Part shown: positions 1-64,000 of the stretch, one piece after another
Numbering within the stretch: the stretch's first letter is position 1
Layout of the letters: each line of letters begins with the position of its first letter
Sequence record: OV876907
DNA: 64,000 nt
From: Escherichia phage UGJNEcP3
Direction: 5' to 3' (one strand)
Notes under the pieces: generated by a model
Seen by the model: only the letters and a program-made list of their open reading frames with translations
Told to the model about the DNA's origin: nothing
The model's database searches: none
Program-made: the position numbers and the translations under genes

Positions 1-528
1 ACCAATTGAAGCATTAGAACCATGAATACGAGCCTTAACCGCGATGACAGAAGGGGTCTTATCAGTAGCTCCTGATTTAATAAGGTCCTTAAGTCGTTTT
101 TCACGCTTTTTAAGGCCTCTTTGGGTGTCTTTAATATTTTTAACGATTTTACGAATTTTATAATAGTTATCGGGGGTGACTTTAAAACTATTAGGCATTT
201 TAGAACTACCTGAAATACGGACCGCTAAACGGGTTTGTGCACGTTTCAATTCGTCTAGAGACAAATCGGCCCGTAAGCTGTTATACTTGATTTTAACTGG
301 GATTACATTACCCTCAATATAGCCGATATCATTATTAAAACGTTCAAATGAAATCTTATCACTAACTGAATTCTCATCAAAGCTCTCGCCTGAATAAGCA
401 CACACTTTTTGTTCGAGAAGTCTACGAACATACTTACTAGACAGATTGAAGTCCTTACCACGTTTATAAGCAGAAGCTTTGGTGTGTTTGCGGCGGTTGT
501 AAACCTTTAACTCAAATTCAGGGGTCAT
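1..528 (-). CDS. HNH/homing-endonuclease-like protein, partial (3' end beyond window)
   Basis: ATG at 528 (minus), frame open to position 1 (176 codons); motif ...FERFNNDIGYIEGNV... resembles HNH-type core; not in ORF track because incomplete. Confidence 0.4.
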   Translation of the reverse strand, partial: MTPEFELKVYNRRKHTKASAYKRGKDFNLSSKYVRRLLEQKVCAYSGESFDENSVSDKISFERFNNDIGYIEGNVIPVKIKYNSLRADLSLDELKRAQTRLAVRISGSSKMPNSFKVTPDNYYKIRKIVKNIKDTQRGLKKREKRLKDLIKSGATDKTPSVIAVKARIHGSNASIG

Positions 529-569
529 GGTATTTTTCTCATCTTACGGACGATTAGTTGATAGGTTCT

Positions 570-599
570 ATAGTATCATGTTGCTTGGTAAAGTAAACA
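570..599 (-). promoter_or_regulatory. early-type promoter-like element (GTTTAC -35, 18-nt spacer, TACTAT -10)
   Basis: read on minus strand; member of recurring conserved intergenic module; lies upstream of ORF starting at 528. Confidence 0.45.
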
Positions 600-667
600 C
601 TTTTTTGCTTTAAATTTTCGACGGTATAATGAATCAAGGACTTTGCCTTTCAATTAAACCGGGTGGT

Positions 668-1282
668 TCAGTAAGAAAGAACGGAAAGATTCCAAATGGT
701 GTAATTATTCCATTTAGGATTTCTCTCAATAGAGTCTACGCGCAGCGTAGTTCCCGCAGGGAACATCATCTCATCTTCATCATTAATTAATTGTAAGTTT
801 GCTACACGTGTAGATTCAGGAAATGCGCCTGGGAACTCTTCAGGGGGCGCAGCACATAACATTTTAAAGATTTCTTCCTGATAATTGTACACAAATGGTG
901 CATCATTAATACAAAAGATATTAAATGTGCCGTAGAAGTTATAAGATGCGAAATTCCTTGCCACGTTGAAGTCTTTAGAGAAGCTCATCACGCGGTCGAA
1001 TTCAATTACCGCACCTACACACATTGTGGACTCTAGATACCTCATAGTCTTTTTAGATATGCCGCGATAGAGCTTATCAGGCACTACAGAAGTCAGGTTC
1101 TTACGAATAATTTTGTTCAGAGTTTCCTGGATAGAATCAGGTTTATTTTCCATACACTGCCAGAGCGTGCTCTGTTCTAAATCAGAATACACCTCATCAA
1201 TTTCTATCTGAGTATTCTCACGGAAATCATCGCATTTGACATTGTTGATAAATTCTGCTAATTTATAGCTTGGATATAACAT
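668..1282 (-). CDS. ADP-ribosyltransferase, ModA/ModB-like (paralog 1)
   Basis: R-S-E type motifs: LYRG, SFS, E-D-E; tandem paralog of next ORF; position before soc/56 as for T4 modA/modB. Confidence 0.55.
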   Translation of the reverse strand: MLYPSYKLAEFINNVKCDDFRENTQIEIDEVYSDLEQSTLWQCMENKPDSIQETLNKIIRKNLTSVVPDKLYRGISKKTMRYLESTMCVGAVIEFDRVMSFSKDFNVARNFASYNFYGTFNIFCINDAPFVYNYQEEIFKMLCAAPPEEFPGAFPESTRVANLQLINDEDEMMFPAGTTLRVDSIERNPKWNNYTIWNLSVLSY

Positions 1283-1336
1283 ATTATTCTCCTCAGTTGA
1301 TAGAAAGATAGTACCACAAGCCTCCTTGCCTGTAAA

Positions 1337-1906
1337 CTAAAAATCCAACATTTTTAAATGAATTATTTTGTACTCGATTTCGTATGGATCCCTTTTGACG
1401 GTTTCGATTGCAACAATCTCAAATCGCGATAGACTAGAGACCATGAACTCGCATTCAGTTTCAACCATATCATAGAGGTCGATACGAGATTCATCTATTT
1501 CAAGCTCATCCACATTCCCTGCAAGAACAAGGTCGATAGCATGATTGTAGTAGTCGAAAATGAACGGTGCATTCCTGAGACTTAAAATGGTTTTGGTTCC
1601 ATACTCCCATGCCCCTGCGAACTGACGAGCCTGAGAGTATTGTGTACTAAAAGAAGTAACTCGACCAGGAGACCATTGACACCCTACTGAAAGGAGCTCT
1701 AATTGCTCAAGTTCTCTGGGGGTAATCCCGCGATACAACTCTACTGGAACCGCTGAAGTAACATGCTTGCGAACCAGTTTGTCGAGGTCGTAATGGAAGT
1801 TAGGGTCCTTTTTAGCGTCCAGACATTTTTCTAAAAGATTCTGTTCGTGTTTTGAGAATTTGGAATTGATTCGGTCTTGATAAAGACATTTTTGTTCGAT
1901 GTTCAT
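1337..1906 (-). CDS. ADP-ribosyltransferase, ModA/ModB-like (paralog 2)
   Basis: LYRG, SFS, E-C-E motifs; alignable with 668..1282. Confidence 0.55.
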   Translation of the reverse strand: MNIEQKCLYQDRINSKFSKHEQNLLEKCLDAKKDPNFHYDLDKLVRKHVTSAVPVELYRGITPRELEQLELLSVGCQWSPGRVTSFSTQYSQARQFAGAWEYGTKTILSLRNAPFIFDYYNHAIDLVLAGNVDELEIDESRIDLYDMVETECEFMVSSLSRFEIVAIETVKRDPYEIEYKIIHLKMLDF

Positions 1907-1930
1907 ATGACCTCCAGTGATTTAGAGGTC

Positions 1931-1959
1931 ATTATAACATGAAGGGAGGAGGTGTAAAC
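1931..1959 (-). promoter_or_regulatory. promoter-like element GTTTAC-N17-TATAAT
   Basis: minus-strand reading of gtaaac(1954-1959) and attata(1931-1936); immediately upstream of ORF start 1906. Confidence 0.5.
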
Positions 1960-2213
1960 TACTTAAACACACCAAGTGGGGCGCCAAACACTGCAATGTC
2001 AGCAGCCATGCCTAATGAGGATTGGGTATATGAAGTATAGGAGCTTTTTGATTCATAAGAGCTTTTTGTTTCTGGCTTCTCGGCTTCAATCTTAGGAGCT
2101 TTCGCCTGAATATTTTTTTGCTCGATTTCCTTACGAGCCTGTTTACGGTCGATATCCAACGCCGATGTAGGTATATTAGTCAGCCAATTCATTATTTTAC
2201 CCAAGGAGCCCAA
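1959..2213 (-). CDS. hypothetical protein (84 aa)
   Basis: ORF on dominant strand; no motif recognised. Confidence 0.35.
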   Translation of the reverse strand: MGSLGKIMNWLTNIPTSALDIDRKQARKEIEQKNIQAKAPKIEAEKPETKSSYESKSSYTSYTQSSLGMAADIAVFGAPLGVFK

Positions 2214-2380
2214 GGTGGAGGGTCTAAGTAATAAGAAGCAAGGTCACTAAGGACCTCTTTAGGCAACTTAAAACCGTGCTTCTGTATAATCATATCAAGT
2301 TCGTTGACAAGGTCAACAGGCGGCTCCTGAGTTGTTTCAGGCTCAGGGTCTGGGATGACAAACATATCAAATAAGTCCAT
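2192..2380 (-). CDS. hypothetical protein (62 aa)
   Basis: ORF on dominant strand, start abuts upstream stop. Confidence 0.3.
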   Translation of the reverse strand: MDLFDMFVIPDPEPETTQEPPVDLVNELDMIIQKHGFKLPKEVLSDLASYYLDPPPWAPWVK

Positions 2381-2871
2381 TAGTAACCACCGATAGGGCC
2401 GTAACCGTACATACGAGCTCGTAGCTTAGCATCATGAATAGCTTCTTCGGTCGGGGTAAAGCGCAAACCTATATCAAAGTGTTTCCAAATCTGACATTCT
2501 ACTTCCGCCAGGTCTTCGACGGTAGAAATCAGATAAGTACGACCTTTAAGACGTTCGCCTGTCATTGTATCATGACCTTTATAGAAAATATCCGTTGTTC
2601 CTTCGGCATACGGGTCCGCCGGATAACGATAGCCTTTGATATGCAAGGCTTGAGCCACACTAAAAGGGCATCCCTCAGCAACATCAACGTTTTGATTATG
2701 GCGTACTTTCATCATAACATTTTCAGGAAGATTGATATCTTTTAAGCGCGATTCTAACTGGGTGATAGAATTCATACCGTTGTCAACAAGGATAAGACTT
2801 GCTGTAGCATCATAAGGACGCGTTTGGCCGGCAGAATCACGTACATGGAATTCGAGTTCATAGACTTTCAT
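2380..2871 (-). CDS. hypothetical protein (163 aa)
   Basis: ORF on dominant strand; no motif recognised. Confidence 0.45.
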
Positions 2872-3021
2872 TATGTTTTCCTCTTCTTAGTTTACCTACT
2901 AAAGGACCATCCGGAATTTTATTTTCTTGGATGTATTTCTCGTTTTCTTCCATCATTTTACTACCAATTTTAAGAAGCAAATCCAGTGCCTCTTTAGCAT
3001 GTTTTTCAGCCTCTTCAGTAG

Positions 3022-3222
3022 TCATGATTTATCCCCATAGATGTCACGCATAATTCTAAGAGCTTCACGTTCTAATTTCTTTTCGCGTTCGTCACGGATG
3101 CCTTTAAGAATCCATTCCTCGGATTCACGTTTCATTTCTGCATTAGCTTGGTCTAACCAACCGTCATCAAGATAATCACCGGGACGGTCTAGCCAATCTT
3201 TAAGCCATGATAAAGGTTTCAT
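3022..3222 (-). CDS. hypothetical protein (66 aa)
   Basis: ORF; stop/start junction with 3222..3557. Confidence 0.35.
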
Positions 3223-3557
3223 TAATCACACGAGCTAGACGACGAGTCACAGCTTCCTGAGTCATAAGACGAATAAGAAGAATCACCAGTCCAAGAACTA
3301 ACAGCCGCCGCAACCATAATAGGAGTACTATCAATATGGCTTGTGCGACGAGCTTCTAAATGTTCTTTTAACTTTTCAGAATTCAAAGGAAGGGCACCTG
3401 GGCCTACATTACCTGCTTTTTCAGGTTGCCGGATAACTTCTTCCATCATACCATCGCCCACATAAACATATTCCCTTAACTTAACGTCTGATGGACTAAT
3501 AGGAACCGGACCTTCGCCTGGGGTAATTTTGAATAAATTCTTAAGCCACTGAATCAT
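3222..3557 (-). CDS. hypothetical protein (111 aa)
   Basis: ORF; overlapping junctions with neighbours. Confidence 0.4.
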   Translation of the reverse strand: MIQWLKNLFKITPGEGPVPISPSDVKLREYVYVGDGMMEEVIRQPEKAGNVGPGALPLNSEKLKEHLEARRTSHIDSTPIMVAAAVSSWTGDSSYSSYDSGSCDSSSSSCD

Positions 3558-3799
3558 AGGAAACCTCGTTTAAATTCAACTTTATCGATATCATCAGTCT
3601 CGTGACGGATTTCAGCATTAAATTCGATAGAACCGTCTTCATGCATCATAAATGAATGGACAATAACTTCGGTATACCAAGGAGTATAAAAGTACTTTTT
3701 CAATACGTGGTTAGCGATAATTTCATCCAAAGTTTTATTAGGTTTAATCCAACGATTTAACATAGTGTTCTCCTCTATAAGGTAAGACCATCTTAACAC
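3554..3799 (-). CDS. hypothetical protein (81 aa)
   Basis: ORF; ATGA-type overlap with downstream ORF. Confidence 0.4.
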   Translation of the reverse strand: MLRWSYLIEENTMLNRWIKPNKTLDEIIANHVLKKYFYTPWYTEVIVHSFMMHEDGSIEFNAEIRHETDDIDKVEFKRGFL

Positions 3800-3828
3800 A
3801 ACCTTTCTAGAAAGTAAACCCTTAAAAC

Positions 3829-3854
3829 GAAAAAAGGAATCCCGAAGGATTCCT
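3829..3854 (-). terminator. intrinsic terminator-like hairpin downstream of soc
   Basis: AGGAATC-loop-GATTCCT stem followed by U-run on minus strand (A-run 3829-3835 on plus). Confidence 0.55.
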
Positions 3855-3859
3855 CATAA

Positions 3860-4102
3860 TTAAACTCCAGGTGATACAGGAGTCGGCGTGAACATTGCTG
3901 CGTTCTTGGTCTTCCAGTCAGCAGCATCAGTCACTACGGTTGAGTAGGCTGCAACGGCCGAAGGAAAAGTCTGATAATGAGCATTGGCAATACGGTGCTC
4001 GTTCGAATAGATTTCAAACGGAACTGATACTTCAACACCTTTAACTTCTTTACCTTCACCAGCTGGATGCGTAAAGGTTTTTATATTAACGAAACCACCC
4101 AT
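3860..4102 (-). CDS. soc: small outer capsid protein Soc
   Basis: 80 aa; ...YVNIKTF...AHYQTFPS...AAYSTV... matches Soc as recalled; late promoter upstream. Confidence 0.8.
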   Translation of the reverse strand: MGGFVNIKTFTHPAGEGKEVKGVEVSVPFEIYSNEHRIANAHYQTFPSAVAAYSTVVTDAADWKTKNAAMFTPTPVSPGV

Positions 4103-4133
4103 AATTAACTCCTTTGTTGTTTAATTACAGGTG

Positions 4134-4141
4134 TATTTATA
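4134..4141 (-). promoter_or_regulatory. T4-type late promoter TATAAATA
   Basis: plus tatttata = minus TATAAATA, about 30 nt upstream of soc ATG. Confidence 0.5.
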
Positions 4142-4144
4142 TCA

Positions 4145-4666
4145 TTAATAACCACGGTCCTGACGAGCAAAGTTCTCGGCATTTTTCAGATAATACAGTT
4201 TAAAGATTTCTTCTGCAGTAAGTCCAAGACCCTGGAACATATTCAGAACAAAGTGCAGAATATCAATCATTTCGAATTTAATTTCGAGTTGGTCTTCAGG
4301 AGACAACTCGTCGATACGACGATTACGGAATTCAGCATGCTGAGCTTTCCAAGGCTTCCACACACTAGAGGCTGCTTTTTCACCGTTGGACATACCGCCA
4401 AGAGAAGTCAGCAGTTCACGGAATTCATCGTCAATATAATCTTTCTGGTTGCGAAGCCAATCGACGACTTGACCTGCGGTAGCCAGTTCATCAGGATTAG
4501 AGTTGAATTCTGATTTTTCGGTAGCCAGGCGAACCTGTAAAGATTTCTGCATATCAAGCATAACTTGCAGAGGGTCTTTATCTTCATGAATCAGAGCATT
4601 AAAATAAGCTTCCTCAGCTTTATCAACACCAGAAATCAAACCACTACATTCGTTAAAAAATGCCAT
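4145..4666 (-). CDS. 56: dCTP pyrophosphatase (gene 56-like, MazG family)
   Basis: 173 aa, size and position as T4 gp56; all-alpha MazG-like sequence character. Confidence 0.7.
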   Translation of the reverse strand: MAFFNECSGLISGVDKAEEAYFNALIHEDKDPLQVMLDMQKSLQVRLATEKSEFNSNPDELATAGQVVDWLRNQKDYIDDEFRELLTSLGGMSNGEKAASSVWKPWKAQHAEFRNRRIDELSPEDQLEIKFEMIDILHFVLNMFQGLGLTAEEIFKLYYLKNAENFARQDRGY

Positions 4667-4670
4667 TATA

Positions 4671-5327
4671 TTATTTCCTATTAAAGTTTTCTATCATTCG
4701 TCGATAACAAATATCAGGATATCCATTATCAACAGCTATTTTATTAAATTTGGTGCGTTTAGGTTTATTATTGTAAACCCATAATTCATAAAGCATATCG
4801 TAACTATTCCATATTTCTCCACGCCTAGGATTTGGCAAACCATATCGAGGGGAATCTTTACCACTAAATCTTCCTTTTCTAGCTTTACTCATATTGGCCT
4901 TGGCTTCATCAGATATAATTTTATCTTTATGAGCCAGGCGCATTTTGGCTTTAGTTTCTTCAGGAGTTTTCATCCCTCTAATCCAGGAAGGTTTACCAAA
5001 CATCGGGTTATTTTTTCCCGAAAATGCTTTAGCGTTATTTTCTCTTAACGTGGCTATAGTTCTACTAGTTAATTTAACTCCTTTATTATATCTCATTAAA
5101 TTAACAGCATAATGTAGACCTTTTACTTCGGGATATATTTTTGTTAAAAGCCTATGAGCTACAAAGTGTTCTCTTGGCAATAAAGCAACTAAATTGTTTT
5201 TATCATCAGAACCATTCATACATCTAGGTATAACATGGTGTTCTTCCGTATAATACGATAAAGACCGCTTAGAACCTCTTAATTTTCCTTTAGATATTAA
5301 TTCCTGGTATATTTTTTCGTAATTCAT
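4671..5327 (-). CDS. HNH homing endonuclease
   Basis: EEHHVIPRCMNGSDDKNNLVALLPREHFVAH HNH core plus repeated GKNNPMFGK / NUMOD-like motifs; free-standing between 56 and 61. Confidence 0.7.
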   Translation of the reverse strand: MNYEKIYQELISKGKLRGSKRSLSYYTEEHHVIPRCMNGSDDKNNLVALLPREHFVAHRLLTKIYPEVKGLHYAVNLMRYNKGVKLTSRTIATLRENNAKAFSGKNNPMFGKPSWIRGMKTPEETKAKMRLAHKDKIISDEAKANMSKARKGRFSGKDSPRYGLPNPRRGEIWNSYDMLYELWVYNNKPKRTKFNKIAVDNGYPDICYRRMIENFNRK

Positions 5328-5360
5328 GGGATAATTGTATCATTAATTTGTAAAGCAAGT

Positions 5361-5368
5361 TATAAATA
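5361..5368 (+). promoter_or_regulatory. late promoter TATAAATA (plus strand)
   Basis: tataaata followed by AGGAGG and ATG at 5390. Confidence 0.45.
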
Positions 5369-5389
5369 TTAATTTAACAGGAGGATAAC

Positions 5390-5590
5390 ATGGGCAGTAT
5401 TTTTTACCAAATCTGGAAATTGGCCGAAAAGAAAGACAAGAAAATGATGTTAGGTTTTCTTGCGCTAGACGTATTCCTTTGGAATCTTTTAGTAGTTCCT
5501 GTAGCCGCTAGCCAAGGGGTAATTTTACCAGCGGTTACAATGGAACACGTATTAAGCATAATTGGATTCTTTAGCGGAGTTCCTGTCTAA
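5390..5590 (+). CDS. small hydrophobic membrane protein (66 aa); rare plus-strand gene
   Basis: occupies a gap with no minus ORF; strong SD AGGAGG; late promoter motif upstream; two hydrophobic segments. Confidence 0.45.
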   Translation: MGSIFYQIWKLAEKKDKKMMLGFLALDVFLWNLLVVPVAASQGVILPAVTMEHVLSIIGFFSGVPV

Positions 5591-6615
5591 ATTTTAGAAT
5601 ATTTTGAAAGCCTCATTTTTGCCATTAACCCTTGGGCTATATTAGCTTTCATATACGCCAATATATCATTTATATCAGCTTTATCTTTCATAACCATATC
5701 ATTTATATCTTTAGAAGGCCATGGAGCCTTGTCCCAGAATAGGACCCTTTCGCCGGCATCAACTAATCGTTGCATACGCTTAATTGTGTCAGGATGACGG
5801 GGTTCATTGTCCATTACCCAAGCACGAGTTTCTTTACATGGAACCATAGCCAAGTCCAACGACCCACCAGTAATTGCTATTGCATTAGGTACGAATAATG
5901 AATCAATAGGACCTTCCATTACCCACACCAATTGACGTTCGTCAACTGTATCCATTCCATATATTTTTGTAGCTTGGTCATGAGCTTTTATTGTAATATA
6001 TTTTTGTGGAGCATCTTTACGCAAGGCTCGGCCCTGAAAACTTTCAATTTGTTTATTCTTATTGAAAATTGGAATAACCAAACGTGGTTCAGGCATTTCT
6101 TTGGAATAGGTCCCTGGATTCACAGAGTTAACTAATGCTGGCCATTCTTTAGTAAACCATAACCGATTCCATTTATTTTCAGGAATGCACCGCAGAGTTA
6201 CATACTTAATAATAGGATGGTCTTTCGGCATTCTATCTAATCGTTCACAGAAATTAAGCTTTTCAATGACAGGCATCTTAGCTTTAATTTTTTCAGATAT
6301 CTCCACCTTAGGTGCAGCTTGTCTCCCAAACGATTGCTCTTTATGTTTCTCAAGAATATATTCGCGATATAAATCAGGCTCATATTCGTATAGGTACTTC
6401 TTAATTCCTGCCGAATAATCACAGTTAAAACAGTGCAGCATTACGGAGCCATCATTAGCTGGATAGGCCCAAAAACGAGCTTTGTTCTCATCTTTTAGGG
6501 AGTCGCCACATACACGACAACGACAGTTTAATTTAAAATCACTACCGGTTACTTGTCTGAATTTAGGTTGGTAATTCAAGGCACGTACAGCAAATTCTCT
6601 ATCGACATATGACAT
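5587..6615 (-). CDS. 61: DNA primase (gene 61)
   Basis: 342 aa; N-terminal zinc ribbon CRCRVCGDS...HCFNCDYS; TOPRIM-like core; position between 56 and 41. Confidence 0.85.
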   Translation of the reverse strand: MSYVDREFAVRALNYQPKFRQVTGSDFKLNCRCRVCGDSLKDENKARFWAYPANDGSVMLHCFNCDYSAGIKKYLYEYEPDLYREYILEKHKEQSFGRQAAPKVEISEKIKAKMPVIEKLNFCERLDRMPKDHPIIKYVTLRCIPENKWNRLWFTKEWPALVNSVNPGTYSKEMPEPRLVIPIFNKNKQIESFQGRALRKDAPQKYITIKAHDQATKIYGMDTVDERQLVWVMEGPIDSLFVPNAIAITGGSLDLAMVPCKETRAWVMDNEPRHPDTIKRMQRLVDAGERVLFWDKAPWPSKDINDMVMKDKADINDILAYMKANIAQGLMAKMRLSKYSKI

Positions 6616-6653
6616 TGTTTTTCCTTGGGCTCTAAATTAATAGAGCCATTATA

Positions 6654-6815
6654 TCATTCGTTTTCGGATTTTTCTTTACGCTTTTTGGATGGGATTTGTT
6701 CAGGCCCTTTGTTGACGACTGCACCTGAGGTAGTTCCGGAGGCAATATTAGATGGGTTTCCACCTGCATCACCTGCGACCATATCTTCGTTCATAACTTC
6801 TTTAAAAGATTTCAT
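6654..6815 (-). CDS. small hypothetical protein (53 aa)
   Basis: ATG 6815 preceded by AGGAG and minus-strand TATAAATA (6829-6836); below ORF-track size cut-off. Confidence 0.3.
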   Translation of the reverse strand: MKSFKEVMNEDMVAGDAGGNPSNIASGTTSGAVVNKGPEQIPSKKRKEKSENE

Positions 6816-6831
6816 AGGCTCCTGGCCTTAT

Positions 6832-7023
6832 TTATATTACGAAAATAGCTTTATCGCCATTTGCATCAGTGACTTCGTACGTATCTTCGTGGTAAAGTGG
6901 GATAATCCAGGTCACACCATCATCAGCAATAACATGGATAGCTTCTTGGTCTTTTGATACGATTTCATATTCTTCGAACAACTCGAATACAGAAATCTTA
7001 GAGCCCGTACACATTGCACTCAT
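6832..7023 (-). CDS. hypothetical protein (63 aa)
   Basis: ORF on dominant strand. Confidence 0.35.
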   Translation of the reverse strand: MSAMCTGSKISVFELFEEYEIVSKDQEAIHVIADDGVTWIIPLYHEDTYEVTDANGDKAIFVI

Positions 7024-7219
7024 ATTGTTCCCTTCTTTTAATCAGGTGGCGATGAGCCTTTTTAAGTTTACGAAGCTGGCGTTTAGTTGGCCGTGCAACA
7101 TAAGCTTGAGTAGTTACTCGTCCAAAAACACCATACTTAGGTGAAGGAGAATCAATAAAGACTTCCCACTGGCAGGAGTAACCATATACCGCTTTAGAGA
7201 ATTGAGTTAAAACAAACAT
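6998..7219 (-). CDS. hypothetical protein (73 aa)
   Basis: ORF; start lies inside the 44-bp repeated junction. Confidence 0.35.
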   Translation of the reverse strand: MFVLTQFSKAVYGYSCQWEVFIDSPSPKYGVFGRVTTQAYVARPTKRQLRKLKKAHRHLIKRREQYECNVYGL

Positions 7220-7260
7220 ATCAACCTCGATTCATAAAGGCATTAAAAATCTGGTCGTCG
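7217..7260. repeat. 44-bp direct repeat copy A (gene-junction module)
   Basis: about 90% identical to 7569-7612; encodes the C-terminal VDDQIFNAFM(N/K)R of the upstream ORF, its stop and the ATG of the next ORF. Confidence 0.7.
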
Positions 7261-7571
7261 ACAGACTGTTCTTGAGCTTTGTCTACCCCGTTCAAAATGT
7301 CGTTCGCTTCATCAGATAGCATGACTCCAATTTTGGGATTTCCTGTTATCCAGGCGGCGCAATCACGTACATTCTTTTTATCAAATGGATAGCCACGAGT
7401 ATCTTCATAAGGTCCATTCATTACCAGGAATGAGCGAGCCTTTATGATAATATCATCTTTAACGATAATATAACCAATCGCTTGATTAAACCGAGGGTCG
7501 CGGAATTCATAATGAGCATTACCATCATTATTGCTCGCCAGTTCAAAATTCAGAAAATTGTAATCATTCAT
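7221..7571 (-). CDS. hypothetical protein (116 aa), C-terminal VDDQIFNAFMNRG
   Basis: ORF; shares C-terminal tail with 7573..8007. Confidence 0.45.
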   Translation of the reverse strand: MNDYNFLNFELASNNDGNAHYEFRDPRFNQAIGYIIVKDDIIIKARSFLVMNGPYEDTRGYPFDKKNVRDCAAWITGNPKIGVMLSDEANDILNGVDKAQEQSVDDQIFNAFMNRG

Positions 7572-7612
7572 ATCAATCTCGCTTCATGAAGGCATTAAAA
7601 ATCTGGTCGTCA
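7569..7612. repeat. 44-bp direct repeat copy B
   Basis: see copy A. Confidence 0.7.
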
Positions 7613-8007
7613 ACTGAATATACAGGGGTTTCCAGAATTTTCAACAGGCTGTTTTTGATGTACTTGCTAGGGATATCCATATTAACGCAGTCGTTCAATT
7701 CGTTGTTAGGGATGATGTCTTTAAATTCAAACCCTTCAAACTCAACCTTGTCAGGAATACCATCAGCGAAAAAATAAACCAATTGGTGCATTGTATTGCA
7801 TGAAAATAATTTAGACTTCACTGCAATAAGTTCTTGCCAATGGTTTAATTCTCTATTAAGAAGTTTATGGGCAAATACAATCCTATCATCACTATCAACA
7901 ATAAAATAGCCCAGGTATTGATGGTCATCGTTCCAATACATCCTGTATGCCTGGGCATTTGGATTTTTACAACGAAGTTTTTTGATAACCAAATTTCTGT
8001 TAATCAT
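7573..8007 (-). CDS. hypothetical protein (144 aa from internal ATG), C-terminal VDDQIFNAFMKRD
   Basis: track ORF extends to 8094, overlapping the upstream gene; ATG at 8007 has SD AGGTGA. Confidence 0.4.
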   Translation of the reverse strand: MINRNLVIKKLRCKNPNAQAYRMYWNDDHQYLGYFIVDSDDRIVFAHKLLNRELNHWQELIAVKSKLFSCNTMHQLVYFFADGIPDKVEFEGFEFKDIIPNNELNDCVNMDIPSKYIKNSLLKILETPVYSVDDQIFNAFMKRD

Positions 8008-8008
8008 T

Positions 8009-8302
8009 TTATTCACCTGTAACTTCTTTAACGATATTTTTGTTATCGAAATTAGCATCGCAGTACAGAACATAGTTATACTGCATAACACCACCTGAAG
8101 CTAATTGGTCTGACACTTCTTTAGCCATATCAGGGCGGTCACGTTTAGTGATGTTCATGATATCAGCATAAATCTGATGTTCGACTGATTCTTGGTCTGC
8201 AGTCATAGACCATTCACAAAGGTCTTTATCCAATCCGGCTGTAACTGGAGCTGTACCACATGATGCTACTGTAAGGATTGCTGCGATTAATAACTTTTTC
8301 AT
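8009..8302 (-). CDS. secreted/lipoprotein (signal peptide MKKLLIAAILTVASCG)
   Basis: track ORF starts further upstream (non-ATG); ATG at 8302 with SD GAGGAG gives classic lipobox; possibly Spackle-like by position (weak). Confidence 0.5.
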   Translation of the reverse strand: MKKLLIAAILTVASCGTAPVTAGLDKDLCEWSMTADQESVEHQIYADIMNITKRDRPDMAKEVSDQLASGGVMQYNYVLYCDANFDNKNIVKEVTGE

Positions 8303-8330
8303 TTGAATCTCCTCGTTAGTTGATAGGTCT

Positions 8331-8360
8331 ATAGTATCACTACCATAGACCGTTGTAAAC
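8331..8360 (-). promoter_or_regulatory. promoter-like element GTTTAC-N18-TACTAT with inverted repeat
   Basis: conserved module ttgataggtctatagtatca; upstream of lipoprotein start. Confidence 0.45.
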
Positions 8361-8362
8361 AC

Positions 8363-8659
8363 TTATTTTACTTTAGAGTAATCCAAAGTTACTAACTGTG
8401 GTTCCATTGCCAGCCGACGCTGACGACGGAGAACCTCACCACCAACATAAGCTCGAAAAGCTTTTTTGCACTGGCGAATCTGACGCTTAGTAGGGCGAAC
8501 AGTAAATTCGTAGAACTCTACAAAATCCATTTCGCCTTTAGTTTCCTGAGAAAGGACAAGTTCCCAACGACTATTAATACGGTCTACATAAAACTTGTGC
8601 TTACCAAAAGACCGGTCCCAAAAGCCACTTTTAACAGGTTTCATAATTTGAATATTCAT
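8363..8659 (-). CDS. hypothetical protein (98 aa)
   Basis: ORF on dominant strand. Confidence 0.45.
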   Translation of the reverse strand: MNIQIMKPVKSGFWDRSFGKHKFYVDRINSRWELVLSQETKGEMDFVEFYEFTVRPTKRQIRQCKKAFRAYVGGEVLRRQRRLAMEPQLVTLDYSKVK

Positions 8660-8800
8660 TTATTCCTCACCTTCATGTTTGTGAGCAAATTCTTCGTATT
8701 CGCTGTCGCAGTCTAAACAGGTAGCGTTGTCCCAAGCATCAAATACTGCCTGGTCTTCACATACTGAACAACCACATACTACACATTCAACTTCTTCCAT
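8660..8800 (-). CDS. small Cys-rich zinc-ribbon-like protein (46 aa)
   Basis: MEEVECVVCGCSVCEDQ...CLDCDSEYEE; fills gap exactly between neighbouring ORFs; below track cut-off. Confidence 0.3.
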   Translation of the reverse strand: MEEVECVVCGCSVCEDQAVFDAWDNATCLDCDSEYEEFAHKHEGEE

Positions 8801-9007
8801 TTAGATTTCCTCAATGCGGGCATCATATTCAAAAACTTTATTGTCATTAACAAAGGCTTTCACCAGTGCATTATTCACTTCTGCATACTGCACTGTAACC
8901 CATTCAATCATTTTTTGGTCACTAACATCCAGCGCAGTTTCTTTGGTAAACATATTACCATTTTCAAACCAACCAATAAACACTACGATCTCTTTTAATT
9001 TCCACAT
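8801..9007 (-). CDS. dmd: Dmd-like antitoxin (inhibitor of RnlA/LsoA-type toxins)
   Basis: ...GWFENGNMFTKE...VQYAEVNNALVKAF... matches T4 Dmd (gene 61.5) as recalled; SD GAGGAAA. Confidence 0.6.
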   Translation of the reverse strand: MWKLKEIVVFIGWFENGNMFTKETALDVSDQKMIEWVTVQYAEVNNALVKAFVNDNKVFEYDARIEEI

Positions 9008-9325
9008 TTAGATTTCCTCACAGAAGGCCCATTCAGCATGATAAACCGTAGCGCCTTTAGTATCATTTAAACAAACCACATCTACCGGAGCAATTACACG
9101 ATAAAGACGGGGTTCTCCTCCCACTGAACGAGCTGCTCGTCCAGCATAAATCTTAGCCAAACCGATATCTTCAGTAAAGAACACACGATTTAGGTTTTTC
9201 TTACGACCGGTTTCAGACAGAACTCCTGTTTCCTCGGGAGGACAAAGCATATTACCGATATTAGCAACACTGCAACTTCCGTGATAATACACTTTATATT
9301 CTGTTTTACAGTCGATGGTTTTCAT
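9008..9325 (-). CDS. hypothetical protein (105 aa from second ATG)
   Basis: leader ATGGAGAACAAAATG: first ATG belongs to the conserved GGAG leader, second is the likely start. Confidence 0.45.
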   Translation of the reverse strand: MKTIDCKTEYKVYYHGSCSVANIGNMLCPPEETGVLSETGRKKNLNRVFFTEDIGLAKIYAGRAARSVGGEPRLYRVIAPVDVVCLNDTKGATVYHAEWAFCEEI

Positions 9326-9349
9326 TTTGTTCTCCAAGTTGATAGGTCT

Positions 9350-9378
9350 ATAGTATCATGCCTATAGGAGATGTAAAC
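9350..9378 (-). promoter_or_regulatory. promoter-like element GTTTAC-N17-TACTAT
   Basis: conserved module; follows the terminator after gene 41. Confidence 0.5.
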
Positions 9379-9385
9379 CCTTAAA

Positions 9386-9410
9386 ACAAAAAAAGGAGCC
9401 GAAGCTCCTT
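9386..9410 (-). terminator. intrinsic terminator after gene 41
   Basis: AAGGAGC-CGAA-GCTCCTT hairpin then U7 on minus strand. Confidence 0.6.
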
Positions 9411-10839
9411 AAAATTTGATAGATGCTGCTAAATCGTCCAAATCACTTCTATTAACACGCGTCTGTCGATTGACCTCGGCTTGTCGATTCATCTCACCTG
9501 TAGCCTCACGAACGGTGTTCACTGGACCCGGGTTGGAATCGTCTTCAACTTCATACCAACGTTGATTTCCTTTCTTAACACCAATCTTAAATTTGTTGTA
9601 GTAGCTCTTATCGCCATAACGAGATTTAAGCTGCTTAACCATCTGCATACCCATCTGGGCAAACTCTTCTGTCTCGACCACACCTAACATGAAGTCTGCA
9701 GTATGTGCAATACCAAAGGATTCAGCAATATCGGCCATATCGATTTCGGCTGCAACGTTCGCACCACGAGTAGTCTGGGCTGCAGTCCACAACAATAATT
9801 TCTTCTCTACTGCAAGTCCACGTAGTTCTTCGGCAACCATCTTAATCAATCCGTAACTGTTTTCAGAGAAAACTTTCGTACGAGACGATGCACAGATGGC
9901 CAAGTAGTCGACGATAACGACCTGTGGGACAAAGTTTTGTTTGAGCTTATATTCGTTTAATAATGCACGGAATGTATCGGCATTCGCACCACCAGTAGGA
10001 TACTGTTTAATCTTTAAACGACCTAAGGTAGCAGTTGAACGCCATTTATCCATCTTAGCTTTATATTCAGGCCATGAGACGTGACCATCATCGATATCGT
10101 CCAGTGACACGTCCAGAAGGTTGGCATCGATACGCTTAGCACATACTTCCTCTGCCATCTCCATGGAGATATAAAGAACATCGTATCCGGATTGAAGGTA
10201 ATCAGCAGCCAATGAACAAAGACCAAGAGACTTACCTACGTTTGTTCCTGCCAACAATACGTTTTCAGTACCAAACTCGGCACCACCCTTGGTAATCTTA
10301 TTCAGAATATTAAGACGGAATGGAACCTTACGTGCTTTATCGGAATAACTTTTGAATCGTTCTTCATAGTCATCCATCCAGTCATGACCTAATTCAGAAT
10401 CGAAACAAATCGATAATGCATCACGCATGATATCCGGAATAGCACCAATACCTGGAAGTTTTCTATTTTGTTGCTCAACCGGAAGGTCGGCATTAGTTTG
10501 GATTTCAATGATTTTTGAAGTTGCATTATACATCGCTGCTTTCTGAACGTATTTCTCCGTCTCTTTAACCAACCATTCTTGGTCTTCAGGTCCGGCATTC
10601 AGCGAACTTAAAAGCTCTTTAGCGCCTTGGTGTTCAACTTCTGAAAGCGTACTGTTATCTAACGCAATACTCAATGCATTCTTAGAAGGCACTGCATTAT
10701 ATTCATTGACATGTTTTTTAATTTCTTTGAAAAGGGTCTTTGCAGGACCCTGGTCAAAATATGAATCATTCATATAAGGCCAAACCTTAGTGAAATAATC
10801 ACTATTGCCTAGCAGTTGAGCCAAAATAGTTTCTACCAC
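9409..10839 (-). CDS. 41: replicative DNA helicase (gene 41, DnaB-like)
   Basis: Walker A AGTNVGKS; strong match to T4 gp41 over full length as recalled; likely GTG start at 10839 (SD GAGG 8 nt upstream); track start 10848 is an alternative. Confidence 0.85.
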   Translation of the reverse strand: MVETILAQLLGNSDYFTKVWPYMNDSYFDQGPAKTLFKEIKKHVNEYNAVPSKNALSIALDNSTLSEVEHQGAKELLSSLNAGPEDQEWLVKETEKYVQKAAMYNATSKIIEIQTNADLPVEQQNRKLPGIGAIPDIMRDALSICFDSELGHDWMDDYEERFKSYSDKARKVPFRLNILNKITKGGAEFGTENVLLAGTNVGKSLGLCSLAADYLQSGYDVLYISMEMAEEVCAKRIDANLLDVSLDDIDDGHVSWPEYKAKMDKWRSTATLGRLKIKQYPTGGANADTFRALLNEYKLKQNFVPQVVIVDYLAICASSRTKVFSENSYGLIKMVAEELRGLAVEKKLLLWTAAQTTRGANVAAEIDMADIAESFGIAHTADFMLGVVETEEFAQMGMQMVKQLKSRYGDKSYYNKFKIGVKKGNQRWYEVEDDSNPGPVNTVREATGEMNRQAEVNRQTRVNRSDLDDLAASIKF

Positions 10840-11162
10840 TTCCACCACCTCTTAGATTTAATTTTATCCAGTTCTTCTTGTATTTGCATTGTAACACATT
10901 TTTCTACATGAAGCGCTAGCTCTTCTTTTCGGTCTTCGGAAGGTGTTCCGAAATCAACCGACACTTTTCCATCTTTCTCAATAACAATATTCATCACATA
11001 AACGATGTGAGCAGTGCCATCGGGTAAAGTAAGCATAATTTCCTGCTTAACAGAACCCATTGACTTACGGATTATATCTAATGATTTCTCATAATAACGA
11101 GGGTCACTAGGACCCTCTTCGGTATCTTTAACAAAATTATCTAAATCAGATAAATCAGTCAT
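10833..11162 (-). CDS. 40: gene 40-like head-assembly protein
   Basis: 109 aa in the position between uvsX and 41. Confidence 0.5.
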   Translation of the reverse strand: MTDLSDLDNFVKDTEEGPSDPRYYEKSLDIIRKSMGSVKQEIMLTLPDGTAHIVYVMNIVIEKDGKVSVDFGTPSEDRKEELALHVEKCVTMQIQEELDKIKSKRWWKW

Positions 11163-12327
11163 CTAAATCCATCTCTTCTAAATCGTTTTCGATATCAGCA
11201 GCGCTTTGGGTATTTCCACCTAATTTAACAGCAACGTTCTTAGAGACGCGAGAGTTAATAAGGTCGTTAACCGCATCGTCAACTTCTTTAATAGAATTAA
11301 TTGCACCGAGCTTATACTTATTCTCGATTGCTTCACGGAACGGAGCATGTTTAAACAGCGGTCCCCAGAACTCAACGCAATCGGTAGCTTTAGCACGCCA
11401 TGCTTTTTCTTCTTGAACCATTTCACCTGTGGTTTCGTCAAGGAATGCACGATTATACCAGCCAGCTTTAGGTTTCACGACAAAGCCGATATCAGTAGCC
11501 ATTTCAAGCAATCCACTGAATGGGTCGATACCACCTTCGAAGTTAACGGTGATAGGGAACGTTGATTTCTCTTTAACCGTACGAGATTTCTCGGCCTTCA
11601 GTGTGAAGTCATAACCTGTGAGCTCGGTACCATCTTTAACCTGACGTTTAGAGATAAAGAATACGGTAGAAGCAGAGTACAGAATACCAGTACCACCACC
11701 CATAATCTCTTTAGGATACATTCCACCAATTTCCATAGCCGTGTGGTTAATTGCTACACAAGGAATATCCTTGATGGTCAGATAAGGCGTTACGATACGG
11801 AACAGAGATTTCAGTGACTTAGCACGAGTCATATCACCTACAACTTTCTCGTTCAAAGCATCTTCGGTTTCTTTCTTAGAAGCAGTGTTACCAATAGAGT
11901 CGATAAAGATAATAACCTTTTCGCCACGAGTAATTTCTTCTAACTGGTTGGTCATATCAACTTTAAGCTGTTCGACTGACTGGATTGGGGTATGAACCAC
12001 ACGTTCCAAATCAACACCCATCGAACGGAAATAAGATTCTGAAGCACCAAACTCAGAGTCATAGAACAAACAAATTGCGTCTGGATATTTCTTCATATAT
12101 GCCGCAACCATGGTAAGTCCAAACAACGTTTTAAAGTGCTTAGATGGAGCAGCAAAGATTGTCAAACCTGATTGTAAGCCTGCATTCAACGCACCACCCA
12201 ATGCAATATTCAGCATAGGGATACGAGTAGGAACTTCGTCACGACCATTAAACAATTTAGATTTGGTCAGGTCGGCAGTCATTTTAGAAGTAGAAGCTTT
12301 AATCAAACGGGATTTTAAATCAGACAT
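11155..12327 (-). CDS. uvsX: recombinase UvsX (RecA/Rad51 family)
   Basis: 390 aa; RecA-like core; position 41-40-uvsX as in T4. Confidence 0.85.
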   Translation of the reverse strand: MSDLKSRLIKASTSKMTADLTKSKLFNGRDEVPTRIPMLNIALGGALNAGLQSGLTIFAAPSKHFKTLFGLTMVAAYMKKYPDAICLFYDSEFGASESYFRSMGVDLERVVHTPIQSVEQLKVDMTNQLEEITRGEKVIIFIDSIGNTASKKETEDALNEKVVGDMTRAKSLKSLFRIVTPYLTIKDIPCVAINHTAMEIGGMYPKEIMGGGTGILYSASTVFFISKRQVKDGTELTGYDFTLKAEKSRTVKEKSTFPITVNFEGGIDPFSGLLEMATDIGFVVKPKAGWYNRAFLDETTGEMVQEEKAWRAKATDCVEFWGPLFKHAPFREAIENKYKLGAINSIKEVDDAVNDLINSRVSKNVAVKLGGNTQSAADIENDLEEMDLDD

Positions 12328-12404
12328 TATATTTTTCCATAGGCATCATTATATTTTACTCACGTTTTAAGATAGGGTAATTATATCACTTCACATTTAC
12401 AGCG

Positions 12405-13298
12405 TTAAAGGACCACGTCCTCATAACTTGGCATTTCGTGCTCAGAATGGATATGGGCACCGAAATAAATGAATTCAGCTAGACCAGGATGGAATACTAA
12501 ACCAGGATTCTCGTGATAAATGATATGAGGTCTTGATTTCAGAATCTGATAATATTCAACCTTACTAGGTTTGAATTTAATAATCTCTACATCAGGACGA
12601 TAGTCTTCACGTTTAAATGAATCATTCGGGTCGGTGATATAAAGGCGAGAACCTTCAGCTGCAGCTTGGTCTACAACTCTTTCGAATTGATAACATTTAT
12701 CAGAGATACGGAATGGATGGAAAATACCATCAATTTTAATAGGCGCTAGACCTTCAGAGTAACGCTCAATTACTGCGGGATTAATTACCTTTTGGTCTAC
12801 AAAAATCTTATCAGAGGACGCACCTCGTGACACCAGGACGTCTTTCTGGCATTGATTCAGGACTGTAGTATAAATCGAACGTTCAACTGAGGACACGTCG
12901 GTATCAATAAACTCGTCGATATAATAACGAGGAACTTCAGGGTCCATTGTAATGTTAAAGTTGAATTGTACAGTCTGAGTGCCATCATAACCTGTGATAT
13001 CGGTTACTAATCCTGAGCAGTCATAGTATTCGATTAACGAATCAACAACGAACTCGTTTTCAGACCAAAAATGTTTACGAGTTTCATAAGCATTTTCTTT
13101 ATACCAAAGCGGTACAAAATTCAGTTCAGGAAATAATTCAATGCATTCTTTGATATCGCTCGAATTTCTAGGATAAGCCAGATAATCACCTGGGCAAGCA
13201 CGGTTTAAATGGAGTTGAAAATTACCGTCCTTAAGGACGGCATATTCACCTGTTTCGTAACTACGCATACTGAAAATAGGAACGATAAACAGACTCAT
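12405..13298 (-). CDS. hypothetical protein in the beta-glucosyltransferase slot; candidate DNA-base transferase
   Basis: 297 aa; sits where T4 beta-gt lies (between uvsX and 42); no resemblance to T4 beta-gt seen by eye; ATGA overlap with gene 42 homolog. Confidence 0.5.
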   Translation of the reverse strand: MSLFIVPIFSMRSYETGEYAVLKDGNFQLHLNRACPGDYLAYPRNSSDIKECIELFPELNFVPLWYKENAYETRKHFWSENEFVVDSLIEYYDCSGLVTDITGYDGTQTVQFNFNITMDPEVPRYYIDEFIDTDVSSVERSIYTTVLNQCQKDVLVSRGASSDKIFVDQKVINPAVIERYSEGLAPIKIDGIFHPFRISDKCYQFERVVDQAAAEGSRLYITDPNDSFKREDYRPDVEIIKFKPSKVEYYQILKSRPHIIYHENPGLVFHPGLAEFIYFGAHIHSEHEMPSYEDVVL

Positions 13299-13993
13299 TT
13301 CAGGAATCCTCGAACATAGTCAAAATCACGTTCAAATACATGTGCACTAACCATAGTATGGGAATACGTACCCAGACCAACACCACACTGTTCAGCAATA
13401 AAGGCCATCAGTTTACCCTGCAGATAGAAATCCAGCTGCATAACGATAGCACAGTTCTGTGAACGCATATGAGTGTGTGCATACAGACGTCCATCACGAA
13501 TATAATATGTCACCGAATCGGTACAAGGATATTCTAAGGATTCGTCAGAATCAAGGAGGGCTTGGTCTTGTTCTTGGAGAATCTGGAACACAACTCTTCT
13601 TGAGTTAGGCTTCTCTTTAAGCTCTTTAAGTAAGGCTGGGAGTTGGGCCACAATTCGAGGTCCATAGAAAGTGTTGAAGTTTGCAGGCAATACGTCACTT
13701 TTCGGCTTATCAATGAACTTAGCAACATTAGGGTATTCCTTAAATGCTTCGGCGGCGTCAGTACCACCGGAAATCATAAACTTCCAGAAAGATTCGGCAT
13801 AATCATAGTTGATACGATTAATACGAGGGTCGGTGAATTTATAGGTGCTTGCATCCAGAACTTCAACTGAAGCCGAACCAATTTCATAACAACGACCGAT
13901 ACGAGAATCAACTGCAAACTGTGGAGCTTCCAGGATTTCTTCGTTCATTTGTTTAAATGCATTTTCAAAACTAACAGCGGTAATGTGTTTCAT
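13295..13993 (-). CDS. 42: deoxynucleotide hydroxymethylase (gene 42-like, thymidylate-synthase fold), divergent
   Basis: PNSRRVVFQ, PCTDSVTYYIRD (catalytic Cys), MRSQN...LD motifs; far more divergent from T4 than flanking core genes. Confidence 0.7.
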   Translation of the reverse strand: MKHITAVSFENAFKQMNEEILEAPQFAVDSRIGRCYEIGSASVEVLDASTYKFTDPRINRINYDYAESFWKFMISGGTDAAEAFKEYPNVAKFIDKPKSDVLPANFNTFYGPRIVAQLPALLKELKEKPNSRRVVFQILQEQDQALLDSDESLEYPCTDSVTYYIRDGRLYAHTHMRSQNCAIVMQLDFYLQGKLMAFIAEQCGVGLGTYSHTMVSAHVFERDFDYVRGFLK

Positions 13994-14526
13994 TTATTCA
14001 CCTCATAATTAATGTATTCATTAAGACGTTTTAATTCTACCATATCGACGTTAAGCAAGTTATTATGGCCGTCGTGATTTAAGATTTTAAACACGTTTTC
14101 AAAACATGTTTCATATTGGCGGATAGTTAGGTTGAACTCATCTTTAGTCAGTTTAATGAGGTCATCTTCAAAGTCTTTATCCAACGGATTACGGGTTAAA
14201 ATAACCTCAATGATATTGAATTCTTTTTTGAAATCAATCCAATCTGCTAGTTCTACATAAGGGTCCATTTCACCACGAAGGAATCCCGAGTAAACAATAT
14301 TACTAGGATAACCACGGTCTAGGATGTAAACGAAATTAGGGTCTAAAAACTTATACAACGTCTCGACTAAAGCCTTGTCATTATCAGTTCCTAACGAAAT
14401 ACATTTACCATTAATCTTTTTAGGAAAATCAATAAGACGATATTTCTTATCAGATAAAAGGGTTTCGATTAAAGTAGACTTCCCGGAATTATCCGGGCCG
14501 TCTATAACAATGATTTTTGGATTCAT
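13990..14526 (-). CDS. P-loop kinase (nucleotide/nucleoside-kinase-like)
   Basis: Walker A VIDGPDNSGKSTL near N-terminus; later DRGY motif; 178 aa. Confidence 0.55.
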   Translation of the reverse strand: MNPKIIVIDGPDNSGKSTLIETLLSDKKYRLIDFPKKINGKCISLGTDNDKALVETLYKFLDPNFVYILDRGYPSNIVYSGFLRGEMDPYVELADWIDFKKEFNIIEVILTRNPLDKDFEDDLIKLTKDEFNLTIRQYETCFENVFKILNHDGHNNLLNVDMVELKRLNEYINYEVNK

Positions 14527-14897
14527 GGATGATAGGCCTTATAACTATCAAGAGTTCCTTCGCGAACCATTTCTTTAAAGTGGTCAGGACGAATTGCTCG
14601 GTCATCGATGATAAAAGTATAACTCGGCTTGTGTGTAAGCAAATTGTGATATTTCAATCCAATTTTTTCAAGGTTCTTAACCAATGCAGGAACTACTTCA
14701 ACCAAGATTCGGCCTGGGCCGCATGAAGTCATACCACGGGCAGTGAACAATGTAATCTCATGACCTTCATCGTACAGCTTATTAATCATGGACACCATTT
14801 CGGTGTCCGGTTTAAAGTTTTCATAATCACGGTCATCTTGCCAGTGAGTAATGGTATTATCGATGTCAAAGCACAAATGCATTAAATTTTCTTCCAT
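14523..14897 (-). CDS. HAD-superfamily phosphatase-like protein
   Basis: N-terminal motif I LCFDIDNTIT (DxDxT); 124 aa. Confidence 0.5.
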   Translation of the reverse strand: MEENLMHLCFDIDNTITHWQDDRDYENFKPDTEMVSMINKLYDEGHEITLFTARGMTSCGPGRILVEVVPALVKNLEKIGLKYHNLLTHKPSYTFIIDDRAIRPDHFKEMVREGTLDSYKAYHP

Positions 14898-16555
14898 TGT
14901 TTGTGGAGTTCAGTAGAACCTGTAGGTTTATATTTTACACCAGTTTCCTGGTCAAGCAAAACCCACTTATCAGGGCATCGAGTGATAATTTGGGCCGTAA
15001 TAGGGTCACGAACTTCATCGACAAATTCACCTGTAATAAGCTTACGCTTACGAGGATGCCGCTTCAGCAGCACACTCAGTTGATATAGACCGTTGTAATA
15101 AGCGCCCAGAGCTTTCAGAGGGTTATTTTTAAAGTAACCTGCCAACGCCATCCAGATAACAGCAATCCAGAGCTTGTGCTTAAATGTACACATTGGAATA
15201 TCATCTAAAGGCATAACCTTTTCAATATCAACGAATACTCGAGTTCCATTACGAGTTAAGCCACCCCATAGAGGGTCAGAGTTAAATTTGTCATAACCAT
15301 CGATAGAATAAAGCACCTTAGCTTCATCATAAATCGCAGGGCCTTTAGAACTATTACCAAAATAACCGCGTGGGTCGATGATTTTAATATCACCTTCGTC
15401 CGACAGCATAATATTACTGTAGTGCGGGTCGCCGTGAATAAGTTGGTACGGTTCTTTATGTTCAGACAGAATTTCTAGTGCATGACGAAGAAGTTTTTCT
15501 GGGTCGCCTACCTTAAAGTCATTGACATGGGTAATGCCCTGTGGAGCAAAGCCTTCAATCAATCCAGCAATAGAAGCATTACGAATAAGGACCTTGTCCA
15601 ATACTTCTTTCTTAACATCGGAATACCATTGCTCATCGGATGGATTATCGATAGTTCCACCAAATGAACGTAATGCACTAATGACCTTATAAACCATGAG
15701 GACTTTAGTTTCTTTAGACATAAACCGATAGGCATCTGCCATGGTGCGACCAAAGATACGTTCCATTTTAATGAATTCACCTGGAGCAAAGTCTACAATG
15801 CTCGGAACAAATTCAGAATCAATAGAATTATACCAATTGATTTCTTTAGATTGGATTTCTTTACCTAATTCGTTGGTAGGTACTTTAATAGCCAGATTCT
15901 CAGTGAACTCTAATTTATTAAATTCACGGTTAATTTCAGAATCTTCATGGGCCTTAGCCAGTTTCAATTTGTCACCGACATCAACTACAAAGTCCAGCTT
16001 ACGTTCGGTCAAATGGACCATCGAATCTAGGTTATCAGCAAGGTCTTCGCCATAATTAGAACGGTTGAAGCCTGTCCAATTAGCCACCTGATACAAACCA
16101 ACCACACCACCGCCAGTACCAATTTCACGCAAGTACGGTTCTTCAAATGTAAAACGACAGTCAGTCCCGTAGGTATAGCAATAGTCGTTATCCCACTCAA
16201 CTTTATGACCCTCAGGAATGATGTCACACCAGTTAAACAAGACGTTATGGCCAATGATATCTTCAGCAATGCAATCGATAGCATGAGCTGAACCATTAGC
16301 CACATCTACGTTACGAATAGTGAATTTAGGCTTATCACTATTAATCATGTTAATGGATTTAATATAGCCTTTAACGAGGTCGTTAAATTTGCTGTGAATA
16401 ACCAGAATAATTTCATCTGATTGGTTACTATACAAATCATACAAATGTTTTAATACAGTATGTTGTTTGTAGTTAACCAATACCTTCGGGATTTCGTTAG
16501 TAATTGGATACAACCGTGAGCCAAGACCCGCGCCTAAAATAACAACCTTTTTCAT
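14882..16555 (-). CDS. bifunctional nucleotidyltransferase / APH-family (sugar- or choline-type) kinase
   Basis: N-terminal VILGAGLGSRLYPIT...PK (NDP-sugar pyrophosphorylase signature); C-terminal LIHGDPHYSNIML and IIDPRG (Brenner phosphotransferase motif); ATG 16555 with SD GAGGAA. Confidence 0.65.
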   Translation of the reverse strand: MKKVVILGAGLGSRLYPITNEIPKVLVNYKQHTVLKHLYDLYSNQSDEIILVIHSKFNDLVKGYIKSINMINSDKPKFTIRNVDVANGSAHAIDCIAEDIIGHNVLFNWCDIIPEGHKVEWDNDYCYTYGTDCRFTFEEPYLREIGTGGGVVGLYQVANWTGFNRSNYGEDLADNLDSMVHLTERKLDFVVDVGDKLKLAKAHEDSEINREFNKLEFTENLAIKVPTNELGKEIQSKEINWYNSIDSEFVPSIVDFAPGEFIKMERIFGRTMADAYRFMSKETKVLMVYKVISALRSFGGTIDNPSDEQWYSDVKKEVLDKVLIRNASIAGLIEGFAPQGITHVNDFKVGDPEKLLRHALEILSEHKEPYQLIHGDPHYSNIMLSDEGDIKIIDPRGYFGNSSKGPAIYDEAKVLYSIDGYDKFNSDPLWGGLTRNGTRVFVDIEKVMPLDDIPMCTFKHKLWIAVIWMALAGYFKNNPLKALGAYYNGLYQLSVLLKRHPRKRKLITGEFVDEVRDPITAQIITRCPDKWVLLDQETGVKYKPTGSTELHKQWKKI

Positions 16556-16615
16556 TATCTGTTCCTCAAGTGAATGTAGGTACATTATACACTATTTTTA
16601 ATAAATTGGTATTGC

Positions 16616-17116
16616 TTAAATCTTATCTTTACCGATTTCAATACACTGTTCTATTGCCGCCGGTACTTTGGTCTTGAGCTTATCGATTTGTTTCTTATAA
16701 TCACGAGCTTTACCGAAGCTCTCGGTTTCGAGCATTTCGTAATAACGAGCCTCGTGGATGGAAATCTGTAGATTGATATGGTTTACGCACATCGCATACA
16801 GTTTCTGCTTTTTGTACAAATCATCTTGGCGCTTCATTTCTGCCTGGTGTTTGGCTAGTACCGCTTCACGCTTAGACTCTTGTTCACGTTGGAATTCGAT
16901 TTCCCTTTGAGCATATTTTGCACAGTTATTACCACATTGATTATTAGCTCGGGTATACACAAGTCCAGAACCGGCACGGAATTTCATTTCGCCATCGAAT
17001 TGTTTCTGTTCAGCTGCGATACGAGCTTTACCAACTTCATCGGCTGAAACTGCATCACCATATTGGACCGCACAACCTGATAGGAGCATACTCATTGCGA
17101 TAATTAACTTTTTCAT
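16616..17116 (-). CDS. lipoprotein (signal MKKLIIAMSMLLSGC)
   Basis: lipobox LSGC; coiled-coil-rich mature part. Confidence 0.5.
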   Translation of the reverse strand: MKKLIIAMSMLLSGCAVQYGDAVSADEVGKARIAAEQKQFDGEMKFRAGSGLVYTRANNQCGNNCAKYAQREIEFQREQESKREAVLAKHQAEMKRQDDLYKKQKLYAMCVNHINLQISIHEARYYEMLETESFGKARDYKKQIDKLKTKVPAAIEQCIEIGKDKI

Positions 17117-17123
17117 AATATCC

Positions 17124-17261
17124 TCAATTAAAACAGTTATACTTAATTTGTGCTATAAGAATAATCCATCCTATGATTAATGTCGGAATCATTGGCGGAA
17201 TTGCCACTGCCCAATAAACGGTAAAGGCAGCCATTATAAGAAATAAAATAATTATCTTCAT
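17124..17261 (-). CDS. small hydrophobic protein (45 aa)
   Basis: ATGA overlap with imm stop; below ORF-track cut-off. Confidence 0.25.
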   Translation of the reverse strand: MKIIILFLIMAAFTVYWAVAIPPMIPTLIIGWIILIAQIKYNCFN

Positions 17262-17494
17262 TGTTTAACGATAATGATTTGTGCGGTTGATTTACGTTCA
17301 GCGACGATAGCCCAGATTAAAGCCACTACCCAACCAATCATCGTCCATCCTAACAGGAGATTAAGGAAGAAGATTCCGACATTGTTACGAGTGCCTCGCA
17401 GAAGAGCTAGAATCCATGGTAAGAAGTAAGCGATGAACATCATAACCAGAGAACCGAATCCTAAAACACCAGCACTAACGATTAAAGCTTCCAT
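17258..17494 (-). CDS. imm: superinfection immunity protein Imm
   Basis: 78 aa two-TM protein with ...FFLNLLLGWTMIGWVVALIWA... motif; position next to gene 43. Confidence 0.6.
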   Translation of the reverse strand: MEALIVSAGVLGFGSLVMMFIAYFLPWILALLRGTRNNVGIFFLNLLLGWTMIGWVVALIWAIVAERKSTAQIIIVKQ

Positions 17495-17526
17495 TGTAAT
17501 TTCCTCTTAAGTAGTTGTTAGGAAGG

Positions 17527-17556
17527 ATAATACCACGTTCCATGTGGTATGTAAAC
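17527..17556 (-). promoter_or_regulatory. promoter-like element GTTTAC-N18-TATTAT
   Basis: upstream of imm. Confidence 0.45.
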
Positions 17557-17558
17557 AC

Positions 17559-20270
17559 TTAAAAGTCAAACATGTCAAATAATGTTGCTTTTTTCTCGTA
17601 GTCGATTTTAGCAGACTCGGTGAAACCGGTAAGAGGTTTGATAAAGGTCTTTTGGAACAATACGTTGTAGTCCATCCAACGGAGGACTTGGTCACGAATC
17701 TGAACTGGAAGTTCAATACCTGATGGCCATGCCATACAAGCTTCACCGAACGGGTTGCCTTCTTTAAGTGGAAGTACATATACCTTTTCACCGTCGACGA
17801 TACGTGGCATAGTCAAATCACCAGCAGAAGCACGCATGTAAGCTAAGCAACCTTTGATGTGATACGGGCATTTAGAACCAGGGAATCCACCTTCATTATA
17901 TTTCTCGATGTTGTTAGCACTGGATACTGCTGCAATGCTTACATAGTTTAGTTCGTTAAATTCCTTATTAAACTGTTTGAAATATTCTTGCAAAGAGGCC
18001 TCGCCTTCCTGAAGCATACGACGGATACATTCTTTCAGAGCTTTCTGAACTGCTTTAGGTGTACTTGATTTCTGAGTTTCGAGACCCATGATTTTCAAGT
18101 GTGGTTCAGCATAACGAGTACCTTCCATGTCCCAAACGTTCAGTGCATAACGTTTCTTGCCTGTCCAGAATCCACCAAGACCTTTAGAACCAAGTGGAGG
18201 TCCTGCGATAGCTTCTCGGTCCATGAACATCAAGTGCTGTTTGTTGTTCATGTATTCACACATCTCACGGAAGCCTGCATCAATAGCAGGTTCCATACGT
18301 TCACGTGCAAATTTATCTAAGAAGTCGACCCAGTGGTTAGTATCACGGAATTTTTCTTCGCCAACTTTATTGATGATGGCATCTGCCTTAACATAAATGG
18401 AGTCAGTATCACCATAGAGCACGAACTTCTGGTTTTCAGTCTTGCACACTCTATTCAGATATTCGTTAACCTTACGTTCAATCCATTGGAGGGCCATTTG
18501 ACCAAACAGTGTGATTGCAGTTGCGTTCCTGAGGTCATAATAACGGAACCATACGTTACCAAGTGCACCATAAAGGGAGTTGATAAGCAACTTACGGTTA
18601 ATCTGAGCAGTGTTACCTGCAACTTCAGTGAGCTCGGCTTTCTTCAACATTTCTCTTAAAGAAGGCCCTGACAGTGCTTTAATCTGGGCTTTGATTTCGT
18701 CAGAGAAGTCAAAACGATAATCGATATCTAGTGGACTATCAACTGAGAGATTAGGATTTTCCAATGCTTCTTTAATTAACTCACCATTACGTTGAGCTGC
18801 AAGCATGTAACCTTTATGTTCTTTACGCTGCAAGAATACCTTGGTGATTTCTGTCGGAATCACACCTTCACGGTCTTTATAATACATCATGCCGTTAGGA
18901 GAGCAACTGTAGGTGTCGCTAGGACGCTGAGCAGTTCCGGCAATATATTCATGTATCGGTGCGTTGGCGAATGTCCCTGCGATGGTCTCTGGGCTTATAT
19001 TCACTTGCCGAATGATACTCGGGTACAGAGATGTAAGGTCAAAACTCATTACATATTTGTAAGCGTTAGGAATAGGTTCCTTAACGAAAGCACCAGGATA
19101 AGGTTGGACCACGTGTGAACGACCCTGTGGAATTACCTTGCCTTGTTCTTTAAGACTATTAAAGATAATAGCGTCCCAAGTCTTAATTGGACTGAACACC
19201 GACTGAATCTGCATCTTGGCATAATAACCCATGTCCAAACTCAGAAGAATGAACTGACGTTTCATATCAATCTGCACTACACGATATACGTCGATAATGT
19301 TATAGGAAATATATCGTTGGTGGTTCGTCTCACGTAACTTAGAGATTGGACCATCATATTTCAACTTACCTACTTTCAATTCATATTCAGAAACATAATC
19401 CAGAGAATAAGAAGGCTGGTTGGTAAAGCTGAATTTTTTATACAGGTCGATATAATCCAGAACAGAGATACCGAACAGTGTAATAATTTCACGAGCACCG
19501 TACATGTTCTCAATAACTTTAACACGAGTTTTACGATGCGGGCTTAATCGCTTAGCAGTGTTCTCACCGAACAGATTTTTCAGACGGTTATAAACGTACG
19601 GCACGTCAAATGACTCAACGTTCCACCCAGTCAAAATCACAGGAGTTTTCTGTTGCCAGAAATTCAGGTACTCAAGCATCATTTCTTCTTCAGAATTAAA
19701 CGAAAGATAAACGATTTTGTCAATGATTTCCTGTGGAACTTCGTCACCACCTTCGTCTTGGAGTTTCTCAGCGATTTTAATCGACCACTCTTCAACAGTA
19801 CCATAAGGCGAAACTAAAAGGTCGAATACATAGAATTTATCGTCAATCGAGTCGTAGTGGGTAATGGCATCGATAGGATGTTTAGCCTGAGCTGGTTCAG
19901 GGAATCCATCAGGAGATGTTACCTCGATGTCGAAGTTAGCAATACGAATCTTAGAAGAATCATATTTGATTTCTTTACGATAGGTATCAGACAAATAGGC
20001 TAATTTATAGTCGTCCATACCCAGGGCTTCGAGACCCATATCGTCCATACGTTTCATCCATTGGGATGCATCACGCATAGAGTCGAATTCTTTCTTAACA
20101 CAACCCTTACCATAGATATCAATGTATTTTACGGCTTGCTCTGGATTGGCATGCATAAACATTGTAGGCTTGTATGGAACTTCACGACTACGTTCGTTAC
20201 CATTTTTATCGATGTAACGTTCGAGAATATTATCACCGATTTGTTCGACTGTCAAATAGAATTCTTGCAT
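17559..20270 (-). CDS. 43: DNA polymerase (gene 43, family B)
   Basis: exo motif FDIE, DLTSLYPSII, KLLINSLYG, YGDTDS; track ORF starts at a TTG 60 nt upstream; ATG at 20270 with SD AAGGAAA matches T4 N-terminus. Confidence 0.9.
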   Translation of the reverse strand: MQEFYLTVEQIGDNILERYIDKNGNERSREVPYKPTMFMHANPEQAVKYIDIYGKGCVKKEFDSMRDASQWMKRMDDMGLEALGMDDYKLAYLSDTYRKEIKYDSSKIRIANFDIEVTSPDGFPEPAQAKHPIDAITHYDSIDDKFYVFDLLVSPYGTVEEWSIKIAEKLQDEGGDEVPQEIIDKIVYLSFNSEEEMMLEYLNFWQQKTPVILTGWNVESFDVPYVYNRLKNLFGENTAKRLSPHRKTRVKVIENMYGAREIITLFGISVLDYIDLYKKFSFTNQPSYSLDYVSEYELKVGKLKYDGPISKLRETNHQRYISYNIIDVYRVVQIDMKRQFILLSLDMGYYAKMQIQSVFSPIKTWDAIIFNSLKEQGKVIPQGRSHVVQPYPGAFVKEPIPNAYKYVMSFDLTSLYPSIIRQVNISPETIAGTFANAPIHEYIAGTAQRPSDTYSCSPNGMMYYKDREGVIPTEITKVFLQRKEHKGYMLAAQRNGELIKEALENPNLSVDSPLDIDYRFDFSDEIKAQIKALSGPSLREMLKKAELTEVAGNTAQINRKLLINSLYGALGNVWFRYYDLRNATAITLFGQMALQWIERKVNEYLNRVCKTENQKFVLYGDTDSIYVKADAIINKVGEEKFRDTNHWVDFLDKFARERMEPAIDAGFREMCEYMNNKQHLMFMDREAIAGPPLGSKGLGGFWTGKKRYALNVWDMEGTRYAEPHLKIMGLETQKSSTPKAVQKALKECIRRMLQEGEASLQEYFKQFNKEFNELNYVSIAAVSSANNIEKYNEGGFPGSKCPYHIKGCLAYMRASAGDLTMPRIVDGEKVYVLPLKEGNPFGEACMAWPSGIELPVQIRDQVLRWMDYNVLFQKTFIKPLTGFTESAKIDYEKKATLFDMFDF

Positions 20271-20330
20271 TTCATTTCCTTTATAGACGAGTGATTGTCT
20301 TTTGTTTGTTGATGAATCATTATACTCCAA

Positions 20331-20348
20331 AAGGGACCGAAGTCCCTT
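20331..20348 (-). other. stable RNA hairpin (8-bp stem, UUCG-type loop) followed by TGGAGTATAATG
   Basis: AAGGGAC-CGAA-GTCCCTT; between small upstream ORF and gene 43 leader. Confidence 0.5.
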
Positions 20349-20351
20349 TGC

Positions 20352-20567
20352 TTAAATTTCTATTGTTTGACGTTTAATGGTTGAATTACCATCTTCGTCT
20401 TTAGTTTTAATCATAGCCTGGAAGACTTGCTGACCGGGGTGTAGTAACTTTTGGAGGTCCTTTTGAAATTCTATTTGGAGCTCTTCGGAAAGGTCAAAAA
20501 TCGTTTGAGTTGGAGAAAGTCCGTATACCTCTTTAAGACGTTCACACGTTTCAATTTCAAGAATCAT
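20352..20567 (-). CDS. hypothetical protein (71 aa)
   Basis: track ORF overlaps regA; ATG at 20567 directly after regA stop. Confidence 0.3.
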   Translation of the reverse strand: MILEIETCERLKEVYGLSPTQTIFDLSEELQIEFQKDLQKLLHPGQQVFQAMIKTKDEDGNSTIKRQTIEI

Positions 20568-20568
20568 A

Positions 20569-20931
20569 TTAATTACCAATGGTATACTTAGACAGTAGTT
20601 CCCAGTCATTTTTCTGCTTAAAGGAAATGACACGGAAGTTATTGGTGATTTCGAACAGCTCAGAGTCGTCTACGATATCAATCAGTCCCCACTCCTTAAG
20701 AAGCTGAGCAATTGAATCTCGACGTTGATAGTCTTCACCATCGATATCAACCTGGCGGCCATCCATACGTAACATCTCTTTAAAGTGGACGATATAATAT
20801 AGCCCTTGCTTTTGCAAAATGTGACAAGATTGATATAGTTTCTTTTCTTTATTATTAGCGATACCCATACGAGTTAGGGTCTCTTTCACTTTCAAGAAGT
20901 CTTCAGGTTGTTTCAGAGTAATTTCAATCAT
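20569..20931 (-). CDS. regA: translational repressor RegA
   Basis: 120 aa, MIEITLKQPEDFLKVKETLTRMGIANNKEK... matches T4 RegA as recalled. Confidence 0.8.
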   Translation of the reverse strand: MIEITLKQPEDFLKVKETLTRMGIANNKEKKLYQSCHILQKQGLYYIVHFKEMLRMDGRQVDIDGEDYQRRDSIAQLLKEWGLIDIVDDSELFEITNNFRVISFKQKNDWELLSKYTIGN

Positions 20932-20937
20932 TTTAAT

Positions 20938-21510
20938 TTACCATTCCAATGCTTTCTTTTTCAAGTCTTTTTGTTCTTTAACATTTTTAGTTACGGATTT
21001 CAGGAATTCGTCCGTAACCAACCCTTTCATCTTCTTAAGCACCGCCGGAAGATGGCCTTTAATTTTATAAGTCTCGAGATAACGATAAGCGTCATCATTA
21101 TTAATTGAATGGTATTTCATCAATAAACGAGTAATAAAAACTACACTAACTTCATCATCATGGGCCTTAGCCCATTTACCAAATCTCTTACCCTTAGGAA
21201 CCGCGTGTAAAAGATAGTTAAAATGACTTTGGTCATCAAGTTTCAAACAGTTAACCATTGCAGCTTGCATAATGCAATCCACATGTTGGCTCAAACTATT
21301 ATCGAGCCAAAATTGATTGTAGTTTTCCGACTGAGCCAAGTTACGTTGGTTCTTACCATATGTGATATCGTTCATAATGGCGAACAATTCGTTTTCAGCC
21401 TTTTCTTTAAATGAATCGGCCAAGGCTTGAATAGCCGCATCGTTACGTTGTTTCCAAGCAACTTCATGTTCGTTCAGTTCAACGTCATCATCAAAAAGAC
21501 TTATAGCCAT
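20938..21510 (-). CDS. 62: clamp-loader small subunit (gene 62)
   Basis: 190 aa immediately upstream of gene 44 with overlapping junction. Confidence 0.7.
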   Translation of the reverse strand: MAISLFDDDVELNEHEVAWKQRNDAAIQALADSFKEKAENELFAIMNDITYGKNQRNLAQSENYNQFWLDNSLSQHVDCIMQAAMVNCLKLDDQSHFNYLLHAVPKGKRFGKWAKAHDDEVSVVFITRLLMKYHSINNDDAYRYLETYKIKGHLPAVLKKMKGLVTDEFLKSVTKNVKEQKDLKKKALEW

Positions 21511-22460
21511 TGGAGCTCCAGAGCAAGTTGGATGAACAGATAAGTCATGTGAATTTCTGGGTTAGCAGCAATACCATGGTATTGGTTATTTTCACCGACA
21601 ATTTCATACATTCTAACAATGCTTGGCCCAGGCAATTTACCATAGAGTTCGTTAGCCAATGTCATAATAAAGTTGGCATAATCATTGACATGGCGTGGGG
21701 CTAATGCACGGAGTTCTTTAAAGTTTTTATCTTTAAGTGCAGCCACTACTTCATCGATAGGCGAATTGGTATTCATTACAATACTCAAAATGCCTGAATC
21801 GATTTTACCACCGGACGAGTAACGGTCTAGTTGGTTAACTGTTTTACGGAAGTCAGGAAAGTTTTGTTTAACTAAAGCAGCAATAACTTTAAGGTCTTCG
21901 ACTTCGATATTTTCGTTTTTACAGATTGCTACAGCACGATGAATCATTTCTTTCATCATGTTTGTTTGGTCGGCCGGAGTGGCTTCACCAAATTTAATAA
22001 CACGACAACGGGACTGAAGTGGACCGATAATACCATCAATATTGTTCGCTGTAATAATTACAGAACAGTTTGAGGAATAGGCTTCTAAGAACGAACGAAG
22101 GTGACGTTGAGCTTCAGCAACACCGGCCCGGTCGAATTCGTCGATAACAATTACCTTACGCTTACCTTCGATAGATTTAGAAGATGCAAAACGAGTAAGT
22201 TCATTACGAACGAAATCAATACGGCAGTCAGAACCGTTAACAAAAAGCATATCTGAATTTGTATCAGCACACAATGCTTTAGCTACGGTAGTTTTGCCAG
22301 TGCCTGGTGAAGCAGAGACTAGGATAATGTTAGGGATTAGGCCCTTATTAACAATGGCTTGGAGAGTTTCTTTATCATGAGCAGGCAGAATACATTCAGA
22401 TAAAGTACCCGGACGATATTTCTGCTCGAACATGAATTCATTATTATTTACTGTAAGCAT
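21501..22460 (-). CDS. 44: clamp-loader ATPase (gene 44, AAA+)
   Basis: Walker A SASPGTGKTT, Walker B VIVIDEFD; 319 aa. Confidence 0.85.
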   Translation of the reverse strand: MLTVNNNEFMFEQKYRPGTLSECILPAHDKETLQAIVNKGLIPNIILVSASPGTGKTTVAKALCADTNSDMLFVNGSDCRIDFVRNELTRFASSKSIEGKRKVIVIDEFDRAGVAEAQRHLRSFLEAYSSNCSVIITANNIDGIIGPLQSRCRVIKFGEATPADQTNMMKEMIHRAVAICKNENIEVEDLKVIAALVKQNFPDFRKTVNQLDRYSSGGKIDSGILSIVMNTNSPIDEVVAALKDKNFKELRALAPRHVNDYANFIMTLANELYGKLPGPSIVRMYEIVGENNQYHGIAANPEIHMTYLFIQLALELQWL

Positions 22461-22497
22461 ATTAATTTCCTCAGGTTTGTTTTTACATTATACTCCA

Positions 22498-22516
22498 AGG
22501 GAGGATATTCCTCCCT
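22498..22516 (-). other. RNA hairpin followed by TGGAGTATAATG upstream of gene 44
   Basis: AGGGAGGA-loop-TCCTCCCT; same arrangement as upstream of gene 43. Confidence 0.45.
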
Positions 22517-22521
22517 ATGCT

Positions 22522-23220
22522 TTAGAACGAGTGGCTTGAGCCTGCTTCCATAGCCAATACATAAGAAGCTTGTGAACCTTCAAACTTGGCTGCGAAACGA
22601 GCATCCTGACCTTCACCACGAGCCCATAGCAATACATGGTAATCAGCCGGCATCATTTTCATATTGGTTTTGTTAATGATGAACTTAAAGTCAGGGCCAT
22701 CATGGTCTGCAACCACTAAGGAATACAATGGACGTGCCAGGTCCTTATCATCAACTTGTTTGTAGCCATTGATTACAATTTTACCATTGTCTACAGTAAT
22801 AGCAAATGTATCAATACCCAGACCGGAGGACACACGCATCAACTGTTGGTAATCTTCGGCTTTAAGGTCAAAAATAACTTCAGCCACTGGGAACGGAATA
22901 GCTTTGCTTGGGAATGCTATTGTGCTTGGGTCGGCAATAGGCCACTTAATAGTTGAACGTTGGTCTTTAATAATTAAGGTGGTTTGGTCTTCACTTACCG
23001 AAACTTCAGCACTTTCAGATACTAAAGACAGAATACTTAAGAAGCCGTTCAAATCATAAATTGCAGCTTCGATATCAAAGGTATCACTTACAGTAGCTTC
23101 ACCATAACTTGCACCTGTTACTGAACGGGTTAGAATAGTGTTACCAGGTTTAAGCATGATACCTGGGTTAATACCGGAGAAGTTTTTCAGAATGTTCAGA
23201 GTTTCTTTAGAGAATTTCAT
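22522..23220 (-). CDS. 45: sliding clamp (gene 45)
   Basis: 232 aa; matches T4 gp45 as recalled. Confidence 0.8.
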   Translation of the reverse strand: MKFSKETLNILKNFSGINPGIMLKPGNTILTRSVTGASYGEATVSDTFDIEAAIYDLNGFLSILSLVSESAEVSVSEDQTTLIIKDQRSTIKWPIADPSTIAFPSKAIPFPVAEVIFDLKAEDYQQLMRVSSGLGIDTFAITVDNGKIVINGYKQVDDKDLARPLYSLVVADHDGPDFKFIINKTNMKMMPADYHVLLWARGEGQDARFAAKFEGSQASYVLAMEAGSSHSF

Positions 23221-23244
23221 AATGTTTCCTTATCAAGACAAAAA

Positions 23245-23673
23245 TTAAGCAATAACGATCATTTGTTTACGAATGGATTCAGGCAGAGATTCAATATACT
23301 CTGGAATCTGGGAAGCAACAATAGCACCGGCTTCAAGCAGTTGTTCGTCAAAATCTACGCAATAATCATCTTCGAGACGTTCAGAACCATCACGGTCGAT
23401 AACCAGTTTAGCACCTGCGGCCAGCGAATCGTTATAATGACGACGCATGATTTCTACCCACTTATCGGATACGTCGTTATCAATGATACCGTAGAGCATG
23501 AACTTGGTTTCTTGTGGAAGAGACTGCAGACGACGTGCAGAGTCGGTATCAATATTCAGTACCCATGATTTACGAATACGGTTTTGATTGTGTGGGTTGG
23601 AATCGGTACGAATGGTTTTAACTTGGATATCTTTAACAGTAATAGCGTTAGCAAACATAATATTTTCTCTCAT
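23245..23673 (-). CDS. hypothetical protein in the rpbA position
   Basis: 142 aa ORF downstream of gene 45; assignment positional only. Confidence 0.35.
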   Translation of the reverse strand: MRENIMFANAITVKDIQVKTIRTDSNPHNQNRIRKSWVLNIDTDSARRLQSLPQETKFMLYGIIDNDVSDKWVEIMRRHYNDSLAAGAKLVIDRDGSERLEDDYCVDFDEQLLEAGAIVASQIPEYIESLPESIRKQMIVIA

Positions 23674-23714
23674 TTGGTTGGTAAATGTATTATAAATCTA
23701 TATTTTAAAGCAAT

Positions 23715-23906
23715 TTAATCAAAGTACTCGTAGACAAACCATGCCGGATTTCTATTTGACATGATTTTATCATATTCTGACTTAAAAGCATTTCGGAGAT
23801 ATTCTTCAGTAACAAGATGCTCATCTCCAGAGAAGTTGTTAACTAAAACGTATCTCTTTATTTCTGGAAAGGCCAACAAATGCTGGCCTGTTATAAAATC
23901 ACTCAT
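23715..23906 (-). CDS. hypothetical protein (63 aa)
   Basis: ORF on dominant strand. Confidence 0.35.
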   Translation of the reverse strand: MSDFITGQHLLAFPEIKRYVLVNNFSGDEHLVTEEYLRNAFKSEYDKIMSNRNPAWFVYEYFD

Positions 23907-24589
23907 TATGAAGCATCCTTTAATTTACAATTATCAAAGTGCCATCGTTTCATAATGTTGTTAGAGCCAATTTTATCACAATATGGGCACTTTACAGTTG
24001 GTCTGCTTTTAGCTTTTGCAGATTGTTTGCTTTTCATAGCCTGTTTTGCTTCGTCAGACCTAGAATTAAGGGCTATAGAAATTTTATCCCTTGTTTCTTG
24101 GCTATGAGTTTTTCCGAACATAGGGTTGTTCTCAGGCAAATATGTACCATTTCTTATATTACTCTGACGAATTTTTTCTATATGTTCTTTAGATTTATTT
24201 CTTAGCTCTAGGCATTTAGATTTCTTTCTAGTTTTAAAAAGGTTTTCATAAAATGAATACGGTCTATTTTTAGCAGCTATACTCTGTTTAAGTCTGGTTT
24301 CCTCTTTTATAAAAGGTGCGGCATTACCTCCTAAAGAAATATTATATGTAAGAGGGTTCTTTATAAATTCCTCATTGACTATAATTCTTTCCATTTGGAT
24401 AGCCTCTTCTCTGGTATCAAAATTATAAAGTATTTCCTTTCTATGATTTTCCAAACCATATTTTTTAATAGAAGCTTTAATATATAAACCAGAGCCCATA
24501 TACGAATCTTTAATATTTTCAGTACTATGTATCCCTACATAGTACTTATTATTAACTAAATTTATTATTTTGTAAACAAGATGTCTCAT
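23906..24589 (-). CDS. GIY-YIG homing endonuclease (Seg-like)
   Basis: N-terminal YKIINLVNNKYYVGIHS...YMGSG...R...E...NISLGGN; basic C-terminal DNA-binding region; free-standing between 45 and 46. Confidence 0.65.
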   Translation of the reverse strand: MRHLVYKIINLVNNKYYVGIHSTENIKDSYMGSGLYIKASIKKYGLENHRKEILYNFDTREEAIQMERIIVNEEFIKNPLTYNISLGGNAAPFIKEETRLKQSIAAKNRPYSFYENLFKTRKKSKCLELRNKSKEHIEKIRQSNIRNGTYLPENNPMFGKTHSQETRDKISIALNSRSDEAKQAMKSKQSAKAKSRPTVKCPYCDKIGSNNIMKRWHFDNCKLKDAS

Positions 24590-26283
24590 TATTCTAATAC
24601 TGTAAAGCGGCCAACCTTCTTCATTTGTAAATGTTGTCCATACGATTGTGGGTCATGGTCTTTGTGTGAAATTATAAAGACATTAGAATCTTCCAAAGAA
24701 TTTATAATATTTGATACACCTTTAATACCTTCTGCATCAAAACTTCCATCAAAGACCTCATCAAGAATAAGAGTAGATATATTAATGCCTGAAACCTTTG
24801 AAGCAATATCTCGCCAGGTAAATAACAGAGCCACATCTATTCTAGACTTTTCACCTTCACTAAATGAAGCATAACTAAAGTCTTCGCGTCCACGCGACTT
24901 AATCGTCTCATTGAACTCTTCGTCAAGAGAAAAACTATAATCCGCCTCTAACATCTTCAAATAAGAATTTATTTGCTTATTAAAGATAGGAATGTATTTC
25001 TTAATAATGGAACCTTTAATACCAGTGTCCTTCAACATTTCTGTCAGAATTCCACGGTGATATTTTTCCATTACCAATGACGATTTGGTAGAGACGATTT
25101 TATCAAGCTCTGCTTGAAGCGTGGCAATCTCTTCGGCATTACTTACGAACTCTGCAGCCGCTTGGTCAATTAATACTTTAACCTTTTTAGCTTTCTCGAC
25201 AGCAGTAATGGCTTGCTGCTTATGAGTAGCTATCTGAGATTTAATAGCCAGCGCTTTATTACGTTGCTCGGTTACTTGGTCTTTAATAAGTTTGAGCTCT
25301 TGGTACTGCTCATTAATCTTATCCAAAGATTTTTGAAGCTCAAAGTTCTTATCCTTAATTTTAGTAAGGATGTTCCCATGTTCTTCCAATCCTTGCATAC
25401 ATGTAGGGCAGTGACCACCTGTTTCGTATAACTTAACCACCTTTGTAAAGGTTGCCATATCATTTTTGATTGCAAACCCTTTATTACTCAGGTCACTCAT
25501 GGAGTCGCTAGGGTCATCATCTACGATAACATTGAGTAATTCATCAGTCAGGAATTCTATGCTCGCTTTCGCAGTCCTGGCTTCTTTAACGAGCTCATCA
25601 TACATTAATTGTAGTCGTGCCGCATTCTCGCCGGATAATTTACGCTGACGCTCTTCGTTGTCATTATAAATTTTAATTTGCTGGGTAATAGAATCCTGTT
25701 TAACGTCTATCACCTGGATTTGGCTATTAGTCTCACGAATCAAAGATTTGTTCAACTTATCCATATCCGCTAATACAGAAACCTCTAAAAGGTCTTCCAC
25801 CAGCTTTCGACGCGCTGGGGTTGACAAACCCATGAAGGGGGTATACCCTGCCGTGCCAAGAACGACAATCTGTTTGAAGCTTGCATAGGACATTCCGATA
25901 AGCTGTTCAAATTCTGCTTGGAAGTCTTTACTGCTGGCAGATTCATCAAGACGTTCACCGCCACAAGAGATTTCAAAAACGTTCGGTTTTTGTCCGCGTT
26001 TGATATAGTATTCTTTGCCATCGTATTCCATCCACAGTTCGACCAAAAGGTCTTTCTTGTTACTTGAGTTAATCAACTGCCCTTTCTTAACATCACGAAA
26101 AGGCTTACCGAACAGAGCAAATGTTACAGCTTCAAGGAATGTTGATTTCCCTGCACCATTTTTACCAGTGACTAAGGTCTTTTGGACCTTATCAAGTTGG
26201 ATTGTAATGGGCTGCTGCCCGACCGACATAATATTTTTATACGTTACTTTCTTTAACTTAAAAGTCTTCATCGTTATAAGCAT
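24589..26283 (-). CDS. 46: recombination nuclease subunit gp46 (Rad50/SbcC-like ATPase)
   Basis: N-terminal Walker A GKNGAGKST, long coiled coil, C-terminal LILDEVFDGSFD. Confidence 0.85.
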   Translation of the reverse strand: MLITMKTFKLKKVTYKNIMSVGQQPITIQLDKVQKTLVTGKNGAGKSTFLEAVTFALFGKPFRDVKKGQLINSSNKKDLLVELWMEYDGKEYYIKRGQKPNVFEISCGGERLDESASSKDFQAEFEQLIGMSYASFKQIVVLGTAGYTPFMGLSTPARRKLVEDLLEVSVLADMDKLNKSLIRETNSQIQVIDVKQDSITQQIKIYNDNEERQRKLSGENAARLQLMYDELVKEARTAKASIEFLTDELLNVIVDDDPSDSMSDLSNKGFAIKNDMATFTKVVKLYETGGHCPTCMQGLEEHGNILTKIKDKNFELQKSLDKINEQYQELKLIKDQVTEQRNKALAIKSQIATHKQQAITAVEKAKKVKVLIDQAAAEFVSNAEEIATLQAELDKIVSTKSSLVMEKYHRGILTEMLKDTGIKGSIIKKYIPIFNKQINSYLKMLEADYSFSLDEEFNETIKSRGREDFSYASFSEGEKSRIDVALLFTWRDIASKVSGINISTLILDEVFDGSFDAEGIKGVSNIINSLEDSNVFIISHKDHDPQSYGQHLQMKKVGRFTVLE

Positions 26284-26521
26284 CCTTGATGCATGATTCA
26301 GCCATATGAATTAATGTTTCTGGAGTATCATCTACCATTACATTAAAGCTAAATTCTACAGCCCAATCGGTAGCAACATAAACTTTAATAAGCTCGCCGG
26401 TATCACGAGTGCTCACGGCTTCAAACCAGAACTTAATTGTACTAGGTTGACCATCATCATCAATAACTATACAGTCGTGTTCCAGTTCAAGTCCCGATTT
26501 TTTGAATTCATCTAAAGTCAT
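26258..26521 (-). CDS. hypothetical protein (87 aa)
   Basis: ORF between 47 and 46. Confidence 0.4.
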   Translation of the reverse strand: MTLDEFKKSGLELEHDCIVIDDDGQPSTIKFWFEAVSTRDTGELIKVYVATDWAVEFSFNVMVDDTPETLIHMAESCIKDAYNDEDF

Positions 26522-27540
26522 CGTGTAACCTCATTATAAAGTTGTGCAGCCATAGTCTTAAGGGCTTTAACATCGGCTTCAGTGTGGCCATCAGGAAGGG
26601 CATCGATATAATCATACATCATATCCAAGAGGGATTTAACTTCGTCTTCCTCTTCAGAATCATCAATATCAACACTATTATCTACCTTAGACACAATACG
26701 TAAAGAGTGAACAACCTTTTCAAGCTCTGATTCGAACTTAGTAAGACCGTCATCGATTTTATCGACTATAACACGAACTGCGATATTTGTAAAATCTTTG
26801 TAATCGATAGTCTCGTTAGGATAATGAATCTTACGATGCCAACAGGTTTCATTAATGATGAAATCCATTTTATGAGTTTCGGTATCGAAAATCCAGAAAC
26901 CACGAGGGTCGTTCTCATCGCCTGCAGTAAGGGTCCATGGCGTACCAATGTACTTGACGTTTGCTGCATCAGAAATGGTGTGGAAGTGGCCAGACCATAC
27001 TTGCTTATACTTCTTAAGGAAATCAGGTTCTAAACCATGTGATTTCATTCCTTTATAGAAATAGAAACCATTTAATTCCCAGTGGCCAATACAGAAATCT
27101 GCCGTGGTATTTTTGATATGGTCCATGATATCAGTGGTGTTTTCTTCACACATCCATGGAATCAAATCAATTTCGGTGCCATCAAAGTTAACCGTAGTAG
27201 GTTTCTCAATAACCTTGATATGGTCATATTTACCCAGAACTTCAGAAGCTGCGTTCGGCGTCAGGGTATTTTTGTAGTGGGCATCATGGTTACCAACGAC
27301 CGTATACATGGTAATGCCACTTTCTTTAAGCAAATCAGAGATTTCGCGAGCGAATTCCATACACTTATGGGTAATTGCTTTACGAACGTCAAAGATATCA
27401 CCGTATTGAATCCACACGGTAATACCATTTGCTTTAGAATAATTGATAGCGTCTTGGATACCTTGACGTTGGATATTTTGTACCCACACATCATCGGCCT
27501 TCACTCCAAGGTGCCAGTCACCTGTGTTTAATATTTTCAT
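26518..27540 (-). CDS. 47: recombination nuclease subunit gp47 (Mre11/SbcD-like)
   Basis: phosphoesterase motifs GDWHLG, GDIFD, GNHD, GHWE, GHFH; track ORF begins at upstream TTG; ATG at 27540. Confidence 0.85.
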   Translation of the reverse strand: MKILNTGDWHLGVKADDVWVQNIQRQGIQDAINYSKANGITVWIQYGDIFDVRKAITHKCMEFAREISDLLKESGITMYTVVGNHDAHYKNTLTPNAASEVLGKYDHIKVIEKPTTVNFDGTEIDLIPWMCEENTTDIMDHIKNTTADFCIGHWELNGFYFYKGMKSHGLEPDFLKKYKQVWSGHFHTISDAANVKYIGTPWTLTAGDENDPRGFWIFDTETHKMDFIINETCWHRKIHYPNETIDYKDFTNIAVRVIVDKIDDGLTKFESELEKVVHSLRIVSKVDNSVDIDDSEEEDEVKSLLDMMYDYIDALPDGHTEADVKALKTMAAQLYNEVTR

Positions 27541-27680
27541 AAGCCGAGCACCGTTATCGCAATGCAAAATAAAATTATTGAGATGAACCCATCAGGAGTA
27601 GAAAAGAATCCTATCCAACAGGCTCGTGTGAATGTGTAGAATGCCATGAATAACACGACATATCCTAAAAGTAATTCCAT
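27537..27680 (-). CDS. small hydrophobic protein (47 aa)
   Basis: SD GAGGAG + ATG; stop overlaps gp47 ATG. Confidence 0.3.
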   Translation of the reverse strand: MELLLGYVVLFMAFYTFTRACWIGFFSTPDGFISIILFCIAITVLGL

Positions 27681-27723
27681 ATGTTCTCCTCAGTTGGTTC
27701 ATTTTATCATCCGAATATAAAGC

Positions 27724-27745
27724 AAAAAAGGAGCCTAAGCTCCTT
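27724..27745 (-). terminator. intrinsic terminator-like hairpin
   Basis: AAGGAGC-CTAA-GCTCCTT followed by U-run on minus strand. Confidence 0.5.
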
Positions 27746-27900
27746 TACCAATTAATACGCCATACAGAGGTTCATGAGAAGACCTGAACTTGATAGGCTT
27801 ATAGGTAATAGTACCTTCATTTTCCGCTTTAATACGAGCAGCTTCAAATTTAAGTATCATCTCATTTTTGTCAGATTTAATCTTATCAAAATCCATCGAA

Positions 27901-27977
27901 TTCGTCATTCATAAAACCTCTTAAACTTTTTCGTATTCGTCATTCATAGCTTAAAAATCTGGATGTTCGTCTTTCAT
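27901..27977. repeat. three spaced copies of ttcgtcattcat (third degenerate) forming tandem 8-codon mini-ORFs
   Basis: copies at 27901-27912, 27936-27947, 27965-27977; minus-strand ATGAATGACGAA... each closed within 8 codons. Confidence 0.6.
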
Positions 27978-28180
27978 TAGCCACCTGTCCATGTTATCAT
28001 CGTTGCCACCACTTCTTAAGTTGATGTGAATCCACCCAAACCTTGGCTACAGGCTCAATCCGAAAAATTTCATCGGAATACTGCCCAACCATTTTATATT
28101 CGGTTTCAGTCTGCTTAATACAAATATTACCGTATGAGCGAAGTCTGAAGGCGGCTCCAATAAGAAGCCGTTTAAAGGGT

Positions 28181-28492
28181 TTATTTACTAGCGCCATTGA
28201 TAATTTCCCAAATCTGTTTACGCGTAGTTTCCCACATAACTCTAACGATTTCGTCAGTAGTTGGTTGACGGTAAATACCACGTAATTTAATTATAGCATA
28301 TTTGTAAGCTTCGAAATTGTTTTCGAGAACAGCGCCCTGAGCATGTGTATTAAGACGCTTAATTTCACGGGCATTCTTTTTAAGAATTTTGGCAGCTTGG
28401 GAAGCGGCTTCTTTAGCATTATTCTCTTCTAAACGCTTCTGGGCTTCTTCAATTTGCTCTTCGGTCAATTGAGAAATGTCGGTGCTTTGCAT
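28181..28492 (-). CDS. hypothetical protein (103 aa)
   Basis: ORF on dominant strand. Confidence 0.4.
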   Translation of the reverse strand: MQSTDISQLTEEQIEEAQKRLEENNAKEAASQAAKILKKNAREIKRLNTHAQGAVLENNFEAYKYAIIKLRGIYRQPTTDEIVRVMWETTRKQIWEIINGASK

Positions 28493-28493
28493 A

Positions 28494-28742
28494 TTAATCC
28501 TTGTAATTCAGTTTTATATAAAAATCTTCGTCGGTAACGTGATAGTTATAAGTTAATGTTCCTTTTTCAGCTTTAATTTCTACCGAATCAGGGTGTTTTG
28601 GGTCTATTACAATAGGAAGCTTGGCAATATCCTTAAGATACATTTTAAGAACATAAGGAATTGCCGAATACTCTCCATCTACTTCTTCTAAAAGGCCTAC
28701 CAGGTTAATCTTGAGTTCCATATAAAAAATCCAGCTCACCAA
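28494..28742 (-). CDS. hypothetical protein (82 aa or shorter)
   Basis: ORF; overlaps gene 55 3' end. Confidence 0.35.
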
Positions 28743-29262
28743 CTTTAGATTCGGCGCTCTTATCAGACCCTGGCGCTTTAACTAAAGAGGTTTCATACTG
28801 AGTCATTTTGTCGTAAATATCCTGGATAAAAGTTTCATCTGCGATACCTACCATGTCGTCGTCATTGGCGTCATAAACGTTATGGACGAAGTAGCTGTAT
28901 TTCTTTGCCATTTCTTTACGTTCTTTCTTGATACGCTGAACAAAGGCATTAAAACAAGCCATAGTGATATATGCATGTGGGTTGTCGTATTTTGTTTCGT
29001 CGAAGTTATGAAGACCTTTAATAGAGGCTTCGATTCCATCAGCAATCATTTCTTGCTTCCAAGATTGGGTATATCCGGAGAAGTTGAAACGCTTAGAAAG
29101 GCCTTCAGCAATGAGCATAATAGCCAAGCCGATAACGTCGTTCTGACGAACTATTTTATTAGGGTCGGTATTTTCTCGGAGTTCTGTTTTCCACTGGGTA
29201 ATGGCTTTCAGAAGCTCCTTATTATTTACATAGTTATTTTTAGTCAGTTTAATTTCGGTCAT
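28705..29262 (-). CDS. 55: late sigma factor gp55
   Basis: 185 aa; [10 protein letters not shown]...[55 protein letters not shown]... near-identical to T4 gp55 as recalled. Confidence 0.9.
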
Positions 29263-29328
29263 TGTTACCTCAGATAACTCAAATCATAGGTCTATTATAT
29301 CATAGTATTTGGAGACCCGTTTAAAGCA

Positions 29329-29592
29329 TCAACGGAGTAAGCAATAAGCCTGAAATACTGTTTCAAGGATTTGTATGAACTCGGGATAAGAAATTGTATC
29401 AGTACATCCATGTTCGGACATATATCCGCAAAATTCTTTAAAAAGTTCCGGATAATCCCGATGGTTGTATTTGGAAATACGAGACTTCCATACTAAAGAA
29501 GTCTCACCACAAACAAACTCAACATCCATACAGTTATCTATTAAGAAAAATCCGAGACCTTCATAAGCGAGGGTGGTGGATATGGGTTTCAT
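29329..29592 (-). CDS. hypothetical protein (87 aa)
   Basis: ORF. Confidence 0.4.
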   Translation of the reverse strand: MKPISTTLAYEGLGFFLIDNCMDVEFVCGETSLVWKSRISKYNHRDYPELFKEFCGYMSEHGCTDTISYPEFIQILETVFQAYCLLR

Positions 29593-29855
29593 TGTAGGAA
29601 TCGAGCTCCTTCTAATGCATCATCAAGATTATCAAACTCATCGACGTAATCAATACCGCCAACTTCATCTTTAGCGTATAGCCAGTACCGTTTAAATTCA
29701 TATTCGATAATAAAGTGGTCACCTTCAATCTGGAGAGCCCCATCACCATTAAATTGGACTGCATAACCTGTAAAGCGGACATCATTCAGGAGTTCTTCTT
29801 TCATAGCAATCATTTCCAAGTTTTTATCGTAATTAGAGAGTTTTATTTTAATCAT
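29589..29855 (-). CDS. hypothetical protein (88 aa)
   Basis: ORF. Confidence 0.4.
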   Translation of the reverse strand: MIKIKLSNYDKNLEMIAMKEELLNDVRFTGYAVQFNGDGALQIEGDHFIIEYEFKRYWLYAKDEVGGIDYVDEFDNLDDALEGARFLQ

Positions 29856-30096
29856 TTAAATAATCCTCAAATTCATTTAATGTCATGCCTTCATCCCAAG
29901 CTATTTTAGGATCCGGCATTTTCATATAAGTGGTCTTAGAGCTTATAGGAAATATCCTAAAATCGCGATGACTTCCACTTAGCATATTAGCCGCTTTTAT
30001 AATGGTTTCACTATTATTCATCATAGGGGTACGTTGGAAACCGGCTAAAGCTTTAAGGACTATTATAACCGATACATCTTCAGGCAAATTACTCAT
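29848..30096 (-). CDS. hypothetical protein (82 aa)
   Basis: ORF. Confidence 0.4.
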   Translation of the reverse strand: MSNLPEDVSVIIVLKALAGFQRTPMMNNSETIIKAANMLSGSHRDFRIFPISSKTTYMKMPDPKIAWDEGMTLNEFEDYLND

Positions 30097-30422
30097 TTAG
30101 CTGCCTTAACAATTTTCAGGTCAACGAATTTTTTCTTACGTTGATTCTTCATACGACGGATGGTTTTGTCTGTGATTTCACCTGGCTGCCAAGCTTTAGA
30201 TTCGACACCAAAGGCGGCCACATCAAACTCGTCGAGAATATATTGAACCAGGATTTCACGAATACCGTTCTTACCAATTTTTTGGTCTTTAGAGTGCATG
30301 ATTGGTAACAGTTCAGCAACCCATTGGTCAAGAACCTGAGGAGTTACAAAGCCAGTTTTCATCAGTTCATTAACTTTATCGAAAGCGAAAGAGTTCAGTA
30401 CGTTTTTAATAGCTTGTGACAT
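30093..30422 (-). CDS. hypothetical protein (109 aa)
   Basis: ORF. Confidence 0.45.
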   Translation of the reverse strand: MSQAIKNVLNSFAFDKVNELMKTGFVTPQVLDQWVAELLPIMHSKDQKIGKNGIREILVQYILDEFDVAAFGVESKAWQPGEITDKTIRRMKNQRKKKFVDLKIVKAAK

Positions 30423-30491
30423 AATAATTTCCTCAGTTTAAAAATTTATAATCCGTAGGACCATTATACTCTGGTCCCAAGAGTTTGTAAA

Positions 30492-30692
30492 CTATTTTTG
30501 TGCTAATGCACCTTTCCAACCTTCATACATCATTGCGGCTGATATTAATATTGCTCCTGCGCATTTTGAATATTTGTTATTCCAAAACCAGTTTAGAAAA
30601 ACTTCGTCATCAATACCTTGAGCTATCATATTTTCAAAGAACTGACGACGGGCTTCAGCAATTCGTTGTGATAATTTAGATTCAGGATTCAT
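30492..30692 (-). CDS. hypothetical protein (66 aa)
   Basis: ORF. Confidence 0.35.
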   Translation of the reverse strand: MNPESKLSQRIAEARRQFFENMIAQGIDDEVFLNWFWNNKYSKCAGAILISAAMMYEGWKGALAQK

Positions 30693-30824
30693 TTAAATTT
30701 TCCAGTTGCCGTTTTCATCAATAAATTTAATCCAGTCATTTACTGACCACTTAGTCGTATCGCCTTTTGGAGTAACATTTAAAGTGTATAATCCTTGTTT
30801 AAAAAGCATACGTTTGATATTCAT
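30693..30824 (-). CDS. small hypothetical protein (43 aa from internal ATG)
   Basis: ATG 30824 with SD GAGGAAAA; track ORF extension overlaps upstream gene. Confidence 0.3.
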   Translation of the reverse strand: MNIKRMLFKQGLYTLNVTPKGDTTKWSVNDWIKFIDENGNWKI

Positions 30825-30831
30825 ATTTTCC

Positions 30832-31125
30832 TCAGCTGTAACGATAGCATTCGTTTGATTTACGTTTTGCAACTCGATGAGAAGTATTGTAATCGGGTTC
30901 ATCGTCGCTGTAAACATCTTTTTTCAGTTTTCTCACTTCTTTACGAAGTTGGCGGTTCATTTCATTCTTAACTTCAGAATCAACGCCGCTAAAGCGTTTC
31001 CATTTATCTGACCGGAAGATATTTTCATTCAAAGTTTCTTCCGATACGCCATCAGGTGCTTTACGTCTAGCAATGCAATTAAAATCTCTAGATGGCAATT
31101 CTTTACGACGGATAGTTTTACCCAT
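30832..31125 (-). CDS. hypothetical basic protein (97 aa)
   Basis: ORF. Confidence 0.4.
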   Translation of the reverse strand: MGKTIRRKELPSRDFNCIARRKAPDGVSEETLNENIFRSDKWKRFSGVDSEVKNEMNRQLRKEVRKLKKDVYSDDEPDYNTSHRVAKRKSNECYRYS

Positions 31126-31127
31126 AG

Positions 31128-31382
31128 TTACCTCAACAGTTTGTATCCAATAAGGTTTTTAATGTACTGGATGTCTTTGATATCCAAATCCAACTTAAGG
31201 TCTTTCAGACGGTCGGCCAGGGTCAAAAAGGTTACATGCTTCCAATTCTTAACAGGACAGCAATAAGTCTTAGGACCATTTGCAATTTCAATATTCTTAT
31301 CAGTGACGGTGAGAAAAATTAGGCGCTCATCATCCAGATTAAGGGTGATGACATTTTTCATTGAATGCAATTTCAGGCTCAT
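31128..31382 (-). CDS. hypothetical protein (84 aa)
   Basis: ORF. Confidence 0.4.
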   Translation of the reverse strand: MSLKLHSMKNVITLNLDDERLIFLTVTDKNIEIANGPKTYCCPVKNWKHVTFLTLADRLKDLKLDLDIKDIQYIKNLIGYKLLR

Positions 31383-31614
31383 AATTTAATTTCCTTAGCT
31401 ATCGAACAAAATACACCACGGTCACAAATCATTTTAATATTAAGGTCAATTATGGTATACCACACGTCTAGGCTAGATATTTCAGTTACTAGAACAGCTT
31501 TGCCGTTGATTGAATAATACTGGTTGACTTTAATTTCTTTATCTTGGATAGTCATAATGTTCTCCTCATGTGTTGATAGGATAGACTATAACACGTGAGG
31601 AGAGGAAGTAAACA

Positions 31615-31932
31615 CTAATCTTCAATTAAATCTCGGTCATAGCCAAGCTCAATCAAAAGGGATTTGAAGGCAGGAATATTTTCTATTTTCTTATTATCAA
31701 CAAAGATTACAGGATAGCGTATAGCTAAGCTCTTGAAGCCGGCACGTTTGGCCAATGATACTATAAGAGGCTTGTCATATACTGCGCCTGACGGCGTCTG
31801 GTTAATCACAGGATAGAAAGTATGTGGGATAGAAAGGGAATTTAGGAGCGATAGAACTGCAATGCACCCTGGACAGCGCATGACTGCCTCAGGGATACCG
31901 TAAATCTCAATTTTAGTTAACTTTTGGTCCAC
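31615..31932 (-). CDS. glutaredoxin/thioredoxin-like protein (CPGC motif)
   Basis: KIEIYGIPEAVMRCPGC; probable GTG start at 31932 with SD AAGGAG 9 nt upstream; track start further upstream. Confidence 0.4.
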   Translation of the reverse strand: MDQKLTKIEIYGIPEAVMRCPGCIAVLSLLNSLSIPHTFYPVINQTPSGAVYDKPLIVSLAKRAGFKSLAIRYPVIFVDNKKIENIPAFKSLLIELGYDRDLIED

Positions 31933-32209
31933 AGGAAATAACTCCTTGGTAGTCCCAAGTTTTGATAACTTCGTCTTCATTAGTTCCGTATGGGACGTAA
32001 ATCTGGATAAGGAAACCCGTGTCATCAAAAGAGAAATAAACCGTTGGTTTAATACCATGAATCTCTGACAGAGCATAGATGTCCTTAAGGTCGTCTTCCT
32101 TACCTTTAAAGAATTCAGGGTTCAGGTCACAGTCATGGAAGTACCAGTCATTACCGAACTTGTCCCATGCGGTCCAATTCAAAGCTACATACTCTTCAAA
32201 ACGTTTCAT
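31913..32209 (-). CDS. hypothetical protein (98 aa)
   Basis: ORF. Confidence 0.4.
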   Translation of the reverse strand: MKRFEEYVALNWTAWDKFGNDWYFHDCDLNPEFFKGKEDDLKDIYALSEIHGIKPTVYFSFDDTGFLIQIYVPYGTNEDEVIKTWDYQGVISCGPKVN

Positions 32210-32433
32210 TCTTTCACCTTCATCATTTTAGAAATAACACTATGAACAGCCTGGATTCGTTTGTCGAACTCAGTCCCTTCAAGACCCTTTTCAGTACTCA
32301 ATGCACCAATAATAACGAACAGCACTCCAAATGGGATAACCAGGATTAAAAGGCACACAATAAACAGGACAAATGTAATATTGGCCAGGATATCAGAAGC
32401 AGCATTACGAAATTTATTCATACGATAGTCCAT
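32206..32433 (-). CDS. small membrane protein (75 aa)
   Basis: long hydrophobic segment. Confidence 0.4.
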   Translation of the reverse strand: MDYRMNKFRNAASDILANITFVLFIVCLLILVIPFGVLFVIIGALSTEKGLEGTEFDKRIQAVHSVISKMMKVKE

Positions 32434-32527
32434 GTATTAGTTACAACAAATAACCATTGAGCAGGATACTCAACACCCATGCGCCGGATAATATCGTTCA
32501 TAGATTCGGTTAAGGCATAAAAATTAA

Positions 32528-33001
32528 TCATTTAAGCGATTTCCTCAGTTGTTTTTTAAATGAATCGACCATTTGTTTCTTTGTGTCAGATTCATTATAA
32601 GTCATTCCGTGTGAAAGCATTTCAGCAATCATTTCTTCCTTACCTAATCTACTGAACTCTTTGGTTTTATCAGGAACGAAATTAGGATGGATATTGTTTT
32701 CAGTATAATCAGATTTCAGATAGACAAGCAAATTCTCTAACCATTCGAGGTAGTCAACGTTTTGACCTTTAAGACCAGAGCGGTTAAACTTATGCTTCAT
32801 TTGTCCTTCTGCGGCATTACACAGGTTGCATAGTAACCCACGAACCTTACCAGCTTTTGGCCCGTTTAATTCGTGGTCATGGTCAAGGTGGTTGCTTTGA
32901 ACATCAGGGTTTAATTCACGGGTACAGATTAAACACTTACCATCCTGTGCATCATAAAGTTTTTGTTTTTCTTCTTTGTATAATTTACCAGTCAACAACA
33001 T
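32528..33001 (-). CDS. 49: endonuclease VII (gene 49, Holliday-junction resolvase)
   Basis: 157 aa; MLLTGKLYKEEKQK...CLICTRELNP...HLDHDHELNGPKAGKVRGLLCNLCNAAEG... near-identical to T4 gp49 as recalled. Confidence 0.9.
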   Translation of the reverse strand: MLLTGKLYKEEKQKLYDAQDGKCLICTRELNPDVQSNHLDHDHELNGPKAGKVRGLLCNLCNAAEGQMKHKFNRSGLKGQNVDYLEWLENLLVYLKSDYTENNIHPNFVPDKTKEFSRLGKEEMIAEMLSHGMTYNESDTKKQMVDSFKKQLRKSLK

Positions 33002-33212
33002 AATAAACCCTTACCTGTATTAGATAAGGGTATTTATTAAACATTATAAAATGAGCGATGCAACCGTTTAAATTGACGAATCATCTTTTTAGTAGGACGA
33101 GTATACAATCCAATACAGGTGGCCATAAACTGGTCGGTAGGACTTCCTTTAATAAGAAGTTTCCAGACTTTGTCACCATTTAACTTTTCGGTATAGACTA
33201 ATTTAGTTTTCA

Positions 33213-33641
33213 TCAGAATGCCTCATCAGAATAGCGAAGTTGAGCTTCAAGCCAATGGATATAATCAGCTGCGGCAGCAATCAGATTTGATTCCTGGTCT
33301 GGTAATGAACCGGAATCTGCTAGTTCATAAAGTGAATTCTCAATCAAACGACCTTTATGACGTCCTGGGTGGTGACGTTCTTCAAATTCTTCAACTTCTT
33401 TAAGTTGATTCATTGTGGCATTGCAATAGAAGCACCAGAAGCAAGATTCGCGACTATTTACATGGAGATACACGCCATTCTTAATTTTAACAGAAGTAAT
33501 ACCATCCGCATAATCAAGGTCACGAGCGGCAGTGGTAATAACCTTGAATACAACACCCTTCTTCAATTCAGGAAACTGCATCAGCAACTCTTCATCGTCG
33601 GCGATGATTTCAAATACTTTATTCACTAAATTCATACCCAA
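33213..33641 (-). CDS. hypothetical protein (142 aa)
   Basis: ORF. Confidence 0.45.
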   Translation of the reverse strand: MGMNLVNKVFEIIADDEELLMQFPELKKGVVFKVITTAARDLDYADGITSVKIKNGVYLHVNSRESCFWCFYCNATMNQLKEVEEFEERHHPGRHKGRLIENSLYELADSGSLPDQESNLIAAAADYIHWLEAQLRYSDEAF

Positions 33642-33751
33642 ACTCCATATCGATTAAATCATTGTTTGAAGGTTCATTATAATCTATTTCGGAACCGTTG
33701 TAAACCGGTTCCTCTGGCTCGGTAGTTTCCCACCGAGCGACATACCACGGC

Positions 33752-34060
33752 TTAACGGTCACACCACCAACTCGATACTTCAAAATCAGGCTCGCCGTTT
33801 TCCCAATACCAAGGGCCAACTGGATGCCAATCGCCATGCTCATCTTCTTCAAATTCTTCAGATTCTAGCCCAACGTATTGCCATTGGACTTCATAAGCAG
33901 TGCCACCGATTACAACAGTATTCTCGCCATATGGGTTAGCCACAACAAAATCAATACCTTCTGCTTTAGCCAACCAAACCATATATTCGTATAGCTTATA
34001 TTCCAGGTCATCTTCGGTACCATCACCTAGAAAAATAGTCTGTTCATTTAATTCAATCAT
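33752..34060 (-). CDS. hypothetical acidic protein (102 aa)
   Basis: ATG with SD GGAG; ATGA overlap with upstream ORF. Confidence 0.45.
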   Translation of the reverse strand: MIELNEQTIFLGDGTEDDLEYKLYEYMVWLAKAEGIDFVVANPYGENTVVIGGTAYEVQWQYVGLESEEFEEDEHGDWHPVGPWYWENGEPDFEVSSWWCDR

Positions 34061-34302
34061 AACTCCGCCATAAATTCAAATAGTTGGTCACGTACACAGG
34101 TATCAGTCCAGCCCCATTCGGTGGCTTCTTCTTTTAACCAAACCGGGAGATTTGCCAATACGGTTTCTTTACTAGGGGCAGGAGTATCAAACTCTCCTGC
34201 GCAGGTTTCATAAGCTGTATCAAATTCAGTCATTTGAAGTTCCAGAATGAAGCACCAACCAGAAATAAAGGCCAACAAATCATTGACGTCAACCACCAAC
34301 AA
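34057..34302 (-). CDS. hypothetical protein (81 aa)
   Basis: ORF. Confidence 0.4.
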   Translation of the reverse strand: MLVVDVNDLLAFISGWCFILELQMTEFDTAYETCAGEFDTPAPSKETVLANLPVWLKEEATEWGWTDTCVRDQLFEFMAEL

Positions 34303-34387
34303 AAATCACCGGAATCATCCAATTTAGCTAGGGTCTTAGCATAACCAATGCCAATGATAAGATACAAAATAACTAATGATAATTCAA

Positions 34388-34651
34388 TCATTTGAAATAT
34401 GCTCGCAGTTGGTCAAAGCCGCCAATAGAAGTTCCGTCCGGAGCAAATACCTGAGGCATAGTCAAACCCACCTGAGATTCACGTCCAAGAGCGGCCAGGA
34501 GTTCAGCAATCTTCTCATCATCAAACACACCTTTTTCTGGCATAATGTTGATGAATTCGTAAGGTTGTTTCTTAACATCCAAAAAACGTTTAGCATTATC
34601 ACAGAAAACACAACGATGAATATTTGAATCATAACCATAAATTTTAAACAT
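34388..34651 (-). CDS. nrdC: thioredoxin/glutaredoxin NrdC
   Basis: 87 aa; MFKIYGYDSNIHRCVFCDNAKR...IMPEKGVFDDEKIAELL... matches T4 NrdC as recalled; CxxC. Confidence 0.85.
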   Translation of the reverse strand: MFKIYGYDSNIHRCVFCDNAKRFLDVKKQPYEFINIMPEKGVFDDEKIAELLAALGRESQVGLTMPQVFAPDGTSIGGFDQLRAYFK

Positions 34652-34652
34652 T

Positions 34653-34889
34653 TTAAATTCCTAATACTTGTTTGAAGGTCTCAGTATAATCCGGGTATTG
34701 ACCGGTTTGTTCTTTATGTTTGTCCATAATATCATAAACTTCTGAACGCATATTATTATATGAGCGAGTTAAAGCAGATTTCAATACTGAATAACTGTCT
34801 GGGAATTTACCATGCTCTTTATAATAAGCCAGAGTAAGTTCACGAACCGCCTTATCGGCGGCCTCTACATATTCTTTACGCTTTGCCAT
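34653..34889 (-). CDS. hypothetical protein (78 aa from internal ATG)
   Basis: track ORF overlaps upstream gene; internal ATG at 34889. Confidence 0.35.
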
Positions 34890-35097
34890 TATCTTCTCGC
34901 TCAAATTTATGTTTGCAATGTCGGCATTTGTAACGAAGATTACTAGACTGCCAATGGACCAGTTGGACTTGTTCGGTTCCGCATTCCGGACAGTTAGGAA
35001 CATTCTTGGAAGCTTGTTCACGGCGATGAACCATAGCCATCACAGCATCCCAATCAGGAATAGTTTGGTCAATATCGTCAGCTAATTGATATTTCAT
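34876..35097 (-). CDS. zinc-ribbon protein (73 aa)
   Basis: CPECG...CRHCKH. Confidence 0.4.
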
Positions 35098-36104
35098 TTC
35101 AACAGCTCCAGAGCTTGTTCAAGGCGGTCTAAACGATTAGTAGACTCTTCCCAAAGTTTCTTGGCAGCAGTATATTGTCCAGTCAGTTTTTTGTTAATAG
35201 CAAGGGCGTCTTTATACGCTTTTTCCAGAGCAACGACTTCTGGTAACTTGGATTTAGTAATTGGTGTAGGGACCATGATAGGGCTGTTCAAGTCGTTAAT
35301 CAAGTCTTCTAATGTAGCAGGCTCTTTATCAGTATTCACAATTTCCTCACATTTTTCTTGGTAAATTTCAGCATCGGTTTTTGGAACATGACATTTGATT
35401 TCACGGACTGTTACTAAAACTTCATATCCTTTCCAGCCTAAGTGGTGTTTAACTTCTTGGGTCTCATATTTCTCTACGGTATCCATCAGAGCTAAAGCCT
35501 GTTCGATAGTATTCAAGGTATCGTAAGCAATATCTTGATACTTTACAACTTCTGGCTCATCTTTAGGTTTCCGGTTTGGTGACCAGATAACGGAAATAAG
35601 CACCTTTCCTTTATAGGCGTTTGTTTTAATCATGCAATTTGCCATAGGATGAATGGTGCGGCTATCACCAGCAACTACTGTTTTAGTGGCGGCTTTGAGG
35701 ATTAATGCAGAGTTAGCCTTGAATTCAGCGGCCCAACGTTGTGGAAATAAACTACTAGGGTCCATACCTTTAATTTTGACATAACCTTTTATGGTATCGC
35801 CAAACCATTTGTAGCTAACAACATGGCTAGAACCAGGATATTTCTCTCTACCAAACTCAGAAAGGATGTCCTTATTGACCAGCCGCGAAAGCAGTCGAGA
35901 ACCTTTAAATGTATCTACGATATCATTAATAAACAAGCGACCCGCGATCTTTTCGATTTCAGCTTTGAAACAGCGCGATAATGCATCATCAATTTGGTCG
36001 ACCCATTTATTGATATTAGAAACTATTACCACATATGGGGTTAATGGAGGGGTATTGGCAGTGATATACGTAGTAAAGGCATTGATGTATTCGGTACGAG
36101 TCAT
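35094..36104 (-). CDS. hypothetical protein (336 aa)
   Basis: large ORF; no motif recognised. Confidence 0.5.
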   Translation of the reverse strand: MTRTEYINAFTTYITANTPPLTPYVVIVSNINKWVDQIDDALSRCFKAEIEKIAGRLFINDIVDTFKGSRLLSRLVNKDILSEFGREKYPGSSHVVSYKWFGDTIKGYVKIKGMDPSSLFPQRWAAEFKANSALILKAATKTVVAGDSRTIHPMANCMIKTNAYKGKVLISVIWSPNRKPKDEPEVVKYQDIAYDTLNTIEQALALMDTVEKYETQEVKHHLGWKGYEVLVTVREIKCHVPKTDAEIYQEKCEEIVNTDKEPATLEDLINDLNSPIMVPTPITKSKLPEVVALEKAYKDALAINKKLTGQYTAAKKLWEESTNRLDRLEQALELLK

Positions 36105-36161
36105 GATATTCTCCTCAAGTTGATAGAAAGATTATACTCCATCCGTCCTTGGATGTAAACA

Positions 36162-37067
36162 TTATTTTAGAGCTAATACTGCAGCGCGAAGCTTATCACG
36201 TTGGAGTTCCATGTTCTTGATGCGAATCAATACGTCTTGAATGCTCTTTTTCTCATCTTCAATCTGACCATTTAAACGGTGGATTGATTCCTGAATGCTA
36301 TCTGCATAATAGGTCTCAATAGGTTTCATCGTAGGGTTAGTAACAACCAAAGAATTATCAGGTTTAATTTTCCAATGATATGGTTCGGAATTGAATGGAC
36401 TAGGCACAGCAGTGGTTTTGAATTTGTCATAGGCTGCATACTGGGCTACACTGTCACATGATACTGTAGAGGTAGCGATAGATATACGACGTTCCATTTG
36501 TGGGTCCTTTTGTTGGGATTGATAAGGGGCATAAGACAAAAGATATTCACGAGTTAGTTTAACATTAAAATACACCGCATCAGCCCGTCCAGAACAATCA
36601 GCATATTCATCGGTTGTAACTTTATATGATTCTACGGCCTTAATACGAGTCATTGCTTCTCTGAATAAGGTTTCGAATGCTTCACGAAGGGCCTTATTAC
36701 CTTTTGAGGTAGGACGGAAACGAACTTGAATACCGTCAGCCAGAATATTAATGACTAGGTTACGAGCCGTAAAATTAATACTTTTGATATTAACAGGAAC
36801 CGTAGAAATACGTCCTGCGGTAGCCAAGAGGTCTTTGATATTAGCCCGCAATGTTGCACCAAACAGGTGGGCTGGGCAACGGCAATAATCGTTCAAAGAA
36901 CCGATATAAGTTCCTTTACGTCCTACACCATAAGTATAATTACCATTACGAATATAGCCAAAGTCGGCTAGCCGATCGATAGCGATACGACGAGTCGTGT
37001 CATGGTCGTATATAGAGTATTCTTTACGTGTTTTAATGTTCATATTAAAGTCCAAATAATTTTTCAT
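36162..37067 (-). CDS. hypothetical protein (301 aa)
   Basis: large ORF; no motif recognised. Confidence 0.5.
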   Translation of the reverse strand: MKNYLDFNMNIKTRKEYSIYDHDTTRRIAIDRLADFGYIRNGNYTYGVGRKGTYIGSLNDYCRCPAHLFGATLRANIKDLLATAGRISTVPVNIKSINFTARNLVINILADGIQVRFRPTSKGNKALREAFETLFREAMTRIKAVESYKVTTDEYADCSGRADAVYFNVKLTREYLLSYAPYQSQQKDPQMERRISIATSTVSCDSVAQYAAYDKFKTTAVPSPFNSEPYHWKIKPDNSLVVTNPTMKPIETYYADSIQESIHRLNGQIEDEKKSIQDVLIRIKNMELQRDKLRAAVLALK

Positions 37068-37245
37068 AGAATTTAGCGATTGGCCAGGTTATAATAAAAA
37101 CTATCCCAAACATAACAAGAACTGGCCAGATAAAGGTGGCAAACACTGCTTCACCACCTGAGTTAATTTCCATATGATTACGACCAATAAGGACAGTAAT
37201 GAATCCTAATGCAAGGTACAGAAGAATAAAACCTGCGATTTCCAT
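37045..37245 (-). CDS. small membrane protein (66 aa)
   Basis: two hydrophobic segments. Confidence 0.4.
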   Translation of the reverse strand: MEIAGFILLYLALGFITVLIGRNHMEINSGGEAVFATFIWPVLVMFGIVFIITWPIAKFYEKLFGL

Positions 37246-37247
37246 AA

Positions 37248-38093
37248 TTAATCCTTAAGAAGATTTAAAATATCTGTATATTTCCTACGTTCAGCCTTAG
37301 CTTTAGCGTTCAGACCAGAGAGTCGGAAAATCTCATCATCTTGTTGTTGGATTGTAACATTCAAGCAAGTAAGCAAATTGCTAAAATACTCGATTTGAGC
37401 TTGATGCTTCTCATTGCTGCGCACTGGTACAGGTTCTGGTTTAGGAGCTTGTTCTGAAGGCTCTTCAGCCAGGTCTTTAATTTTATAAAGTTTAATACGC
37501 TGACCCACTCCAGTTTCGGCATCACCGAAACTAAGAACACCATGCTGTTCTAATTCAGACAGGGCCAAGCGCAGATGGAACTTCCAGTTGTCGTATTGAC
37601 ACCCACTGTAATGGGAAATAGTATACTCATTTTCATTTCCTGGGTGGTTAACAATATTAAAGATAATCCAATCACCTGAGCCATTGGTCTTAAAGGTCAT
37701 TTGTTTATCAAGACCTTTTGCAAGGCGAGCGCCAAGAGCCAGTAGACGTCGTTGGTTGGCATTAAGGTCTTGAACAACTTCGTCAAATGACATCGCCGGG
37801 ATTAAACGACCATAAAGGTCGTAGCCTTTGTTATAATTTTTAAGAATAATTTTGGCATTAGCACGAGACAACATACCTGTTTTACGAAGAGTTTTCATGA
37901 CCCGGTCTTCTAAGGTAAAAGACCCTTTGGTCTTTTCAAAGATTTTAGTGAAGTCATCTTTAACAGTACAAACATTGAACTTGTCCCACATCATATATAG
38001 AACCTTTTCAACTACTTCTTTAGAACTCGGAATACGACCAAATTTAATAACTTTTTTAACTTCAGAACGAATTTGATTAATTGCCTGTGACAT
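37248..38093 (-). CDS. hypothetical protein (281 aa)
   Basis: ORF. Confidence 0.5.
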   Translation of the reverse strand: MSQAINQIRSEVKKVIKFGRIPSSKEVVEKVLYMMWDKFNVCTVKDDFTKIFEKTKGSFTLEDRVMKTLRKTGMLSRANAKIILKNYNKGYDLYGRLIPAMSFDEVVQDLNANQRRLLALGARLAKGLDKQMTFKTNGSGDWIIFNIVNHPGNENEYTISHYSGCQYDNWKFHLRLALSELEQHGVLSFGDAETGVGQRIKLYKIKDLAEEPSEQAPKPEPVPVRSNEKHQAQIEYFSNLLTCLNVTIQQQDDEIFRLSGLNAKAKAERRKYTDILNLLKD

Positions 38094-38156
38094 AATAATT
38101 TCCTCAGTAAGTAATTAAGAACCTAGAACCATTATACCATCCTTGGTATAAAGCGT

Positions 38157-38681
38157 TTATGCGAGAACCGTCTTTAAACGCTCTTCAAATTTCTGAAGCA
38201 GAACTTGGCGTTCAGCTCGTTGTGATTTGTACTGCTCGATACGACCTGAAGTGAGGGCGTACTGTTCGTTTACTGATTCCCGCATGAATTCAGGAATCTC
38301 TTTACAAGCTTTGATTTCGTCAAACTTATCAATAACAGCTTGTTGTTCAGCAATCAGATTATCGAAATAAGCGATATCAGATTTAACGTTTGCCAGGTCA
38401 GATTCGGTAGGCATTAAACGTTTGTTACGTTCAGCTTGATAAGCTTGATTGGTTTCACGGCTCCAGTGAAGAGTACGTTTTTTGTTAGTGTTTTTATAGA
38501 GCTCTACAATACCAACTGAATCGATGACTGCAATCCAGTTCCAACGGCTTTTGTAAATCTCTCCTCCAGATACGGTAATCTCATTACCACAAGCAACGTC
38601 GTTAAAGAACTTGCTTTGTTTTTCAGATTTGAAATTACCGTTGTTGAAATTAATCAGTGAAAAAATATCTTTAGCGTTCAT
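38157..38681 (-). CDS. hypothetical protein (174 aa)
   Basis: ORF. Confidence 0.45.
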   Translation of the reverse strand: MNAKDIFSLINFNNGNFKSEKQSKFFNDVACGNEITVSGGEIYKSRWNWIAVIDSVGIVELYKNTNKKRTLHWSRETNQAYQAERNKRLMPTESDLANVKSDIAYFDNLIAEQQAVIDKFDEIKACKEIPEFMRESVNEQYALTSGRIEQYKSQRAERQVLLQKFEERLKTVLA

Positions 38682-38707
38682 GATAACCTCCAGTAGTTGA
38701 TAGGTCT

Positions 38708-38736
38708 ATAGTATCATTTCTACTGGAGATGTAAAC
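38708..38736 (-). promoter_or_regulatory. promoter-like element GTTTAC-N17-TACTAT flanked by 9-bp inverted repeat
   Basis: ctccagtag (38688-38696) / ctactggag (38721-38729) bracket the -10. Confidence 0.5.
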
Positions 38737-38738
38737 AA

Positions 38739-39080
38739 CTAATAGAAACTTTTTTCACCGGATTGTCCACTAAACCATGCTGATTGGGTGTTCTCTTTCC
38801 GTTGATGTTCAATACGAATGCGATATTCATTCCTGATGGCGCAGAGTTCACCTCGGAAGTCGCCTGCCAACTTTACCTGCTTGCGGTCTAGATTTATTAA
38901 GGCCTGGGTCTTCGCTGCCAAGAGCAGTCTCTTGTAGTCTCCTTCTTCACAATCAGTTTTATAAACTCTATTAGTATATCCATCGATAAGTTCTTTATCA
39001 TAGTCCTCGACAGACTGTTTCATGGCTTTGGAAAAAGTCTGACCTGCGTTATAAAGATTGTAAATAAATTGTTCGAACAT
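38739..39080 (-). CDS. hypothetical protein (113 aa)
   Basis: ORF. Confidence 0.45.
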   Translation of the reverse strand: MFEQFIYNLYNAGQTFSKAMKQSVEDYDKELIDGYTNRVYKTDCEEGDYKRLLLAAKTQALINLDRKQVKLAGDFRGELCAIRNEYRIRIEHQRKENTQSAWFSGQSGEKSFY

Positions 39081-39090
39081 AATTTCACCT

Positions 39091-40146
39091 TTATTTCAGA
39101 AGTGTAACTTCAGCGATTTCGCTCCAGTCATTTTTATCGGTGGCAATGAAATCCGCCAGATAAAGAGCTGTACGTAATGATACGTTACGAAGACGAGATA
39201 CATTAGCCTTCATCCAGGACAGTGCTTGATAAGTCTCGGCATCAGTCAGACCACGGTTTTGCATCATATCAGTGGACAGGATAACGTCTTCAACACGAAC
39301 CATAATCTCTTCGTTAGAGTGAACTCCGAGGTCTAAGTAAACTGAACGAGATACTAAAGCCTGGAGGTGTGGAGCAAGTTTAGTTCCACGCTCTAATTCA
39401 CGGTCAATATCAACGTTGGTGATGAACACGATGGTGCCTTCGTATTCGAATTCTTTATCGATATTTTTATCATCAAGGTAAGAACTTGAAGTGCTCCAGC
39501 ACACCTTACGTTTTTCACCGGTATCCAATGCTGCTTTTAACAGGTTCAGGATATCCATATCAGAGAATACATCAACATCATCAATAAGAAGAACACTATT
39601 AGGGCCGCGGTTATTCCAAAGCTGCTCGTAAAGACCGATTCCACTAATCTTTCCGTTGATTGATTTATATTCGATAGTTTCATTTTCGTGGGCATTTTGT
39701 AATGCTTTATCCAAAGAGTACGTTTTACCAATACCTGCTGCACCAGAGATGATAAGGGAACGAATTTTACCATCGATGATTCCATTAGTCATCATATTCA
39801 TTACTTTAAAACGTTTGTTGATGCGGTGTTTCATTTCATCCTGGGATTCAGTTACGACTACAGGAGATTCAGTACCTTCCATTTCGATGTCACATTTGAA
39901 CACCCATACACCACGTTCAACACCATCAATCTGTACAAATACCTTGCCATCACCGAGATGAGCTTCGGATTCATGAATTTTATTAGGGAACCAGGTTTTA
40001 CCTGAACTCATGAACGTACCAGAGATTTCATTACCGCGATAGATGCCTTTGTTGATTTTGATAGTTAACATTTTATTCTCCATTTCACTCAGTAGATTTG
40101 ATAGGTCCATAATAACATGCTCTACGAGGTTGTAAACACTTTTTTG
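39091..40146 (-). CDS. AAA-type P-loop ATPase
   Basis: Walker A ISGAAGIGKTYSL, Walker B VLLIDDVD; start at second ATG of ATGGAGAATAAAATG leader. Confidence 0.55.
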   Translation of the reverse strand, partial: QKSVYNLVEHVIMDLSNLLSEMENKMLTIKINKGIYRGNEISGTFMSSGKTWFPNKIHESEAHLGDGKVFVQIDGVERGVWVFKCDIEMEGTESPVVVTESQDEMKHRINKRFKVMNMMTNGIIDGKIRSLIISGAAGIGKTYSLDKALQNAHENETIEYKSINGKISGIGLYEQLWNNRGPNSVLLIDDVDVFSDMDILNLLKAALDTGEKRKVCWSTSSSYLDDKNIDKEFEYEGTIVFITNVDIDRELERGTKLAPHLQALVSRSVYLDLGVHSNEEIMVRVEDVILSTDMMQNRGLTDAETYQALSWMKANVSRLRNVSLRTALYLADFIATDKNDWSEIAEVTLLK

Positions 40147-40187
40147 CACTAGACCCAAAAAAGGACCCTTCTGGGTCCTAAATTTAG

Positions 40188-41186
40188 TTATCGATAATAG
40201 GCGTTGTGGTTGTCAAGATAAACCTCTTCAACAAATTTGTCCCAGAAGCTCATGTCTACCTTATCAGGCATACCGTTCTTGGCGGCCCAGATAGCATTTG
40301 TTTCGACTTCATCAACGATTGATTCAAGCTCAGCTTGGACATCTTTAAAAGCGTGTAGACCCTGCTTGATTTCCAGGATAAACGGAGCAGTTCTTAAAGG
40401 GTACTTTAAGTCACCAGTCATATAAATTTCTTTCAACTGATAACCAGCACGATAAGCATGACTCAGAGCTTTCCAGTCAATACCTTCATTAGCTTCGGCC
40501 TTACGAGCACGTTCACCATATTCAGCGTCCAGTTTGTTCAGAGACTGCTTAAGCTCGATAAGAGAAAGCGTTGTCTGATATTTTCGACCCAACACAGTGT
40601 AGAATGTTTGTGGACCTGTTTTCTCGTGATTGTGGAATACCCATTCGCAGAATTCGTTCTCTGGGAGTCGATGTTTAATATCTTCTACCTTAGTACGACG
40701 TTGTTTAGTTGAACCATCTTCTTGATAATCGACCCATTGTTCAGGAATCTGGTTGACGATTGCCAGTACACCACGCAGAGCAGCCAGACGAGAACCTTTA
40801 ACACCATATTTAGAAGCTTGCTTACGGACGTACCCTAAATAGGCTTTCATGTTAGTCGTATAGAACCGAGAACGGTTATCTTGGATAAATTTCCATACAT
40901 CAGGTAAATCGGATTTAACCACCATTTCAGGCGGAGTATGGAGCATATCCAGAGCAACGGTTTCGCCTTCAGCCGCTAGTTTAAAGAAATATTTCAGACT
41001 GTAAAGCTCATGGTCAACATCATCTTTAGTGTTTTTGGACGCAGTGTTATTCGTGTTCAGGTTGGTATGGTTCATTGCCGTACCCAACAGAATATCACGC
41101 GGATGTGGAACAAAGATTTCTTTAAAATCGACATCAGATTCCGGAGTACTTGTTCCATAAAGATGGCTACCGAAGTAGCCTTTCAT
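40188..41186 (-). CDS. Pol-beta-superfamily nucleotidyltransferase-like protein
   Basis: N-terminal GSHLYGTSTPESDVDF (GS-x10-DxD); start at second ATG (41186). Confidence 0.45.
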   Translation of the reverse strand: MKGYFGSHLYGTSTPESDVDFKEIFVPHPRDILLGTAMNHTNLNTNNTASKNTKDDVDHELYSLKYFFKLAAEGETVALDMLHTPPEMVVKSDLPDVWKFIQDNRSRFYTTNMKAYLGYVRKQASKYGVKGSRLAALRGVLAIVNQIPEQWVDYQEDGSTKQRRTKVEDIKHRLPENEFCEWVFHNHEKTGPQTFYTVLGRKYQTTLSLIELKQSLNKLDAEYGERARKAEANEGIDWKALSHAYRAGYQLKEIYMTGDLKYPLRTAPFILEIKQGLHAFKDVQAELESIVDEVETNAIWAAKNGMPDKVDMSFWDKFVEEVYLDNHNAYYR

Positions 41187-41194
41187 AATTGTTC

Positions 41195-41647
41195 TCATTC
41201 TTTGTTCTCGAAGTGGATTACAGGACACATCTTAGATTTACGAGCTTTAATATATTGGATAACGATGTTTTCTTTAATTTCCTTTCCTGCTCGTCGGGCT
41301 TTAATACGTTCCCATTCCTTTTCTTCTCTACGCATATCATACCATGCGTGTAAATTCATCGCGCCGAATGCCAAACCAATGGATAACGCAATAATAAGAG
41401 CTATTGCAACCAACCCTAAAACAAACCCTAGACTCAACAGAATAGGGGTACTTAATACAAAGAAATGCTCTAATACACCAGCGCCTGCAACAGTCAATCC
41501 AAAAAGCGTACTACCCGCAACAACAGCACAAGCAAAACAGGCCCAAACCATTTTCCAGAAATAAGCACACAAAGAGTGTGGTCGAGAATGACGGTCATAA
41601 AAACGGTCGTGTAATTTAACGTGCCAAGAGTTTGTATTGATAATCAT
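41195..41647 (-). CDS. membrane protein (150 aa)
   Basis: several hydrophobic segments. Confidence 0.45.
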   Translation of the reverse strand: MIINTNSWHVKLHDRFYDRHSRPHSLCAYFWKMVWACFACAVVAGSTLFGLTVAGAGVLEHFFVLSTPILLSLGFVLGLVAIALIIALSIGLAFGAMNLHAWYDMRREEKEWERIKARRAGKEIKENIVIQYIKARKSKMCPVIHFENKE

Positions 41648-41657
41648 AATATTTTCC

Positions 41658-42218
41658 TTAAGAGTTCATAGTTGGGATAACAGAGTTCAGATAAGAGACT
41701 AAAGCCTTGAGCTCGTCTTTAGTAAATACCACTTCATTTTCACCATCATGTCTTTGGACCAAGGATAGCAAATCACGGCCCTGGTGTTGATACACAGATA
41801 ATTCGGTATCATAATCCAGTTCTTCTTCGTCGCCTTCAAAGGTTTCACTAGAACGAATCACAGCATCTTGGCCTGGGACTTTCCATTCAACTTCAGGCTT
41901 ACATTCTTCTTGGAAGAGTTTAAAAATGCATTTAAAGAAATTAGCAGAATCACTAATGCTTAGGCATTCTGCATCCGTTTCCAAATTAAACCCGTTGTCA
42001 TGGTTATAAATCTGGGCCCACGTATTATCGTTAATAACAAATACACCTCTAAAACTACCATTAAGATATTCGTGTTTGTCCAAAACCTTTAAATCGTAAA
42101 GTGGTTTGATATCTTGGATAGTTAGTACGATTTTATCGTCTTCTTGTGAAAGCTCAATTGCGTTATTAACTACTTCAGCAGTCAGGTCACCAAACAAGCC
42201 AGATGTTTCGATAATCAT
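41658..42218 (-). CDS. hypothetical protein (186 aa)
   Basis: ORF. Confidence 0.45.
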   Translation of the reverse strand: MIIETSGLFGDLTAEVVNNAIELSQEDDKIVLTIQDIKPLYDLKVLDKHEYLNGSFRGVFVINDNTWAQIYNHDNGFNLETDAECLSISDSANFFKCIFKLFQEECKPEVEWKVPGQDAVIRSSETFEGDEEELDYDTELSVYQHQGRDLLSLVQRHDGENEVVFTKDELKALVSYLNSVIPTMNS

Positions 42219-42229
42219 TTTCTATTTCC

Positions 42230-42412
42230 TCATTTCACATTTTGTTTAATAAAATTTAGCAATTCTTTAAGAGCTTTATCTTCTTCTTTAGAAAGCCTAG
42301 TACAATCATCAACCGAGTAATGGTGGCAAAATGCTGTTTCGAATCTAGCAACTGTACCGGCATAGGCCTCGATAAGCTCTTCAAGCTTTAAGTGCTTTTC
42401 TTTAGTTTTCAT
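42230..42412 (-). CDS. hypothetical protein (60 aa)
   Basis: ORF. Confidence 0.3.
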   Translation of the reverse strand: MKTKEKHLKLEELIEAYAGTVARFETAFCHHYSVDDCTRLSKEEDKALKELLNFIKQNVK

Positions 42413-42415
42413 AAA

Positions 42416-42688
42416 TCACCGGTTGTGTTTTAAAATACTATAAAGCTCTTCAACTTGACTCGCGTCCAAACAAATCATATCATTTTCTTGTTGAAGCGTA
42501 ATTCCACCATGGCAGTCCCACTCTGTAACGAAAACATCGTCGTCAGAGTCTTTGTTATCCGCAAAAAGGACAATAATACCATCTTCAGAATTACCACTCG
42601 GATCATATAACATTACAGTTTCCTCGCTAACCATGAAAAGAATAAACCAATTAAAACAGGCCCTACAAGCATTGTTAACCAAGCCCAA
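42416..42688 (-). CDS. hypothetical protein (90 aa)
   Basis: ORF. Confidence 0.35.
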   Translation of the reverse strand: MGLVNNACRACFNWFILFMVSEETVMLYDPSGNSEDGIIVLFADNKDSDDDVFVTEWDCHGGITLQQENDMICLDASQVEELYSILKHNR

Positions 42689-42733
42689 GGTTCAAGATAG
42701 TAAATCATCTTCAGGCTCCTGTGCCAATAGCCG

Positions 42734-42916
42734 TTATGCTTTCAACTCATTCAGATACTCAACCAAGGCTGCTTTAGAGTTAGCCAAATCTCGTTTACAC
42801 TGCTCTATTCCGGAATACGAATAGCCTTCACAATGTTCTACTGCACTATCATAAGAATCACGTTCAATATCAGTAGCAAGTTTAATAATTTTCTCAATCT
42901 GTTCGGTAGTTAACAT
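42734..42916 (-). CDS. hypothetical protein (60 aa)
   Basis: ORF; promoter module at 42945-42973 upstream. Confidence 0.35.
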   Translation of the reverse strand: MLTTEQIEKIIKLATDIERDSYDSAVEHCEGYSYSGIEQCKRDLANSKAALVEYLNELKA

Positions 42917-43013
42917 AACTTTCTCCTCATTAGTTGATAGGTGTATAGTATCACGTTCCTAGAGGATGTAAACACTAAAACGAAAAAAGGTCCCACCGAA
43001 GTGAGACCTTTGG

Positions 43014-43400
43014 TTATTCTAACGTTAACAAATACTTAGTCTGGTAAAAGACACCAGTGATGTCGTCCAAAGTCGATTGGATGGCCTTAGGAAGATTTTT
43101 GTAGATTTTATCAGACGCTTTAATAAGTTCATCAAGAAAATCTATAGGGTCTTTAGGCAGTTCTGAAGCAGATGGTAGTGATGCTTTATATTCTTTGCCA
43201 CTAAATCCTAAATACTGTTCACTGAACTGGTCTAGTGGTCCTTGAACTTCTGTATAATAGAAGTCATATGCTTTGTGTCTTGCATAGCTTTTGGTTTCCA
43301 AATGGGCTGACTTAAAATAGGCTAAAGAAACCAACAGCCAACCAATATAAGAATCTACTTCAGTCCCTCGACTAAGTACGAAATCATTGAATTTCATCAT
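43014..43400 (-). CDS. hypothetical protein (128 aa)
   Basis: ORF. Confidence 0.45.
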   Translation of the reverse strand: MMKFNDFVLSRGTEVDSYIGWLLVSLAYFKSAHLETKSYARHKAYDFYYTEVQGPLDQFSEQYLGFSGKEYKASLPSASELPKDPIDFLDELIKASDKIYKNLPKAIQSTLDDITGVFYQTKYLLTLE

Positions 43401-43677
43401 CTACCTTCATTAGTTTAGCGTATCGTTCTCCGATAGCCCGACCTTCAATCGAGCAAGACTCTATTGTATTGCAATTTGAAATTTTCCAAGAAGCAGTTAC
43501 ATAAGCCCAGTAGTCTTCGGAGGCCTTTACACTAGGTTTACTCATTTGCGCATAAACTGGCATCGCACTACTAGCAAAGGCGTCCATCAATTTAGGGTCG
43601 GATTTGTTTGCTAGTGAAGATGTTGGGCTTAAACATCCAATCATAAGGATACAAGCCACTGTACGGAAAATACCCAT
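43384..43677 (-). CDS. secreted/lipoprotein-like protein (97 aa)
   Basis: N-terminal hydrophobic signal ...ACILMIGC. Confidence 0.4.
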   Translation of the reverse strand: MGIFRTVACILMIGCLSPTSSLANKSDPKLMDAFASSAMPVYAQMSKPSVKASEDYWAYVTASWKISNCNTIESCSIEGRAIGERYAKLMKVDDEIQ

Positions 43678-43770
43678 ACAAAAGTCCTTTGTTATTTTAT
43701 ACGAATTTGCCTTTCGGCCTTAACCGATAGCGATTACCAAAAGCTAAAGCTCTACGGTTAGTATTACTAT

Positions 43771-44049
43771 TTATAGCTTTTTAAGCTTACGACAATAAGA
43801 ATAGAACACGTCGTTAAAATTATATTCAACCCAATTCCTCTGTATAGGCGAGGTAATGGAAAGCATATAATGTGCTTTAATTAAATCCATTCCATTTTTA
43901 TTAGGGCATTCTTTATTATTAGCATTATACGTCGCTGCTACAACTTCTATCTCTCTTTTGTAAGCCGCATCATCCATGATGGGCGAAAGAACAATATAAG
44001 AGATGGCCACAGCGAACGCTAGAATTAAAATCTTTGAATTTAGGTCCAT
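43771..44049 (-). CDS. secreted protein (92 aa), possibly RI-like lysis-inhibition factor
   Basis: signal peptide; position immediately upstream of tk; weak resemblance only. Confidence 0.35.
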   Translation of the reverse strand: MDLNSKILILAFAVAISYIVLSPIMDDAAYKREIEVVAATYNANNKECPNKNGMDLIKAHYMLSITSPIQRNWVEYNFNDVFYSYCRKLKKL

Positions 44050-44056
44050 AGTACCC

Positions 44057-44629
44057 TCAACTCGTTATTTCTATCCAGTGCTTCCTGCACAATGACACGT
44101 AAGAATCGTTGCCACCTATAGAAACTTGGGCTCCGTCCTTAATTGCGACACCATCTTGGACCCTAGCAGTCATAGTAGCTTTACGGCCGCAATGGCACAC
44201 ACCTTTGTACTCAACGAGTTTATCTGCCGTAGCGAGTAATTCAGCAGAACCAGGAAACAGTTTACCCTGAAAATCAGTTCTTAGCCCATAACACATAACT
44301 GGAACATTATAATTGTCTACTATCTTTGCCAGTTGTTTTATCTGTGCAGGTTCTAAGAATTGTGCTTCATCCACAAACACACAGTGGATATCTTTTTGAG
44401 ATTCAGCCCAACGATAGAACTCGTATAGGTCCATATCTGGAGTCACCCCATTAGCCTCTTGACTAATCCCTATACGAGACGAAATGGTATGGCTTGATTC
44501 TCTATTATCTATCGCAGGCTTTAAAAGGAGTACGCCCATACCGCGTTCTTTGTAGTTATGAGCTGCCGTTAGCAATGAAGCGGTCTTACCGGAATTCATT
44601 GCTGCATAATGAAAATAAAGTTGGGCCAT
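44057..44629 (-). CDS. tk: thymidine kinase
   Basis: Walker A AAMNSGKTASLL; C-terminal zinc-binding CHCGRKAT...C; 190 aa. Confidence 0.85.
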   Translation of the reverse strand: MAQLYFHYAAMNSGKTASLLTAAHNYKERGMGVLLLKPAIDNRESSHTISSRIGISQEANGVTPDMDLYEFYRWAESQKDIHCVFVDEAQFLEPAQIKQLAKIVDNYNVPVMCYGLRTDFQGKLFPGSAELLATADKLVEYKGVCHCGRKATMTARVQDGVAIKDGAQVSIGGNDSYVSLCRKHWIEITS

Positions 44630-44798
44630 ATTACCTTCTTAAAGACTATTTACATAAGCAATTAATTCATTTTCCTTTTTAGAAAACTCATCCTCTTCGT
44701 CACCTCTCCAGTCCCAATCCAGAGAGTTATCAAATTCACATTCTGTGTTGAGTTCCATAAGCTCATGGATAAGCTCAAACAATTTATCTTTCTGCTCT

Positions 44799-45254
44799 TT
44801 ACTTAGGCTCATAATCTACCACCACCAAATTAATATCAGGAGTAAACAAATTAATCAATTGATAAACCTTATCCCAATCACCACCGGCAATACCACAACC
44901 AATACGAGGGATATAAATTCTCGGTTTAAACAAAAGACCTTTTGCTTGTTGATTTAATTCTATCATACAGTTTACTAAAGCACTGTAATCAAGATTAGGA
45001 CCTGGTTCATATTGCGTATAAAGATTATAGCAAATTTGGCCGTTATTGCCTGTGGCTTTAGTAAATGTTCCAAGTTTTGCTGCATCACCTAAATAGGTGG
45101 CTTCTCTATCAATAGCAAGAATAGGTGAATACGCCTTAGCCAATTGACCTGCTACACCTGAACCCATAGTATGGAAACAGTTACACCCATGAGCAACGTT
45201 ATTACCTTGAAGAAACAGGGCGACGATATCGCCCTTAATATAATCAATAATCAT
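44799..45254 (-). CDS. macro-domain-like protein (ADP-ribose binding/processing)
   Basis: GDIVALF...NVAHGCNC...GSGVAGQL resembles macro-domain glycine-rich motifs. Confidence 0.45.
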   Translation of the reverse strand: MIIDYIKGDIVALFLQGNNVAHGCNCFHTMGSGVAGQLAKAYSPILAIDREATYLGDAAKLGTFTKATGNNGQICYNLYTQYEPGPNLDYSALVNCMIELNQQAKGLLFKPRIYIPRIGCGIAGGDWDKVYQLINLFTPDINLVVVDYEPK

Positions 45255-45607
45255 TTAGAGTTTAGCCCTCGGTTGTAAGAGTCAACGAGTCTGTCTACCA
45301 TAGACGCGCACATTTCTTTGTACTTTTTATCAGATGGAACACATTCAGTGACGTTTAGACGTTGCTCGTATCTTTTAGAAAGAGTTTTCTCTTTCATTCG
45401 ACGATGCTCGACGTCGTTCTGCCCATCTTTAAAAGCAGCTGTTATTTTTGAACTGAATTCAATAACACATTCAGTATTACTCGGATGACAATAATCTTTT
45501 GCTGTACGGGTGGCATACTCGACAATTGAATTATTTGTATCATCAACCTGTGATGCTAATACTCCCGGAGCAATCAACATAAGCGCTATAGTCATCTGTT
45601 TAATCAT
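45251..45607 (-). CDS. secreted protein (118 aa)
   Basis: signal peptide MIKQMTIALMLIAPGVLAS. Confidence 0.45.
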   Translation of the reverse strand: MIKQMTIALMLIAPGVLASQVDDTNNSIVEYATRTAKDYCHPSNTECVIEFSSKITAAFKDGQNDVEHRRMKEKTLSKRYEQRLNVTECVPSDKKYKEMCASMVDRLVDSYNRGLNSK

Positions 45608-46147
45608 TTAATATACCGCCTCAAACATCTTTTTAGATTTTAGGTAATTGGCCTTTTCTAGAACTTCGGAAGCATATTTACTGCCTGCTTTGACATTCCA
45701 GCCCGCATTATAAGAAGCAATCGCTTTTCTCAGGTCACCTTTGTGAACATTAATCCAATAAGACAGTTCAATGTAGGCCCAAGAGGCACTGTTCTGTCGT
45801 TTTTGGACCATACGAATTATTTCTTTGTCAGACATCTTCCAACCTACCTGTTGAACACGACTTCTTAACGTAGGCAAGTAATTTTGGAACATGCCATAAG
45901 CATGGTGCTTATCTTTATTTAAACCCTGATTAATTCCGGCGGATGATTCCTGCCATAGTAATCCGGCCATAATATATCCTAATCCTTTTTGATTAGGGTT
46001 TTCTTTGAACTTTCCCGACTTTTGGTATTGTTCACCGAAAGCATACGCATAATGTAAATTATCGAGTTGTTCATTACTGAAAGTAGGCTCTACGCTATGG
46101 GCAGACATACTAACTGTCAATAGTAAAGTGGCTAATACTTTTTTCAT
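45608..46147 (-). CDS. periplasmic lytic-transglycosylase-like protein (SLT domain)
   Basis: signal peptide; WQESSAG, GMFQ, SYNAGW motifs typical of SLT family. Confidence 0.5.
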   Translation of the reverse strand: MKKVLATLLLTVSMSAHSVEPTFSNEQLDNLHYAYAFGEQYQKSGKFKENPNQKGLGYIMAGLLWQESSAGINQGLNKDKHHAYGMFQNYLPTLRSRVQQVGWKMSDKEIIRMVQKRQNSASWAYIELSYWINVHKGDLRKAIASYNAGWNVKAGSKYASEVLEKANYLKSKKMFEAVY

Positions 46148-46159
46148 GAGACCTCATTA

Positions 46160-46618
46160 TTAAAGATAGATTACTTTCGTGCTGGTTTTACCTTCTAAAC
46201 GTTTAGAGTTAACAAATGCCATACGACATTTAAGGGAATATCCTTTATCAGGATGTTTACGATCTACGGTCATACCTAGCCATAAGGTTTTATCGGTAAT
46301 TTCGAGACGCAGTGGGCGATACACCTTACCTGGGACAATTTCAGATTCTACGTCAGGAAGAGGCTCCTGGATTAAAAATTCATGGATTTCTTTAACATGG
46401 TTATGGAGCTTCTTGAACAAAGAGAAAACATATTTTTCGTCAATTTCACGTTGGATAGCACGGTCCAACAAGTGATTAGAGTACTTAATAAAGAAAGCTG
46501 GGACACCGCTCTTAATGGCGGCTTTTTTGATGGACGCGTTAAGTTCACGAAATTCGGTTTCGAACTGACGACGTAATTTGTTGCGGCGGATGAATACTTC
46601 TGAATTAATTTCTGACAT
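46160..46618 (-). CDS. regB: endoribonuclease RegB
   Basis: 152 aa; EVFIRRNKLRR...HLLDRAIQREIDE...RLEITD..LWLG... matches T4 RegB as recalled. Confidence 0.8.
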   Translation of the reverse strand: MSEINSEVFIRRNKLRRQFETEFRELNASIKKAAIKSGVPAFFIKYSNHLLDRAIQREIDEKYVFSLFKKLHNHVKEIHEFLIQEPLPDVESEIVPGKVYRPLRLEITDKTLWLGMTVDRKHPDKGYSLKCRMAFVNSKRLEGKTSTKVIYL

Positions 46619-46646
46619 TTTATAATCTCCTGTAGTTTATAGGTCT

Positions 46647-46675
46647 ATAGTATCATGTCTACAGGAGATGTAAAC
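46647..46675 (-). promoter_or_regulatory. promoter-like element GTTTAC-N17-TACTAT flanked by 9-bp inverted repeat
   Basis: ctcctgtag (46627-46635) / ctacaggag (46659-46667); upstream of regB. Confidence 0.5.
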
Positions 46676-46680
46676 TGCTT

Positions 46681-46959
46681 TTAGTATTTTTCTTCAGGTT
46701 GGAAAACGGAACGACAGGCCCACATGGATGCTTCTTTCAAGCGTTCGATTGCCGTACGAATCTGGGCGAGACGTTCATGAGTGAGGTCGAATTCTTCATC
46801 ACTCATTTTATCGACACCTGAGCATGTAAAGGCTTCAACGTATTCTTCTTCTAATGCTTTAAAGATTAAGCCTAATCGAACTTCAGCATCTTTAATGGCA
46901 TTCACTTTACCGATTTTATCGTCGGTATGCGGCTTGTAACCTTTGATATCTTCAATCAT
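46681..46959 (-). CDS. hypothetical protein (92 aa)
   Basis: ORF. Confidence 0.4.
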   Translation of the reverse strand: MIEDIKGYKPHTDDKIGKVNAIKDAEVRLGLIFKALEEEYVEAFTCSGVDKMSDEEFDLTHERLAQIRTAIERLKEASMWACRSVFQPEEKY

Positions 46960-47174
46960 TTTACTTCCTCATCAGATGCAATATCATATTCTACAAAACG
47001 AAGGCCATCGTATCCACCACTAACAGAGATATACGTAGTCGGGTAAACAATTTCTTTACCGTTCCATTGGCCACCGTCCCAACACTCCATAAAGCCTTGT
47101 TCACCCTGTTCGTGGAACCAGTCAACAAACATCTTCAGAGCTTCATCAGAGCCTTCAATTGTCAATTTAGACAT
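46956..47174 (-). CDS. hypothetical protein (72 aa)
   Basis: ORF. Confidence 0.4.
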   Translation of the reverse strand: MSKLTIEGSDEALKMFVDWFHEQGEQGFMECWDGGQWNGKEIVYPTTYISVSGGYDGLRFVEYDIASDEEVK

Positions 47175-47463
47175 ATTTTTTCCAGTCAGAAATCATATGA
47201 ATCTCTTGGTCATACGTCAAGAGACTGCGAGTAATAATACCCTTACACGGCCCAGAGATGAACTCGAGAGTGAAGTAAGGAACCTGTTTCATTAATCGGA
47301 TGCTTGGGGCATGACATCTAAAACGAGAGCCCTTAAAGGGCCCTGACATGAATACATATTCTAATGGATAGAAATAAGCATATTCGAAATTTGCAGTAAG
47401 GTCCTCTCTTCGAACCTTACGTGAGAAATAACAGAACTCAAAAAGCTCTTCATCAGTCATCAT
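47167..47463 (-). CDS. hypothetical protein (98 aa)
   Basis: ORF. Confidence 0.4.
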   Translation of the reverse strand: MMTDEELFEFCYFSRKVRREDLTANFEYAYFYPLEYVFMSGPFKGSRFRCHAPSIRLMKQVPYFTLEFISGPCKGIITRSLLTYDQEIHMISDWKKYV

Positions 47464-47987
47464 TGCATTCCTATCACAAAGAACAGTGGCAGAGGTTTAG
47501 AACCCTGGCACATAAATTTGTTAATCATTACCTGGTAAGCTTCATAGAACTTATCCATCGATGGAAGGCGCATTGGCTCTTCGATAATAATCAATAATCG
47601 AGTAACTGATAGACCACGATACTTATGGAAGTTATCTTCGTCTAAAAATGAACGCACGGTATCATATACAACAAATCCAGGACCTTCTACTTGAAGGTGT
47701 GGTTGGGCCTTAGAAACCCTTTTTATTATATTACAGATTTCTCGTGAGCGATGCGAAGAACTTGACATAACAATCACATCATTACCCTTGGAAACCCAAT
47801 CAGCTGCGAACTGAGCAAGGGCACTTGTTTTACCTGTTTGACGCCCGCCGTCAAGTCGAAGAGTACCAAACTCTTGCATTCTTGAAGTGGGTTCGTACCA
47901 GGTATATTGGTCTGAGTCTAAACGTTCAATGGCGCGTTCAGCGAAGGCGTGCATTAAGGTTAGATAAATGGGAGTTAAAAATTTCAT
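47460..47987 (-). CDS. P-loop protein (175 aa)
   Basis: Walker A-like GGRQTGKTS. Confidence 0.45.
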   Translation of the reverse strand: MKFLTPIYLTLMHAFAERAIERLDSDQYTWYEPTSRMQEFGTLRLDGGRQTGKTSALAQFAADWVSKGNDVIVMSSSSHRSREICNIIKRVSKAQPHLQVEGPGFVVYDTVRSFLDEDNFHKYRGLSVTRLLIIIEEPMRLPSMDKFYEAYQVMINKFMCQGSKPLPLFFVIGMQ

Positions 47988-48147
47988 AATGGTCTCTTAG
48001 TTGTGGGGCCGTTCCTTGGCACATAATTCAACCATGTATCCGAATGTAAACCCCTTACCGCACTCGGGCTCGACCTTATTACAGGTAGGGAAAGGTCCAT
48101 CACTCAGAGGACGCGACGTTCATGAGGAGAGGGTCGGTTTGCCTTTA

Positions 48148-48447
48148 TTAGAAAGAACCAGAACCTCTAATTGTGTTCTGGCGACCTTTATTTTCTAATT
48201 CGGAGTGGTCGATTTCATATGCTTGTGCTACGCCAAAGGCCTTTTTAACTTTAGCTAAAGAACCTTTAGATGTAACAATATTAAAAGTATTACCTTTGGT
48301 AAAATCAACAAAATCGACTTGTACGCCCTGTTTACCGAGGCTTGCTACAATAGCATCAACATATTCTTGGTCTAAATTGCCTTGAACTCCAATTTGAAAT
48401 GCTTTAGGAGCTTTGGCTTCTGTGATAAATTCTTGATAAGTTTTCAT
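48148..48447 (-). CDS. internal-protein-like capsid cargo (CTS MKTYQEFITEA)
   Basis: N-terminal capsid-targeting sequence shared with T4 IPI/IPII/IPIII. Confidence 0.55.
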   Translation of the reverse strand: MKTYQEFITEAKAPKAFQIGVQGNLDQEYVDAIVASLGKQGVQVDFVDFTKGNTFNIVTSKGSLAKVKKAFGVAQAYEIDHSELENKGRQNTIRGSGSF

Positions 48448-48490
48448 TGTTATTCCTTAAGTTGATAGAAGTATTCTATCACGGATTTAA

Positions 48491-48907
48491 TTAAGCGTAA
48501 ATAGCCTTGCCATAATGTTTGTACCAGGTAGGACGCTGTGCAATTTTTTCATCCAAACGGGTCTGAGATATAGCAATAGAAGCTTCGTGTGGAGTATAGT
48601 CACCACGGAATTCCTGAGGAATGTCACTAATGTCCTGGACAGTAGTGTCCTTGATATTAAAACCACGTTTTAAACATTCGGCTATAAGCTCAATTTGTCG
48701 CTTACGTAAAAATTCAAGCTTATCGTAAAAGAATGTAACATGGCCTGTGCCAAGGATAAAAGTAGGACTGATTTTGAAATCACGGACACGTTTACCATTA
48801 GCAACATGCTTACGAACTGCACCGAAAACACGTGGTAATTCACGGTACTCGGCCATTAAGTGTTGGTCAGCCAATTCAGATACTAAGGTAAGGTTGATAC
48901 GAGTCAT
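48491..48907 (-). CDS. denV: endonuclease V (pyrimidine-dimer DNA glycosylase DenV)
   Basis: [35 protein letters not shown]... near-identical to T4 DenV as recalled; start at second ATG (48907). Confidence 0.9.
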
Positions 48908-48967
48908 TTTAGTGTTCTCCATGTTTGTATGAGAACACTATATCACAACTATCGTAAAAATAAACCG

Positions 48968-49270
48968 TTATTTACCTTTAATTGCTTTAGCTGCTTCGGT
49001 AGCCGCTTGCTGAAGGTCATCCATAGACATACCGAATTTAGAAGCAAAGTTATCAATTTTCTTTTCGACAGAATTCAAAGGCTTGGCCTGTTTACCTTCA
49101 TTAGCGCCAGGGAGAGCGAGAATACGCTCTTTCTCAATATAAAGGCTTACAAGTTTCTTACGGTCTTTATCTGGCAAATCATGAAATGAATGGGCCTTTT
49201 TATTTACGGCGGCTTCTAATTTACCTGCAGTTACGCGGGCTTCAGTGATAAATTCTTGATAGGTTTTCAT
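48968..49270 (-). CDS. internal protein (IPII-like), CTS MKTYQEFITEA
   Basis: CTS; 100 aa; position between denV and e. Confidence 0.6.
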   Translation of the reverse strand: MKTYQEFITEARVTAGKLEAAVNKKAHSFHDLPDKDRKKLVSLYIEKERILALPGANEGKQAKPLNSVEKKIDNFASKFGMSMDDLQQAATEAAKAIKGK

Positions 49271-49311
49271 ATGTTTCCTTTAAAGGTAAATAGGTCTAAG
49301 TAATCTCTTTA

Positions 49312-49908
49312 TTAATTACCACGGGCTGCATTAGCAACGGCGTAAGCGTACTGAATATTAGCGTCTTTAAACGTACCTTTAGAGGTATCTATTTCTGCCT
49401 TAAAGCCGCCTTTAGCCATAACATCAGCAAATTCTTTACGGAAAGTCATTGCATCAAGACCTTTCCATGTTGATTTGTGCTTGGCAAATTCAAGACCAGC
49501 GAAGTTAACTGCTTTAGCCAATTTATTATCAATAGTCCATTTACCTGCTTTAGGTACAAATACCGGACCTTTCTGTTTAGAGAACAGTTTTAAATTCCAG
49601 CGACGAAGGTCACCGTCAGCTTTAACAAAAGCTGCGTCCAAGTTACTAGCAACAACATCTTGGATATGGGCAAATTTAAGTCCATCAGCTTCAATATTTA
49701 GGTCGTTACGCCAGCGAAGTCCTTCCCAGGCGAAAGCTTTAAAGTCGGAAGCTTTTGTAGCCAAGTACCGTTCAATAGGAGCTGTTTTAGCGTCAAAACC
49801 GTTTCCTGGGTTGTCAACGCCGTTTCCTTTGTAAGTCCACTCATCTTTATTAATGCCTTGGACCTTTCCTACAGAAGCTTCGGCGATAAATTCTTTATAC
49901 GTTTTCAT
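49312..49908 (-). CDS. internal protein (IPIII-like), CTS MKTYKEFIAEA
   Basis: CTS; 198 aa basic protein. Confidence 0.6.
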   Translation of the reverse strand: MKTYKEFIAEASVGKVQGINKDEWTYKGNGVDNPGNGFDAKTAPIERYLATKASDFKAFAWEGLRWRNDLNIEADGLKFAHIQDVVASNLDAAFVKADGDLRRWNLKLFSKQKGPVFVPKAGKWTIDNKLAKAVNFAGLEFAKHKSTWKGLDAMTFRKEFADVMAKGGFKAEIDTSKGTFKDANIQYAYAVANAARGN

Positions 49909-49990
49909 ACGGGTTCCTTAAAGGTAAATATTTTAATTGGTCTGTTCAAGTAACTGTAGATATACTATCACAATTCTAGGAGATGTAAAC

Positions 49991-50389
49991 TTATTTGTAG
50001 GTTTTCATCCAATTCTTGAACAAAGCCGCGACGTCTTTCTCTTTAACGTTCAGTTTAACATCCAACATTTTACCACCCGCTGCTCTTGTTTGGCGAATCT
50101 TAGCAGTACCGGTTTCGCCATTCCACTCAACATAATACTGTCCAGTGTTCATTGCAATACCATCGCCGTAGTCTTCGTTTTTAGAAGTGGTGAAGGCCAG
50201 CTTCATAGTCTTAGAGACACGAGCCTGCATGCCTGTCTGAAGAGCATTACGAACGCGAATAACCTGAGGAGTGGCCTGGGTCAGGTTCTCATTCAGTTCT
50301 TCAGTGAACTCTTCAGATTCAAACATAGCCAAAAGTTCTTTAGATGCAGGAATTACATTCTCTGCGATAAATTCATTATAAGTTTTCAT
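49991..50389 (-). CDS. internal-protein-like cargo, [13 protein letters not shown]
   Basis: CTS; 132 aa. Confidence 0.55.
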
Positions 50390-50870
50390 ATGCTTTCCAA
50401 GTACCTGTTTTAAATGTAGAAATCACGCGCTTAGCACGATTAGGAGTTTGTCTATACCAACGAGATTGGGCCAGGTTAACTGCCGCATCGTCCCAACGTT
50501 TCTGTTGGAGCATACGTAAAGAGTTAGTGAACCCGGCTACACCTGCTTCACCCATCTGGAAGACCATGTTAATTAAAGCACAACGACGAACTTCGTCTAA
50601 TACATCATAAACAGGTTTCAATTTAGGATTACGCAGAATAGCTCTACGAGCATTTTCAACCGATCGATTAAAGAGTTGCTCGGCTTCAGCCATAGTAATA
50701 CGACCATTACAAACTCGGCCCATAAGCTTATCAAGTTCAGCACGAGCAACATCTTTAGATGGGTTCTTGGTAACTAACTGGCCAATACCAATAGTCCAAT
50801 AACCTTCGGTGTCTTTATAAAGATTTAAATCAAGACCTTCGTCTTGACGCAACATATCAAAAATATCCAT
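50376..50870 (-). CDS. e: lysozyme (endolysin e)
   Basis: 164 aa; ...[20 protein letters not shown]...[22 protein letters not shown]...[10 protein letters not shown]... matches T4 lysozyme as recalled. Confidence 0.9.
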
Positions 50871-50900
50871 AATACCTCCTGAGTATAGGAGGTATTTATA

Positions 50901-51350
50901 TCAAAAGAGCGAATCTAAAACCTTAAACATCGACGGGCCCATGACATATTCCCATTGCGGACGTTTAATCAAGGCAAAAGCATCAAATTCAGGAATAGTA
51001 CGACCATCAGGGAACGTATGGTAAGCTGTACATTTGCAATCCTTGAACTGCTCGTGTTCCACAGGCACTGTATATAAGAACAGATGTAGATTCTTATTGC
51101 TTGAATATTTGAACTCACCTAGGTCTTTCAGGAATGCAGGATCGTATGCTGTGAATCCAATCTCTTCTTCGGTTTCGCGCATTGCCGCTTGAATAGGCTC
51201 TTCGCCTGGTTCGACATGACCCTTAGGAATGTCCCATTTATGACGCATGTTCTCTGGATTACGAGAGCCTGTTACACGGCCCATGACCAGTTCTTTATCA
51301 ACGGTCATGAATAAAATACCTGCCGATAATTCCTTAGCTTTCTTACTCAT
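50901..51350 (-). CDS. nudE: Nudix hydrolase (NudE-like)
   Basis: Nudix box GHVEPGEEPIQAAMRETEEEIG; internal ATG 51350 preferred over track start. Confidence 0.7.
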   Translation of the reverse strand: MSKKAKELSAGILFMTVDKELVMGRVTGSRNPENMRHKWDIPKGHVEPGEEPIQAAMRETEEEIGFTAYDPAFLKDLGEFKYSSNKNLHLFLYTVPVEHEQFKDCKCTAYHTFPDGRTIPEFDAFALIKRPQWEYVMGPSMFKVLDSLF

Positions 51351-51579
51351 CGTCTCGTTCCCATGATTGTTTAAAGATATCTCGTATAATAATTTCAACA
51401 CATGTTTCTGTTGACGGGCTTTCACTATCAGATATTTGGACCATATAATCAGAAATAGGTCGGAACATATCCAAGTCACTTTCTAAATCTTCTTTGATTT
51501 TCTCTTCTGATGTTCCGGTGTCATAGGAATACAGATAAGAATCACATGACTCAGATTTAATATAAATTGCAATACTCAT
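51343..51579 (-). CDS. hypothetical acidic protein (78 aa)
   Basis: ORF; RBS embedded in upstream gene tail. Confidence 0.4.
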   Translation of the reverse strand: MSIAIYIKSESCDSYLYSYDTGTSEEKIKEDLESDLDMFRPISDYMVQISDSESPSTETCVEIIIRDIFKQSWERDDE

Positions 51580-52163
51580 TTACGGCATTCCTTAATAAAA
51601 GAGTTTAATGTATTTTTCTTAGTGATATCGTCATATACCTTTTTAACTTTAGAAATACGAAAAGGTACTTCGATAACAGAGGTCCATAAAAATGATGCGA
51701 TAAGACCTAAGATAGCAGCAGACATCGCTGAAGCGAATACACAAATAGGCAGGTCATTATCTGTTGTCAGGAAAAACCCTAGGAGTGGGAAAAATAATAT
51801 ACCCATCCAAACATAGAATCTAGAACTCACCAATTTGTCGTATTCATCACTCCATGCACGGAAGCCGTATTTTTTGCTATAACAAATCAATGGGTCTGGA
51901 GTCTGTTCTTTATGTGGTTCCGCTTGCCAGCCGTTTACGATATAGCCCATTTTATATTCCTCAATTAAAAGCTGTTTCATTTCGGCAGTACAACCTGACC
52001 AATCTATTGTACTGGCTGAAATTCCTTCATCGCCGTCATCGATATTTCGCCAGGACTTTTTAATAATCATAGTCTCACCACTTGGGATAATAATTCCAGC
52101 ATTTTCCGACCGACGGATGAAGTTTGTGTCAATACCCATACAACCGGGTTCATAAAGGGCCAT
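51576..52163 (-). CDS. membrane protein (195 aa)
   Basis: hydrophobic segments; C-terminal FIKECRK overlaps downstream RBS. Confidence 0.45.
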   Translation of the reverse strand: MALYEPGCMGIDTNFIRRSENAGIIIPSGETMIIKKSWRNIDDGDEGISASTIDWSGCTAEMKQLLIEEYKMGYIVNGWQAEPHKEQTPDPLICYSKKYGFRAWSDEYDKLVSSRFYVWMGILFFPLLGFFLTTDNDLPICVFASAMSAAILGLIASFLWTSVIEVPFRISKVKKVYDDITKKNTLNSFIKECRK

Positions 52164-52852
52164 TACCAGCCCTCCATAGGGAATTCCAGATATACTTGAG
52201 CATTAACGCGGATTTCATTTGTAATCTTTTTAACACGGTCTGTATTACGAGACACACGACCAAACCAGCGCCACCCGTTACTTACTGCACGAGAACCTGT
52301 ATGCCATGTCTGCCAATCAAACTGGAGCAACGTGCGGTCAGGAGCATCCCACTTGGTTAATTCATTGGACTCAATTTTTTCCAGAACTTCTTTATGCCAC
52401 TGGCGATAGATAAGTTCGCCTTCAGGAATCTGACTAAATTGAGCAGTTCCGGTTGCAAAATGAGTAGGACACACATCAGCGTTAACAAGACCAAGAATAT
52501 GTTCAGAATGGTATCGAGGATTATCATAATCAGGTTGCCCTGCGGTAATAAAGTGTTGACCCACCGGAATATCCGGGCGTGGTACATCATCATGGTGGAA
52601 GCCTGGAATTGCAGGGTACCAGCCAGGCATTAACATATGTACACGGGAATCAAATACAATATCAGGGCCACATTGCCAATCTTCAGGCAGGTTTTCAATA
52701 AAGCTACGAGTAATAGGACCGCCGTGTTTATGAGCAAAATAAGCATCGCAATTAAAGAACATAGGCTCATTTTTAATCATATCATTATTGATATCTTGAG
52801 CAAAACCACCGACTGCACGAGCTTGAGAATTAAAAGTTTTCGGGCCGTTCAT
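52163..52852 (-). CDS. hypothetical protein (229 aa), His/Asp-rich
   Basis: ORF; HHDD...H cluster could be a metal site (speculative). Confidence 0.45.
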   Translation of the reverse strand: MNGPKTFNSQARAVGGFAQDINNDMIKNEPMFFNCDAYFAHKHGGPITRSFIENLPEDWQCGPDIVFDSRVHMLMPGWYPAIPGFHHDDVPRPDIPVGQHFITAGQPDYDNPRYHSEHILGLVNADVCPTHFATGTAQFSQIPEGELIYRQWHKEVLEKIESNELTKWDAPDRTLLQFDWQTWHTGSRAVSNGWRWFGRVSRNTDRVKKITNEIRVNAQVYLEFPMEGW

Positions 52853-52866
52853 AATATTTTCCTCAA

Positions 52867-53079
52867 TTACTTTTTGTTGAAAAAGTACATTTTACCTTTA
52901 GGAGATAAGGATACACGAAGTGCGTTACCAATACCAACTGAACATTTAACCAGGTCAGCAGATTTCAATTCACCAAATGCTTGACGAAGGTCACCGTCAC
53001 GAGTGTTAACCATCAGACATTTAGCACCAGCTGCACGAACTTCGTTTAACATGTTGATTGCTTGGTTAGAAAGTTTCAT
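52867..53079 (-). CDS. hypothetical protein (70 aa from second ATG)
   Basis: ATGGAGAATAAAATG leader; promoter module 53117-53145 upstream. Confidence 0.4.
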   Translation of the reverse strand: MKLSNQAINMLNEVRAAGAKCLMVNTRDGDLRQAFGELKSADLVKCSVGIGNALRVSLSPKGKMYFFNKK

Positions 53080-53157
53080 TTTATTCTCCATTTCACTCTG
53101 TTGTTTTGATAGGTCTATAGTATCACACCTATAGACCTTGTATACTGTTTTATGCAA

Positions 53158-54117
53158 TTATTTTTCGAAAGGACGAATTAAATGATGGTTATCTTGGAAC
53201 CGCTTGATGTAGTCATTTTCACCTAGGGTCTTATACATGTTCACTACCGAGTTATAATTCTCGTATGCGTATTCGCGGAACCAACCTGAAGTGATTGAGG
53301 TGCACACTTTCTCAAGAGCCATATAGAAACTTAATGACGGCGAAATATTAAAGTCATTAGGAACCTGTGAACGTTCTAGTGCCAGGACACAAGTTTCTTC
53401 ATACACACCGGCCAATTTAATAGCTTCAGGCAAAGCTTCAAACTTCTCACGAGAGGTCATGACTTCAGAACCATCCTTCATATAAAAGGTATATGCAGGG
53501 CGCCCTGCCAATGCTACTGCTTCGTGGATGGAGTCATGGTCCAGCGTATAAATGGTATCATTAAAGAATGATGATTTGTTAACGTCTAATTTAGGGTGAG
53601 AATAGCTCAACGTTTCTTTTTGACGTTGCAACATAATTTCCTGGAGTTCTTCGTTCAGGGTCACGCCTTTATTACGAAGGTATTTGATGTGGGACATAGT
53701 TTTCAAGAAGAACGGATTATTCTTAAGGAAACGATGAGAGGTTTTGATAGCCAGACAGATATCAGGGGTTGCCCAATAGAAACCTGTAAGACGGTCCTTT
53801 TTAATATGATTTTCAGCATATTTCAGGAGACGATAGCTTGAGGTGTAGTCTTCATCTTGGAGCTCACCGGTAATTTCTCGTACATTAGTCAGGGCACGGA
53901 CGATATAAGCTTCGAAATAGGTTTCTTTACCATTATGCATACATTTGAAAGCCTGAACATCAGGATTGTCAACGTGTACATGGGCGCCGAACATCCGAGC
54001 TTTAAAGTGGTTCCATGAGCCTTGGTCGGCAATGAAATCCCAATCAGAATTTTCGATATACTTATTTTCAATCAGACCTGCGTGGTGCAGTGCACGAGAA
54101 CCAATAACTAGCATCAT
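53158..54117 (-). CDS. hypothetical protein (319 aa from internal ATG)
   Basis: ATG 54117 with SD GAGGAAAA; track start further upstream. Confidence 0.45.
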   Translation of the reverse strand: MMLVIGSRALHHAGLIENKYIENSDWDFIADQGSWNHFKARMFGAHVHVDNPDVQAFKCMHNGKETYFEAYIVRALTNVREITGELQDEDYTSSYRLLKYAENHIKKDRLTGFYWATPDICLAIKTSHRFLKNNPFFLKTMSHIKYLRNKGVTLNEELQEIMLQRQKETLSYSHPKLDVNKSSFFNDTIYTLDHDSIHEAVALAGRPAYTFYMKDGSEVMTSREKFEALPEAIKLAGVYEETCVLALERSQVPNDFNISPSLSFYMALEKVCTSITSGWFREYAYENYNSVVNMYKTLGENDYIKRFQDNHHLIRPFEK

Positions 54118-54136
54118 AATATTTTCCTCAGTAAAC

Positions 54137-54376
54137 TTAAATTTCGGCAACGTAAGTATTATGTAATTCCCACATATCATTGGAATTACTCTCAACGATA
54201 GGAATTATCTCATTAGAGATTTCTTCTGCATAAGGGTCATTGATACAGTGAGCATCTTCAAAACGAACACCGTAATCAGACTTCTTATAAGAGAAGCCAT
54301 AAATCTTTTTAAACTTGGCACGAGTAATGCGTACCGGTTCATTAGACTTATCGGACATCGGGGCGTAATACCACAT
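54137..54376 (-). CDS. hypothetical protein (79 aa)
   Basis: SD GAGGAG. Confidence 0.4.
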   Translation of the reverse strand: MWYYAPMSDKSNEPVRITRAKFKKIYGFSYKKSDYGVRFEDAHCINDPYAEEISNEIIPIVESNSNDMWELHNTYVAEI

Positions 54377-54419
54377 ATGTACTCCTCATGTTTGTGTAAG
54401 GTAATAGTAACACGTATTT

Positions 54420-54770
54420 TTAGAGTTGTACATCACTTCTGCAATATTCTAAAAATAATTTATCGTTGTCTACTGTATCCCAACGACGCCAAGATGGATT
54501 CCAGACCAGAGCGTTGTCACCACAATCATTGAGCTTAAAATGGTCGTAGTACATAGCTATATGTCTAGTTTCGTCACCAGAGAACCCCAGTATAGGCTCA
54601 CCATGGGTGTGATACATATGATGGTGCATTGAGAGGTCGCATTTGTAAAACATCTCACGTTTACCACGAACGAACAAGAAGGCCTGTCCATTCATATAGA
54701 ATTCTTTATTTGTTTTCAAAAGATATTTGAATACTGAATCTTTATGCATAAGTCCTCCTACCACATCCAT
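54420..54770 (-). CDS. hypothetical protein (116 aa)
   Basis: ORF. Confidence 0.4.
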   Translation of the reverse strand: MDVVGGLMHKDSVFKYLLKTNKEFYMNGQAFLFVRGKREMFYKCDLSMHHHMYHTHGEPILGFSGDETRHIAMYYDHFKLNDCGDNALVWNPSWRRWDTVDNDKLFLEYCRSDVQL

Positions 54771-54779
54771 GTGGTTAAA

Positions 54780-55007
54780 TTATTTTCCTAACGAAACACG
54801 AGTAGGTTTTTTACCAAAATAGTCTTCGTAAGAACCATCTAAACGGCCTGCTTTAGACCGACAATACGAATCATACTTTTTGTAATAAGTCATCTCGGTA
54901 TTATAACGTGGGTGTCTATCAGCCATAATAATACTTAGTGGCCAACCTTTGGCATAATCGCGAAGACCATTTATTTTACGAATGTATCGTTTTTTCAATT
55001 TTAGCAT
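54780..55007 (-). CDS. hypothetical protein (75 aa)
   Basis: ORF. Confidence 0.4.
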   Translation of the reverse strand: MLKLKKRYIRKINGLRDYAKGWPLSIIMADRHPRYNTEMTYYKKYDSYCRSKAGRLDGSYEDYFGKKPTRVSLGK

Positions 55008-55225
55008 GAGCTTGGGTACCAGATTTTACCATCGGCCTGAGCAACGAAGGTGCGACCAGCTTCTTCACCATAACAAGAGCTATTCAGCCAATCTTCGAGA
55101 CGAACTTCACCGTCATAATCATCGAGCTCAACACCGAAATCCTGGGCAGAAGCCATATCTTTTACTTTCTTATACAGTGCAGCCAGTTCAAGAGCAGCTT
55201 TTTCTAATTCATTAATATCAGACAT
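55001..55225 (-). CDS. small protein, C-terminal tail family member 5 (...WYPSSC)
   Basis: ATG 55225 with SD AAGGAA; tail related to W-x-S-S-x-x-C family. Confidence 0.4.
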   Translation of the reverse strand: MSDINELEKAALELAALYKKVKDMASAQDFGVELDDYDGEVRLEDWLNSSCYGEEAGRTFVAQADGKIWYPSSC

Positions 55226-55235
55226 TTTTATTTCC

Positions 55236-55448
55236 TTAGCAAGACATAGAAGAAGTAAACCAGAAACCATCACCATCAGGAATGCCGTAATCATCACGGA
55301 CCCATTCGTAATCATCATATTCCGGGTTCTTTGGAGAAATGTATTGTCCACGACCAGAAACATGGAACTCTTCACCTGTTTCGTCAGCCACGGACTGGCC
55401 TTTACGTACTAATTCACGGATTTGTTTTTCAATTTCATCAATAGTCAT
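55236..55448 (-). CDS. small protein, C-terminal tail family member 4 (...WFTSSMSC)
   Basis: tandem paralog array. Confidence 0.45.
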   Translation of the reverse strand: MTIDEIEKQIRELVRKGQSVADETGEEFHVSGRGQYISPKNPEYDDYEWVRDDYGIPDGDGFWFTSSMSC

Positions 55449-55457
55449 TTTATTACC

Positions 55458-55655
55458 TTAGCATTCGTAAGAGGAGGACACCCAAGAGGTACCACTAATA
55501 GTAATACAACCGTTATAAAGCGTGATATGTCGTTCTAGGTCACGAACACCATCGATATAGATATCAGCTTCTTCGCGTTCTTCTTTACAAATCTGGATAA
55601 CGTTTTCAATAGCTGCGGCTGCAGTACGGATTGCACAATCTAGTTCACGAGACAT
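55458..55655 (-). CDS. small protein, C-terminal tail family member 3 (...WVSSSYEC)
   Basis: tandem paralog array. Confidence 0.45.
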   Translation of the reverse strand: MSRELDCAIRTAAAAIENVIQICKEEREEADIYIDGVRDLERHITLYNGCITISGTSWVSSSYEC

Positions 55656-55664
55656 AATAATTCC

Positions 55665-55946
55665 TTAACATTCAGAAGAAGAGGATACCCATCCACCATT
55701 TTCTAGGCTGGTAGTGTAATCATGTTGGTTTACAATAGCGTACTGAGCTTCACCGTATTCTTCCCAGTGGGCAAGGTCGGCTTTCAGGGCGCCAGGAGAA
55801 TAATAGTCACCGCCCATACCGCGAGCAGGGTATATATTAAAATGAGTCTCATATTTGTTAGCAATTTCCTCAGCACGACGAATAGCTTTATGAATATCAT
55901 TTACTGCTTCAGCCAGCTCTTTATTTTTACGGTAATCATTCATCAT
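55665..55946 (-). CDS. small protein, C-terminal tail family member 2 (...WVSSSSEC)
   Basis: tandem paralog array. Confidence 0.45.
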   Translation of the reverse strand: MMNDYRKNKELAEAVNDIHKAIRRAEEIANKYETHFNIYPARGMGGDYYSPGALKADLAHWEEYGEAQYAIVNQHDYTTSLENGGWVSSSSEC

Positions 55947-55955
55947 AGAATTTCC

Positions 55956-56246
55956 TTAGCACATTGCTGAAGAGGAGACCCAAGCACCAACTGTAACGAC
56001 ACCGTTTTCAACTTCACCGCCATTGTTTTCAATTTCATCTTTAAACCACTGGGAGCATTCATAACCGACAGGATAATATGTACGGCCTGAACCATAATCA
56101 CCGGTACCGAATTGAATACCGTACTTATCGGCAATAGCTTCGCATTCATGTTCGATGGTATCTACTTTATTCAGAAGAGCATAGATAGCCTTTTCTGCAG
56201 ACAGCGCGCTGTTGTATTCAGGGATTTCAATTTCAATTTTATTCAT
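55956..56246 (-). CDS. small protein, C-terminal tail family member 1 (...WVSSSAMC)
   Basis: tandem paralog array. Confidence 0.45.
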   Translation of the reverse strand: MNKIEIEIPEYNSALSAEKAIYALLNKVDTIEHECEAIADKYGIQFGTGDYGSGRTYYPVGYECSQWFKDEIENNGGEVENGVVTVGAWVSSSAMC

Positions 56247-56596
56247 GATTTACATTCCTTAATAAAGGTTTCAAGGTCATTACGTTTAGTTTGTTTTACA
56301 TACTCATTATAATTAGCCATAGCTAAAGCATATCTCTTTTTACGTGGCTTGTTTATTTTATTAGTTTGGGCAATATCAAAGACCCATGGGATAAAAAATC
56401 CTATTAAAGCCGGAACCCAAATCCACGCGAGGCTCATATCTTCAAACGGATGGCGAGGCATACCATTAATAATCCCACCGACAAGAAATCCAATTATCCC
56501 TGCAGTCATACTAGTAGCAATGCCGAGGAATAATGAAATAGAGATATCGTAATCTGCTAATGCGTAACCAGGGTCGGTTTTACTAGGCTTATGCAT
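56243..56596 (-). CDS. membrane protein (117 aa from internal ATG)
   Basis: hydrophobic core; ATG 56596 with SD AGAGG. Confidence 0.4.
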   Translation of the reverse strand: MHKPSKTDPGYALADYDISISLFLGIATSMTAGIIGFLVGGIINGMPRHPFEDMSLAWIWVPALIGFFIPWVFDIAQTNKINKPRKKRYALAMANYNEYVKQTKRNDLETFIKECKS

Positions 56597-57125
56597 TTTG
56601 AACCTCTTTAGCGTATTCGCGACATTCAGCAATAAAACGATTAAGCTTACGTTGTTGTTTACGACTTTCTAATGTGTACTCATTAGACAAAATAATAAGC
56701 TCATCTTTATCGTAATTTTTAATATCAGAGTAAGATGGGCGACGGTCAACCATTCCAAATACATCACCATTTTCTAAAGCTACATAGCATACTAAATGGT
56801 AATCATCGTCTGCCATATTAAGAAGCACACAATCAGCGCTCTCGTTTAAAGAATATACTGAATAACGTAGTCCAGCGAATTCCACTCGTTGAATAGCCAG
56901 ATTTACGTCAATAATTTCCAAAGCATCTTCAAAAGAAAGGTCTTCAGCTAAAGCAAAAATAAAAGGTAATTTGGTAGTATCGCCACGGCTAGATGTTCTG
57001 CTTAAGAAATCGTTTGAATAGCCTAGGTCTTGGCGAATTCTATAAAGAACTGAATTGGTTTCATGGGAAAGACCACTATTTTTAAACCAATCAATATTTG
57101 ATATCAGGTCGTCATATAAACTCAT
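56589..57125 (-). CDS. hypothetical protein (178 aa)
   Basis: ORF. Confidence 0.45.
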   Translation of the reverse strand: MSLYDDLISNIDWFKNSGLSHETNSVLYRIRQDLGYSNDFLSRTSSRGDTTKLPFIFALAEDLSFEDALEIIDVNLAIQRVEFAGLRYSVYSLNESADCVLLNMADDDYHLVCYVALENGDVFGMVDRRPSYSDIKNYDKDELIILSNEYTLESRKQQRKLNRFIAECREYAKEVQNA

Positions 57126-57173
57126 AATATTCTCCTCTCCTCCAAATAGGGAGACCGAAGTCTCCCGGTAACA

Positions 57174-57767
57174 TTACTTAAGTGAATTAATGTAGTCTTC
57201 GATATCAGCAGAAGTCGTATCCATTCCAACTTGCGGGCCTTTAAACGTTTCTACGCGCATCAGGGTGTCTTCGATATCAATCTTGGTCAGTGCAGCAATT
57301 TCAACAACATCGTCGGCAGTAGCAATACCAAGGGCAGCCATATTACGAGTTTCACGAATGTACTCAAGCTTAACCGCTAGTTCCTGGCGAGAGTCATCAA
57401 GTTCCTTGACCTTAAGCTTAATTTCATTACGCATTTCAACATAATCATCGGCTTTCTTACGAAGTTGAGTAGCCGTACGACGATAAAGGAGGCCGAGTTT
57501 AGCATGTACCTGGACATCGGCACCTTCTTTAATCAGTTTACGAATTTCGCGTTCTTTGGAACTAGCCAGTTGGTCCTTTTCGTTAGCGAGTTCACGAATA
57601 CGTTTTTCTTCATTCACAGACTTAACATGGGCAGTCTGGAGCTCAGTGATTTTATCAATCAAGGTAGAAGCAGCTTTAGTATACTGGTCTTCAATTGACA
57701 GGTTCTGAGCCATTGCGGTACCCAGTTTAGAACGAATGAATTCAACGAGTTTCTTTAAAGTGTTCAT
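57174..57767 (-). CDS. coiled-coil protein (197 aa), possibly PspA/IM30-like
   Basis: heptad-rich, charge-alternating sequence; family assignment speculative. Confidence 0.4.
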
Positions 57768-57845
57768 AGTATTTCCTTCAGTTGGTTAACGTTTTGTAAT
57801 CCATGAGGACATTATACCCTGTCCTCTGAGGGTTGTAAACATTTT

Positions 57846-58244
57846 TTATTTCATTTTTGCGAGGCAAATTTCATTGGCTTCCCATTGAGCTTGCTTAATA
57901 ATAGCTTTGGATACAGGAGCCCTTTGGCCATAAGTTTTTGACGTTGAGAGAACAATACATTTGTTTGCTTCATTATGCCAGCCCCATGATTTTTCGCCAT
58001 GGGTGCCTTTAACTACAGCTGACACCTCAACAGAGCAACCACCATCAGAAATCTTGGTTTCGACAATCCATTCATTTCTCTCAACAGCTTCAATTTCTAA
58101 TCTAGTTTTTTCTTCATACATCGCGGCCCAATCAGTTTTTGCCAAGTTGAAAGTAAGAGCTTTCTCTAATTCTTTGGCATATTTTTGTTGTTCAGGTGTT
58201 AATGAATTATACAACTCTTGCATTTCTTTATCTTCGATATTCAT
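57846..58244 (-). CDS. hypothetical protein (132 aa)
   Basis: ORF. Confidence 0.45.
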   Translation of the reverse strand: MNIEDKEMQELYNSLTPEQQKYAKELEKALTFNLAKTDWAAMYEEKTRLEIEAVERNEWIVETKISDGGCSVEVSAVVKGTHGEKSWGWHNEANKCIVLSTSKTYGQRAPVSKAIIKQAQWEANEICLAKMK

Positions 58245-58302
58245 TATGTTCTCCTCAAATTATGGGCTCATAATATCTTAATCATGAGCCCATGTAAACG
58301 TT

Positions 58303-58581
58303 TTATTTCATATTATTGAAATAATTTTCTGCATCAAAATCATTACCATGGTAAACTTTGGTAGACGATTTGGCGTAACCTTCAGCTGAGAACATATTAA
58401 TCACAACTTTAATTGTATACCACTGTCCATCTTCATTACCCATTACTGCATAGGTTTCATACACCGGGTGTTCAGGACCGATAACTTTAATATCGTTAAC
58501 TGTAGCACCAAATTCTTCCGGAACACATTTCATAAAGAAATTAAACACTTCACCATAATTATCCATTTTACTCTCCTTCAC
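58303..58581 (-). CDS. hypothetical protein (92 aa)
   Basis: ORF; promoter module 58602-58630 upstream. Confidence 0.45.
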   Translation of the reverse strand: MKESKMDNYGEVFNFFMKCVPEEFGATVNDIKVIGPEHPVYETYAVMGNEDGQWYTIKVVINMFSAEGYAKSSTKVYHGNDFDAENYFNNMK

Positions 58582-58653
58582 ACTGTTGTTTTGATAGGTC
58601 TATAGTATCATGTTCTACGAAAGAGTAAACATCTTTTTTAAACTTTTTAGAAA

Positions 58654-58682
58654 CAAAAAAGGCCCAACCTTTCGGAAGGGCC
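58654..58682 (-). terminator. intrinsic terminator
   Basis: GGCCC...GGGCC hairpin followed by U7 on minus strand. Confidence 0.6.
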
Positions 58683-58687
58683 TAGAA

Positions 58688-59242
58688 TCAGTTCTTGTAG
58701 AACCGGAACGGGTTTACATGGAAGGCTAACATGGCCTTAGGGATTTTACGAGACAAAAGGCTCTTAAGCTTCCAACCACAGTACACGCGAAGGTAAAAGG
58801 TAATCCCACCAACCTTAAGATATGGAACTGAAGCAAATACACCCCAGGCGTCGTCATTCCACATCCATAACCACCCGTGATGAGCTTTATCAGGAGAACC
58901 GGATTCAACGTCGGGATTACCACGATAATGGAATTCTGAGCTACAATCACGACCGAGTTTATGGTAAGCAAAGTTATAAGCTTTATTTCGCCATAGCCAA
59001 GCTACTCTCTGGAGATAAACACCACCTGGCATTTTCCTGATTTTAGCCCAACGTTTAATGTGACCTTTGTCACCGTCAATTGGATTATCGTATGTCATCA
59101 TCCAATCAAAGCCATAAGGCAATTTACCGGTCTTTTTATTGTGGAAAGGAACTACAAAAGGCGCAAGGATAACAGCCAGAACCATAGAGATAAAATCCAG
59201 TGGAACCAACAGAACCCAACTCAAATATTTTAAAAGTTTCAT
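58688..59242 (-). CDS. membrane-anchored protein (184 aa)
   Basis: N-terminal TM segment; ATG 59242 preferred over TTG at 59263. Confidence 0.45.
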   Translation of the reverse strand: MKLLKYLSWVLLVPLDFISMVLAVILAPFVVPFHNKKTGKLPYGFDWMMTYDNPIDGDKGHIKRWAKIRKMPGGVYLQRVAWLWRNKAYNFAYHKLGRDCSSEFHYRGNPDVESGSPDKAHHGWLWMWNDDAWGVFASVPYLKVGGITFYLRVYCGWKLKSLLSRKIPKAMLAFHVNPFRFYKN

Positions 59243-59286
59243 ATATTTCTCTAATTTAACCAAAAAAGCACCAGATGGGGCTTTCG

Positions 59287-59751
59287 TTATTTGATTTGTT
59301 TAGCGGACCAGATACGGTCTTTGATGATTTTCTGAATATCTTCAACATACTCTAAGTCGTGAGCATGCGGATTATCTTTGAAGCTATGTGCTCGTGCCAG
59401 TTTCTGGCCTTCTGTTTTGATTACTAAAAGCTCTTTAAGAATTGCTTCATACTTAGAAATAATTCCTTTGGCGATATTTTTTTCTTGAGCGGCTTTAGGG
59501 TCCGCTTTTGTAGCAGGTGCTTTACCTGTAGCTTTCTGGAACAATTCACCTGATGCAGCTAGGCTTTTAAAAACTCGGCTAACAGTATTAGCATTAGTAA
59601 AACCTTCGGCTTTAAAATCTCTAATAAAACGGAAACGTTCTTCATCAGAGGCGTCTTTGTAAGAATATTTACCTGCTTGAATTGCTGCAATCGCAGCGGC
59701 TTTTACATCTGAACTAGATTGTTCAGTCAAAAATTCATTGTAAGTTTTCAT
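59287..59751 (-). CDS. internal-protein-like cargo, CTS MKTYNEFLTE
   Basis: CTS; 154 aa. Confidence 0.55.
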   Translation of the reverse strand: MKTYNEFLTEQSSSDVKAAAIAAIQAGKYSYKDASDEERFRFIRDFKAEGFTNANTVSRVFKSLAASGELFQKATGKAPATKADPKAAQEKNIAKGIISKYEAILKELLVIKTEGQKLARAHSFKDNPHAHDLEYVEDIQKIIKDRIWSAKQIK

Positions 59752-59791
59752 TATTATTTCCTAAGTTAATTAACTTATCTATTTATTATGC

Positions 59792-59820
59792 CAAAAAGCC
59801 CCAACCTTTCGGAAGGGGCT
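59792..59820 (-). terminator. intrinsic terminator downstream of tRNA/small-RNA cluster
   Basis: AGCCCC...GGGGCU hairpin followed by U-run on minus strand. Confidence 0.6.
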
Positions 59821-59861
59821 ATGCCTTGCGGCAACCTTGTCGGGGTTCCACCTGCTAGGCA

Positions 59862-60201
59862 AGTGTTTGTACGAAACGCCGGGATTCGAACCCGGTTATT
59901 AAGTAGTTGACGCTACTCAATATTTTTAAAAGGCCATATCTCGACCATATCCGAACGTTCCGTCAAAAACGCTACTCGGCTTACGGCAAAGATATTTCCT
60001 CGAATCGATAATTCGGTGCGCCGTTTCTGCTGTGATGTAAGGGGGCGTTAACAGATCGTAAAGATTTGTTAATGCCAGTCCTTACTCAGGGAACATCAGT
60101 CCGACGACTTACCGGTAGCGACCCGGTTTCTTGTTTGTTGCGCCGGTGAATGCTGGTAATCAGTCTTCATACGACGGCTTGACTATATAATAGTCTTCAT
60201 T
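59862..60201 (-). ncRNA. candidate stable small RNA(s) with tRNA-like 3' T-arm
   Basis: 340 nt with no ORF between tRNA-Arg and terminator; CCGGGTTCGAATCCCGG T-arm at 59880-59896 but no acceptor/anticodon fold; local hairpins; T4 has stable RNAs next to tRNA-Arg. Confidence 0.35.
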
Positions 60202-60276
60202 TGGTATCCCGCCCTGGGATCGAACCAGGACCGCAAACTTAGAAGGATCGTATGCTATCCATTACACCAGCGGGAC
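60202..60276 (-). tRNA. tRNA-Arg (anticodon TCT)
   Basis: 75 nt incl. encoded CCA; acceptor GTCCCGC/GCGGGAT, T-arm CCTGG-TTCGATC-CCAGG, anticodon loop CTTCTAA; folded by hand. Confidence 0.75.
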
Positions 60277-60281
60277 ATAGT

Positions 60282-60359
60282 TGGTGACCCGGACCAGATT
60301 TGAACTGGTAACCTTTCCCTTATGAGGGGACTGCTGCTAACCAATTGAGCTACAGGGCC
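60282..60359 (-). tRNA. tRNA with anticodon CAT (Met, or Ile if C34 is modified)
   Basis: 78 nt incl. encoded CCA; T-arm ACCAG-TTCAAAT-CTGGT; anticodon loop CTCATAA; acceptor stem with one mismatch; folded by hand. Confidence 0.65.
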
Positions 60360-60364
60360 TTAAT

Positions 60365-60631
60365 TTAAATTACAAATCCAGCAGGAGCATTATCATCTTT
60401 AGCCATGTGCTGAATTGTATGATAAGTCATTTCTTCAGGAGCAACCAGATAAGCCGCAACGTTAACTAGTGGAATTATTTTTGGTTTAGCGAACGTGCTA
60501 TCAGAAATTGCCATAAAGGGCTCGCCATCGGTCTCAACTTCACCAAATTGGCATTCATATGAAATAGAACAACGTTTGGTAGTTGTTGTCTTGGTTTTAG
60601 GGTCATAAAAAGCTAATTTCAATACTAACAT
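60365..60631 (-). CDS. hypothetical protein (88 aa)
   Basis: ATG 60631 with SD GAGGTG. Confidence 0.4.
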   Translation of the reverse strand: MLVLKLAFYDPKTKTTTTKRCSISYECQFGEVETDGEPFMAISDSTFAKPKIIPLVNVAAYLVAPEEMTYHTIQHMAKDDNAPAGFVI

Positions 60632-60760
60632 AAACACCTCAAATAAAATTAAGTAAAGTAAGTTTTATTAATAGACCTTGTCTATTATGAAAGGTTCTTT
60701 GAGGGAAGAACCTTTGGTAATAGAGGGTATTAATGATAGAGTAATAATATCACATAATTC

Positions 60761-61246
60761 TTAAAGCATATTAAGTGCTTTAACACTAGGTATTTGGATT
60801 TCTTCTTCAACGATGTACAGCTTAACATAAGAAATTACACGGATGAAATCGCCATCATATTCACAAGCCATACCAAGGAGCTCAGTAAGAGCTTCATTCA
60901 AGTAGTATGCTTCTTCATCGTCATTCAACAAGGCTTCTAAGTCTTGAATACCTAGGACCTTATCTAAAAATTCCGGAGTCAACTGGCCCGATTTTACACC
61001 AGATTCAATGTGAGCAATAACCAAATGCTTAACTACGCCCCAGTCTTCGTTACCACATTTATCCGGGCTGTTACAATGCGAACCATGGAAAAGTTCTAAG
61101 ATATATTTGTACTGTTGGATTTCCTGTTCTTCTACACCAAATACAGTCTGGGTTTTATAGTTATCACCATCATTTTCCCAGGTTTCGATTTCAAGAACAT
61201 AACCTTTAGGAATAACTTGTCCAAATTTAATATTCATTGCGGCCAC
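60761..61246 (-). CDS. hypothetical acidic protein (161 aa)
   Basis: ORF. Confidence 0.45.
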   Translation of the reverse strand: MAAMNIKFGQVIPKGYVLEIETWENDGDNYKTQTVFGVEEQEIQQYKYILELFHGSHCNSPDKCGNEDWGVVKHLVIAHIESGVKSGQLTPEFLDKVLGIQDLEALLNDDEEAYYLNEALTELLGMACEYDGDFIRVISYVKLYIVEEEIQIPSVKALNML

Positions 61247-61524
61247 ATATTAATGTAATCAAGTTTAATAGAAGCAATCTTCAAAGGATTTTTAAAGATG
61301 TCGTATTCGATCAATCCATTTTCAGTTGCGGTATAAAAAGTAAAGTTAACAGAATTATAACGATGGCTGTTAACTTTGAGTTTAACATCGCTTGAACTAC
61401 GGCCAATATTAACCTGTTGAACATCAAGCACAGCATCTTTGCCGTAATTTCGAATCAACAACTCGGCTGCAACCTGGTCTGAATTATAGCCGTTCTCCGG
61501 ATTAGTAACCTTAACGTATAGCAT
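61234..61524 (-). CDS. hypothetical protein (96 aa)
   Basis: ORF. Confidence 0.4.
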   Translation of the reverse strand: MLYVKVTNPENGYNSDQVAAELLIRNYGKDAVLDVQQVNIGRSSSDVKLKVNSHRYNSVNFTFYTATENGLIEYDIFKNPLKIASIKLDYINMWPQ

Positions 61525-61905
61525 TTAACCCTCGTCTACAATAGTGTGGGTATTGGCATTAACAATTTGCCACCAGTCAAAACGATTGGACCCATATTGA
61601 GGTGTATTCTCGTTTTCTTTAATGATATCACGTAGTTCATCTTCAGTAGCAGCTTTTGCGATTAAGTCGGCATAGCCGCCGCGAGGATAATAGTTATCAC
61701 CTGCGAAAAGTAAAAAGTTTGGTTTGATATTATTGAACTCTTCAAGAGTAATAACCGTTCCGTTTGGTTGAACAATATCTACATAACTATATCCTAATTT
61801 CTGAGCTTCGGAAACCGCTTCAAGCAGGGTATCATGGGCCCATCCAATTTGACAATCGGGTTTTTCGGATGGATTAGCTTGGTAGTCCGCATACACTTTA
61901 TACAT
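61525..61905 (-). CDS. hypothetical protein (126 aa from internal ATG)
   Basis: ATG 61905 with SD AAGGTGA. Confidence 0.4.
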   Translation of the reverse strand: MYKVYADYQANPSEKPDCQIGWAHDTLLEAVSEAQKLGYSYVDIVQPNGTVITLEEFNNIKPNFLLFAGDNYYPRGGYADLIAKAATEDELRDIIKENENTPQYGSNRFDWWQIVNANTHTIVDEG

Positions 61906-61906
61906 T

Positions 61907-62092
61907 TTACTCACCTTTAGAGATTTTATCCATAACAAAAGAGATTGAACCAATTAAAAATGCCACTACTAAAGAGATTATATTCTCGGAAGTTGAAAGC
62001 ATATCGAGCATGAATCCTGCAAACATACTAAAGCCAAAAGCAGTAACGGCGGCCAGTGCAGTAACATTTCTAATTAATTCACAACGTTTCAT
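61907..62092 (-). CDS. small membrane protein (61 aa)
   Basis: second ATG of conserved leader; hydrophobic. Confidence 0.4.
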   Translation of the reverse strand: MKRCELIRNVTALAAVTAFGFSMFAGFMLDMLSTSENIISLVVAFLIGSISFVMDKISKGE

Positions 62093-62160
62093 TTTATTCT
62101 CCAATCACTCATTTGTTTTGATAGGGCTATAGTATCATCACTAGAGCCCGTTGTAAACAA

Positions 62161-62433
62161 TTATTTTAGATAAATTGCATACTTTTTATAACCAGCCGTT
62201 TCGTGACGCAGTCCTTTTTCATTAGCAAAACGTTCAATATTGTTAATTTGATTCTGGTCGAGTTCTGAAGTATCAAAAACAAAAAAGTTTCGCTTATTGC
62301 CTAAAGTTACGTGATTAGTCAAATCAATGTTATAGAGATGATTTATATTATCAATCATAGTCTTAACAGATTTGTTAATTTTTACTTCTTCATTAAGAAT
62401 AGATTCAGCGATAAATTCTTGGTATGATTTCAT
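62161..62433 (-). CDS. internal-protein-like cargo, CTS MKSYQEFIAE
   Basis: CTS; in the ipI position. Confidence 0.55.
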   Translation of the reverse strand: MKSYQEFIAESILNEEVKINKSVKTMIDNINHLYNIDLTNHVTLGNKRNFFVFDTSELDQNQINNIERFANEKGLRHETAGYKKYAIYLK

Positions 62434-62434
62434 T

Positions 62435-62656
62435 TTATTCTACGCCCGCGGCTTTCAAAAGTTTTTTAAGATTGGCAGTGCCTTGAGCAGAAAATGTGAC
62501 CTTGCCGCCTTTTTCGCTGATGCTCCCAGTCAATTTAGCAAGTTTATCACTAGAGACTTTTTTAAAATCAGCCAATGTACCGTCAAAGGTTTTTGTAACA
62601 ACCGGCAGTTGGTCATGTTTTTTAGCTTCTGTAATAAATTCTTGATAAGCTTTCAT
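62435..62656 (-). CDS. internal-protein-like cargo, CTS MKAYQEFITEA
   Basis: CTS; 73 aa. Confidence 0.55.
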   Translation of the reverse strand: MKAYQEFITEAKKHDQLPVVTKTFDGTLADFKKVSSDKLAKLTGSISEKGGKVTFSAQGTANLKKLLKAAGVE

Positions 62657-62693
62657 TTTGATTTCCGTTTGGTTAGTTTGTTTTGATAGGTCT

Positions 62694-62722
62694 ATAGTAT
62701 CACGCCTATAGACCTTGTAAAC
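62694..62722 (-). promoter_or_regulatory. promoter-like element GTTTAC-N17-TACTAT with perfect 9-bp inverted repeat
   Basis: ggtctatag (62689-62697) / ctatagacc (62706-62714). Confidence 0.5.
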
Positions 62723-62734
62723 ACCTTTTTTAAA

Positions 62735-63427
<693 letters not shown>

Positions 63428-63435
<8 letters not shown>

Positions 63436-64000
63436 TTTTATTTCCTAATAATTTATCAATAGTAGTGTATAGTTCAGAAAGAGTGCCGTTATTTTCAACA
63501 ACAACGTCACCAGGTAAAATTGGTAGACCCGCTTCAGTGATGTGCGAGTCTTGTACTTGACCGGTTTCAGCGCGAACTACATGAATAATCGTAGCACCCA
63601 TCGCTCTGAGTGAATCAATTTCGTGTGTTTGACGAACATCAGGTACGACATAGTATTTCGCATCAGAGTATATTTTATCAAAATAGTCTAAAGCGAACAA
63701 CTTAACCCAATACATCTTATCAAATTGGTTAACAATAATATCAGTCCCAAGGGTCTGCATGAGACGACGTACTGACCAATTGTTATTTTTATTTATTACT
63801 TCAAATAGCTGGTCTTTTGTTTCTTCAGACAGATATTGGACCGGGGTAAGACCGTAATGATATGCGGTAAGAACATCAATTCCTGGAATAGGAAGGATAT
63901 TATTCAGTTTAACAATAGCATGTTCAAAAATATCAACCACATCATACGGTTTTAAAGGAAGGGTTTCTTCACGGTCGTAACCGATACCTTCAAAACAATT
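63428..64000 (-). CDS. 1: dNMP kinase (gene 1), 5'-truncated by window edge
   Basis: ...NWSVRRLMQTLGTDIIVNQFDKMYWVKLFALDYFDK...VPDVRQTHEIDSLRAMGATIIHVVR...HITEAGLP... matches C-terminal two-thirds of T4 gp1; frame stays open to position 64000. Confidence 0.8.

Follow-up and report, generated by a model that had tools for sequence, protein, structure and literature searches.

Seven minus-strand genes in the window, by which we mean the whole 64,000-nucleotide stretch of Escherichia phage UGJNEcP3 (100% identical to Escherichia phage UGJNEcP4, a Dhakavirus), begin with the same ten-residue capsid targeting sequence (CTS). The phage is T4-like, and the genes probably encode its set of polymorphic internal proteins (Ips), which would be packaged into the head, cleaved, injected and used against restriction. 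This is a known kind of arms-race feature, and the anti-defence idea has already been stated (Rao & Black 2010, Silas et al. 2025); the modest addition made here consists of two member families, those of genes D and E (Table 1), which carry the conserved tag and are so far not labelled as Ips among the records listed.

Seven copies of the targeting leader

The ORF list and translations of the 64-kb window contain seven minus-strand ORFs, named A to G, which begin with MK[TSA]Y[QKN]EF[IL][AT]E, and these are exactly the seven that the initial annotation had listed by their low, stop-codon ends. Each copy of the motif starts at the first codon of its ORF and lies on the strand of the neighbouring genes, a six-frame scan of the window and of the whole rebuilt genome (170,590 bp) gave no further copies, and none of 200 first-order Markov resamples of the window contained the motif. 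A loosely CTS-like ORF at 6815 on the minus strand (MKSFKEVMNE, 53 aa) was dismissed, as it has Val7 and Met8 and is a member of the unrelated phrog_1823.

Table 1. Genes with the targeting leader and regulatory features in the window (P1', residue following Glu10)
Feature	Size	Coordinates	Strand	Start codon	P1'	Details
Gene A, Ip7 family	99 aa	48148..48447	-	48447	Ala	CTS codons 48418-48447
Gene B, T4 IPII (Ip2) orthologue	100 aa	48968..49270	-	49270	Ala	CTS codons 49241-49270
Gene C, T4 IPIII (Ip3) orthologue	198 aa	49312..49908	-	49908	Ala	CTS codons 49879-49908
Gene D, unnamed family	132 aa	49991..50389	-	50389	Asn	CTS codons 50360-50389
Gene E, unnamed family	154 aa	59287..59751	-	59751	Gln	CTS codons 59722-59751; between rnaC and e.8-side genes
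Gene F, Ip9 family	90 aa	62161..62433	-	62433	Ser	CTS codons 62404-62433; start 1 nt past the stop of G
Gene G, Ip8 family	73 aa	62435..62656	-	62656	Ala	CTS codons 62627-62656; T4 ipI slot (trna.4 to 57B)
T4 early-type promoter-like site upstream of G		62694..62721	-			GTTTACA ... TGATACTAT
T4 early-type promoter-like site upstream of C (ipIII)		49962..49989	-			orthologous to the T4 ipIII site
Promoter-like site upstream of A		48473..48501	-			TTTACG, 17-nt spacer, TG-TAGAAT; consensus match only
Canonical T4 late promoter box upstream of e		50893..50900	-			TATAAATA
Terminator-like hairpin with T-run upstream of E		59798-59819	-			followed by the late-promoter-like box
Late-promoter-like box upstream of E		59780-59787	-			AATAAATA

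Residues M1, K2, Y4, E6, F7 and E10 are invariant in all seven leaders (that of gene G reads MKAYQEFITE), with differences at positions 3, 5 and 9 and with position 8 being I in six leaders and L in one. The codons of the leaders differ synonymously, which argues that it is the peptide that is under selection. According to T4 IPIII genetics, positions 4 and 7 serve targeting and positions 8 and 10 processing (Mullaney & Black 1996, as cited in PMC9026906), and the ten CTS residues are described in the latter source as enough for the packaging of foreign proteins in T4. Both targeting determinants, Y4 and F7, are found in 7/7 genes, as is the gp21-type (I/L)-x-E cleavage site formed by I or L at position 8 and E10. 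The leader had initially been equated with that of T4 IPI, IPII and IPIII alike, and this is correct for the IPII/IPIII type (Y4, F7, I/L8, E10), whereas T4 IPI has its own, different leader of 19 residues (MKTFKEFTSTTTPVSTITE).

Behind the leader the proteins are indeed divergent, as originally described: without their first 10 residues no pairwise similarity was found by BLASTP (all E > 0.1). The predicted mature forms are all small and basic (6.6-20.7 kDa, pI 7.98-9.85). The protease and scaffold genes are present in the same genome (record 104609-106772), with matches of gp21 to Peptidase_S77 (342 bits, full-length), of gp22 to T4_CASP (301 bits) and of gp67 to GP67 (64 bits).

Protein families, gene slots and promoters

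Genes A, B, C, F and G are already internal head or virion proteins in GenBank. Gene A, an 'internal head protein' both there and by its match to phrog_2667 (E=7e-43), has tblastn matches in 283 phage records, with 86% identity to 'ip7' of VR5 and 50% to Ip7 of T2/RB32, and its mature form would have 9.5 kDa and a pI of 9.0. Gene B (phrog_7857; mature pI 9.7) has 93% identity with T4 IPII along its entire 100 aa (E=4e-66), and gene C (phrog_5341) is 87% identical to T4 IPIII over its full length of 198 aa (E=2e-129). Gene F (phrog_7673, E=6.5e-56) matches 192 records by tblastn and is 81% identical to 'ip9' of VR20/VR26, while gene G (phrog_8765, E=1.8e-24; mature form 6.6 kDa, pI 9.85) matches 107 records and is 85% identical to 'ip8' of VR5; both PHROGs are annotated, like that of A, as internal head proteins. 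G lies at the ipI locus, and BLASTP gives no alignment of it with T4 IPI. The body of F also exists without a CTS: the 44.5-kb phage SHAK7858 has it as a gene of 72 aa (53% identity), and a 755-aa Kuttervirus protein carries it at its C-terminus. Such an untagged body in unrelated phages illustrates how the tag may recruit ordinary accessory proteins into the capsid. A Pfam scan with all seven proteins gave nothing over the curated cut-offs, a sequence search of the PDB with A, B, C, F and G gave no relevant match, and a literature search with the names Ip4, Ip7, Ip8 and Ip9 turned up only unrelated papers.

Genes D and E belong to phrog_15461 and phrog_2280, both of 'unknown function', and have tblastn matches in 49 and 511 phage records, respectively. 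Each is 'hypothetical' in 40/40 of the rows listed (80/80 listed of 560 matching phage records), so that two widespread CTS families go without an Ip label in the annotations listed. The start of gene D overlaps the 3' end of the lysozyme gene e by 14 nt. All 17 clusters of D homologues keep M1, K2, Y4, E6, F7, I8 and E10, and have an invariant second site, L32-x-E34-N35, with residues 11-30 between the two being variable or deleted. The homologues of E have either the leader itself or one of its variants (MKSYAQFLNE..VLNE, MLKFNEFLAE, MKFKEFLIE, MISFNEFV...LITE), with its functional positions conserved down to homologues of about 25 bits; the gene is missing from JS10 and T4. Structure prediction, which had been suggested as a check, did not indicate a function for either protein: the AlphaFold model of D is poor (pLDDT 53.5) and too weak for a fold search, and that of E (pLDDT 72.9, all helical) returned only non-significant helical bundles from the PDB in Foldseek (best E=0.67) and its own uncharacterised family from BFVD. 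A profile search with E against 1.84 billion representatives gave 10 matches, most of them likewise short proteins with a CTS, with one chimeric fragment and one weak PPR-repeat match among the others, none of which suggested a function.

Six of the seven genes lie in the two loci which hold the ip genes of T4 itself (denV-e and trna.4-57B), with only E outside, by rnaC, and this third slot also holds CTS genes in G4498 and Bas37. The ipI-locus promoter and leader of gene G also precede T4 ipI, a 97-aa CTS ORF of JS10, G4498 Ip9 and Bas37_0260, giving four different bodies behind the same promoter and leader. Likewise, D occupies the ipII slot in JS10 and a position beside e here, and in G4498 this end-of-e junction is followed by different bodies. 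The repertoire is probably built by cassette exchange, one promoter, leader and CTS being joined to different bodies in corresponding slots of related phages. The same picture, of unrelated bodies behind one CTS that are swapped as cassettes at hot-spot loci, is given in earlier work (Repoila et al. 1994, via PMC3012670 and PMC9026906; Silas et al. 2025, PMC12373910). With regard to gene number, the initial annotation saw in the seven genes an expanded set, a reading which did not hold up: the corresponding region of Tequatrovirus G4498 likewise contains seven CTS ORFs, a 32-nt CTS probe found 2,351 places in 1,025 phage records with at least 6 in a single record (a lower bound), and 'at least 10' Ips are mentioned in the literature. 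Seven CTS genes are thus not exceptional, and it is T4 that stands at the low end.

A scan of the region for σ70-type promoters gave 48 sites vs 43.8 in shuffled sequences, which is overall not above expectation, and we therefore give weight only to the sites orthologous to T4 ip promoters (Table 1). The late box upstream of e could serve for the late transcription of both e and gene D, which overlaps it. As this box is the sole exact copy on the minus strand between 47000 and 64000, late expression of most of the genes is proposed by analogy with T4. The Bas37 orthologue of E (bas37_0244) has the same hairpin as E, followed by an exact late box at -46.

Proposed function and alternative explanations

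From these features we infer that the seven proteins are packaged, cleaved and injected, and that they act against restriction. During prohead assembly, the CTS would bring the proteins one by one into the scaffolding core formed by gp22, where the gp21 prohead protease would cleave after Glu10, and in D probably a second time, after the invariant L32-N-E34. The small basic mature proteins would then stay in the head with the DNA and be co-injected, and would act before any phage gene expression, their most likely role being that of stoichiometric inhibitors of modification-dependent (type IV) restriction nucleases.

The anti-defence role put forward initially is a reasonable extrapolation from characterised relatives. 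In T4, each of the proteins Ip1, Ip2 and Ip3 inhibits a different type IV nuclease of the GmrSD class, with the fused GmrSD/BrxU of ECOR21 being the target of Ip2 and the two-gene GmrSD of ECOR17 that of Ip3 (PMC12373910), while Bas37_0260, a CTS protein of phage KarlGJung, inhibits McrBC (bioRxiv 10.1101/2025.11.20.689424). By analogy, B and C are expected to block the same GmrSD subtypes as their T4 orthologues. No reproducible inhibition was seen with ip4-ip10 against 15 GmrSD groups (PMC12373910), and hence the targets of Ip7, Ip8 and Ip9 may not be GmrSD; similarly, as the body of Bas37_0260 is unrelated to all seven, its McrBC target is not transferable. Sequence and structure searches gave no similarity of any of the bodies to a known inhibitor. 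There is no support for the further suggestion that the proteins are matched to a different DNA modification, since B and C are such close orthologues of the IPII and IPIII of a glucosyl-hmC phage, since the families recur in phages with other modifications, Ip7, Ip8, Ip9 and E being common to Dhakavirus and Tequatrovirus, and since known Ips bind to the nuclease and do not themselves recognise the modification.

The basic character of all seven mature forms, together with the roughly 1000 internal protein molecules that lie within the DNA of the T4 head (Rao & Black 2010), would also fit the historical T4 view, in which the packaged proteins are mainly generic DNA counter-ions or aids to packaging and ejection that have no specific host targets, as would the lack of reproducible anti-GmrSD activity of ip4-10. 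We regard this as improbable, as specific nuclease targets exist for Ip1, Ip2 and Ip3 alike, and as IPIII, which is required on ECOR17, also works when the host produces it in a form lacking the CTS; moreover, it leaves unexplained both the unrelated folds and the rapid turnover in presence and absence between phages that are more than 90% identical. Even less probable is that certain of the proteins, D and E in particular, are unpackaged cytoplasmic accessory proteins in which the leader is a by-product of recombination via CTS-coding DNA. The start of D inside the end of e possibly reflects such a recombination junction, the Ip9 body is an ordinary gene in SHAK7858, and the P1' residues Asn in D and Gln in E are unlike the Ala or Ser of proven substrates; on the other hand, a relic would be expected to decay, whereas the functional positions of the leader are kept in all D clusters and in the relatives of E, where compensating variants such as MLKFNEFLAE and MISFNEFV...LITE are seen, and the CTS residues by themselves can package foreign proteins in T4.

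Injected effectors with targets outside type IV restriction, whether other first-response defences or host takeover (as with the co-injected Alt ADP-ribosyltransferase), are somewhat more plausible, albeit still unlikely as a general explanation. Targets are established for four Ip families only, the search with ip4-10 gave no GmrSD target, and the three tandem Alt paralogues in this genome represent an investment in another kind of injected effector; against this, 4/4 characterised Ip proteins inhibit type IV systems (GmrSD or McrBC), and the cytosines of the phage are probably heavily modified, which would make it a type IV substrate. We favour anti-restriction Ips as the explanation for the seven genes. 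A bolder extension, to which we give only a slender chance, is that D and E are genuinely injected and have been overlooked, and that E, which occurs in about half of the sequenced T4-like coliphages at an undescribed third Ip locus by rnaC, inhibits a defence beyond the Ip1-3 paradigm; if so, one candidate target would be a class of type IV enzymes that recognise non-glucosyl cytosine hypermodifications.

With the principle and several targets published, the locus adds little conceptually, but it provides five candidate inhibitors for a target search (Ip7, Ip8, Ip9, D and E). In a newly infected host, injected Ips act ahead of all other phage molecules and set the host range against modification-dependent restriction, and the Ip repertoire hence also bears on the choice of T4-like phages for therapy.

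Comparison with known systems

One of the closest systems is that of T4 IPI-III, which shares with the seven genes the leader type (positions 4, 7, 8 and 10), the denV-e and trna.4-57B slots, the early-type promoters and the orthologues of B and C, but consists of three genes rather than seven; moreover, the phage described here has no IPI homologue and carries Ip8- and Ip9-type genes in that slot. The polymorphic Ip4-Ip10 set of T-even phages is represented by A, G and F as members of the Ip7, Ip8 and Ip9 families, and differs in that D and E are unnamed as Ips in the records listed and that E is at a third locus. Bas37_0260 has the leader MKTYQEFIAE behind the same ipI-locus promoter as gene G, but homology with any of the seven bodies was ruled out, as only the first 10-19 residues align. 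More distantly, the ejection proteins of the giant phages SPN3US and phiKZ are likewise head-internal cargo that is delivered with the DNA and cleaved by a prohead protease after Glu, and the Dar proteins of P1 share the head-internal delivery and the anti-restriction role; these systems use propeptides of more than 100 residues or other incorporation pathways, as opposed to the ten-residue T4 tag which is common to all seven genes described here.

A common leader on seven unrelated proteins

The seven genes listed below, all on the minus strand, encode proteins that start with MK[TSA]Y[QKN]EF[IL][AT]E (7/7), the capsid targeting sequence (CTS) of the T4 internal proteins (Ips). No further copies of the motif were found in six-frame translations of the window and the whole 170,590-bp genome, and none appeared in Markov resamples (0/200). 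Across the seven, M1, K2, Y4, E6, F7 and E10 never vary and position 8 is always I or L, with the only other differences at positions 3, 5 and 9, while the codons used differ synonymously (ACT/ACC/ACG, TAT/TAC, ATC/ATT, GAA/GAG), which argues that the peptide is kept by selection and does not reflect recent duplication. Once the first ten residues were removed, no pairwise similarity was detectable among the bodies of A-G, bearing out the initial annotation, which had described seven CTS-bearing ORFs with divergent bodies. A 53-aa ORF starting with MKSFKEVMNE (6654-6815, minus strand; phrog_1823), adjoining the primase gene, was rejected as a CTS gene as its seventh and eighth residues are Val and Met, and its likeness to the leader was judged to be due to chance.

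Coordinates of the seven genes with a CTS leader
Gene	Position	Strand	Feature
A	48148-48447	-	ORF opening with CTS motif
B	48968-49270	-	ORF opening with CTS motif
C	49312-49908	-	ORF opening with CTS motif
D	49991-50389	-	ORF opening with CTS motif
E	59287-59751	-	ORF opening with CTS motif
F	62161-62433	-	ORF opening with CTS motif
G	62435-62656	-	ORF opening with CTS motif

The genome also encodes the prohead protease gp21 (Peptidase_S77, 342 bits), the scaffolding core protein gp22 (T4_CASP) and gp67, and the predicted mature forms of all seven proteins are basic (pI 8.0-9.85, 6.6-20.7 kDa). T4-type early promoter-like sequences (GTTTAC...TGATA[GC]TAT) lie upstream of C and G, as at T4 ipIII and ipI. 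Gene D and the lysozyme gene e overlap by 14 nt (50376-50389, minus strand; ATGAAAACTTATAA), this stretch being both the first 14 nt of D and, in another frame, the last codons and stop of e. For e, an exact TATAAATA late promoter lies at 50893-50900. Upstream of E there is a terminator-like hairpin followed by a AATAAATA box, and in the E orthologue of phage Bas37 the same hairpin precedes an exact TATAAATA. The region also contains five tandem small paralogues of 65-96 aa (55001-56246, minus strand; phrog_899 and phrog_4882, 'unknown function'), which share a C-terminal W-x-(S/T/P)-S-S-x-x-C, e.g. ...WVSSSSEC, ...WFTSSMSC and ...IWYPSSC.

Assigned families and their predicted function

The seven genes belong to seven separate PHROGs, and matches between families are limited to the first ~15-50 residues. 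Full-length alignments give B 93% identity to T4 IPII and C 87% identity to T4 IPIII, and tblastn searches of 50,697 phage records, used for all family sizes, placed A in the Ip7 family (283 records), F in the Ip9 family (192 records) and G in the Ip8 family (107 records); all five are already labelled as internal head or virion proteins in GenBank. Gene G occupies the T4 ipI slot, between trna.4 and 57B, and has no similarity to the T4 IPI body. The initial annotation, noting that T4 has three, took the seven to suggest an expanded set, but an unusual expansion is not supported: JS10 and Bas37 have four CTS genes each and Tequatrovirus G4498 also has seven, and a 32-nt CTS DNA probe matched 2,351 places in 1,025 records, with at least six in the fullest record. 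T4 has a single Alt, which is itself packaged, processed by gp21 and injected; beyond the window, three tandem Alt-like ADP-ribosyltransferase paralogues were seen in OV877765.1 (124074-130337; comparison sequences L005 and L006).

The Ip9 body also occurs without a CTS, as a stand-alone 72-aa gene with 53% identity in the 44.5-kb phage SHAK7858 (comparison sequence L007, 2507-2725), located in an accessory-gene region with its own promoter-like sequence. Its 'internal head protein' label, given by homology transfer alone, is probably wrong for this phage. An Ip9-like C-terminal domain (36% identity) is also present in a 755-aa Kuttervirus protein, encoded by gene 85 of Salmonella phage aagejoakim (L008, 473-2740). 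This gene adjoins structural genes, and the N-terminus of its product, MAIPSFLNFLEE-SKQ, looks like a CTS/(L)-x-E propeptide; together with the Ip9-like domain, this hints that Ackermannviridae may package related cargo. The tag-free Ip9 bodies fit the idea that the CTS draws ordinary accessory proteins into the capsid.

Work on T4 IPIII defined the CTS: a leader of ten residues is enough for packaging, with positions 4 and 7 important for targeting and positions 8 and 10 for processing, and gp21 cuts after Glu (PMC9026906). IPI* acts as an inhibitor of GmrS/GmrD. Growth on ECOR17 requires IPIII, and IPIII expressed in the host without its CTS also works (PMC9391042). Each of Ip1, Ip2 and Ip3 inhibits a GmrSD restriction nuclease of its own distinct type, without cross-protection; ip4-10 gave no reproducible inhibition against 15 GmrSD groups (PMC12373910). 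Another CTS protein, Bas37_0260, inhibits the McrBC nuclease (bioRxiv 10.1101/2025.11.20.689424); once located in MZ501089, it proved unrelated to all seven bodies of A-G. By analogy, the A-G proteins would be packaged, cleaved and active against restriction, and the basic reading of these genes as CTS internal proteins was right, yet restated established knowledge.

It had further been proposed that some of these proteins may be anti-defence proteins matched to a different DNA modification. Domain matches in the gene-42 region (12405-17116, minus strand) identified a ThyA homologue and a 557-aa bifunctional nucleotidyltransferase/kinase fusion, to which GenBank adds a 'thymidylate kinase' and a 'phosphoheptose isomerase'; the cluster also includes a 297-aa protein without assigned function, and the genome has no annotated alpha- or beta-glucosyltransferase. 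By its predicted domains this cluster is similar to the arabinosyl-5-hydroxycytosine pathway of the RB69 type, said to be found in Dhakaviruses as well (PMC13326640), and the phage DNA therefore probably carries a non-glucosyl modification. The Ip repertoire is not visibly matched to it, since B and C are near-identical to T4 proteins, the Ip7, Ip8, Ip9 and E families also occur in Tequatroviruses, and RB69 has a T4-like IPI and DNA that is cut by GmrSD (PMC6024577).

The unlabelled families D and E

Genes D (phrog_15461, 49 records) and E (phrog_2280, 511 records) are both of 'unknown function' in PHROGs, and for each family all 40 of the matches listed are annotated as 'hypothetical'. In no record listed are these two CTS families annotated as internal proteins, which makes them a modest addition to those already named. 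In D, leader residues M1, K2, Y4, E6, F7, I8 and E10 are kept in 17/17 family clusters, and a second (I/L)-x-E site, L32-x-E34-N35, is invariant across these clusters. The stretch from residue 11 to 30 varies or, in the most distant members, is missing, and the AlphaFold model of D shows disorder up to residue 37. From this we infer that D may start with a longer propeptide that is cut twice, resembling the 19-residue IPI leader.

E is a widespread family at a third locus, directly downstream of rnaC, where it forms an insertion relative to T4. Relatives of E start with the leader or with pattern-preserving variants (MKSYAQFLNE-AVLNE, MLKFNEFLAE, MLEYSEFLKE, MKFKEFLIE and MISFNEFV...LITE). Only ten relatives came out of a profile search against 1.84 billion representatives, most of them short proteins with leaders of this kind, alongside one chimeric fragment and one weak match to PPR repeats. 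In the predicted structure (pLDDT 72.9), a three-helix N-domain is joined by a Pro/Ala/Lys linker to a helical hairpin, and no structural neighbour was informative. Between tRNA-Arg and E, a stretch of ~300 nt (59830-60140, minus strand) matches the T4 stable RNAs rnaD/rnaC (species 2/1) at ~93% identity; it is unannotated in the GenBank record and gave no Rfam match.

Exchange of bodies among related phages

Positions 48000-63000 match Escherichia phage UGJNEcP4 (OV877765.1; genus Dhakavirus, subfamily Tevenvirinae) at 100% identity; in that record the window corresponds to positions 12639-76638. Only five phage records span 80% or more of these 15 kb, whereas parts of it are common to hundreds, and the region is thus mosaic. 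Phage JS10 has its four CTS genes in the homologous region, but lacks B, E, F and G and has a D-type gene in the ipII slot. Its ipI locus contains an unannotated 97-aa CTS ORF starting with MKTYQEFIKE (phrog_27873, 'unknown function'; comparison sequence L002, 14597-14890, minus strand), which lies within a 650-nt annotation gap and represents a further unlabelled CTS family. In Klebsiella phage CP-p-KP-21072 the gene order is e, D, IpII, denV, IpIII, Ip7, while G4498 has the same junction with the end of e as D but a different 93-aa CTS body behind it, and at the third locus it has a phrog_2280 protein of 187 aa. At the ipI locus of four phages, the same promoter, leader and CTS are joined to four different bodies, and from these comparisons of loci and slots the promoter-leader-CTS segment behaves as a fixed 5' module, behind which the bodies are exchanged.

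Follow-up and report, generated by a model that had tools for sequence, protein, structure and literature searches.

We analyzed a 64,000-nucleotide stretch of the genome of Escherichia phage UGJNEcP3 (OV876907), hereafter the window. Between positions 55001 and 56246, its minus strand carries five consecutive open reading frames (ORFs) of 65-96 aa, as a preliminary description of the sequence had reported, each of which ends in a W-x-x-S-S-(x-x)-C tail immediately before the stop codon. These five copies belong to a longer string of genes on the same strand, listed here from upstream to downstream:

57811..57839, minus strand: best sigma-70-like promoter match (TTTACA-17-TATAAT) upstream of the gene string, a match to the consensus only
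56243..56596, minus strand: homolog of T4 e.3, a 117-aa membrane protein; upstream boundary of the inserted block, its end overlapping the start of copy 1
55956..56246, minus strand: copy 1, a 96-aa small acidic protein with an N-terminal helix and a DYGSGRTYYP motif, ending ...GAWVSSSAMC
55665..55946, minus strand: copy 2, a 93-aa paralog with the canonical RGMGGDYYSP motif, ending ...GGWVSSSSEC
55458..55655, minus strand: copy 3, 65 aa, of another body type (phrog_4882), ending ...TSWVSSSYEC
55236..55448, minus strand: copy 4, a 70-aa paralog, ending ...GFWFTSSMSC
55001..55225, minus strand: copy 5, a 74-aa paralog with the short tail ...KIWYPSSC
54137..55007, minus strand: three small ORFs (75, 109 and 79 aa) in a tightly packed string between the array and the enzyme gene
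53158..54117, minus strand: predicted nucleotidyltransferase of 319 aa, with Pfam DUF7277 at the N terminus and DUF7275 at the C terminus; the conserved partner of the array

In T4, e.3 abuts e.2 with nothing in between. At the other end of the array, the 75-aa ORF begins with an ATG that overlaps the final Cys codon of copy 5. Promoter-like matches in the region are no more numerous than in shuffled sequence, and no terminator-like site was found on the minus strand from the best promoter match to the enzyme gene. When ten flanking proteins (51576-54117, 54137-55007 and 56243-57767) were compared with Pfam, matches were limited to the DUF7275 and DUF7277 domains of the enzyme.

A six-frame regular-expression scan of the window found the tail in five of the 388 ORFs that are 40 aa or longer, exactly the five copies, and the strict motif occurs in 1 of 5,040 control ORFs from 80 related loci, so that five tandem tail-bearing ORFs lie far beyond chance. 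Nor is the tail an artefact of reading frame, a point on which the earlier account was right: every copy has its own ATG and Shine-Dalgarno sequence, and the junctions between copies read TG[CT]-TAA-GG[AT]-AAT-nnn-ATG. We also considered an RNA-level cause of the ending, with the stop codon forming part of the Shine-Dalgarno sequence, and rejected it, because the codons in use include all six for Ser, both for Cys and each of the three stops. Selection at the protein level had been proposed because codons vary among the five copies; in a set of 134 distinct tails, the two invariant serines are encoded by every one of the six Ser codons, from the TCN and AGY boxes alike, and it is therefore the peptide, not the RNA, that is under selection.

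The bodies in front of the tail had been described as unrelated, which holds for copy 3 and fails for the other four. Copies 1, 2, 4 and 5 are paralogs that match the phrog_899 profile over their full length (E = 5.6e-23, 2.6e-20, 1.1e-13 and 4.3e-10, respectively), and in an alignment of the five copies, copies 2, 4 and 5 show 22-39% identity to copy 1. Copy 3 instead matches phrog_4882 (E = 2.4e-36), and its profile-profile alignment with the main family (hhalign) is confined to the last 14 columns. A central [YF]-G-x-G-[GA] motif, typically YGMGGTYYP, follows the N-terminal helix in 111 of 146 divergent family representatives; it reads YGSGRTYYP in copy 1, RGMGGDYYSP in copy 2 and a degenerate GRGQYISP in copy 4, and is missing from copies 3 and 5. 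Copy 5 carries an extra internal copy of the tail motif (DWLNSSCYGEE), a two-motif architecture also present in Aeromonas phage 25 ORF058c, ESCO13 and L035. Among relatives of the array, RB69 ORF137c is an ortholog of copy 2 with 55% identity, and copy 3 is missing from some close relatives (Bp7 and QL01).

Beyond the window, the tail family comprises 325 representative clusters of small acidic proteins, and about ten other body types or clusters beside the main family also bear the tail. The five copies gave zero matches in Pfam, NCBIfam and PADLOC scans, 112 family members contain no Pfam domain, and a profile search for PDB relatives matched designed helical bundles alone, via the N-terminal helix. 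Our literature search found no published description of the family, of the DUFs or of their pairing, and the earlier statement that no equivalent has been described thus stands as far as these sources reach. A lipidation, secretion or capsid-targeting signal was discarded, the small proteins having neither an N-terminal signal nor a hydrophobic segment.

The tail might also be just the final piece of structure in a small fold, kept for stability, with the Trp in the core and the Ser and Cys residues capping it. We consider this quite improbable. The AlphaFold model of copy 1 (pLDDT 89, pTM 0.76) has a helix (residues 14-42) and, after it, a small beta-sheet; confidence is lower for the last six residues, the least confident part of the model. 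A88-S91 do form a beta-strand there that pairs with the hairpin before it, and for the four copies that are full-length homologs, common ancestry accounts for the common ending. A purely structural role is harder to reconcile with an identical ending on bodies that have no other detectable similarity, or with the repetition of the motif within acidic linkers, where internal W-x-S-S-x-C repeats are found in 35 of the 146 representatives, giving two or three motif repeats per protein. It also sits poorly with the precise placement of the tail, which lies at the exact C terminus in 137 of these representatives; in 135, the Trp comes precisely seven residues ahead of the end. A tail that is portable and internally repeated is more readily understood as an acceptor or docking motif than as part of a fold.

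The predicted nucleotidyltransferase is encoded 0.9 kb downstream of the array on the same strand (stop of copy 5 at 55001, enzyme start at 54117). It has a MenT/ANT-like, Pol-beta-type nucleotidyltransferase fold that resembles solved MenT structures, retains the invariant G-S...D-x-D...E catalytic motif intact and carries a large additional helical domain (DUF7275). DUF7275 and DUF7277 were the only Pfam domains found in 34 homologs of the enzyme, none of which matches AbiEii/DUF1814 at E<=1, and the enzyme has no PADLOC match. It is widespread, being present in 734 of 50,697 deposited phage genomes and forming about 2,000 protein clusters. Two possible relatives, T4 NrdC.11 and the phage enzymes that make cyclic dinucleotides, were examined and assigned to another family: NrdC.11 has no BLASTP similarity to the window enzyme and matches PF10127 (RlaP), which the window enzyme does not, and the motif region of the latter, GSRALHHAGLIENKYIENSDWD, has no AY[GAN]T and places 14 residues between GSRA and SDWD. 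T4 nrdC.3 and nrdC.4, which are like the Aeromonas phage 25 enzyme in size and position, were likewise set aside for want of homology.

We measured the linkage between tail genes and enzyme in 80 IMG/VR loci, with the enzyme as sole anchor. In 75 of them, one to five tail ORFs lie on the same strand at most 2.6 kb upstream of the enzyme, and the other five have no tail ORF nearby. Tail ORFs make up 212 of the 898 same-strand ORFs in this upstream span, as against 0 of 1,690 within or downstream of the enzyme and 1 of 3,350 on the opposite strand. A reverse test, anchored on a degenerate DNA pattern for YGMGGTY, found the enzyme in all 23 evaluable family members, namely those whose downstream sequence extends for at least 3 kb, and beside 0 of 30 chance matches to the pattern; the ten members without the enzyme each had less than 1 kb of downstream sequence. 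The linked enzyme, the most informative feature of the locus, had been overlooked in the preliminary description.

In a comparison of 27 clades of the enzyme, no gene other than the tail family travels with it. The three intervening ORFs and the 229-aa ORF downstream were considered as core parts and rejected, since their presence does not follow that of the enzyme from clade to clade; the three intervening ORFs are therefore probably not core parts of the module, and only the 79-aa one has a counterpart in RB69 (ORF135c). The pairing is kept despite changes of neighbourhood and virus family in Dhakavirus, RB69, Otagovirus PN09, Phapecoctavirus ESCO13 and Acinetobacter Lazarus, and in Aeromonas phage 25 the tail-enzyme pair lies beside nrdD. 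Carriers include T4-like, rV5-like and jumbo phages, with hosts that include Escherichia, Klebsiella, Acinetobacter, Pseudomonas and Aeromonas. The module is carried by RB69 and JS98, and T4 has neither the tail family nor the enzyme. Distant, shorter homologs of the enzyme in Vibrio, Streptomyces and Gordonia phages are without tail ORFs. Another small acidic family (KTGYYDSWD) is encoded beside distant enzymes and is a candidate second type of partner.

We conclude that the tail is probably the part of the small proteins that is gripped or modified by the enzyme, in an undescribed two-part system. The earlier suggestion that a C-terminal Cys tail serves as a partner-binding or modification tag fits the conservation and portability of the tail and the presence of a likely enzyme partner, and loses its premise of unrelated bodies for four of the copies. 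Our preferred reading, held tentatively and at a little under even confidence, is that array and enzyme form a joint system in which the tail is a handle or acceptor, most likely through nucleotidylation of serine; contact, chemistry and purpose are what we infer here. The array of small acidic proteins would work together with the 319-aa nucleotidyltransferase, with W-x-x-S-S-(x-x)-C-COOH as the element facing the enzyme. The tail would be the acceptor site, the enzyme moving an NMP onto one invariant serine, or possibly onto the terminal cysteine, and the small proteins would serve it as substrates or carriers. Since the module lies in the variable early-gene region and occurs either whole or not at all, its purpose is presumably takeover of the host or counter-defence. 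A fuller version, possible but on the doubtful side, is a phage protein-tagging system in which the enzyme nucleotidylates the Ser or Cys of a portable tag, or primes a short polynucleotide on it, with the resulting conjugates serving host takeover or counter-defence.

Serine nucleotidylation has partial precedents. The MntA nucleotidyltransferase adenylylates its partner HepT, and CitX and MdcG modify a small, acidic carrier protein by attaching a nucleotide-derived group to one of its serines. MenT-type enzymes are reported to be able to phosphorylate a serine of their own active site (PMC11375011). Several observations count against the preferred reading. MenT1, MenT3 and MenT4, the nearest structural relatives of the enzyme, have tRNA 3' ends rather than proteins as their targets (PMC10435456); three unrelated ORFs separate the array from the enzyme in the window; tail ORFs are missing near the enzyme in five of the 80 loci and near its distant, shorter homologs; and W89 lies in the last modelled beta-strand of copy 1, so that part of the motif may be structural.

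In the main rival explanation, which we regard as somewhat unlikely, the real substrate would be RNA, for example tRNA 3' ends as with MenT toxins, which are toxic unless the cognate upstream protein neutralises them. The small proteins would be antitoxin-like regulators or specificity adaptors that bind the enzyme, their tail plugging or docking at the active site, and inhibit or redirect it. Up to five or six different partners per enzyme, together with repeated tail motifs, would be unexpected for a simple inhibitor. We found the small proteins to resemble neither the antitoxin MenA1 nor any PDB chain in sequence or fold, and the module is found in virulent phages, in which a self-poisoning pair has no obvious use.

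It is unlikely that the tail acts elsewhere, on a host protein, on a metal or in a redox or sulfur-carrier role via its terminal Cys, with the enzyme merely co-regulated and perhaps making nucleotide signals. Sulfur carriers such as SoxY and DsrC do use C-terminal cysteine arms, and the terminal cysteine is the sole Cys in 88 of the 146 representatives. Competitor cyclic dinucleotides that counter TIR-STING immunity are made by a different family of phage nucleotidyltransferases (bioRxiv 10.1101/2022.06.09.495361). However, co-regulation alone fails to explain a near-obligate, fixed-order adjacency across unrelated genome contexts and virus families and the joint absence from T4, and the window enzyme lacks the defining motif of the cyclic-dinucleotide family and has no similarity to T4 NrdC.11.

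We hold as very improbable a RiPP-like route, in which the serine would be nucleotidylated and eliminated to dehydroalanine and the terminal Cys would add to it, closing a lanthionine-type ring. Tandem substrate genes beside a single enzyme do resemble precursor arrays, and the Ser-Cys spacing of the long tail (3-4 residues) is typical of lanthionine rings, but the short tail W-x-x-S-S-C has its Ser only 1-2 residues ahead of the Cys. Moreover, the 65-96-aa proteins are confidently folded domains, going by the model of copy 1, rather than leader-core peptides, and dehydratase, cyclase, protease and exporter genes were not found nearby.

The module is common among phages, with tail genes placed directly upstream of the enzyme gene in hundreds of them, and both of its parts have so far been "domains of unknown function"; it may have escaped genetic study because the model phage T4 does not carry it. 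Its recognition as one unit offers a starting point for working out what two Pfam DUFs and two PHROGs do, and turns a vague "conserved tail" into a biochemical question: does the enzyme label the tails, and with what? A tail that proved to be a nucleotidylation tag would amount to a new type of protein modification during phage infection, and if the small proteins are regulators, the module would be a phage-borne relative of MenAT with an unusual multi-partner design.

Several known systems resemble the module in part. In HepT-MntA, a type VII toxin-antitoxin system, a nucleotidyltransferase of Pol-beta fold modifies an adjacently encoded protein, as in the mechanism proposed here. That protein is a HEPN RNase and accepts the nucleotide on a tyrosine, whereas the window partners have neither a HEPN nor any other Pfam domain and their candidate acceptors are the Ser and Cys residues of the C-terminal tail. 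CitX and MdcG place a phosphodiester-linked group on a serine of the ~100-aa acyl carrier of citrate lyase and malonate decarboxylase, a combination of nucleotidyl-type transferase, small acidic protein and serine acceptor like that proposed for the window module. These systems need a CitG/MdcB donor synthase and are encoded in metabolic operons, whereas no CitG/MdcB-type gene is linked to the window module and no sequence similarity to them was found. RiPP arrays, such as the many ProcA precursors served by one ProcM, likewise set tandem paralogous small genes beside one enzyme, with a short Ser/Cys-containing stretch in common. They combine a conserved leader with a variable core and yield short products, whereas the window proteins conserve the extreme C terminus of a folded domain and RiPP enzyme families are absent.

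The cyclic-dinucleotide enzymes of phages BCP1 and Av05 belong to the T4 NrdC.11/RlaP family (bioRxiv 10.1101/2022.06.09.495361). Like the window enzyme, they are phage-encoded members within the Pol-beta superfamily that lie in accessory or anti-defence regions, but their family motif, GS-x-AY[GAN]T-x4-SDxD, does not fit the window enzyme, and tail-bearing partners are not reported for them. In MenAT1 of Mycobacterium tuberculosis, the nucleotidyltransferase MenT1 and the 68-aa MenA1 form a toxin-antitoxin pair (PMC10435456). MenT1 has T39-x-D41, whereas the window enzyme has a canonical D-x-D, a length of 319 aa and the extra DUF7275 domain. Unlike MenA1, the small proteins of the array are alpha+beta, number up to five or six and share an invariant C-terminal motif. 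MenAT1 is encoded on a bacterial chromosome, whereas the window module belongs to a virulent phage.

The region containing the array is shared at 100% identity with UGJNEcP4, an Escherichia phage of the T4-like Dhakavirus (JS98) group, and at 91-98% with many other relatives. Here, five genes encode small proteins with a shared C-terminal tail (W-x-x-S-S-(x-x)-C before the stop codon), and a predicted nucleotidyltransferase gene, hereafter the enzyme, lies downstream.

Tail genes, the enzyme and the flanking genes
56243-56596: homolog of T4 e.3, one flank of the tail-gene block
55001-56246, minus strand: five tail genes, copies 1 (56246-55956) to 5 (55225-55001), between the homologs of T4 e.3 and e.2
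54117-53158, minus strand: the enzyme, 319 aa, Pfam DUF7277 and DUF7275
51576-52163: homolog of T4 e.2, the other flank

T4 has e.2 next to e.3 with no gene between them; RB69 has a comparable inserted block. Two genes downstream of the enzyme, a 229-aa ORF (52163-52852) shares 87% identity with RB69 ORF132c and includes PGFHHDDVPRPD and WHTGSR, which recall the H-x-D...H site where cupin/2-oxoglutarate oxygenases bind metal; this ORF has no Pfam match and does not travel with the enzyme beyond close relatives.

The five ORFs of the preliminary description were recovered with the same coordinates, sizes and endings: copies 1-5 encode 96, 93, 65, 70 and 74 aa and end in WVSSSAMC, WVSSSSEC, WVSSSYEC, WFTSSMSC and WYPSSC. 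In a six-frame scan of the 64 kb, these were the only tail-bearing ORFs (5 of 388 of at least 40 aa), and the strict motif occurred in 1 of 5040 control ORFs from related loci; five tails in a row are real and far beyond chance. As had been claimed, each ORF has its own ATG and ribosome-binding site, with TAAGGA-type spacing before each ATG. All array junctions (window 55001-56250) read TG[CT]-TAA-GG[AT]-AAT-nnn-ATG, the stop codon of one gene being the start of the next gene's ribosome-binding site, and the ATG of a 75-aa ORF (start 55007) overlaps the final Cys codon of copy 5; junction layout and overlap suggest translational coupling along the gene string. In a set of 134 distinct tail DNA sequences, each of the six Ser codons is found at the two invariant serines, both Cys codons are used and all three stops occur, a diversity that bears out the proposed selection on the tail as protein.

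Searched exhaustively with a profile, 1.84 billion representative proteins yielded a tail-protein family of 325 clusters (E<=0.001). The best 150 of these 325 matches are small proteins, apart from one spurious 1309-aa entry, and in nearly all 150 the match reaches the final residue. Among 146 representatives, the tail forms the protein end in 137, a Trp stands exactly seven residues before the end in 135, a central [YF]-G-x-G-[GA] motif is found in 111 and the terminal cysteine is the sole one in 88, with a median pI of 4.5. W-x-S-S is present in two or three copies per protein in 35 of the 146, the extra copies being internal W-x-S-S-x-C(-Y-G-E) units in acidic linkers, such as DWLNSSCYGEE in copy 5. 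Tail proteins have no match in Pfam, NCBIfam or PADLOC, and no PDB relative by sequence.

The protein bodies had been described as unrelated. This holds for copy 3 (PHROG 4882), whose profile-profile alignment with the main family is limited to the last 14 residues, but not for copies 1, 2, 4 and 5, which all match PHROG 899 from end to end. The other copies share 22-39% identity with copy 1 in the five-copy alignment, where the common features are a helix, then ...AD..G..F, a Gly-rich motif, a Trp and G-x-W-x-S-S. The tail still resembles a tag that is selected as protein, on bodies that are mostly homologous; one tail on differing bodies is true of one of the five copies here and of a minority of tail-bearing proteins elsewhere. 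Copy 3 (55458-55655) is polymorphic in copy number: it is absent from Bp7, and WG01, MX01, QL01 and other Dhakavirus genomes match by megablast in two separate stretches that together cover 91% of the query, a pattern that fits the same deletion. QL01 (L010; L-numbers denote fetched comparison loci) has four tail genes, not five. In the reference genome of RB69, two ORFs take the place of the copy-1 ortholog (ORF139c/ORF138c, 71 + 33 aa, tail WVSSPALC; L004:3989-4295), which is intact in close relatives (101 aa, ending WVSSSALC; P0024); the split points to either a pseudogene with a frameshift or an error in sequencing.

The preliminary description left the key piece unmentioned, a nucleotidyltransferase almost always linked to the tail genes. 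A protein of ~300-320 aa consistently follows the tail genes in RB69 (ORF134c), phiE142, Aeromonas phage 25 (ORF057c, where the neighbourhood differs and nrdD is adjacent) and Pseudomonas phage PN09. As an Otagovirus, PN09 falls outside the T4-like family; it has five tail-bearing ORFs directly upstream of the enzyme. The pairing also occurs in ESCO13 (Phapecoctavirus) and Acinetobacter phage Lazarus; both tail gene and enzyme are absent from T4 (no HMM match at E<=1, positions 1-168,200). When 80 IMG/VR loci were fetched by the enzyme alone, 75 carried 1-5 tail ORFs on the same strand, at most 2.6 kb upstream. Tail ORFs make up 212 of the 898 ORFs in this bin, 6 of 883 further upstream, 1 of 3350 on the opposite strand and 0 of 1690 within or downstream of the enzyme. 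Conversely, a degenerate DNA pattern encoding YGMGGTY, which draws on neither tail nor enzyme, gave 73 matches, 43 within family members and 30 by chance. The enzyme accompanies 33 of the 43 members, including all 23 whose downstream sequence extends for 3 kb or more, and is missing from all 30 chance matches; the 10 members without it all have less than 1 kb downstream. Across the 27 enzyme clades (>=70% identity) into which the 80 loci fall, no gene other than the tail family recurs widely with the enzyme (main cluster in 21 clades, next best gene in 6). On this gene linkage, array and enzyme in all likelihood constitute one module.

A few enzyme loci (IMG/VR contigs L071-L073 and L082) have no upstream tail ORF; the sole tail-bearing ORF of L082 (...AWCSSSMEC) lies 6 kb off on the opposite strand, and the pair can thus be separated in some genomes. 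The five consecutive PN09 ORFs (PN09_139 to _143, 86-146 aa; L006:3736-5547) comprise four with tails of varying quality (DWDSSSMYC, DWTYSSQDC, GWNASSQSC, KWMRSNHDC) and a degenerate one ending YGWNV after an internal WEASGGCEWEE, suggesting ongoing birth and decay of copies.

The enzyme has no sequence-level match to any characterised family. Its AlphaFold model, with 34 homologs as input, is confident, with a pLDDT of 91.1 and a pTM of 0.84. The classic nucleotidyltransferase signature (G6-S7, D25-x-D27 and E69) is invariant, and so are many positions in the helical DUF7275 domain, among them YDHDSIH and KVCTSITSGWFRE. Given this invariance, the protein is very probably an active nucleotidyltransferase. 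Phage competitor-cyclic-dinucleotide enzymes carry the motif GS-x-AY[GAN]T-x4-SDxD (Ho et al., bioRxiv 10.1101/2022.06.09.495361); membership of this family was rejected, as the enzyme lacks the motif. T4 lacks the module, yet has a different nucleotidyltransferase, NrdC.11 (Pfam RlaP; L169:7436-8446), whose N-terminus, FGSHLYGTSTPESDVDF, fits it.

Distant homologs of the enzyme in three phages are shorter (251-259 aa, 26-35% identity), with no W-x-x-S-S-C protein near them. Position 272 is Ile in this tail-less branch; the five tail-linked homologs that were aligned all have Cys272, as do Moby and L071, which have no tail gene nearby, a small hint of direct interplay. The distant homologs are flanked by other small acidic proteins with the common sequence ...[FY]xKTGYY[DN]SWD...VEV.P, which may be an alternative partner family.

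Loci with distant homologs and the small acidic family
L163:3205-3498: Vibrio phage ValKK3
L164:4130-4822: Streptomyces phage Annadreamy
L165:4091-4378: Gordonia phage WilliamBoone

Within the module, the tail's portability to other bodies, repetition inside linkers, position at the exact C-terminus and lower AlphaFold confidence than the rest of the protein suggest a short motif displayed for a partner and not part of the fold. Since the nucleotidyltransferase is the only constant partner, the simplest chemistry would be transfer of an NMP by the enzyme to one of the two invariant tail serines, or to the cysteine. Such chemistry has precedents: MntA adenylylates its partner HepT, and small acidic carrier proteins are loaded on a serine by CitX/MdcG. 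MenT-type enzymes are reported to be able to transfer phosphate to their own active-site serine (PMC11375011). The main rival, by analogy with MenAT1, in which a helical protein of 68 aa, the product of the gene just upstream, binds and thereby blocks MenT1 (PMC10435456), is that tail proteins would regulate an RNA-directed enzyme or serve as its adaptors, although repeated motifs, and arrays with as many as six partners, are less in keeping with this. That the tail system represents a new protein-tagging chemistry is a tentative, rather doubtful proposition.

In the literature covered, which was partial, nothing turned up on the tail family, on DUF7277/DUF7275 or on their pairing, and no described equivalent, as the preliminary description had supposed; a description may exist elsewhere. 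The tail question is directly testable because a nucleotidyltransferase is linked to the array. Sequence or motif tests set the module apart from MenT/AbiEii, MenA1, RlaP-type phage enzymes, HepT-MntA, CitX-ACP and RiPP systems, and its likeness to known kinds lies in an enzyme of Pol-beta fold paired with a small protein encoded upstream.

What the first reader, a model, noticed from the sequence alone, without database searches (positions are those of the whole stretch)
59862..60359. Only two tRNAs, followed by a 340-nt non-coding stretch with a tRNA-like T-arm
Hand folding gives tRNA-Arg(TCT) and a CAT-anticodon tRNA, both with encoded CCA. The downstream ORF-free 340 nt ends in a perfect CCGGG-TTCGAAT-CCCGG T-arm but has no acceptor or anticodon arms, then a strong terminator. 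T4 has eight tRNAs and stable RNAs C and D next to tRNA-Arg, so this may be a reduced tRNA set plus one or two stable small RNAs.
Basis: partly seen in the sequence, partly recalled or inferred. Interest (0 to 1): 0.5.

Follow-up and report, generated by a model that had tools for sequence, protein, structure and literature searches.

The report
T4 stable RNAs C and D locus
The non-coding stretch after the two tRNA genes is this phage's copy of the long-known T4 "stable RNA" genes rnaD and rnaC, whose function is still unknown; comparing related phages shows that rnaC folds into a tRNA-shaped RNA whose body is closed by two loops that pair with each other.

Summary
All features lie on the minus strand. 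ARAGORN and Rfam find exactly two tRNAs in the 64 kb window, both with encoded CCA: a CAT-anticodon tRNA (60359..60282) and tRNA-Arg(TCT) (60276..60202). No further tRNA or tmRNA lies in the 340 nt that follow.

That stretch is the ortholog of phage T4 rnaD (species 2 RNA) and rnaC (species 1 RNA). rnaC matches T4 at 138 of 139 positions. The rnaD core matches at 105 of about 116, with a 66-nt segment at its 5' side that is specific to Dhakavirus-type phages. The window is 100% identical to Escherichia phage UGJNEcP4. One detail is wrong: the T-arm does have an acceptor stem, and its 5' strand lies 130 nt upstream at the 5' end of rnaC.

Across 21 distinct homologs, a four-way tRNA-like fold is strongly supported by covariation. 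The fold includes a 6-bp loop-loop (kissing) pairing, UUGACG with CGUCAA, that covaries twice. In some genera the element sits inside tRNA arrays like a tRNA gene.

The function remains unknown. My best guess, at low confidence, is a tRNA "top-half" mimic cut out by the tRNA-processing enzymes. The element itself is already known; the structure model appears not to be catalogued, since Rfam has no family for it.

The parts
60282..60359 (-). tRNA with CAT anticodon and encoded CCA. It is the ortholog of T4 tRNA-Ile(CAU), which automatic tools call tRNA-Met.
   Evidence: ARAGORN; Rfam tRNA 49.9 bits; alignment to T4 tRNA-Ile shows 2 differences in the tRNA body, and T4 lacks the encoded CCA.
60202..60276 (-). 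tRNA-Arg(TCT) with encoded CCA.
   Evidence: ARAGORN; Rfam 48.8 bits; 75/75 identical to T4 tRNA-Arg.
60015..60201 (-). rnaD (T4 species 2 RNA) homolog, 187 nt if its 5' end abuts the tRNA-Arg CCA as in T4. The conserved core is 60131..60015.
   Evidence: Alignment to the annotated T4 rnaD; core identity 105 of about 116. RNAalifold on 6 variants gives a hairpin ACCGG/CCGGU plus a long stem, with one U-A to A-U compensation. Fold z-score -3.9.
60132..60197 (-). 66-nt segment absent from T4 and JS10, lying between the tRNA-Arg CCA and the rnaD core. It folds into two predicted hairpins and contains a 9-nt direct repeat, ATGAAGACT.
   Evidence: Gap in the T4 row of alignment A1. Found in only 26 Dhakavirus-type records, all at least 98.8% identical. 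Repeat D4; fold.
59870..60008 (-). rnaC (T4 species 1 RNA) homolog, 139 nt, a tRNA-like four-way fold.
   Evidence: 138/139 identical to the annotated T4 rnaC. Single hit of covariance model R1 in the window, 166.5 bits. Full 54-pair structure is 95.1% paired, with 18 compensated pairs.
60001..60007 (-). rnaC acceptor-like stem, 5' strand CGAUUCG. It pairs with 59878..59872.
   Evidence: Compensatory changes A-U/G-C at pair 3; phiR1-RT type CAGUCCG/CGGACUG is fully compensated.
59931..60000 (-). rnaC long hairpin P2, in the D-arm position, closed by the invariant AGG/CCU. Its apical hexaloop UUGACG is at 59966..59961.
   Evidence: Independent MFE folds of divergent homologs give the same arm; pair counts.
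59897..59922 (-). rnaC hairpin P3 (10 bp), in the anticodon-arm position. Its hexaloop CGUCAA (59912..59907) is complementary to the P2 loop, giving a 6-bp kissing interaction.
   Evidence: 9 of 10 stem pairs show compensation. The loop-loop helix is 100% paired in 21/21 sequences, with A-U to G-C (4 sequences) and C-G to U-A (2 sequences) double changes.
59879..59895 (-). rnaC T-arm, CCGGG-UUCGAAU-CCCGG.
   Evidence: Sequence; 2 of 5 pairs compensated, 100% paired.
59872..59878 (-). rnaC acceptor-like stem, 3' strand CGUUUCG. It is followed by U (59871, the discriminator position) and then ACA where a tRNA has CCA.
59821..59869 (-). 3' trailer between rnaC and the terminator. It is conserved with T4 and kept in phages that have lost rnaC.
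   Evidence: Alignment A1; JS10/LQ5 sequences; trailer plus terminator 73/77 identical to T4.
59793..59820 (-). Intrinsic terminator of the tRNA/stable-RNA operon: AGCCCC..GAAA..GGGGCU followed by UUUUU.
   Evidence: Sequence; conserved with T4. PMC2330249 states that T4 tRNA-cluster transcription ends after the species I RNA gene.

Best explanation
The locus is the tRNA/stable-RNA operon of a Dhakavirus-type T4-like phage, reduced to two tRNAs and followed by the orthologs of T4 rnaD (species 2 RNA) and rnaC (species 1 RNA).

Shown here:
- The homology and gene order.
- The fold of rnaC. It has a 7-bp terminal acceptor-like stem stacked next to a canonical T-arm, which together form a tRNA 'top half'.
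- In place of the D and anticodon arms, rnaC has a roughly 70-nt hairpin (P2) and a 10-bp hairpin (P3). Their hexaloops pair with each other, UUGACG with CGUCAA.

Inferred:
- The RNAs are co-transcribed with the tRNAs up to the terminator at 59820..59793. They are released by the host tRNA-processing machinery, with RNase P at the 5' side of the acceptor stem and an endonuclease plus exonuclease trimming at the 3' side.
- This fits the element's position in Karamvirus-type phages, where it occupies a tRNA slot with 6-9-nt spacers.

Function is not established. My committed guess, at about 25% confidence, is that rnaC is a non-decodable mimic of the tRNA acceptor/T-arm half. It would occupy a host factor that recognises that half of tRNA, such as a processing or modifying enzyme or a tRNA-directed defence nuclease, and rnaD would be a separate structured RNA from the same precursor. 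The confidence figure below refers to identity, structure and biogenesis, not to function.
For: Identity:
- The window is 100% identical to Escherichia phage UGJNEcP4, a Dhakavirus.
- Alignment to the annotated T4 rnaD and rnaC gives rnaC 138/139, tRNA-Arg 75/75 and trailer plus terminator 73/77.

Structure:
- Divergent homologs fold independently into the same four-way architecture.
- On 21 distinct sequences, 93.1% of cells are paired, against 34-47% when partners are slid. 19 of 35 pairs have compensatory changes, and 0 of 500 shuffles reach the observed values.
- The kissing helix is paired in 21/21 sequences, with two independent double substitutions.
- The full 54-pair model is 95.1% paired.

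Context:
- In Entb_43 and VPA32 the element lies between tRNA-Trp and tRNA-Gly. The same arrangement occurs in L028 and L017.
- T4 RNAs C and D are detected as abundant late RNAs by RNA-seq and Northern blot (PMC9697503).
- T4 transcription runs through the whole cluster and ends after species I RNA (PMC2330249).

Leads on function:
- A convergent SNP in rnaD arose in all lines of a T4-like phage adapted to a semi-permissive host (PMC12685909).
- T-even tRNA loci act against tRNA-cleaving defences such as Septu (PMC13096335).
Against: - No expression or end-mapping data exist for this phage.
- The T4 annotation puts the 5' end one nucleotide upstream of the acceptor stem and the 3' end at UA rather than CCA, so canonical RNase P and CCA processing is not proven.
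- rnaC is dispensable in nature. It is precisely absent from JS10 and LQ5 and destroyed in AV115.
- The T-loop is degenerate in one lineage, MY742 with UGCAUGC.
- Reviews state that the function is unknown (PMC3014915).
- Nothing here identifies a binding partner.
- Covariation cannot tell an intramolecular kissing pairing from an intermolecular (dimer) one.
Confidence: 0.85

Rival explanations
1. The stretch is decayed tRNA genes: non-functional remnants of the six T4 tRNAs this phage lacks, with only a T-arm surviving.
For: There is a perfect T-arm but no tRNA call. The element is lost in some relatives.
Against: The stretch aligns to T4 rnaD and rnaC, which lie downstream of tRNA-Arg, not to the missing tRNAs, which lie upstream of tRNA-Ile. 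Strong compensatory covariation, including a tertiary loop-loop pairing, shows selection on the RNA fold. T4 RNAs C and D accumulate as stable RNAs.
Confidence: 0.03
2. rnaC is a cis-acting processing or stability module. In this view the tRNA-like end recruits RNase P and 3' trimming enzymes to punctuate the polycistronic precursor, and the excised RNA has no function of its own.
For: It always lies in tRNA operons, either inside arrays or just before the terminator. It has a tRNA-like acceptor/T-arm minihelix.
Against: A punctuation signal needs only the acceptor/T-arm. Yet P2, P3 and their kissing loops are conserved and compensated. The excised RNA is stable and abundant in T4.
Confidence: 0.15
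3. rnaC and/or rnaD are trans-acting base-pairing regulatory RNAs that target host or phage mRNAs.
For: The literature calls them small regulatory RNAs of unknown function. A convergent SNP in rnaD arose during host adaptation.
Against: In rnaC nearly every conserved nucleotide is engaged in intramolecular pairing. The conserved single-stranded parts are short and A/U-rich. No target is known. The central hairpin of rnaD is hypervariable.
Confidence: 0.15
4. rnaC is an aminoacylatable tRNA-like RNA, comparable to the tRNA-like domain of tmRNA, that enters translation-related pathways after 3' repair to CCA.
For: It has an acceptor stem, a T-arm and a U at the discriminator position. Copies in PWKp18, Clarke_MM3 and related contigs (PWKp18 is classified as Marfavirus) encode a true CCA after it, and position 75-76 'CA' is invariant.
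Against: The window and T4 have ACA, and the T4 annotation ends the RNA at UA. There is no G3:U70 and no tag reading frame. ARAGORN's tmRNA search and the Rfam scan (no match to any family beyond the two tRNAs) are negative. The acceptor stem carries two conserved U-U mismatches.
Confidence: 0.05
5. The stretch encodes small proteins, as many GenBank phage records annotate.
For: Many records list one to three 'hypothetical protein' CDSs over the homologous region. ORFs of 27-40 aa exist here.
Against: The substitution pattern is compensatory for RNA helices. The ORFs are short, lie on both strands and are interrupted by indels between relatives. T4 curators annotate the region as RNA genes.
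Confidence: 0.02

Closest known systems
Phage T4 rnaC (species 1 RNA, RNA C)
   Same: 138/139 identical. It has the same position after rnaD and before the same trailer and terminator, and the same fold.
   Different: Essentially nothing, a single U/C difference in a bulge of P2. The structure model with a terminal acceptor stem and covarying kissing loops is my addition. I found no such description in Rfam or in the papers I could read.
Phage T4 rnaD (species 2 RNA, RNA D)
   Same: The conserved 5' part (AGAAACCGGGUCGCUACCGG...) and 3' part (...CACAGCAGAAACGGCGCACC) are shared, and the position directly after tRNA-Arg is the same.
   Different: The central hairpin diverges. A 66-nt Dhakavirus-specific segment lies between the tRNA-Arg CCA and the core, so the primary product could be about 187 nt instead of 119 nt.
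Canonical tRNA
   Same: A 7-bp acceptor-type stem formed by the two ends, an adjacent 5-bp T-stem with UUCGAAU loop, a single nucleotide in the discriminator position, residence in tRNA arrays, and a four-way junction.
   Different: No D-arm and no 7-nt anticodon loop. A 70-nt arm and a 10-bp arm with hexaloops kiss each other instead. ACA stands in place of CCA, and the acceptor stem has two U-U mismatches. It fails ARAGORN and the Rfam tRNA model.
tmRNA tRNA-like domain
   Same: The acceptor stem is formed by the distant 5' and 3' ends, with a T-arm next to the 3' strand and a large insertion replacing the anticodon region.
   Different: 139 nt against roughly 350 nt for tmRNA (size from general knowledge). 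No tag ORF, no G3:U70, no pseudoknot series, no encoded CCA here, and no hit by ARAGORN or Rfam.
Bacterial Y RNA YrlA tRNA-like module (comparison from memory of Chen et al. 2014, not re-read here)
   Same: A non-coding RNA that copies the acceptor/T-arm part of tRNA and is handled by tRNA enzymes.
   Different: As I recall, the tRNA-like module in YrlA is internal and the ends form the Ro-binding stem, whereas here the ends form the acceptor stem. The Rfam scan gave no match to any family here.

Membership tests
T4 rnaC (species 1 RNA) | Sequence homology to the annotated T4 rnaC over its full length | tested here: met
   138/139 identical to HM137666 rnaC.
T4 rnaC (species 1 RNA) | Position in the tRNA operon, downstream of tRNA-Arg and rnaD and upstream of the operon terminator | tested here: met
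   Alignment A1 shows the same order and the same trailer and terminator.
T4 rnaC (species 1 RNA) | Accumulates as a stable RNA of about 140 nt in infected cells | not testable with these tools
   Shown for T4 only (PMC9697503). No data for this phage.
T4 rnaD (species 2 RNA) | Sequence homology to the annotated T4 rnaD, directly 3' of tRNA-Arg | tested here: met
   Core identity 105 of about 116. The 5' and 3' conserved blocks are intact, with a 66-nt extra segment at the 5' side.
tRNA | Cloverleaf with D-arm and a 7-nt anticodon loop, detectable by ARAGORN or by the Rfam RF00005 model at or above 29 bits | tested here: not met
   No call in 59862..60201. The best match is a tRNA-Sec alignment of 17 bits, E=1.9, which uses an internal pseudo-acceptor without covariation support.
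tRNA | Acceptor stem formed by the 5' and 3' ends, next to a T-arm | tested here: met
   Pairs 60007..60001 with 59878..59872, with compensatory changes. T-arm 100% paired.
tRNA | 3' CCA end, encoded or added | tested here: not met
   The window and T4 encode U-ACA. Only the PWKp18/Clarke_MM3-type (Marfavirus-type) copies encode U-CCA. Post-transcriptional addition cannot be tested here.
tmRNA | tRNA-like domain with G3:U70 plus a tag-peptide reading frame and pseudoknots | tested here: not met
   ARAGORN reports no tmRNA and the Rfam scan reports no tmRNA family. Pair 3:70 is A-U or G-C.
Any Rfam 15 family other than tRNA | Match at the gathering score | tested here: not met
   Only the two tRNAs reach threshold. 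Nothing credible at E up to 10 in 59700..60450.

The most novel reading that the evidence does not exclude
rnaC-type RNAs would be a dedicated family of phage tRNA 'top-half' mimics. The acceptor/T-arm would be presented on a rigid body closed by a kissing loop, so that it cannot be decoded or cut in an anticodon loop. These RNAs would act as decoys or sponges for a host tRNA-recognising factor, for example a tRNA-directed defence nuclease or a processing or modifying enzyme. That would explain both their patchy, accessory distribution and the host-adaptation signal seen next door in rnaD.
Probability: 0.2. Interest if true: 0.7.

Novelty: already known. Interest (0 to 1): 0.3.

Why it matters
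The locus itself is textbook T4 biology, so the finding does not reveal a new kind of element. It matters in three smaller ways.

1. RNAs C and D have had no known function for about fifty years. A covariation-backed model turns that puzzle into direct experiments. The model has a terminal acceptor stem, a T-arm and two arms locked by a covarying 6-bp loop-loop pairing.
2. The family has no Rfam model. Many phage records annotate spurious proteins over it, and ARAGORN sometimes calls a false 95-nt tRNA-Met inside it.
3. The element sits in a region now known to carry counter-defence tRNAs in T-even phages, which makes a host-interaction role worth testing.

Tried and rejected
- Extra tRNA, tmRNA or any catalogued RNA family in the 340 nt: rejected. 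The searches (ARAGORN's tRNA and tmRNA scan and all 4227 Rfam 15 families) returned only weak chance-level hits.
- The tRNA-like reading that pairs the 3' strand with the internal ACGGAACG. This is what the tRNA-Sec model picks up in the window and what ARAGORN calls in L028. It is 84% paired but has no compensatory change and is no better than shuffles. It breaks in the phiR1-RT, Kosakonia and Klebsiella types.
- A bacterial origin or bacterial copies. A structural DNA pattern gave 53 hits in 185,579 species genomes, all from unrelated GC-rich bacteria, and none matched the covariance model at E up to 1. They are chance matches next to real tRNAs.
- Wider phage distribution. Three pattern scans of IMG/VR and one of metagenomes returned only enterobacterial T4-like contigs.
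- Origin of the 66-nt segment. BLAST finds it only in 26 near-identical Dhakavirus-type records, always at this site. It shows only a weak resemblance to the rnaD 3' end (repeat D2). Its origin is unresolved.
- A T4 late promoter (TATAAATA) near the locus: none found. The sigma-70-type scan showed nothing above chance.
- Flanking proteins: all belong to PHROG families of unknown function.
- Literature: six successful full-text searches found no functional or structural study of RNA C or D beyond 'unknown function'. The 1970s sequence papers and Miller et al. 2003 are not held.

Full report
**What is there.** All relevant features are on the minus strand.
- ARAGORN finds only two tRNA genes in the 64 kb window: a CAT-anticodon tRNA at 60359..60282 and tRNA-Arg(TCT) at 60276..60202.
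- The Rfam tRNA model agrees, with 49.9 and 48.8 bits.
- Both genes are followed directly by an encoded CCA.
- The next 340 nt (60201..59862) hold no ORF above 40 aa and no further tRNA or tmRNA.
- A permissive Rfam scan gives nothing there except a 17-bit tRNA-Sec alignment at E=1.9.
- The perfect T-arm CCGGG-UUCGAAU-CCCGG lies at 59895..59879.
- A G+C-rich hairpin with a U-run lies at 59820..59793.
- The stretch folds far better than shuffled sequence, with z = -5.1.

**Identity.**
- The window is 100% identical to Escherichia phage UGJNEcP4, a Dhakavirus of the Tevenvirinae.
- About 800 T4-like phage records match the 340 nt.
- In curated T4 records the matching DNA is annotated as rnaD ('species 2 RNA', 119 nt) followed by rnaC ('species 1 RNA', 139 nt), directly after tRNA-Arg.
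- In the pairwise alignment, tRNA-Arg is identical (75/75), rnaC differs at one position (138/139) and the rnaD core matches at 105 of about 116. The 3' trailer plus terminator match at 73/77.
- The CAT tRNA is the ortholog of T4 tRNA-Ile(CAU). It differs in that its CCA is encoded, which T4's is not.
- Compared with T4, the six upstream tRNAs (Gln, Leu, Gly, Pro, Ser, Thr) and the segB homing endonuclease gene are absent.

- The T-arm is not an orphan. In relatives from other genera the 3' strand after the T-arm always pairs with the very 5' end of rnaC.
- The pairs are CGAUUCG/CGUUUCG here and in T4, CGGUUCG/CGUUCCG in the Karamvirus, Moonvirus, Kanagawavirus and Marfavirus types, and CAGUCCG/CGGACUG in Yersinia phage phiR1-RT.
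- rnaC is thus a 137-nt four-way junction with these parts:
  - a 7-bp acceptor-like stem (60007..60001 with 59878..59872);
  - a long hairpin P2 (60000..59931);
  - a 10-bp hairpin P3 (59922..59897);
  - the T-arm;
  - a U at the discriminator position, followed by ACA.
- Single-sequence MFE folds of divergent homologs mostly recover this architecture independently (seven of nine; the VPA32 and PWKp18 folds differ in the body).

**Covariation.** I collected 21 distinct homologs from GenBank phages and IMG/VR and aligned them (A3).
- For the helices common to all, 93.1% of cells form standard pairs, against 34-47% when partners are slid by 1-3 columns.
- 19 of 35 pairs show compensatory double changes. 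No shuffle out of 500 reaches the observed pairing or covariation score.
- For the 14 sequences with the T4-type P2, the full 54-pair model is 95.1% paired, with 18 compensated pairs.
- The apical hexaloop of P2 (UUGACG, 59966..59961) is perfectly complementary to the hexaloop of P3 (CGUCAA, 59912..59907).
- That complementarity is kept in 21 of 21 sequences through two separate double substitutions. One is UUGGCG/CGCCAA in the Klebsiella-phage (Marfavirus-type) group. The other is UUGAUG/CAUCAA in the phiR1-RT group.
- This is good evidence for a 6-bp kissing-loop contact. Whether it forms within one molecule or between two cannot be decided from sequence.
- The rival pairing of the 3' strand with an internal ACGGAACG has no compensatory support. 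That pairing is what the tRNA-Sec model aligns here and what makes ARAGORN call a 95-nt 'tRNA-Met' in contig L028.
- The invariant AGG/CCU at the base of P2 and the invariant A-rich linker never vary, so they may do more than pair. This is speculation.

**Context and distribution.**
- In Karamvirus-type phages (Entb_43, VPA32, L028) and L017 the rnaC homolog lies inside a tRNA array, for example between tRNA-Trp and tRNA-Gly. Its spacers are 6-9 nt, like those of any tRNA gene.
- In T4-, RB69- and Dhakavirus-type phages it is the last gene before the terminator.
- It is separable and dispensable. JS10 and LQ5 keep rnaD and the trailer but lack rnaC precisely. In AV115 a deletion has fused the T-loop of tRNA-Asn to the T-loop of rnaC.
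- A covariance model of the family finds one copy in the window at 166.5 bits. It finds none among 53 bacterial loci that matched a loose DNA pattern.
- Pattern scans of IMG/VR and metagenomes return only enterobacterial T4-like contigs.

**rnaD and the extra segment.**
- rnaD has conserved 5' and 3' blocks and a hypervariable central hairpin.
- RNAalifold proposes a small hairpin plus a long stem closed by GUCGUCG/CGGCG(C)AC, with one U-A to A-U compensation.
- In this phage, 66 nt (60197..60132) lie between the tRNA-Arg CCA and the rnaD core.
- This segment occurs only in 26 near-identical Dhakavirus-type records and folds into two hairpins. It contains a 9-nt direct repeat. Its origin and fate are unknown.

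**How it probably works.**
- Shown: homology, gene order and the RNA fold.
- From the literature: in T4, transcription runs through the tRNA cluster and ends after species I RNA (PMC2330249). RNAs C and D accumulate late in infection (PMC9697503). Their roles are unknown (PMC3014915; PMC12685909).
- Inferred: the acceptor/T-arm minihelix makes rnaC a substrate for the tRNA-processing enzymes, which cut it out of the precursor. The excised RNA cannot be decoded because it has no anticodon loop, and it ends without CCA.
- My committed but weak guess, at about 25%, is a decoy for a host factor that reads the acceptor/T-arm half of tRNA.
- Two indirect leads support a host-interaction role. One is a convergent rnaD SNP in phage lines adapting to a semi-permissive host. 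The other is recent evidence that T-even tRNA loci counter tRNA-cleaving defences (PMC13096335).
- The rivals are a pure processing module, a base-pairing regulator and a chargeable tRNA-like RNA. The last is prompted by PWKp18/Clarke_MM3-type (Marfavirus-type) copies that encode a true CCA.

**Verdict.** This is a correct call on a known element. The locus is an ortholog of T4 rnaD and rnaC in a phage with a minimal tRNA set. Interest is modest for the finding as such. The structure model and the absence of the family from Rfam are the useful by-products.

Noticed in passing
L092 (Escherichia phage AV115, OR352945.1) 853-940: The annotated 'tRNA-Asn' is a chimera. Its 5' part is tRNA-Asn, joined inside the T-loop to the last 31 nt of rnaC plus the trailer. 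The acceptor and T stems no longer pair. It looks like a deletion of tRNA-Arg, rnaD and most of rnaC by recombination at the shared GGTTCGAATCC.
   Followed up: partly
L028 (IMG/VR contig 2700989062_000001) 8491-8585, minus strand: ARAGORN calls a 95-nt 'tRNA-Met(cat)' inside the rnaC homolog, using the internal ACGGAAC as acceptor strand and P3 as a long variable arm. That pairing has no covariation support, so this is probably a recurring false tRNA call in T4-like genomes.
   Followed up: yes
L005 (JS10) 1195-1440 and L007 (LQ5) 1120-1500: These Dhakavirus-type genomes keep rnaD and the 3' trailer and terminator but lack rnaC exactly (junction GCGCAC[A/C]GAA|CACTTGCC). LQ5 also carries the 66-nt segment.
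   Followed up: partly
window 60132-60197 (minus strand): A 66-nt segment between tRNA-Arg and the rnaD core is absent from T4 and JS10. It contains the 9-nt direct repeat ATGAAGACT (60200..60192 and 60170..60162) and two predicted hairpins. It is confined to 26 near-identical records, and its origin is unknown.
   Followed up: partly
L009, L010, L025, L026, L027, L083 (Klebsiella-phage, Marfavirus-type rnaC homologs): These copies encode a genuine CCA after the discriminator-position U (CGTTCCG-T-CCA), whereas T4 and the window have ACA and phiR1-RT has TCA. The 'CA' at positions 75-76 and the following A are invariant in all 21 sequences.
   Followed up: no
L003 (Enterobacter phage vB_ECC_MY742) about 1207-1355: This rnaC homolog has a degenerate T-loop (UGCAUGC instead of UUCGAAU) and CGCCU instead of the otherwise invariant GGCCU, while all helices and the kissing loops are intact.
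   Followed up: no
window 59910-59918 and 59969-59977: The 9-mer GAGTAGCGT (minus strand) forms the 5' strand next to the loop in both P2 and P3 of rnaC. This could reflect an internal duplication or could be a by-product of the complementary loops.
   Followed up: no
homologous region in many GenBank phage records (table): One to three 'hypothetical protein' CDSs are annotated over rnaD and rnaC in many T4-like genomes. Only a few curated records (T4, RB3, RB10, RB55, RB59, RB68, Kha5h) name the RNA genes.
   Followed up: no
window 60282-60359 versus L001 2503-2579: The CAT-anticodon tRNA here encodes its CCA end, whereas the almost identical T4 tRNA-Ile gene is followed by TAT. In T4 a segB gene separates it from tRNA-Arg; here the spacer is 5 nt.
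   Followed up: partly
window 58691-59751 and 60368-61524 (minus strand): All five ORFs flanking the RNA locus belong to PHROG families of unknown function (phrog_14864, 2290, 2023, 2280, 2143).
   Followed up: no
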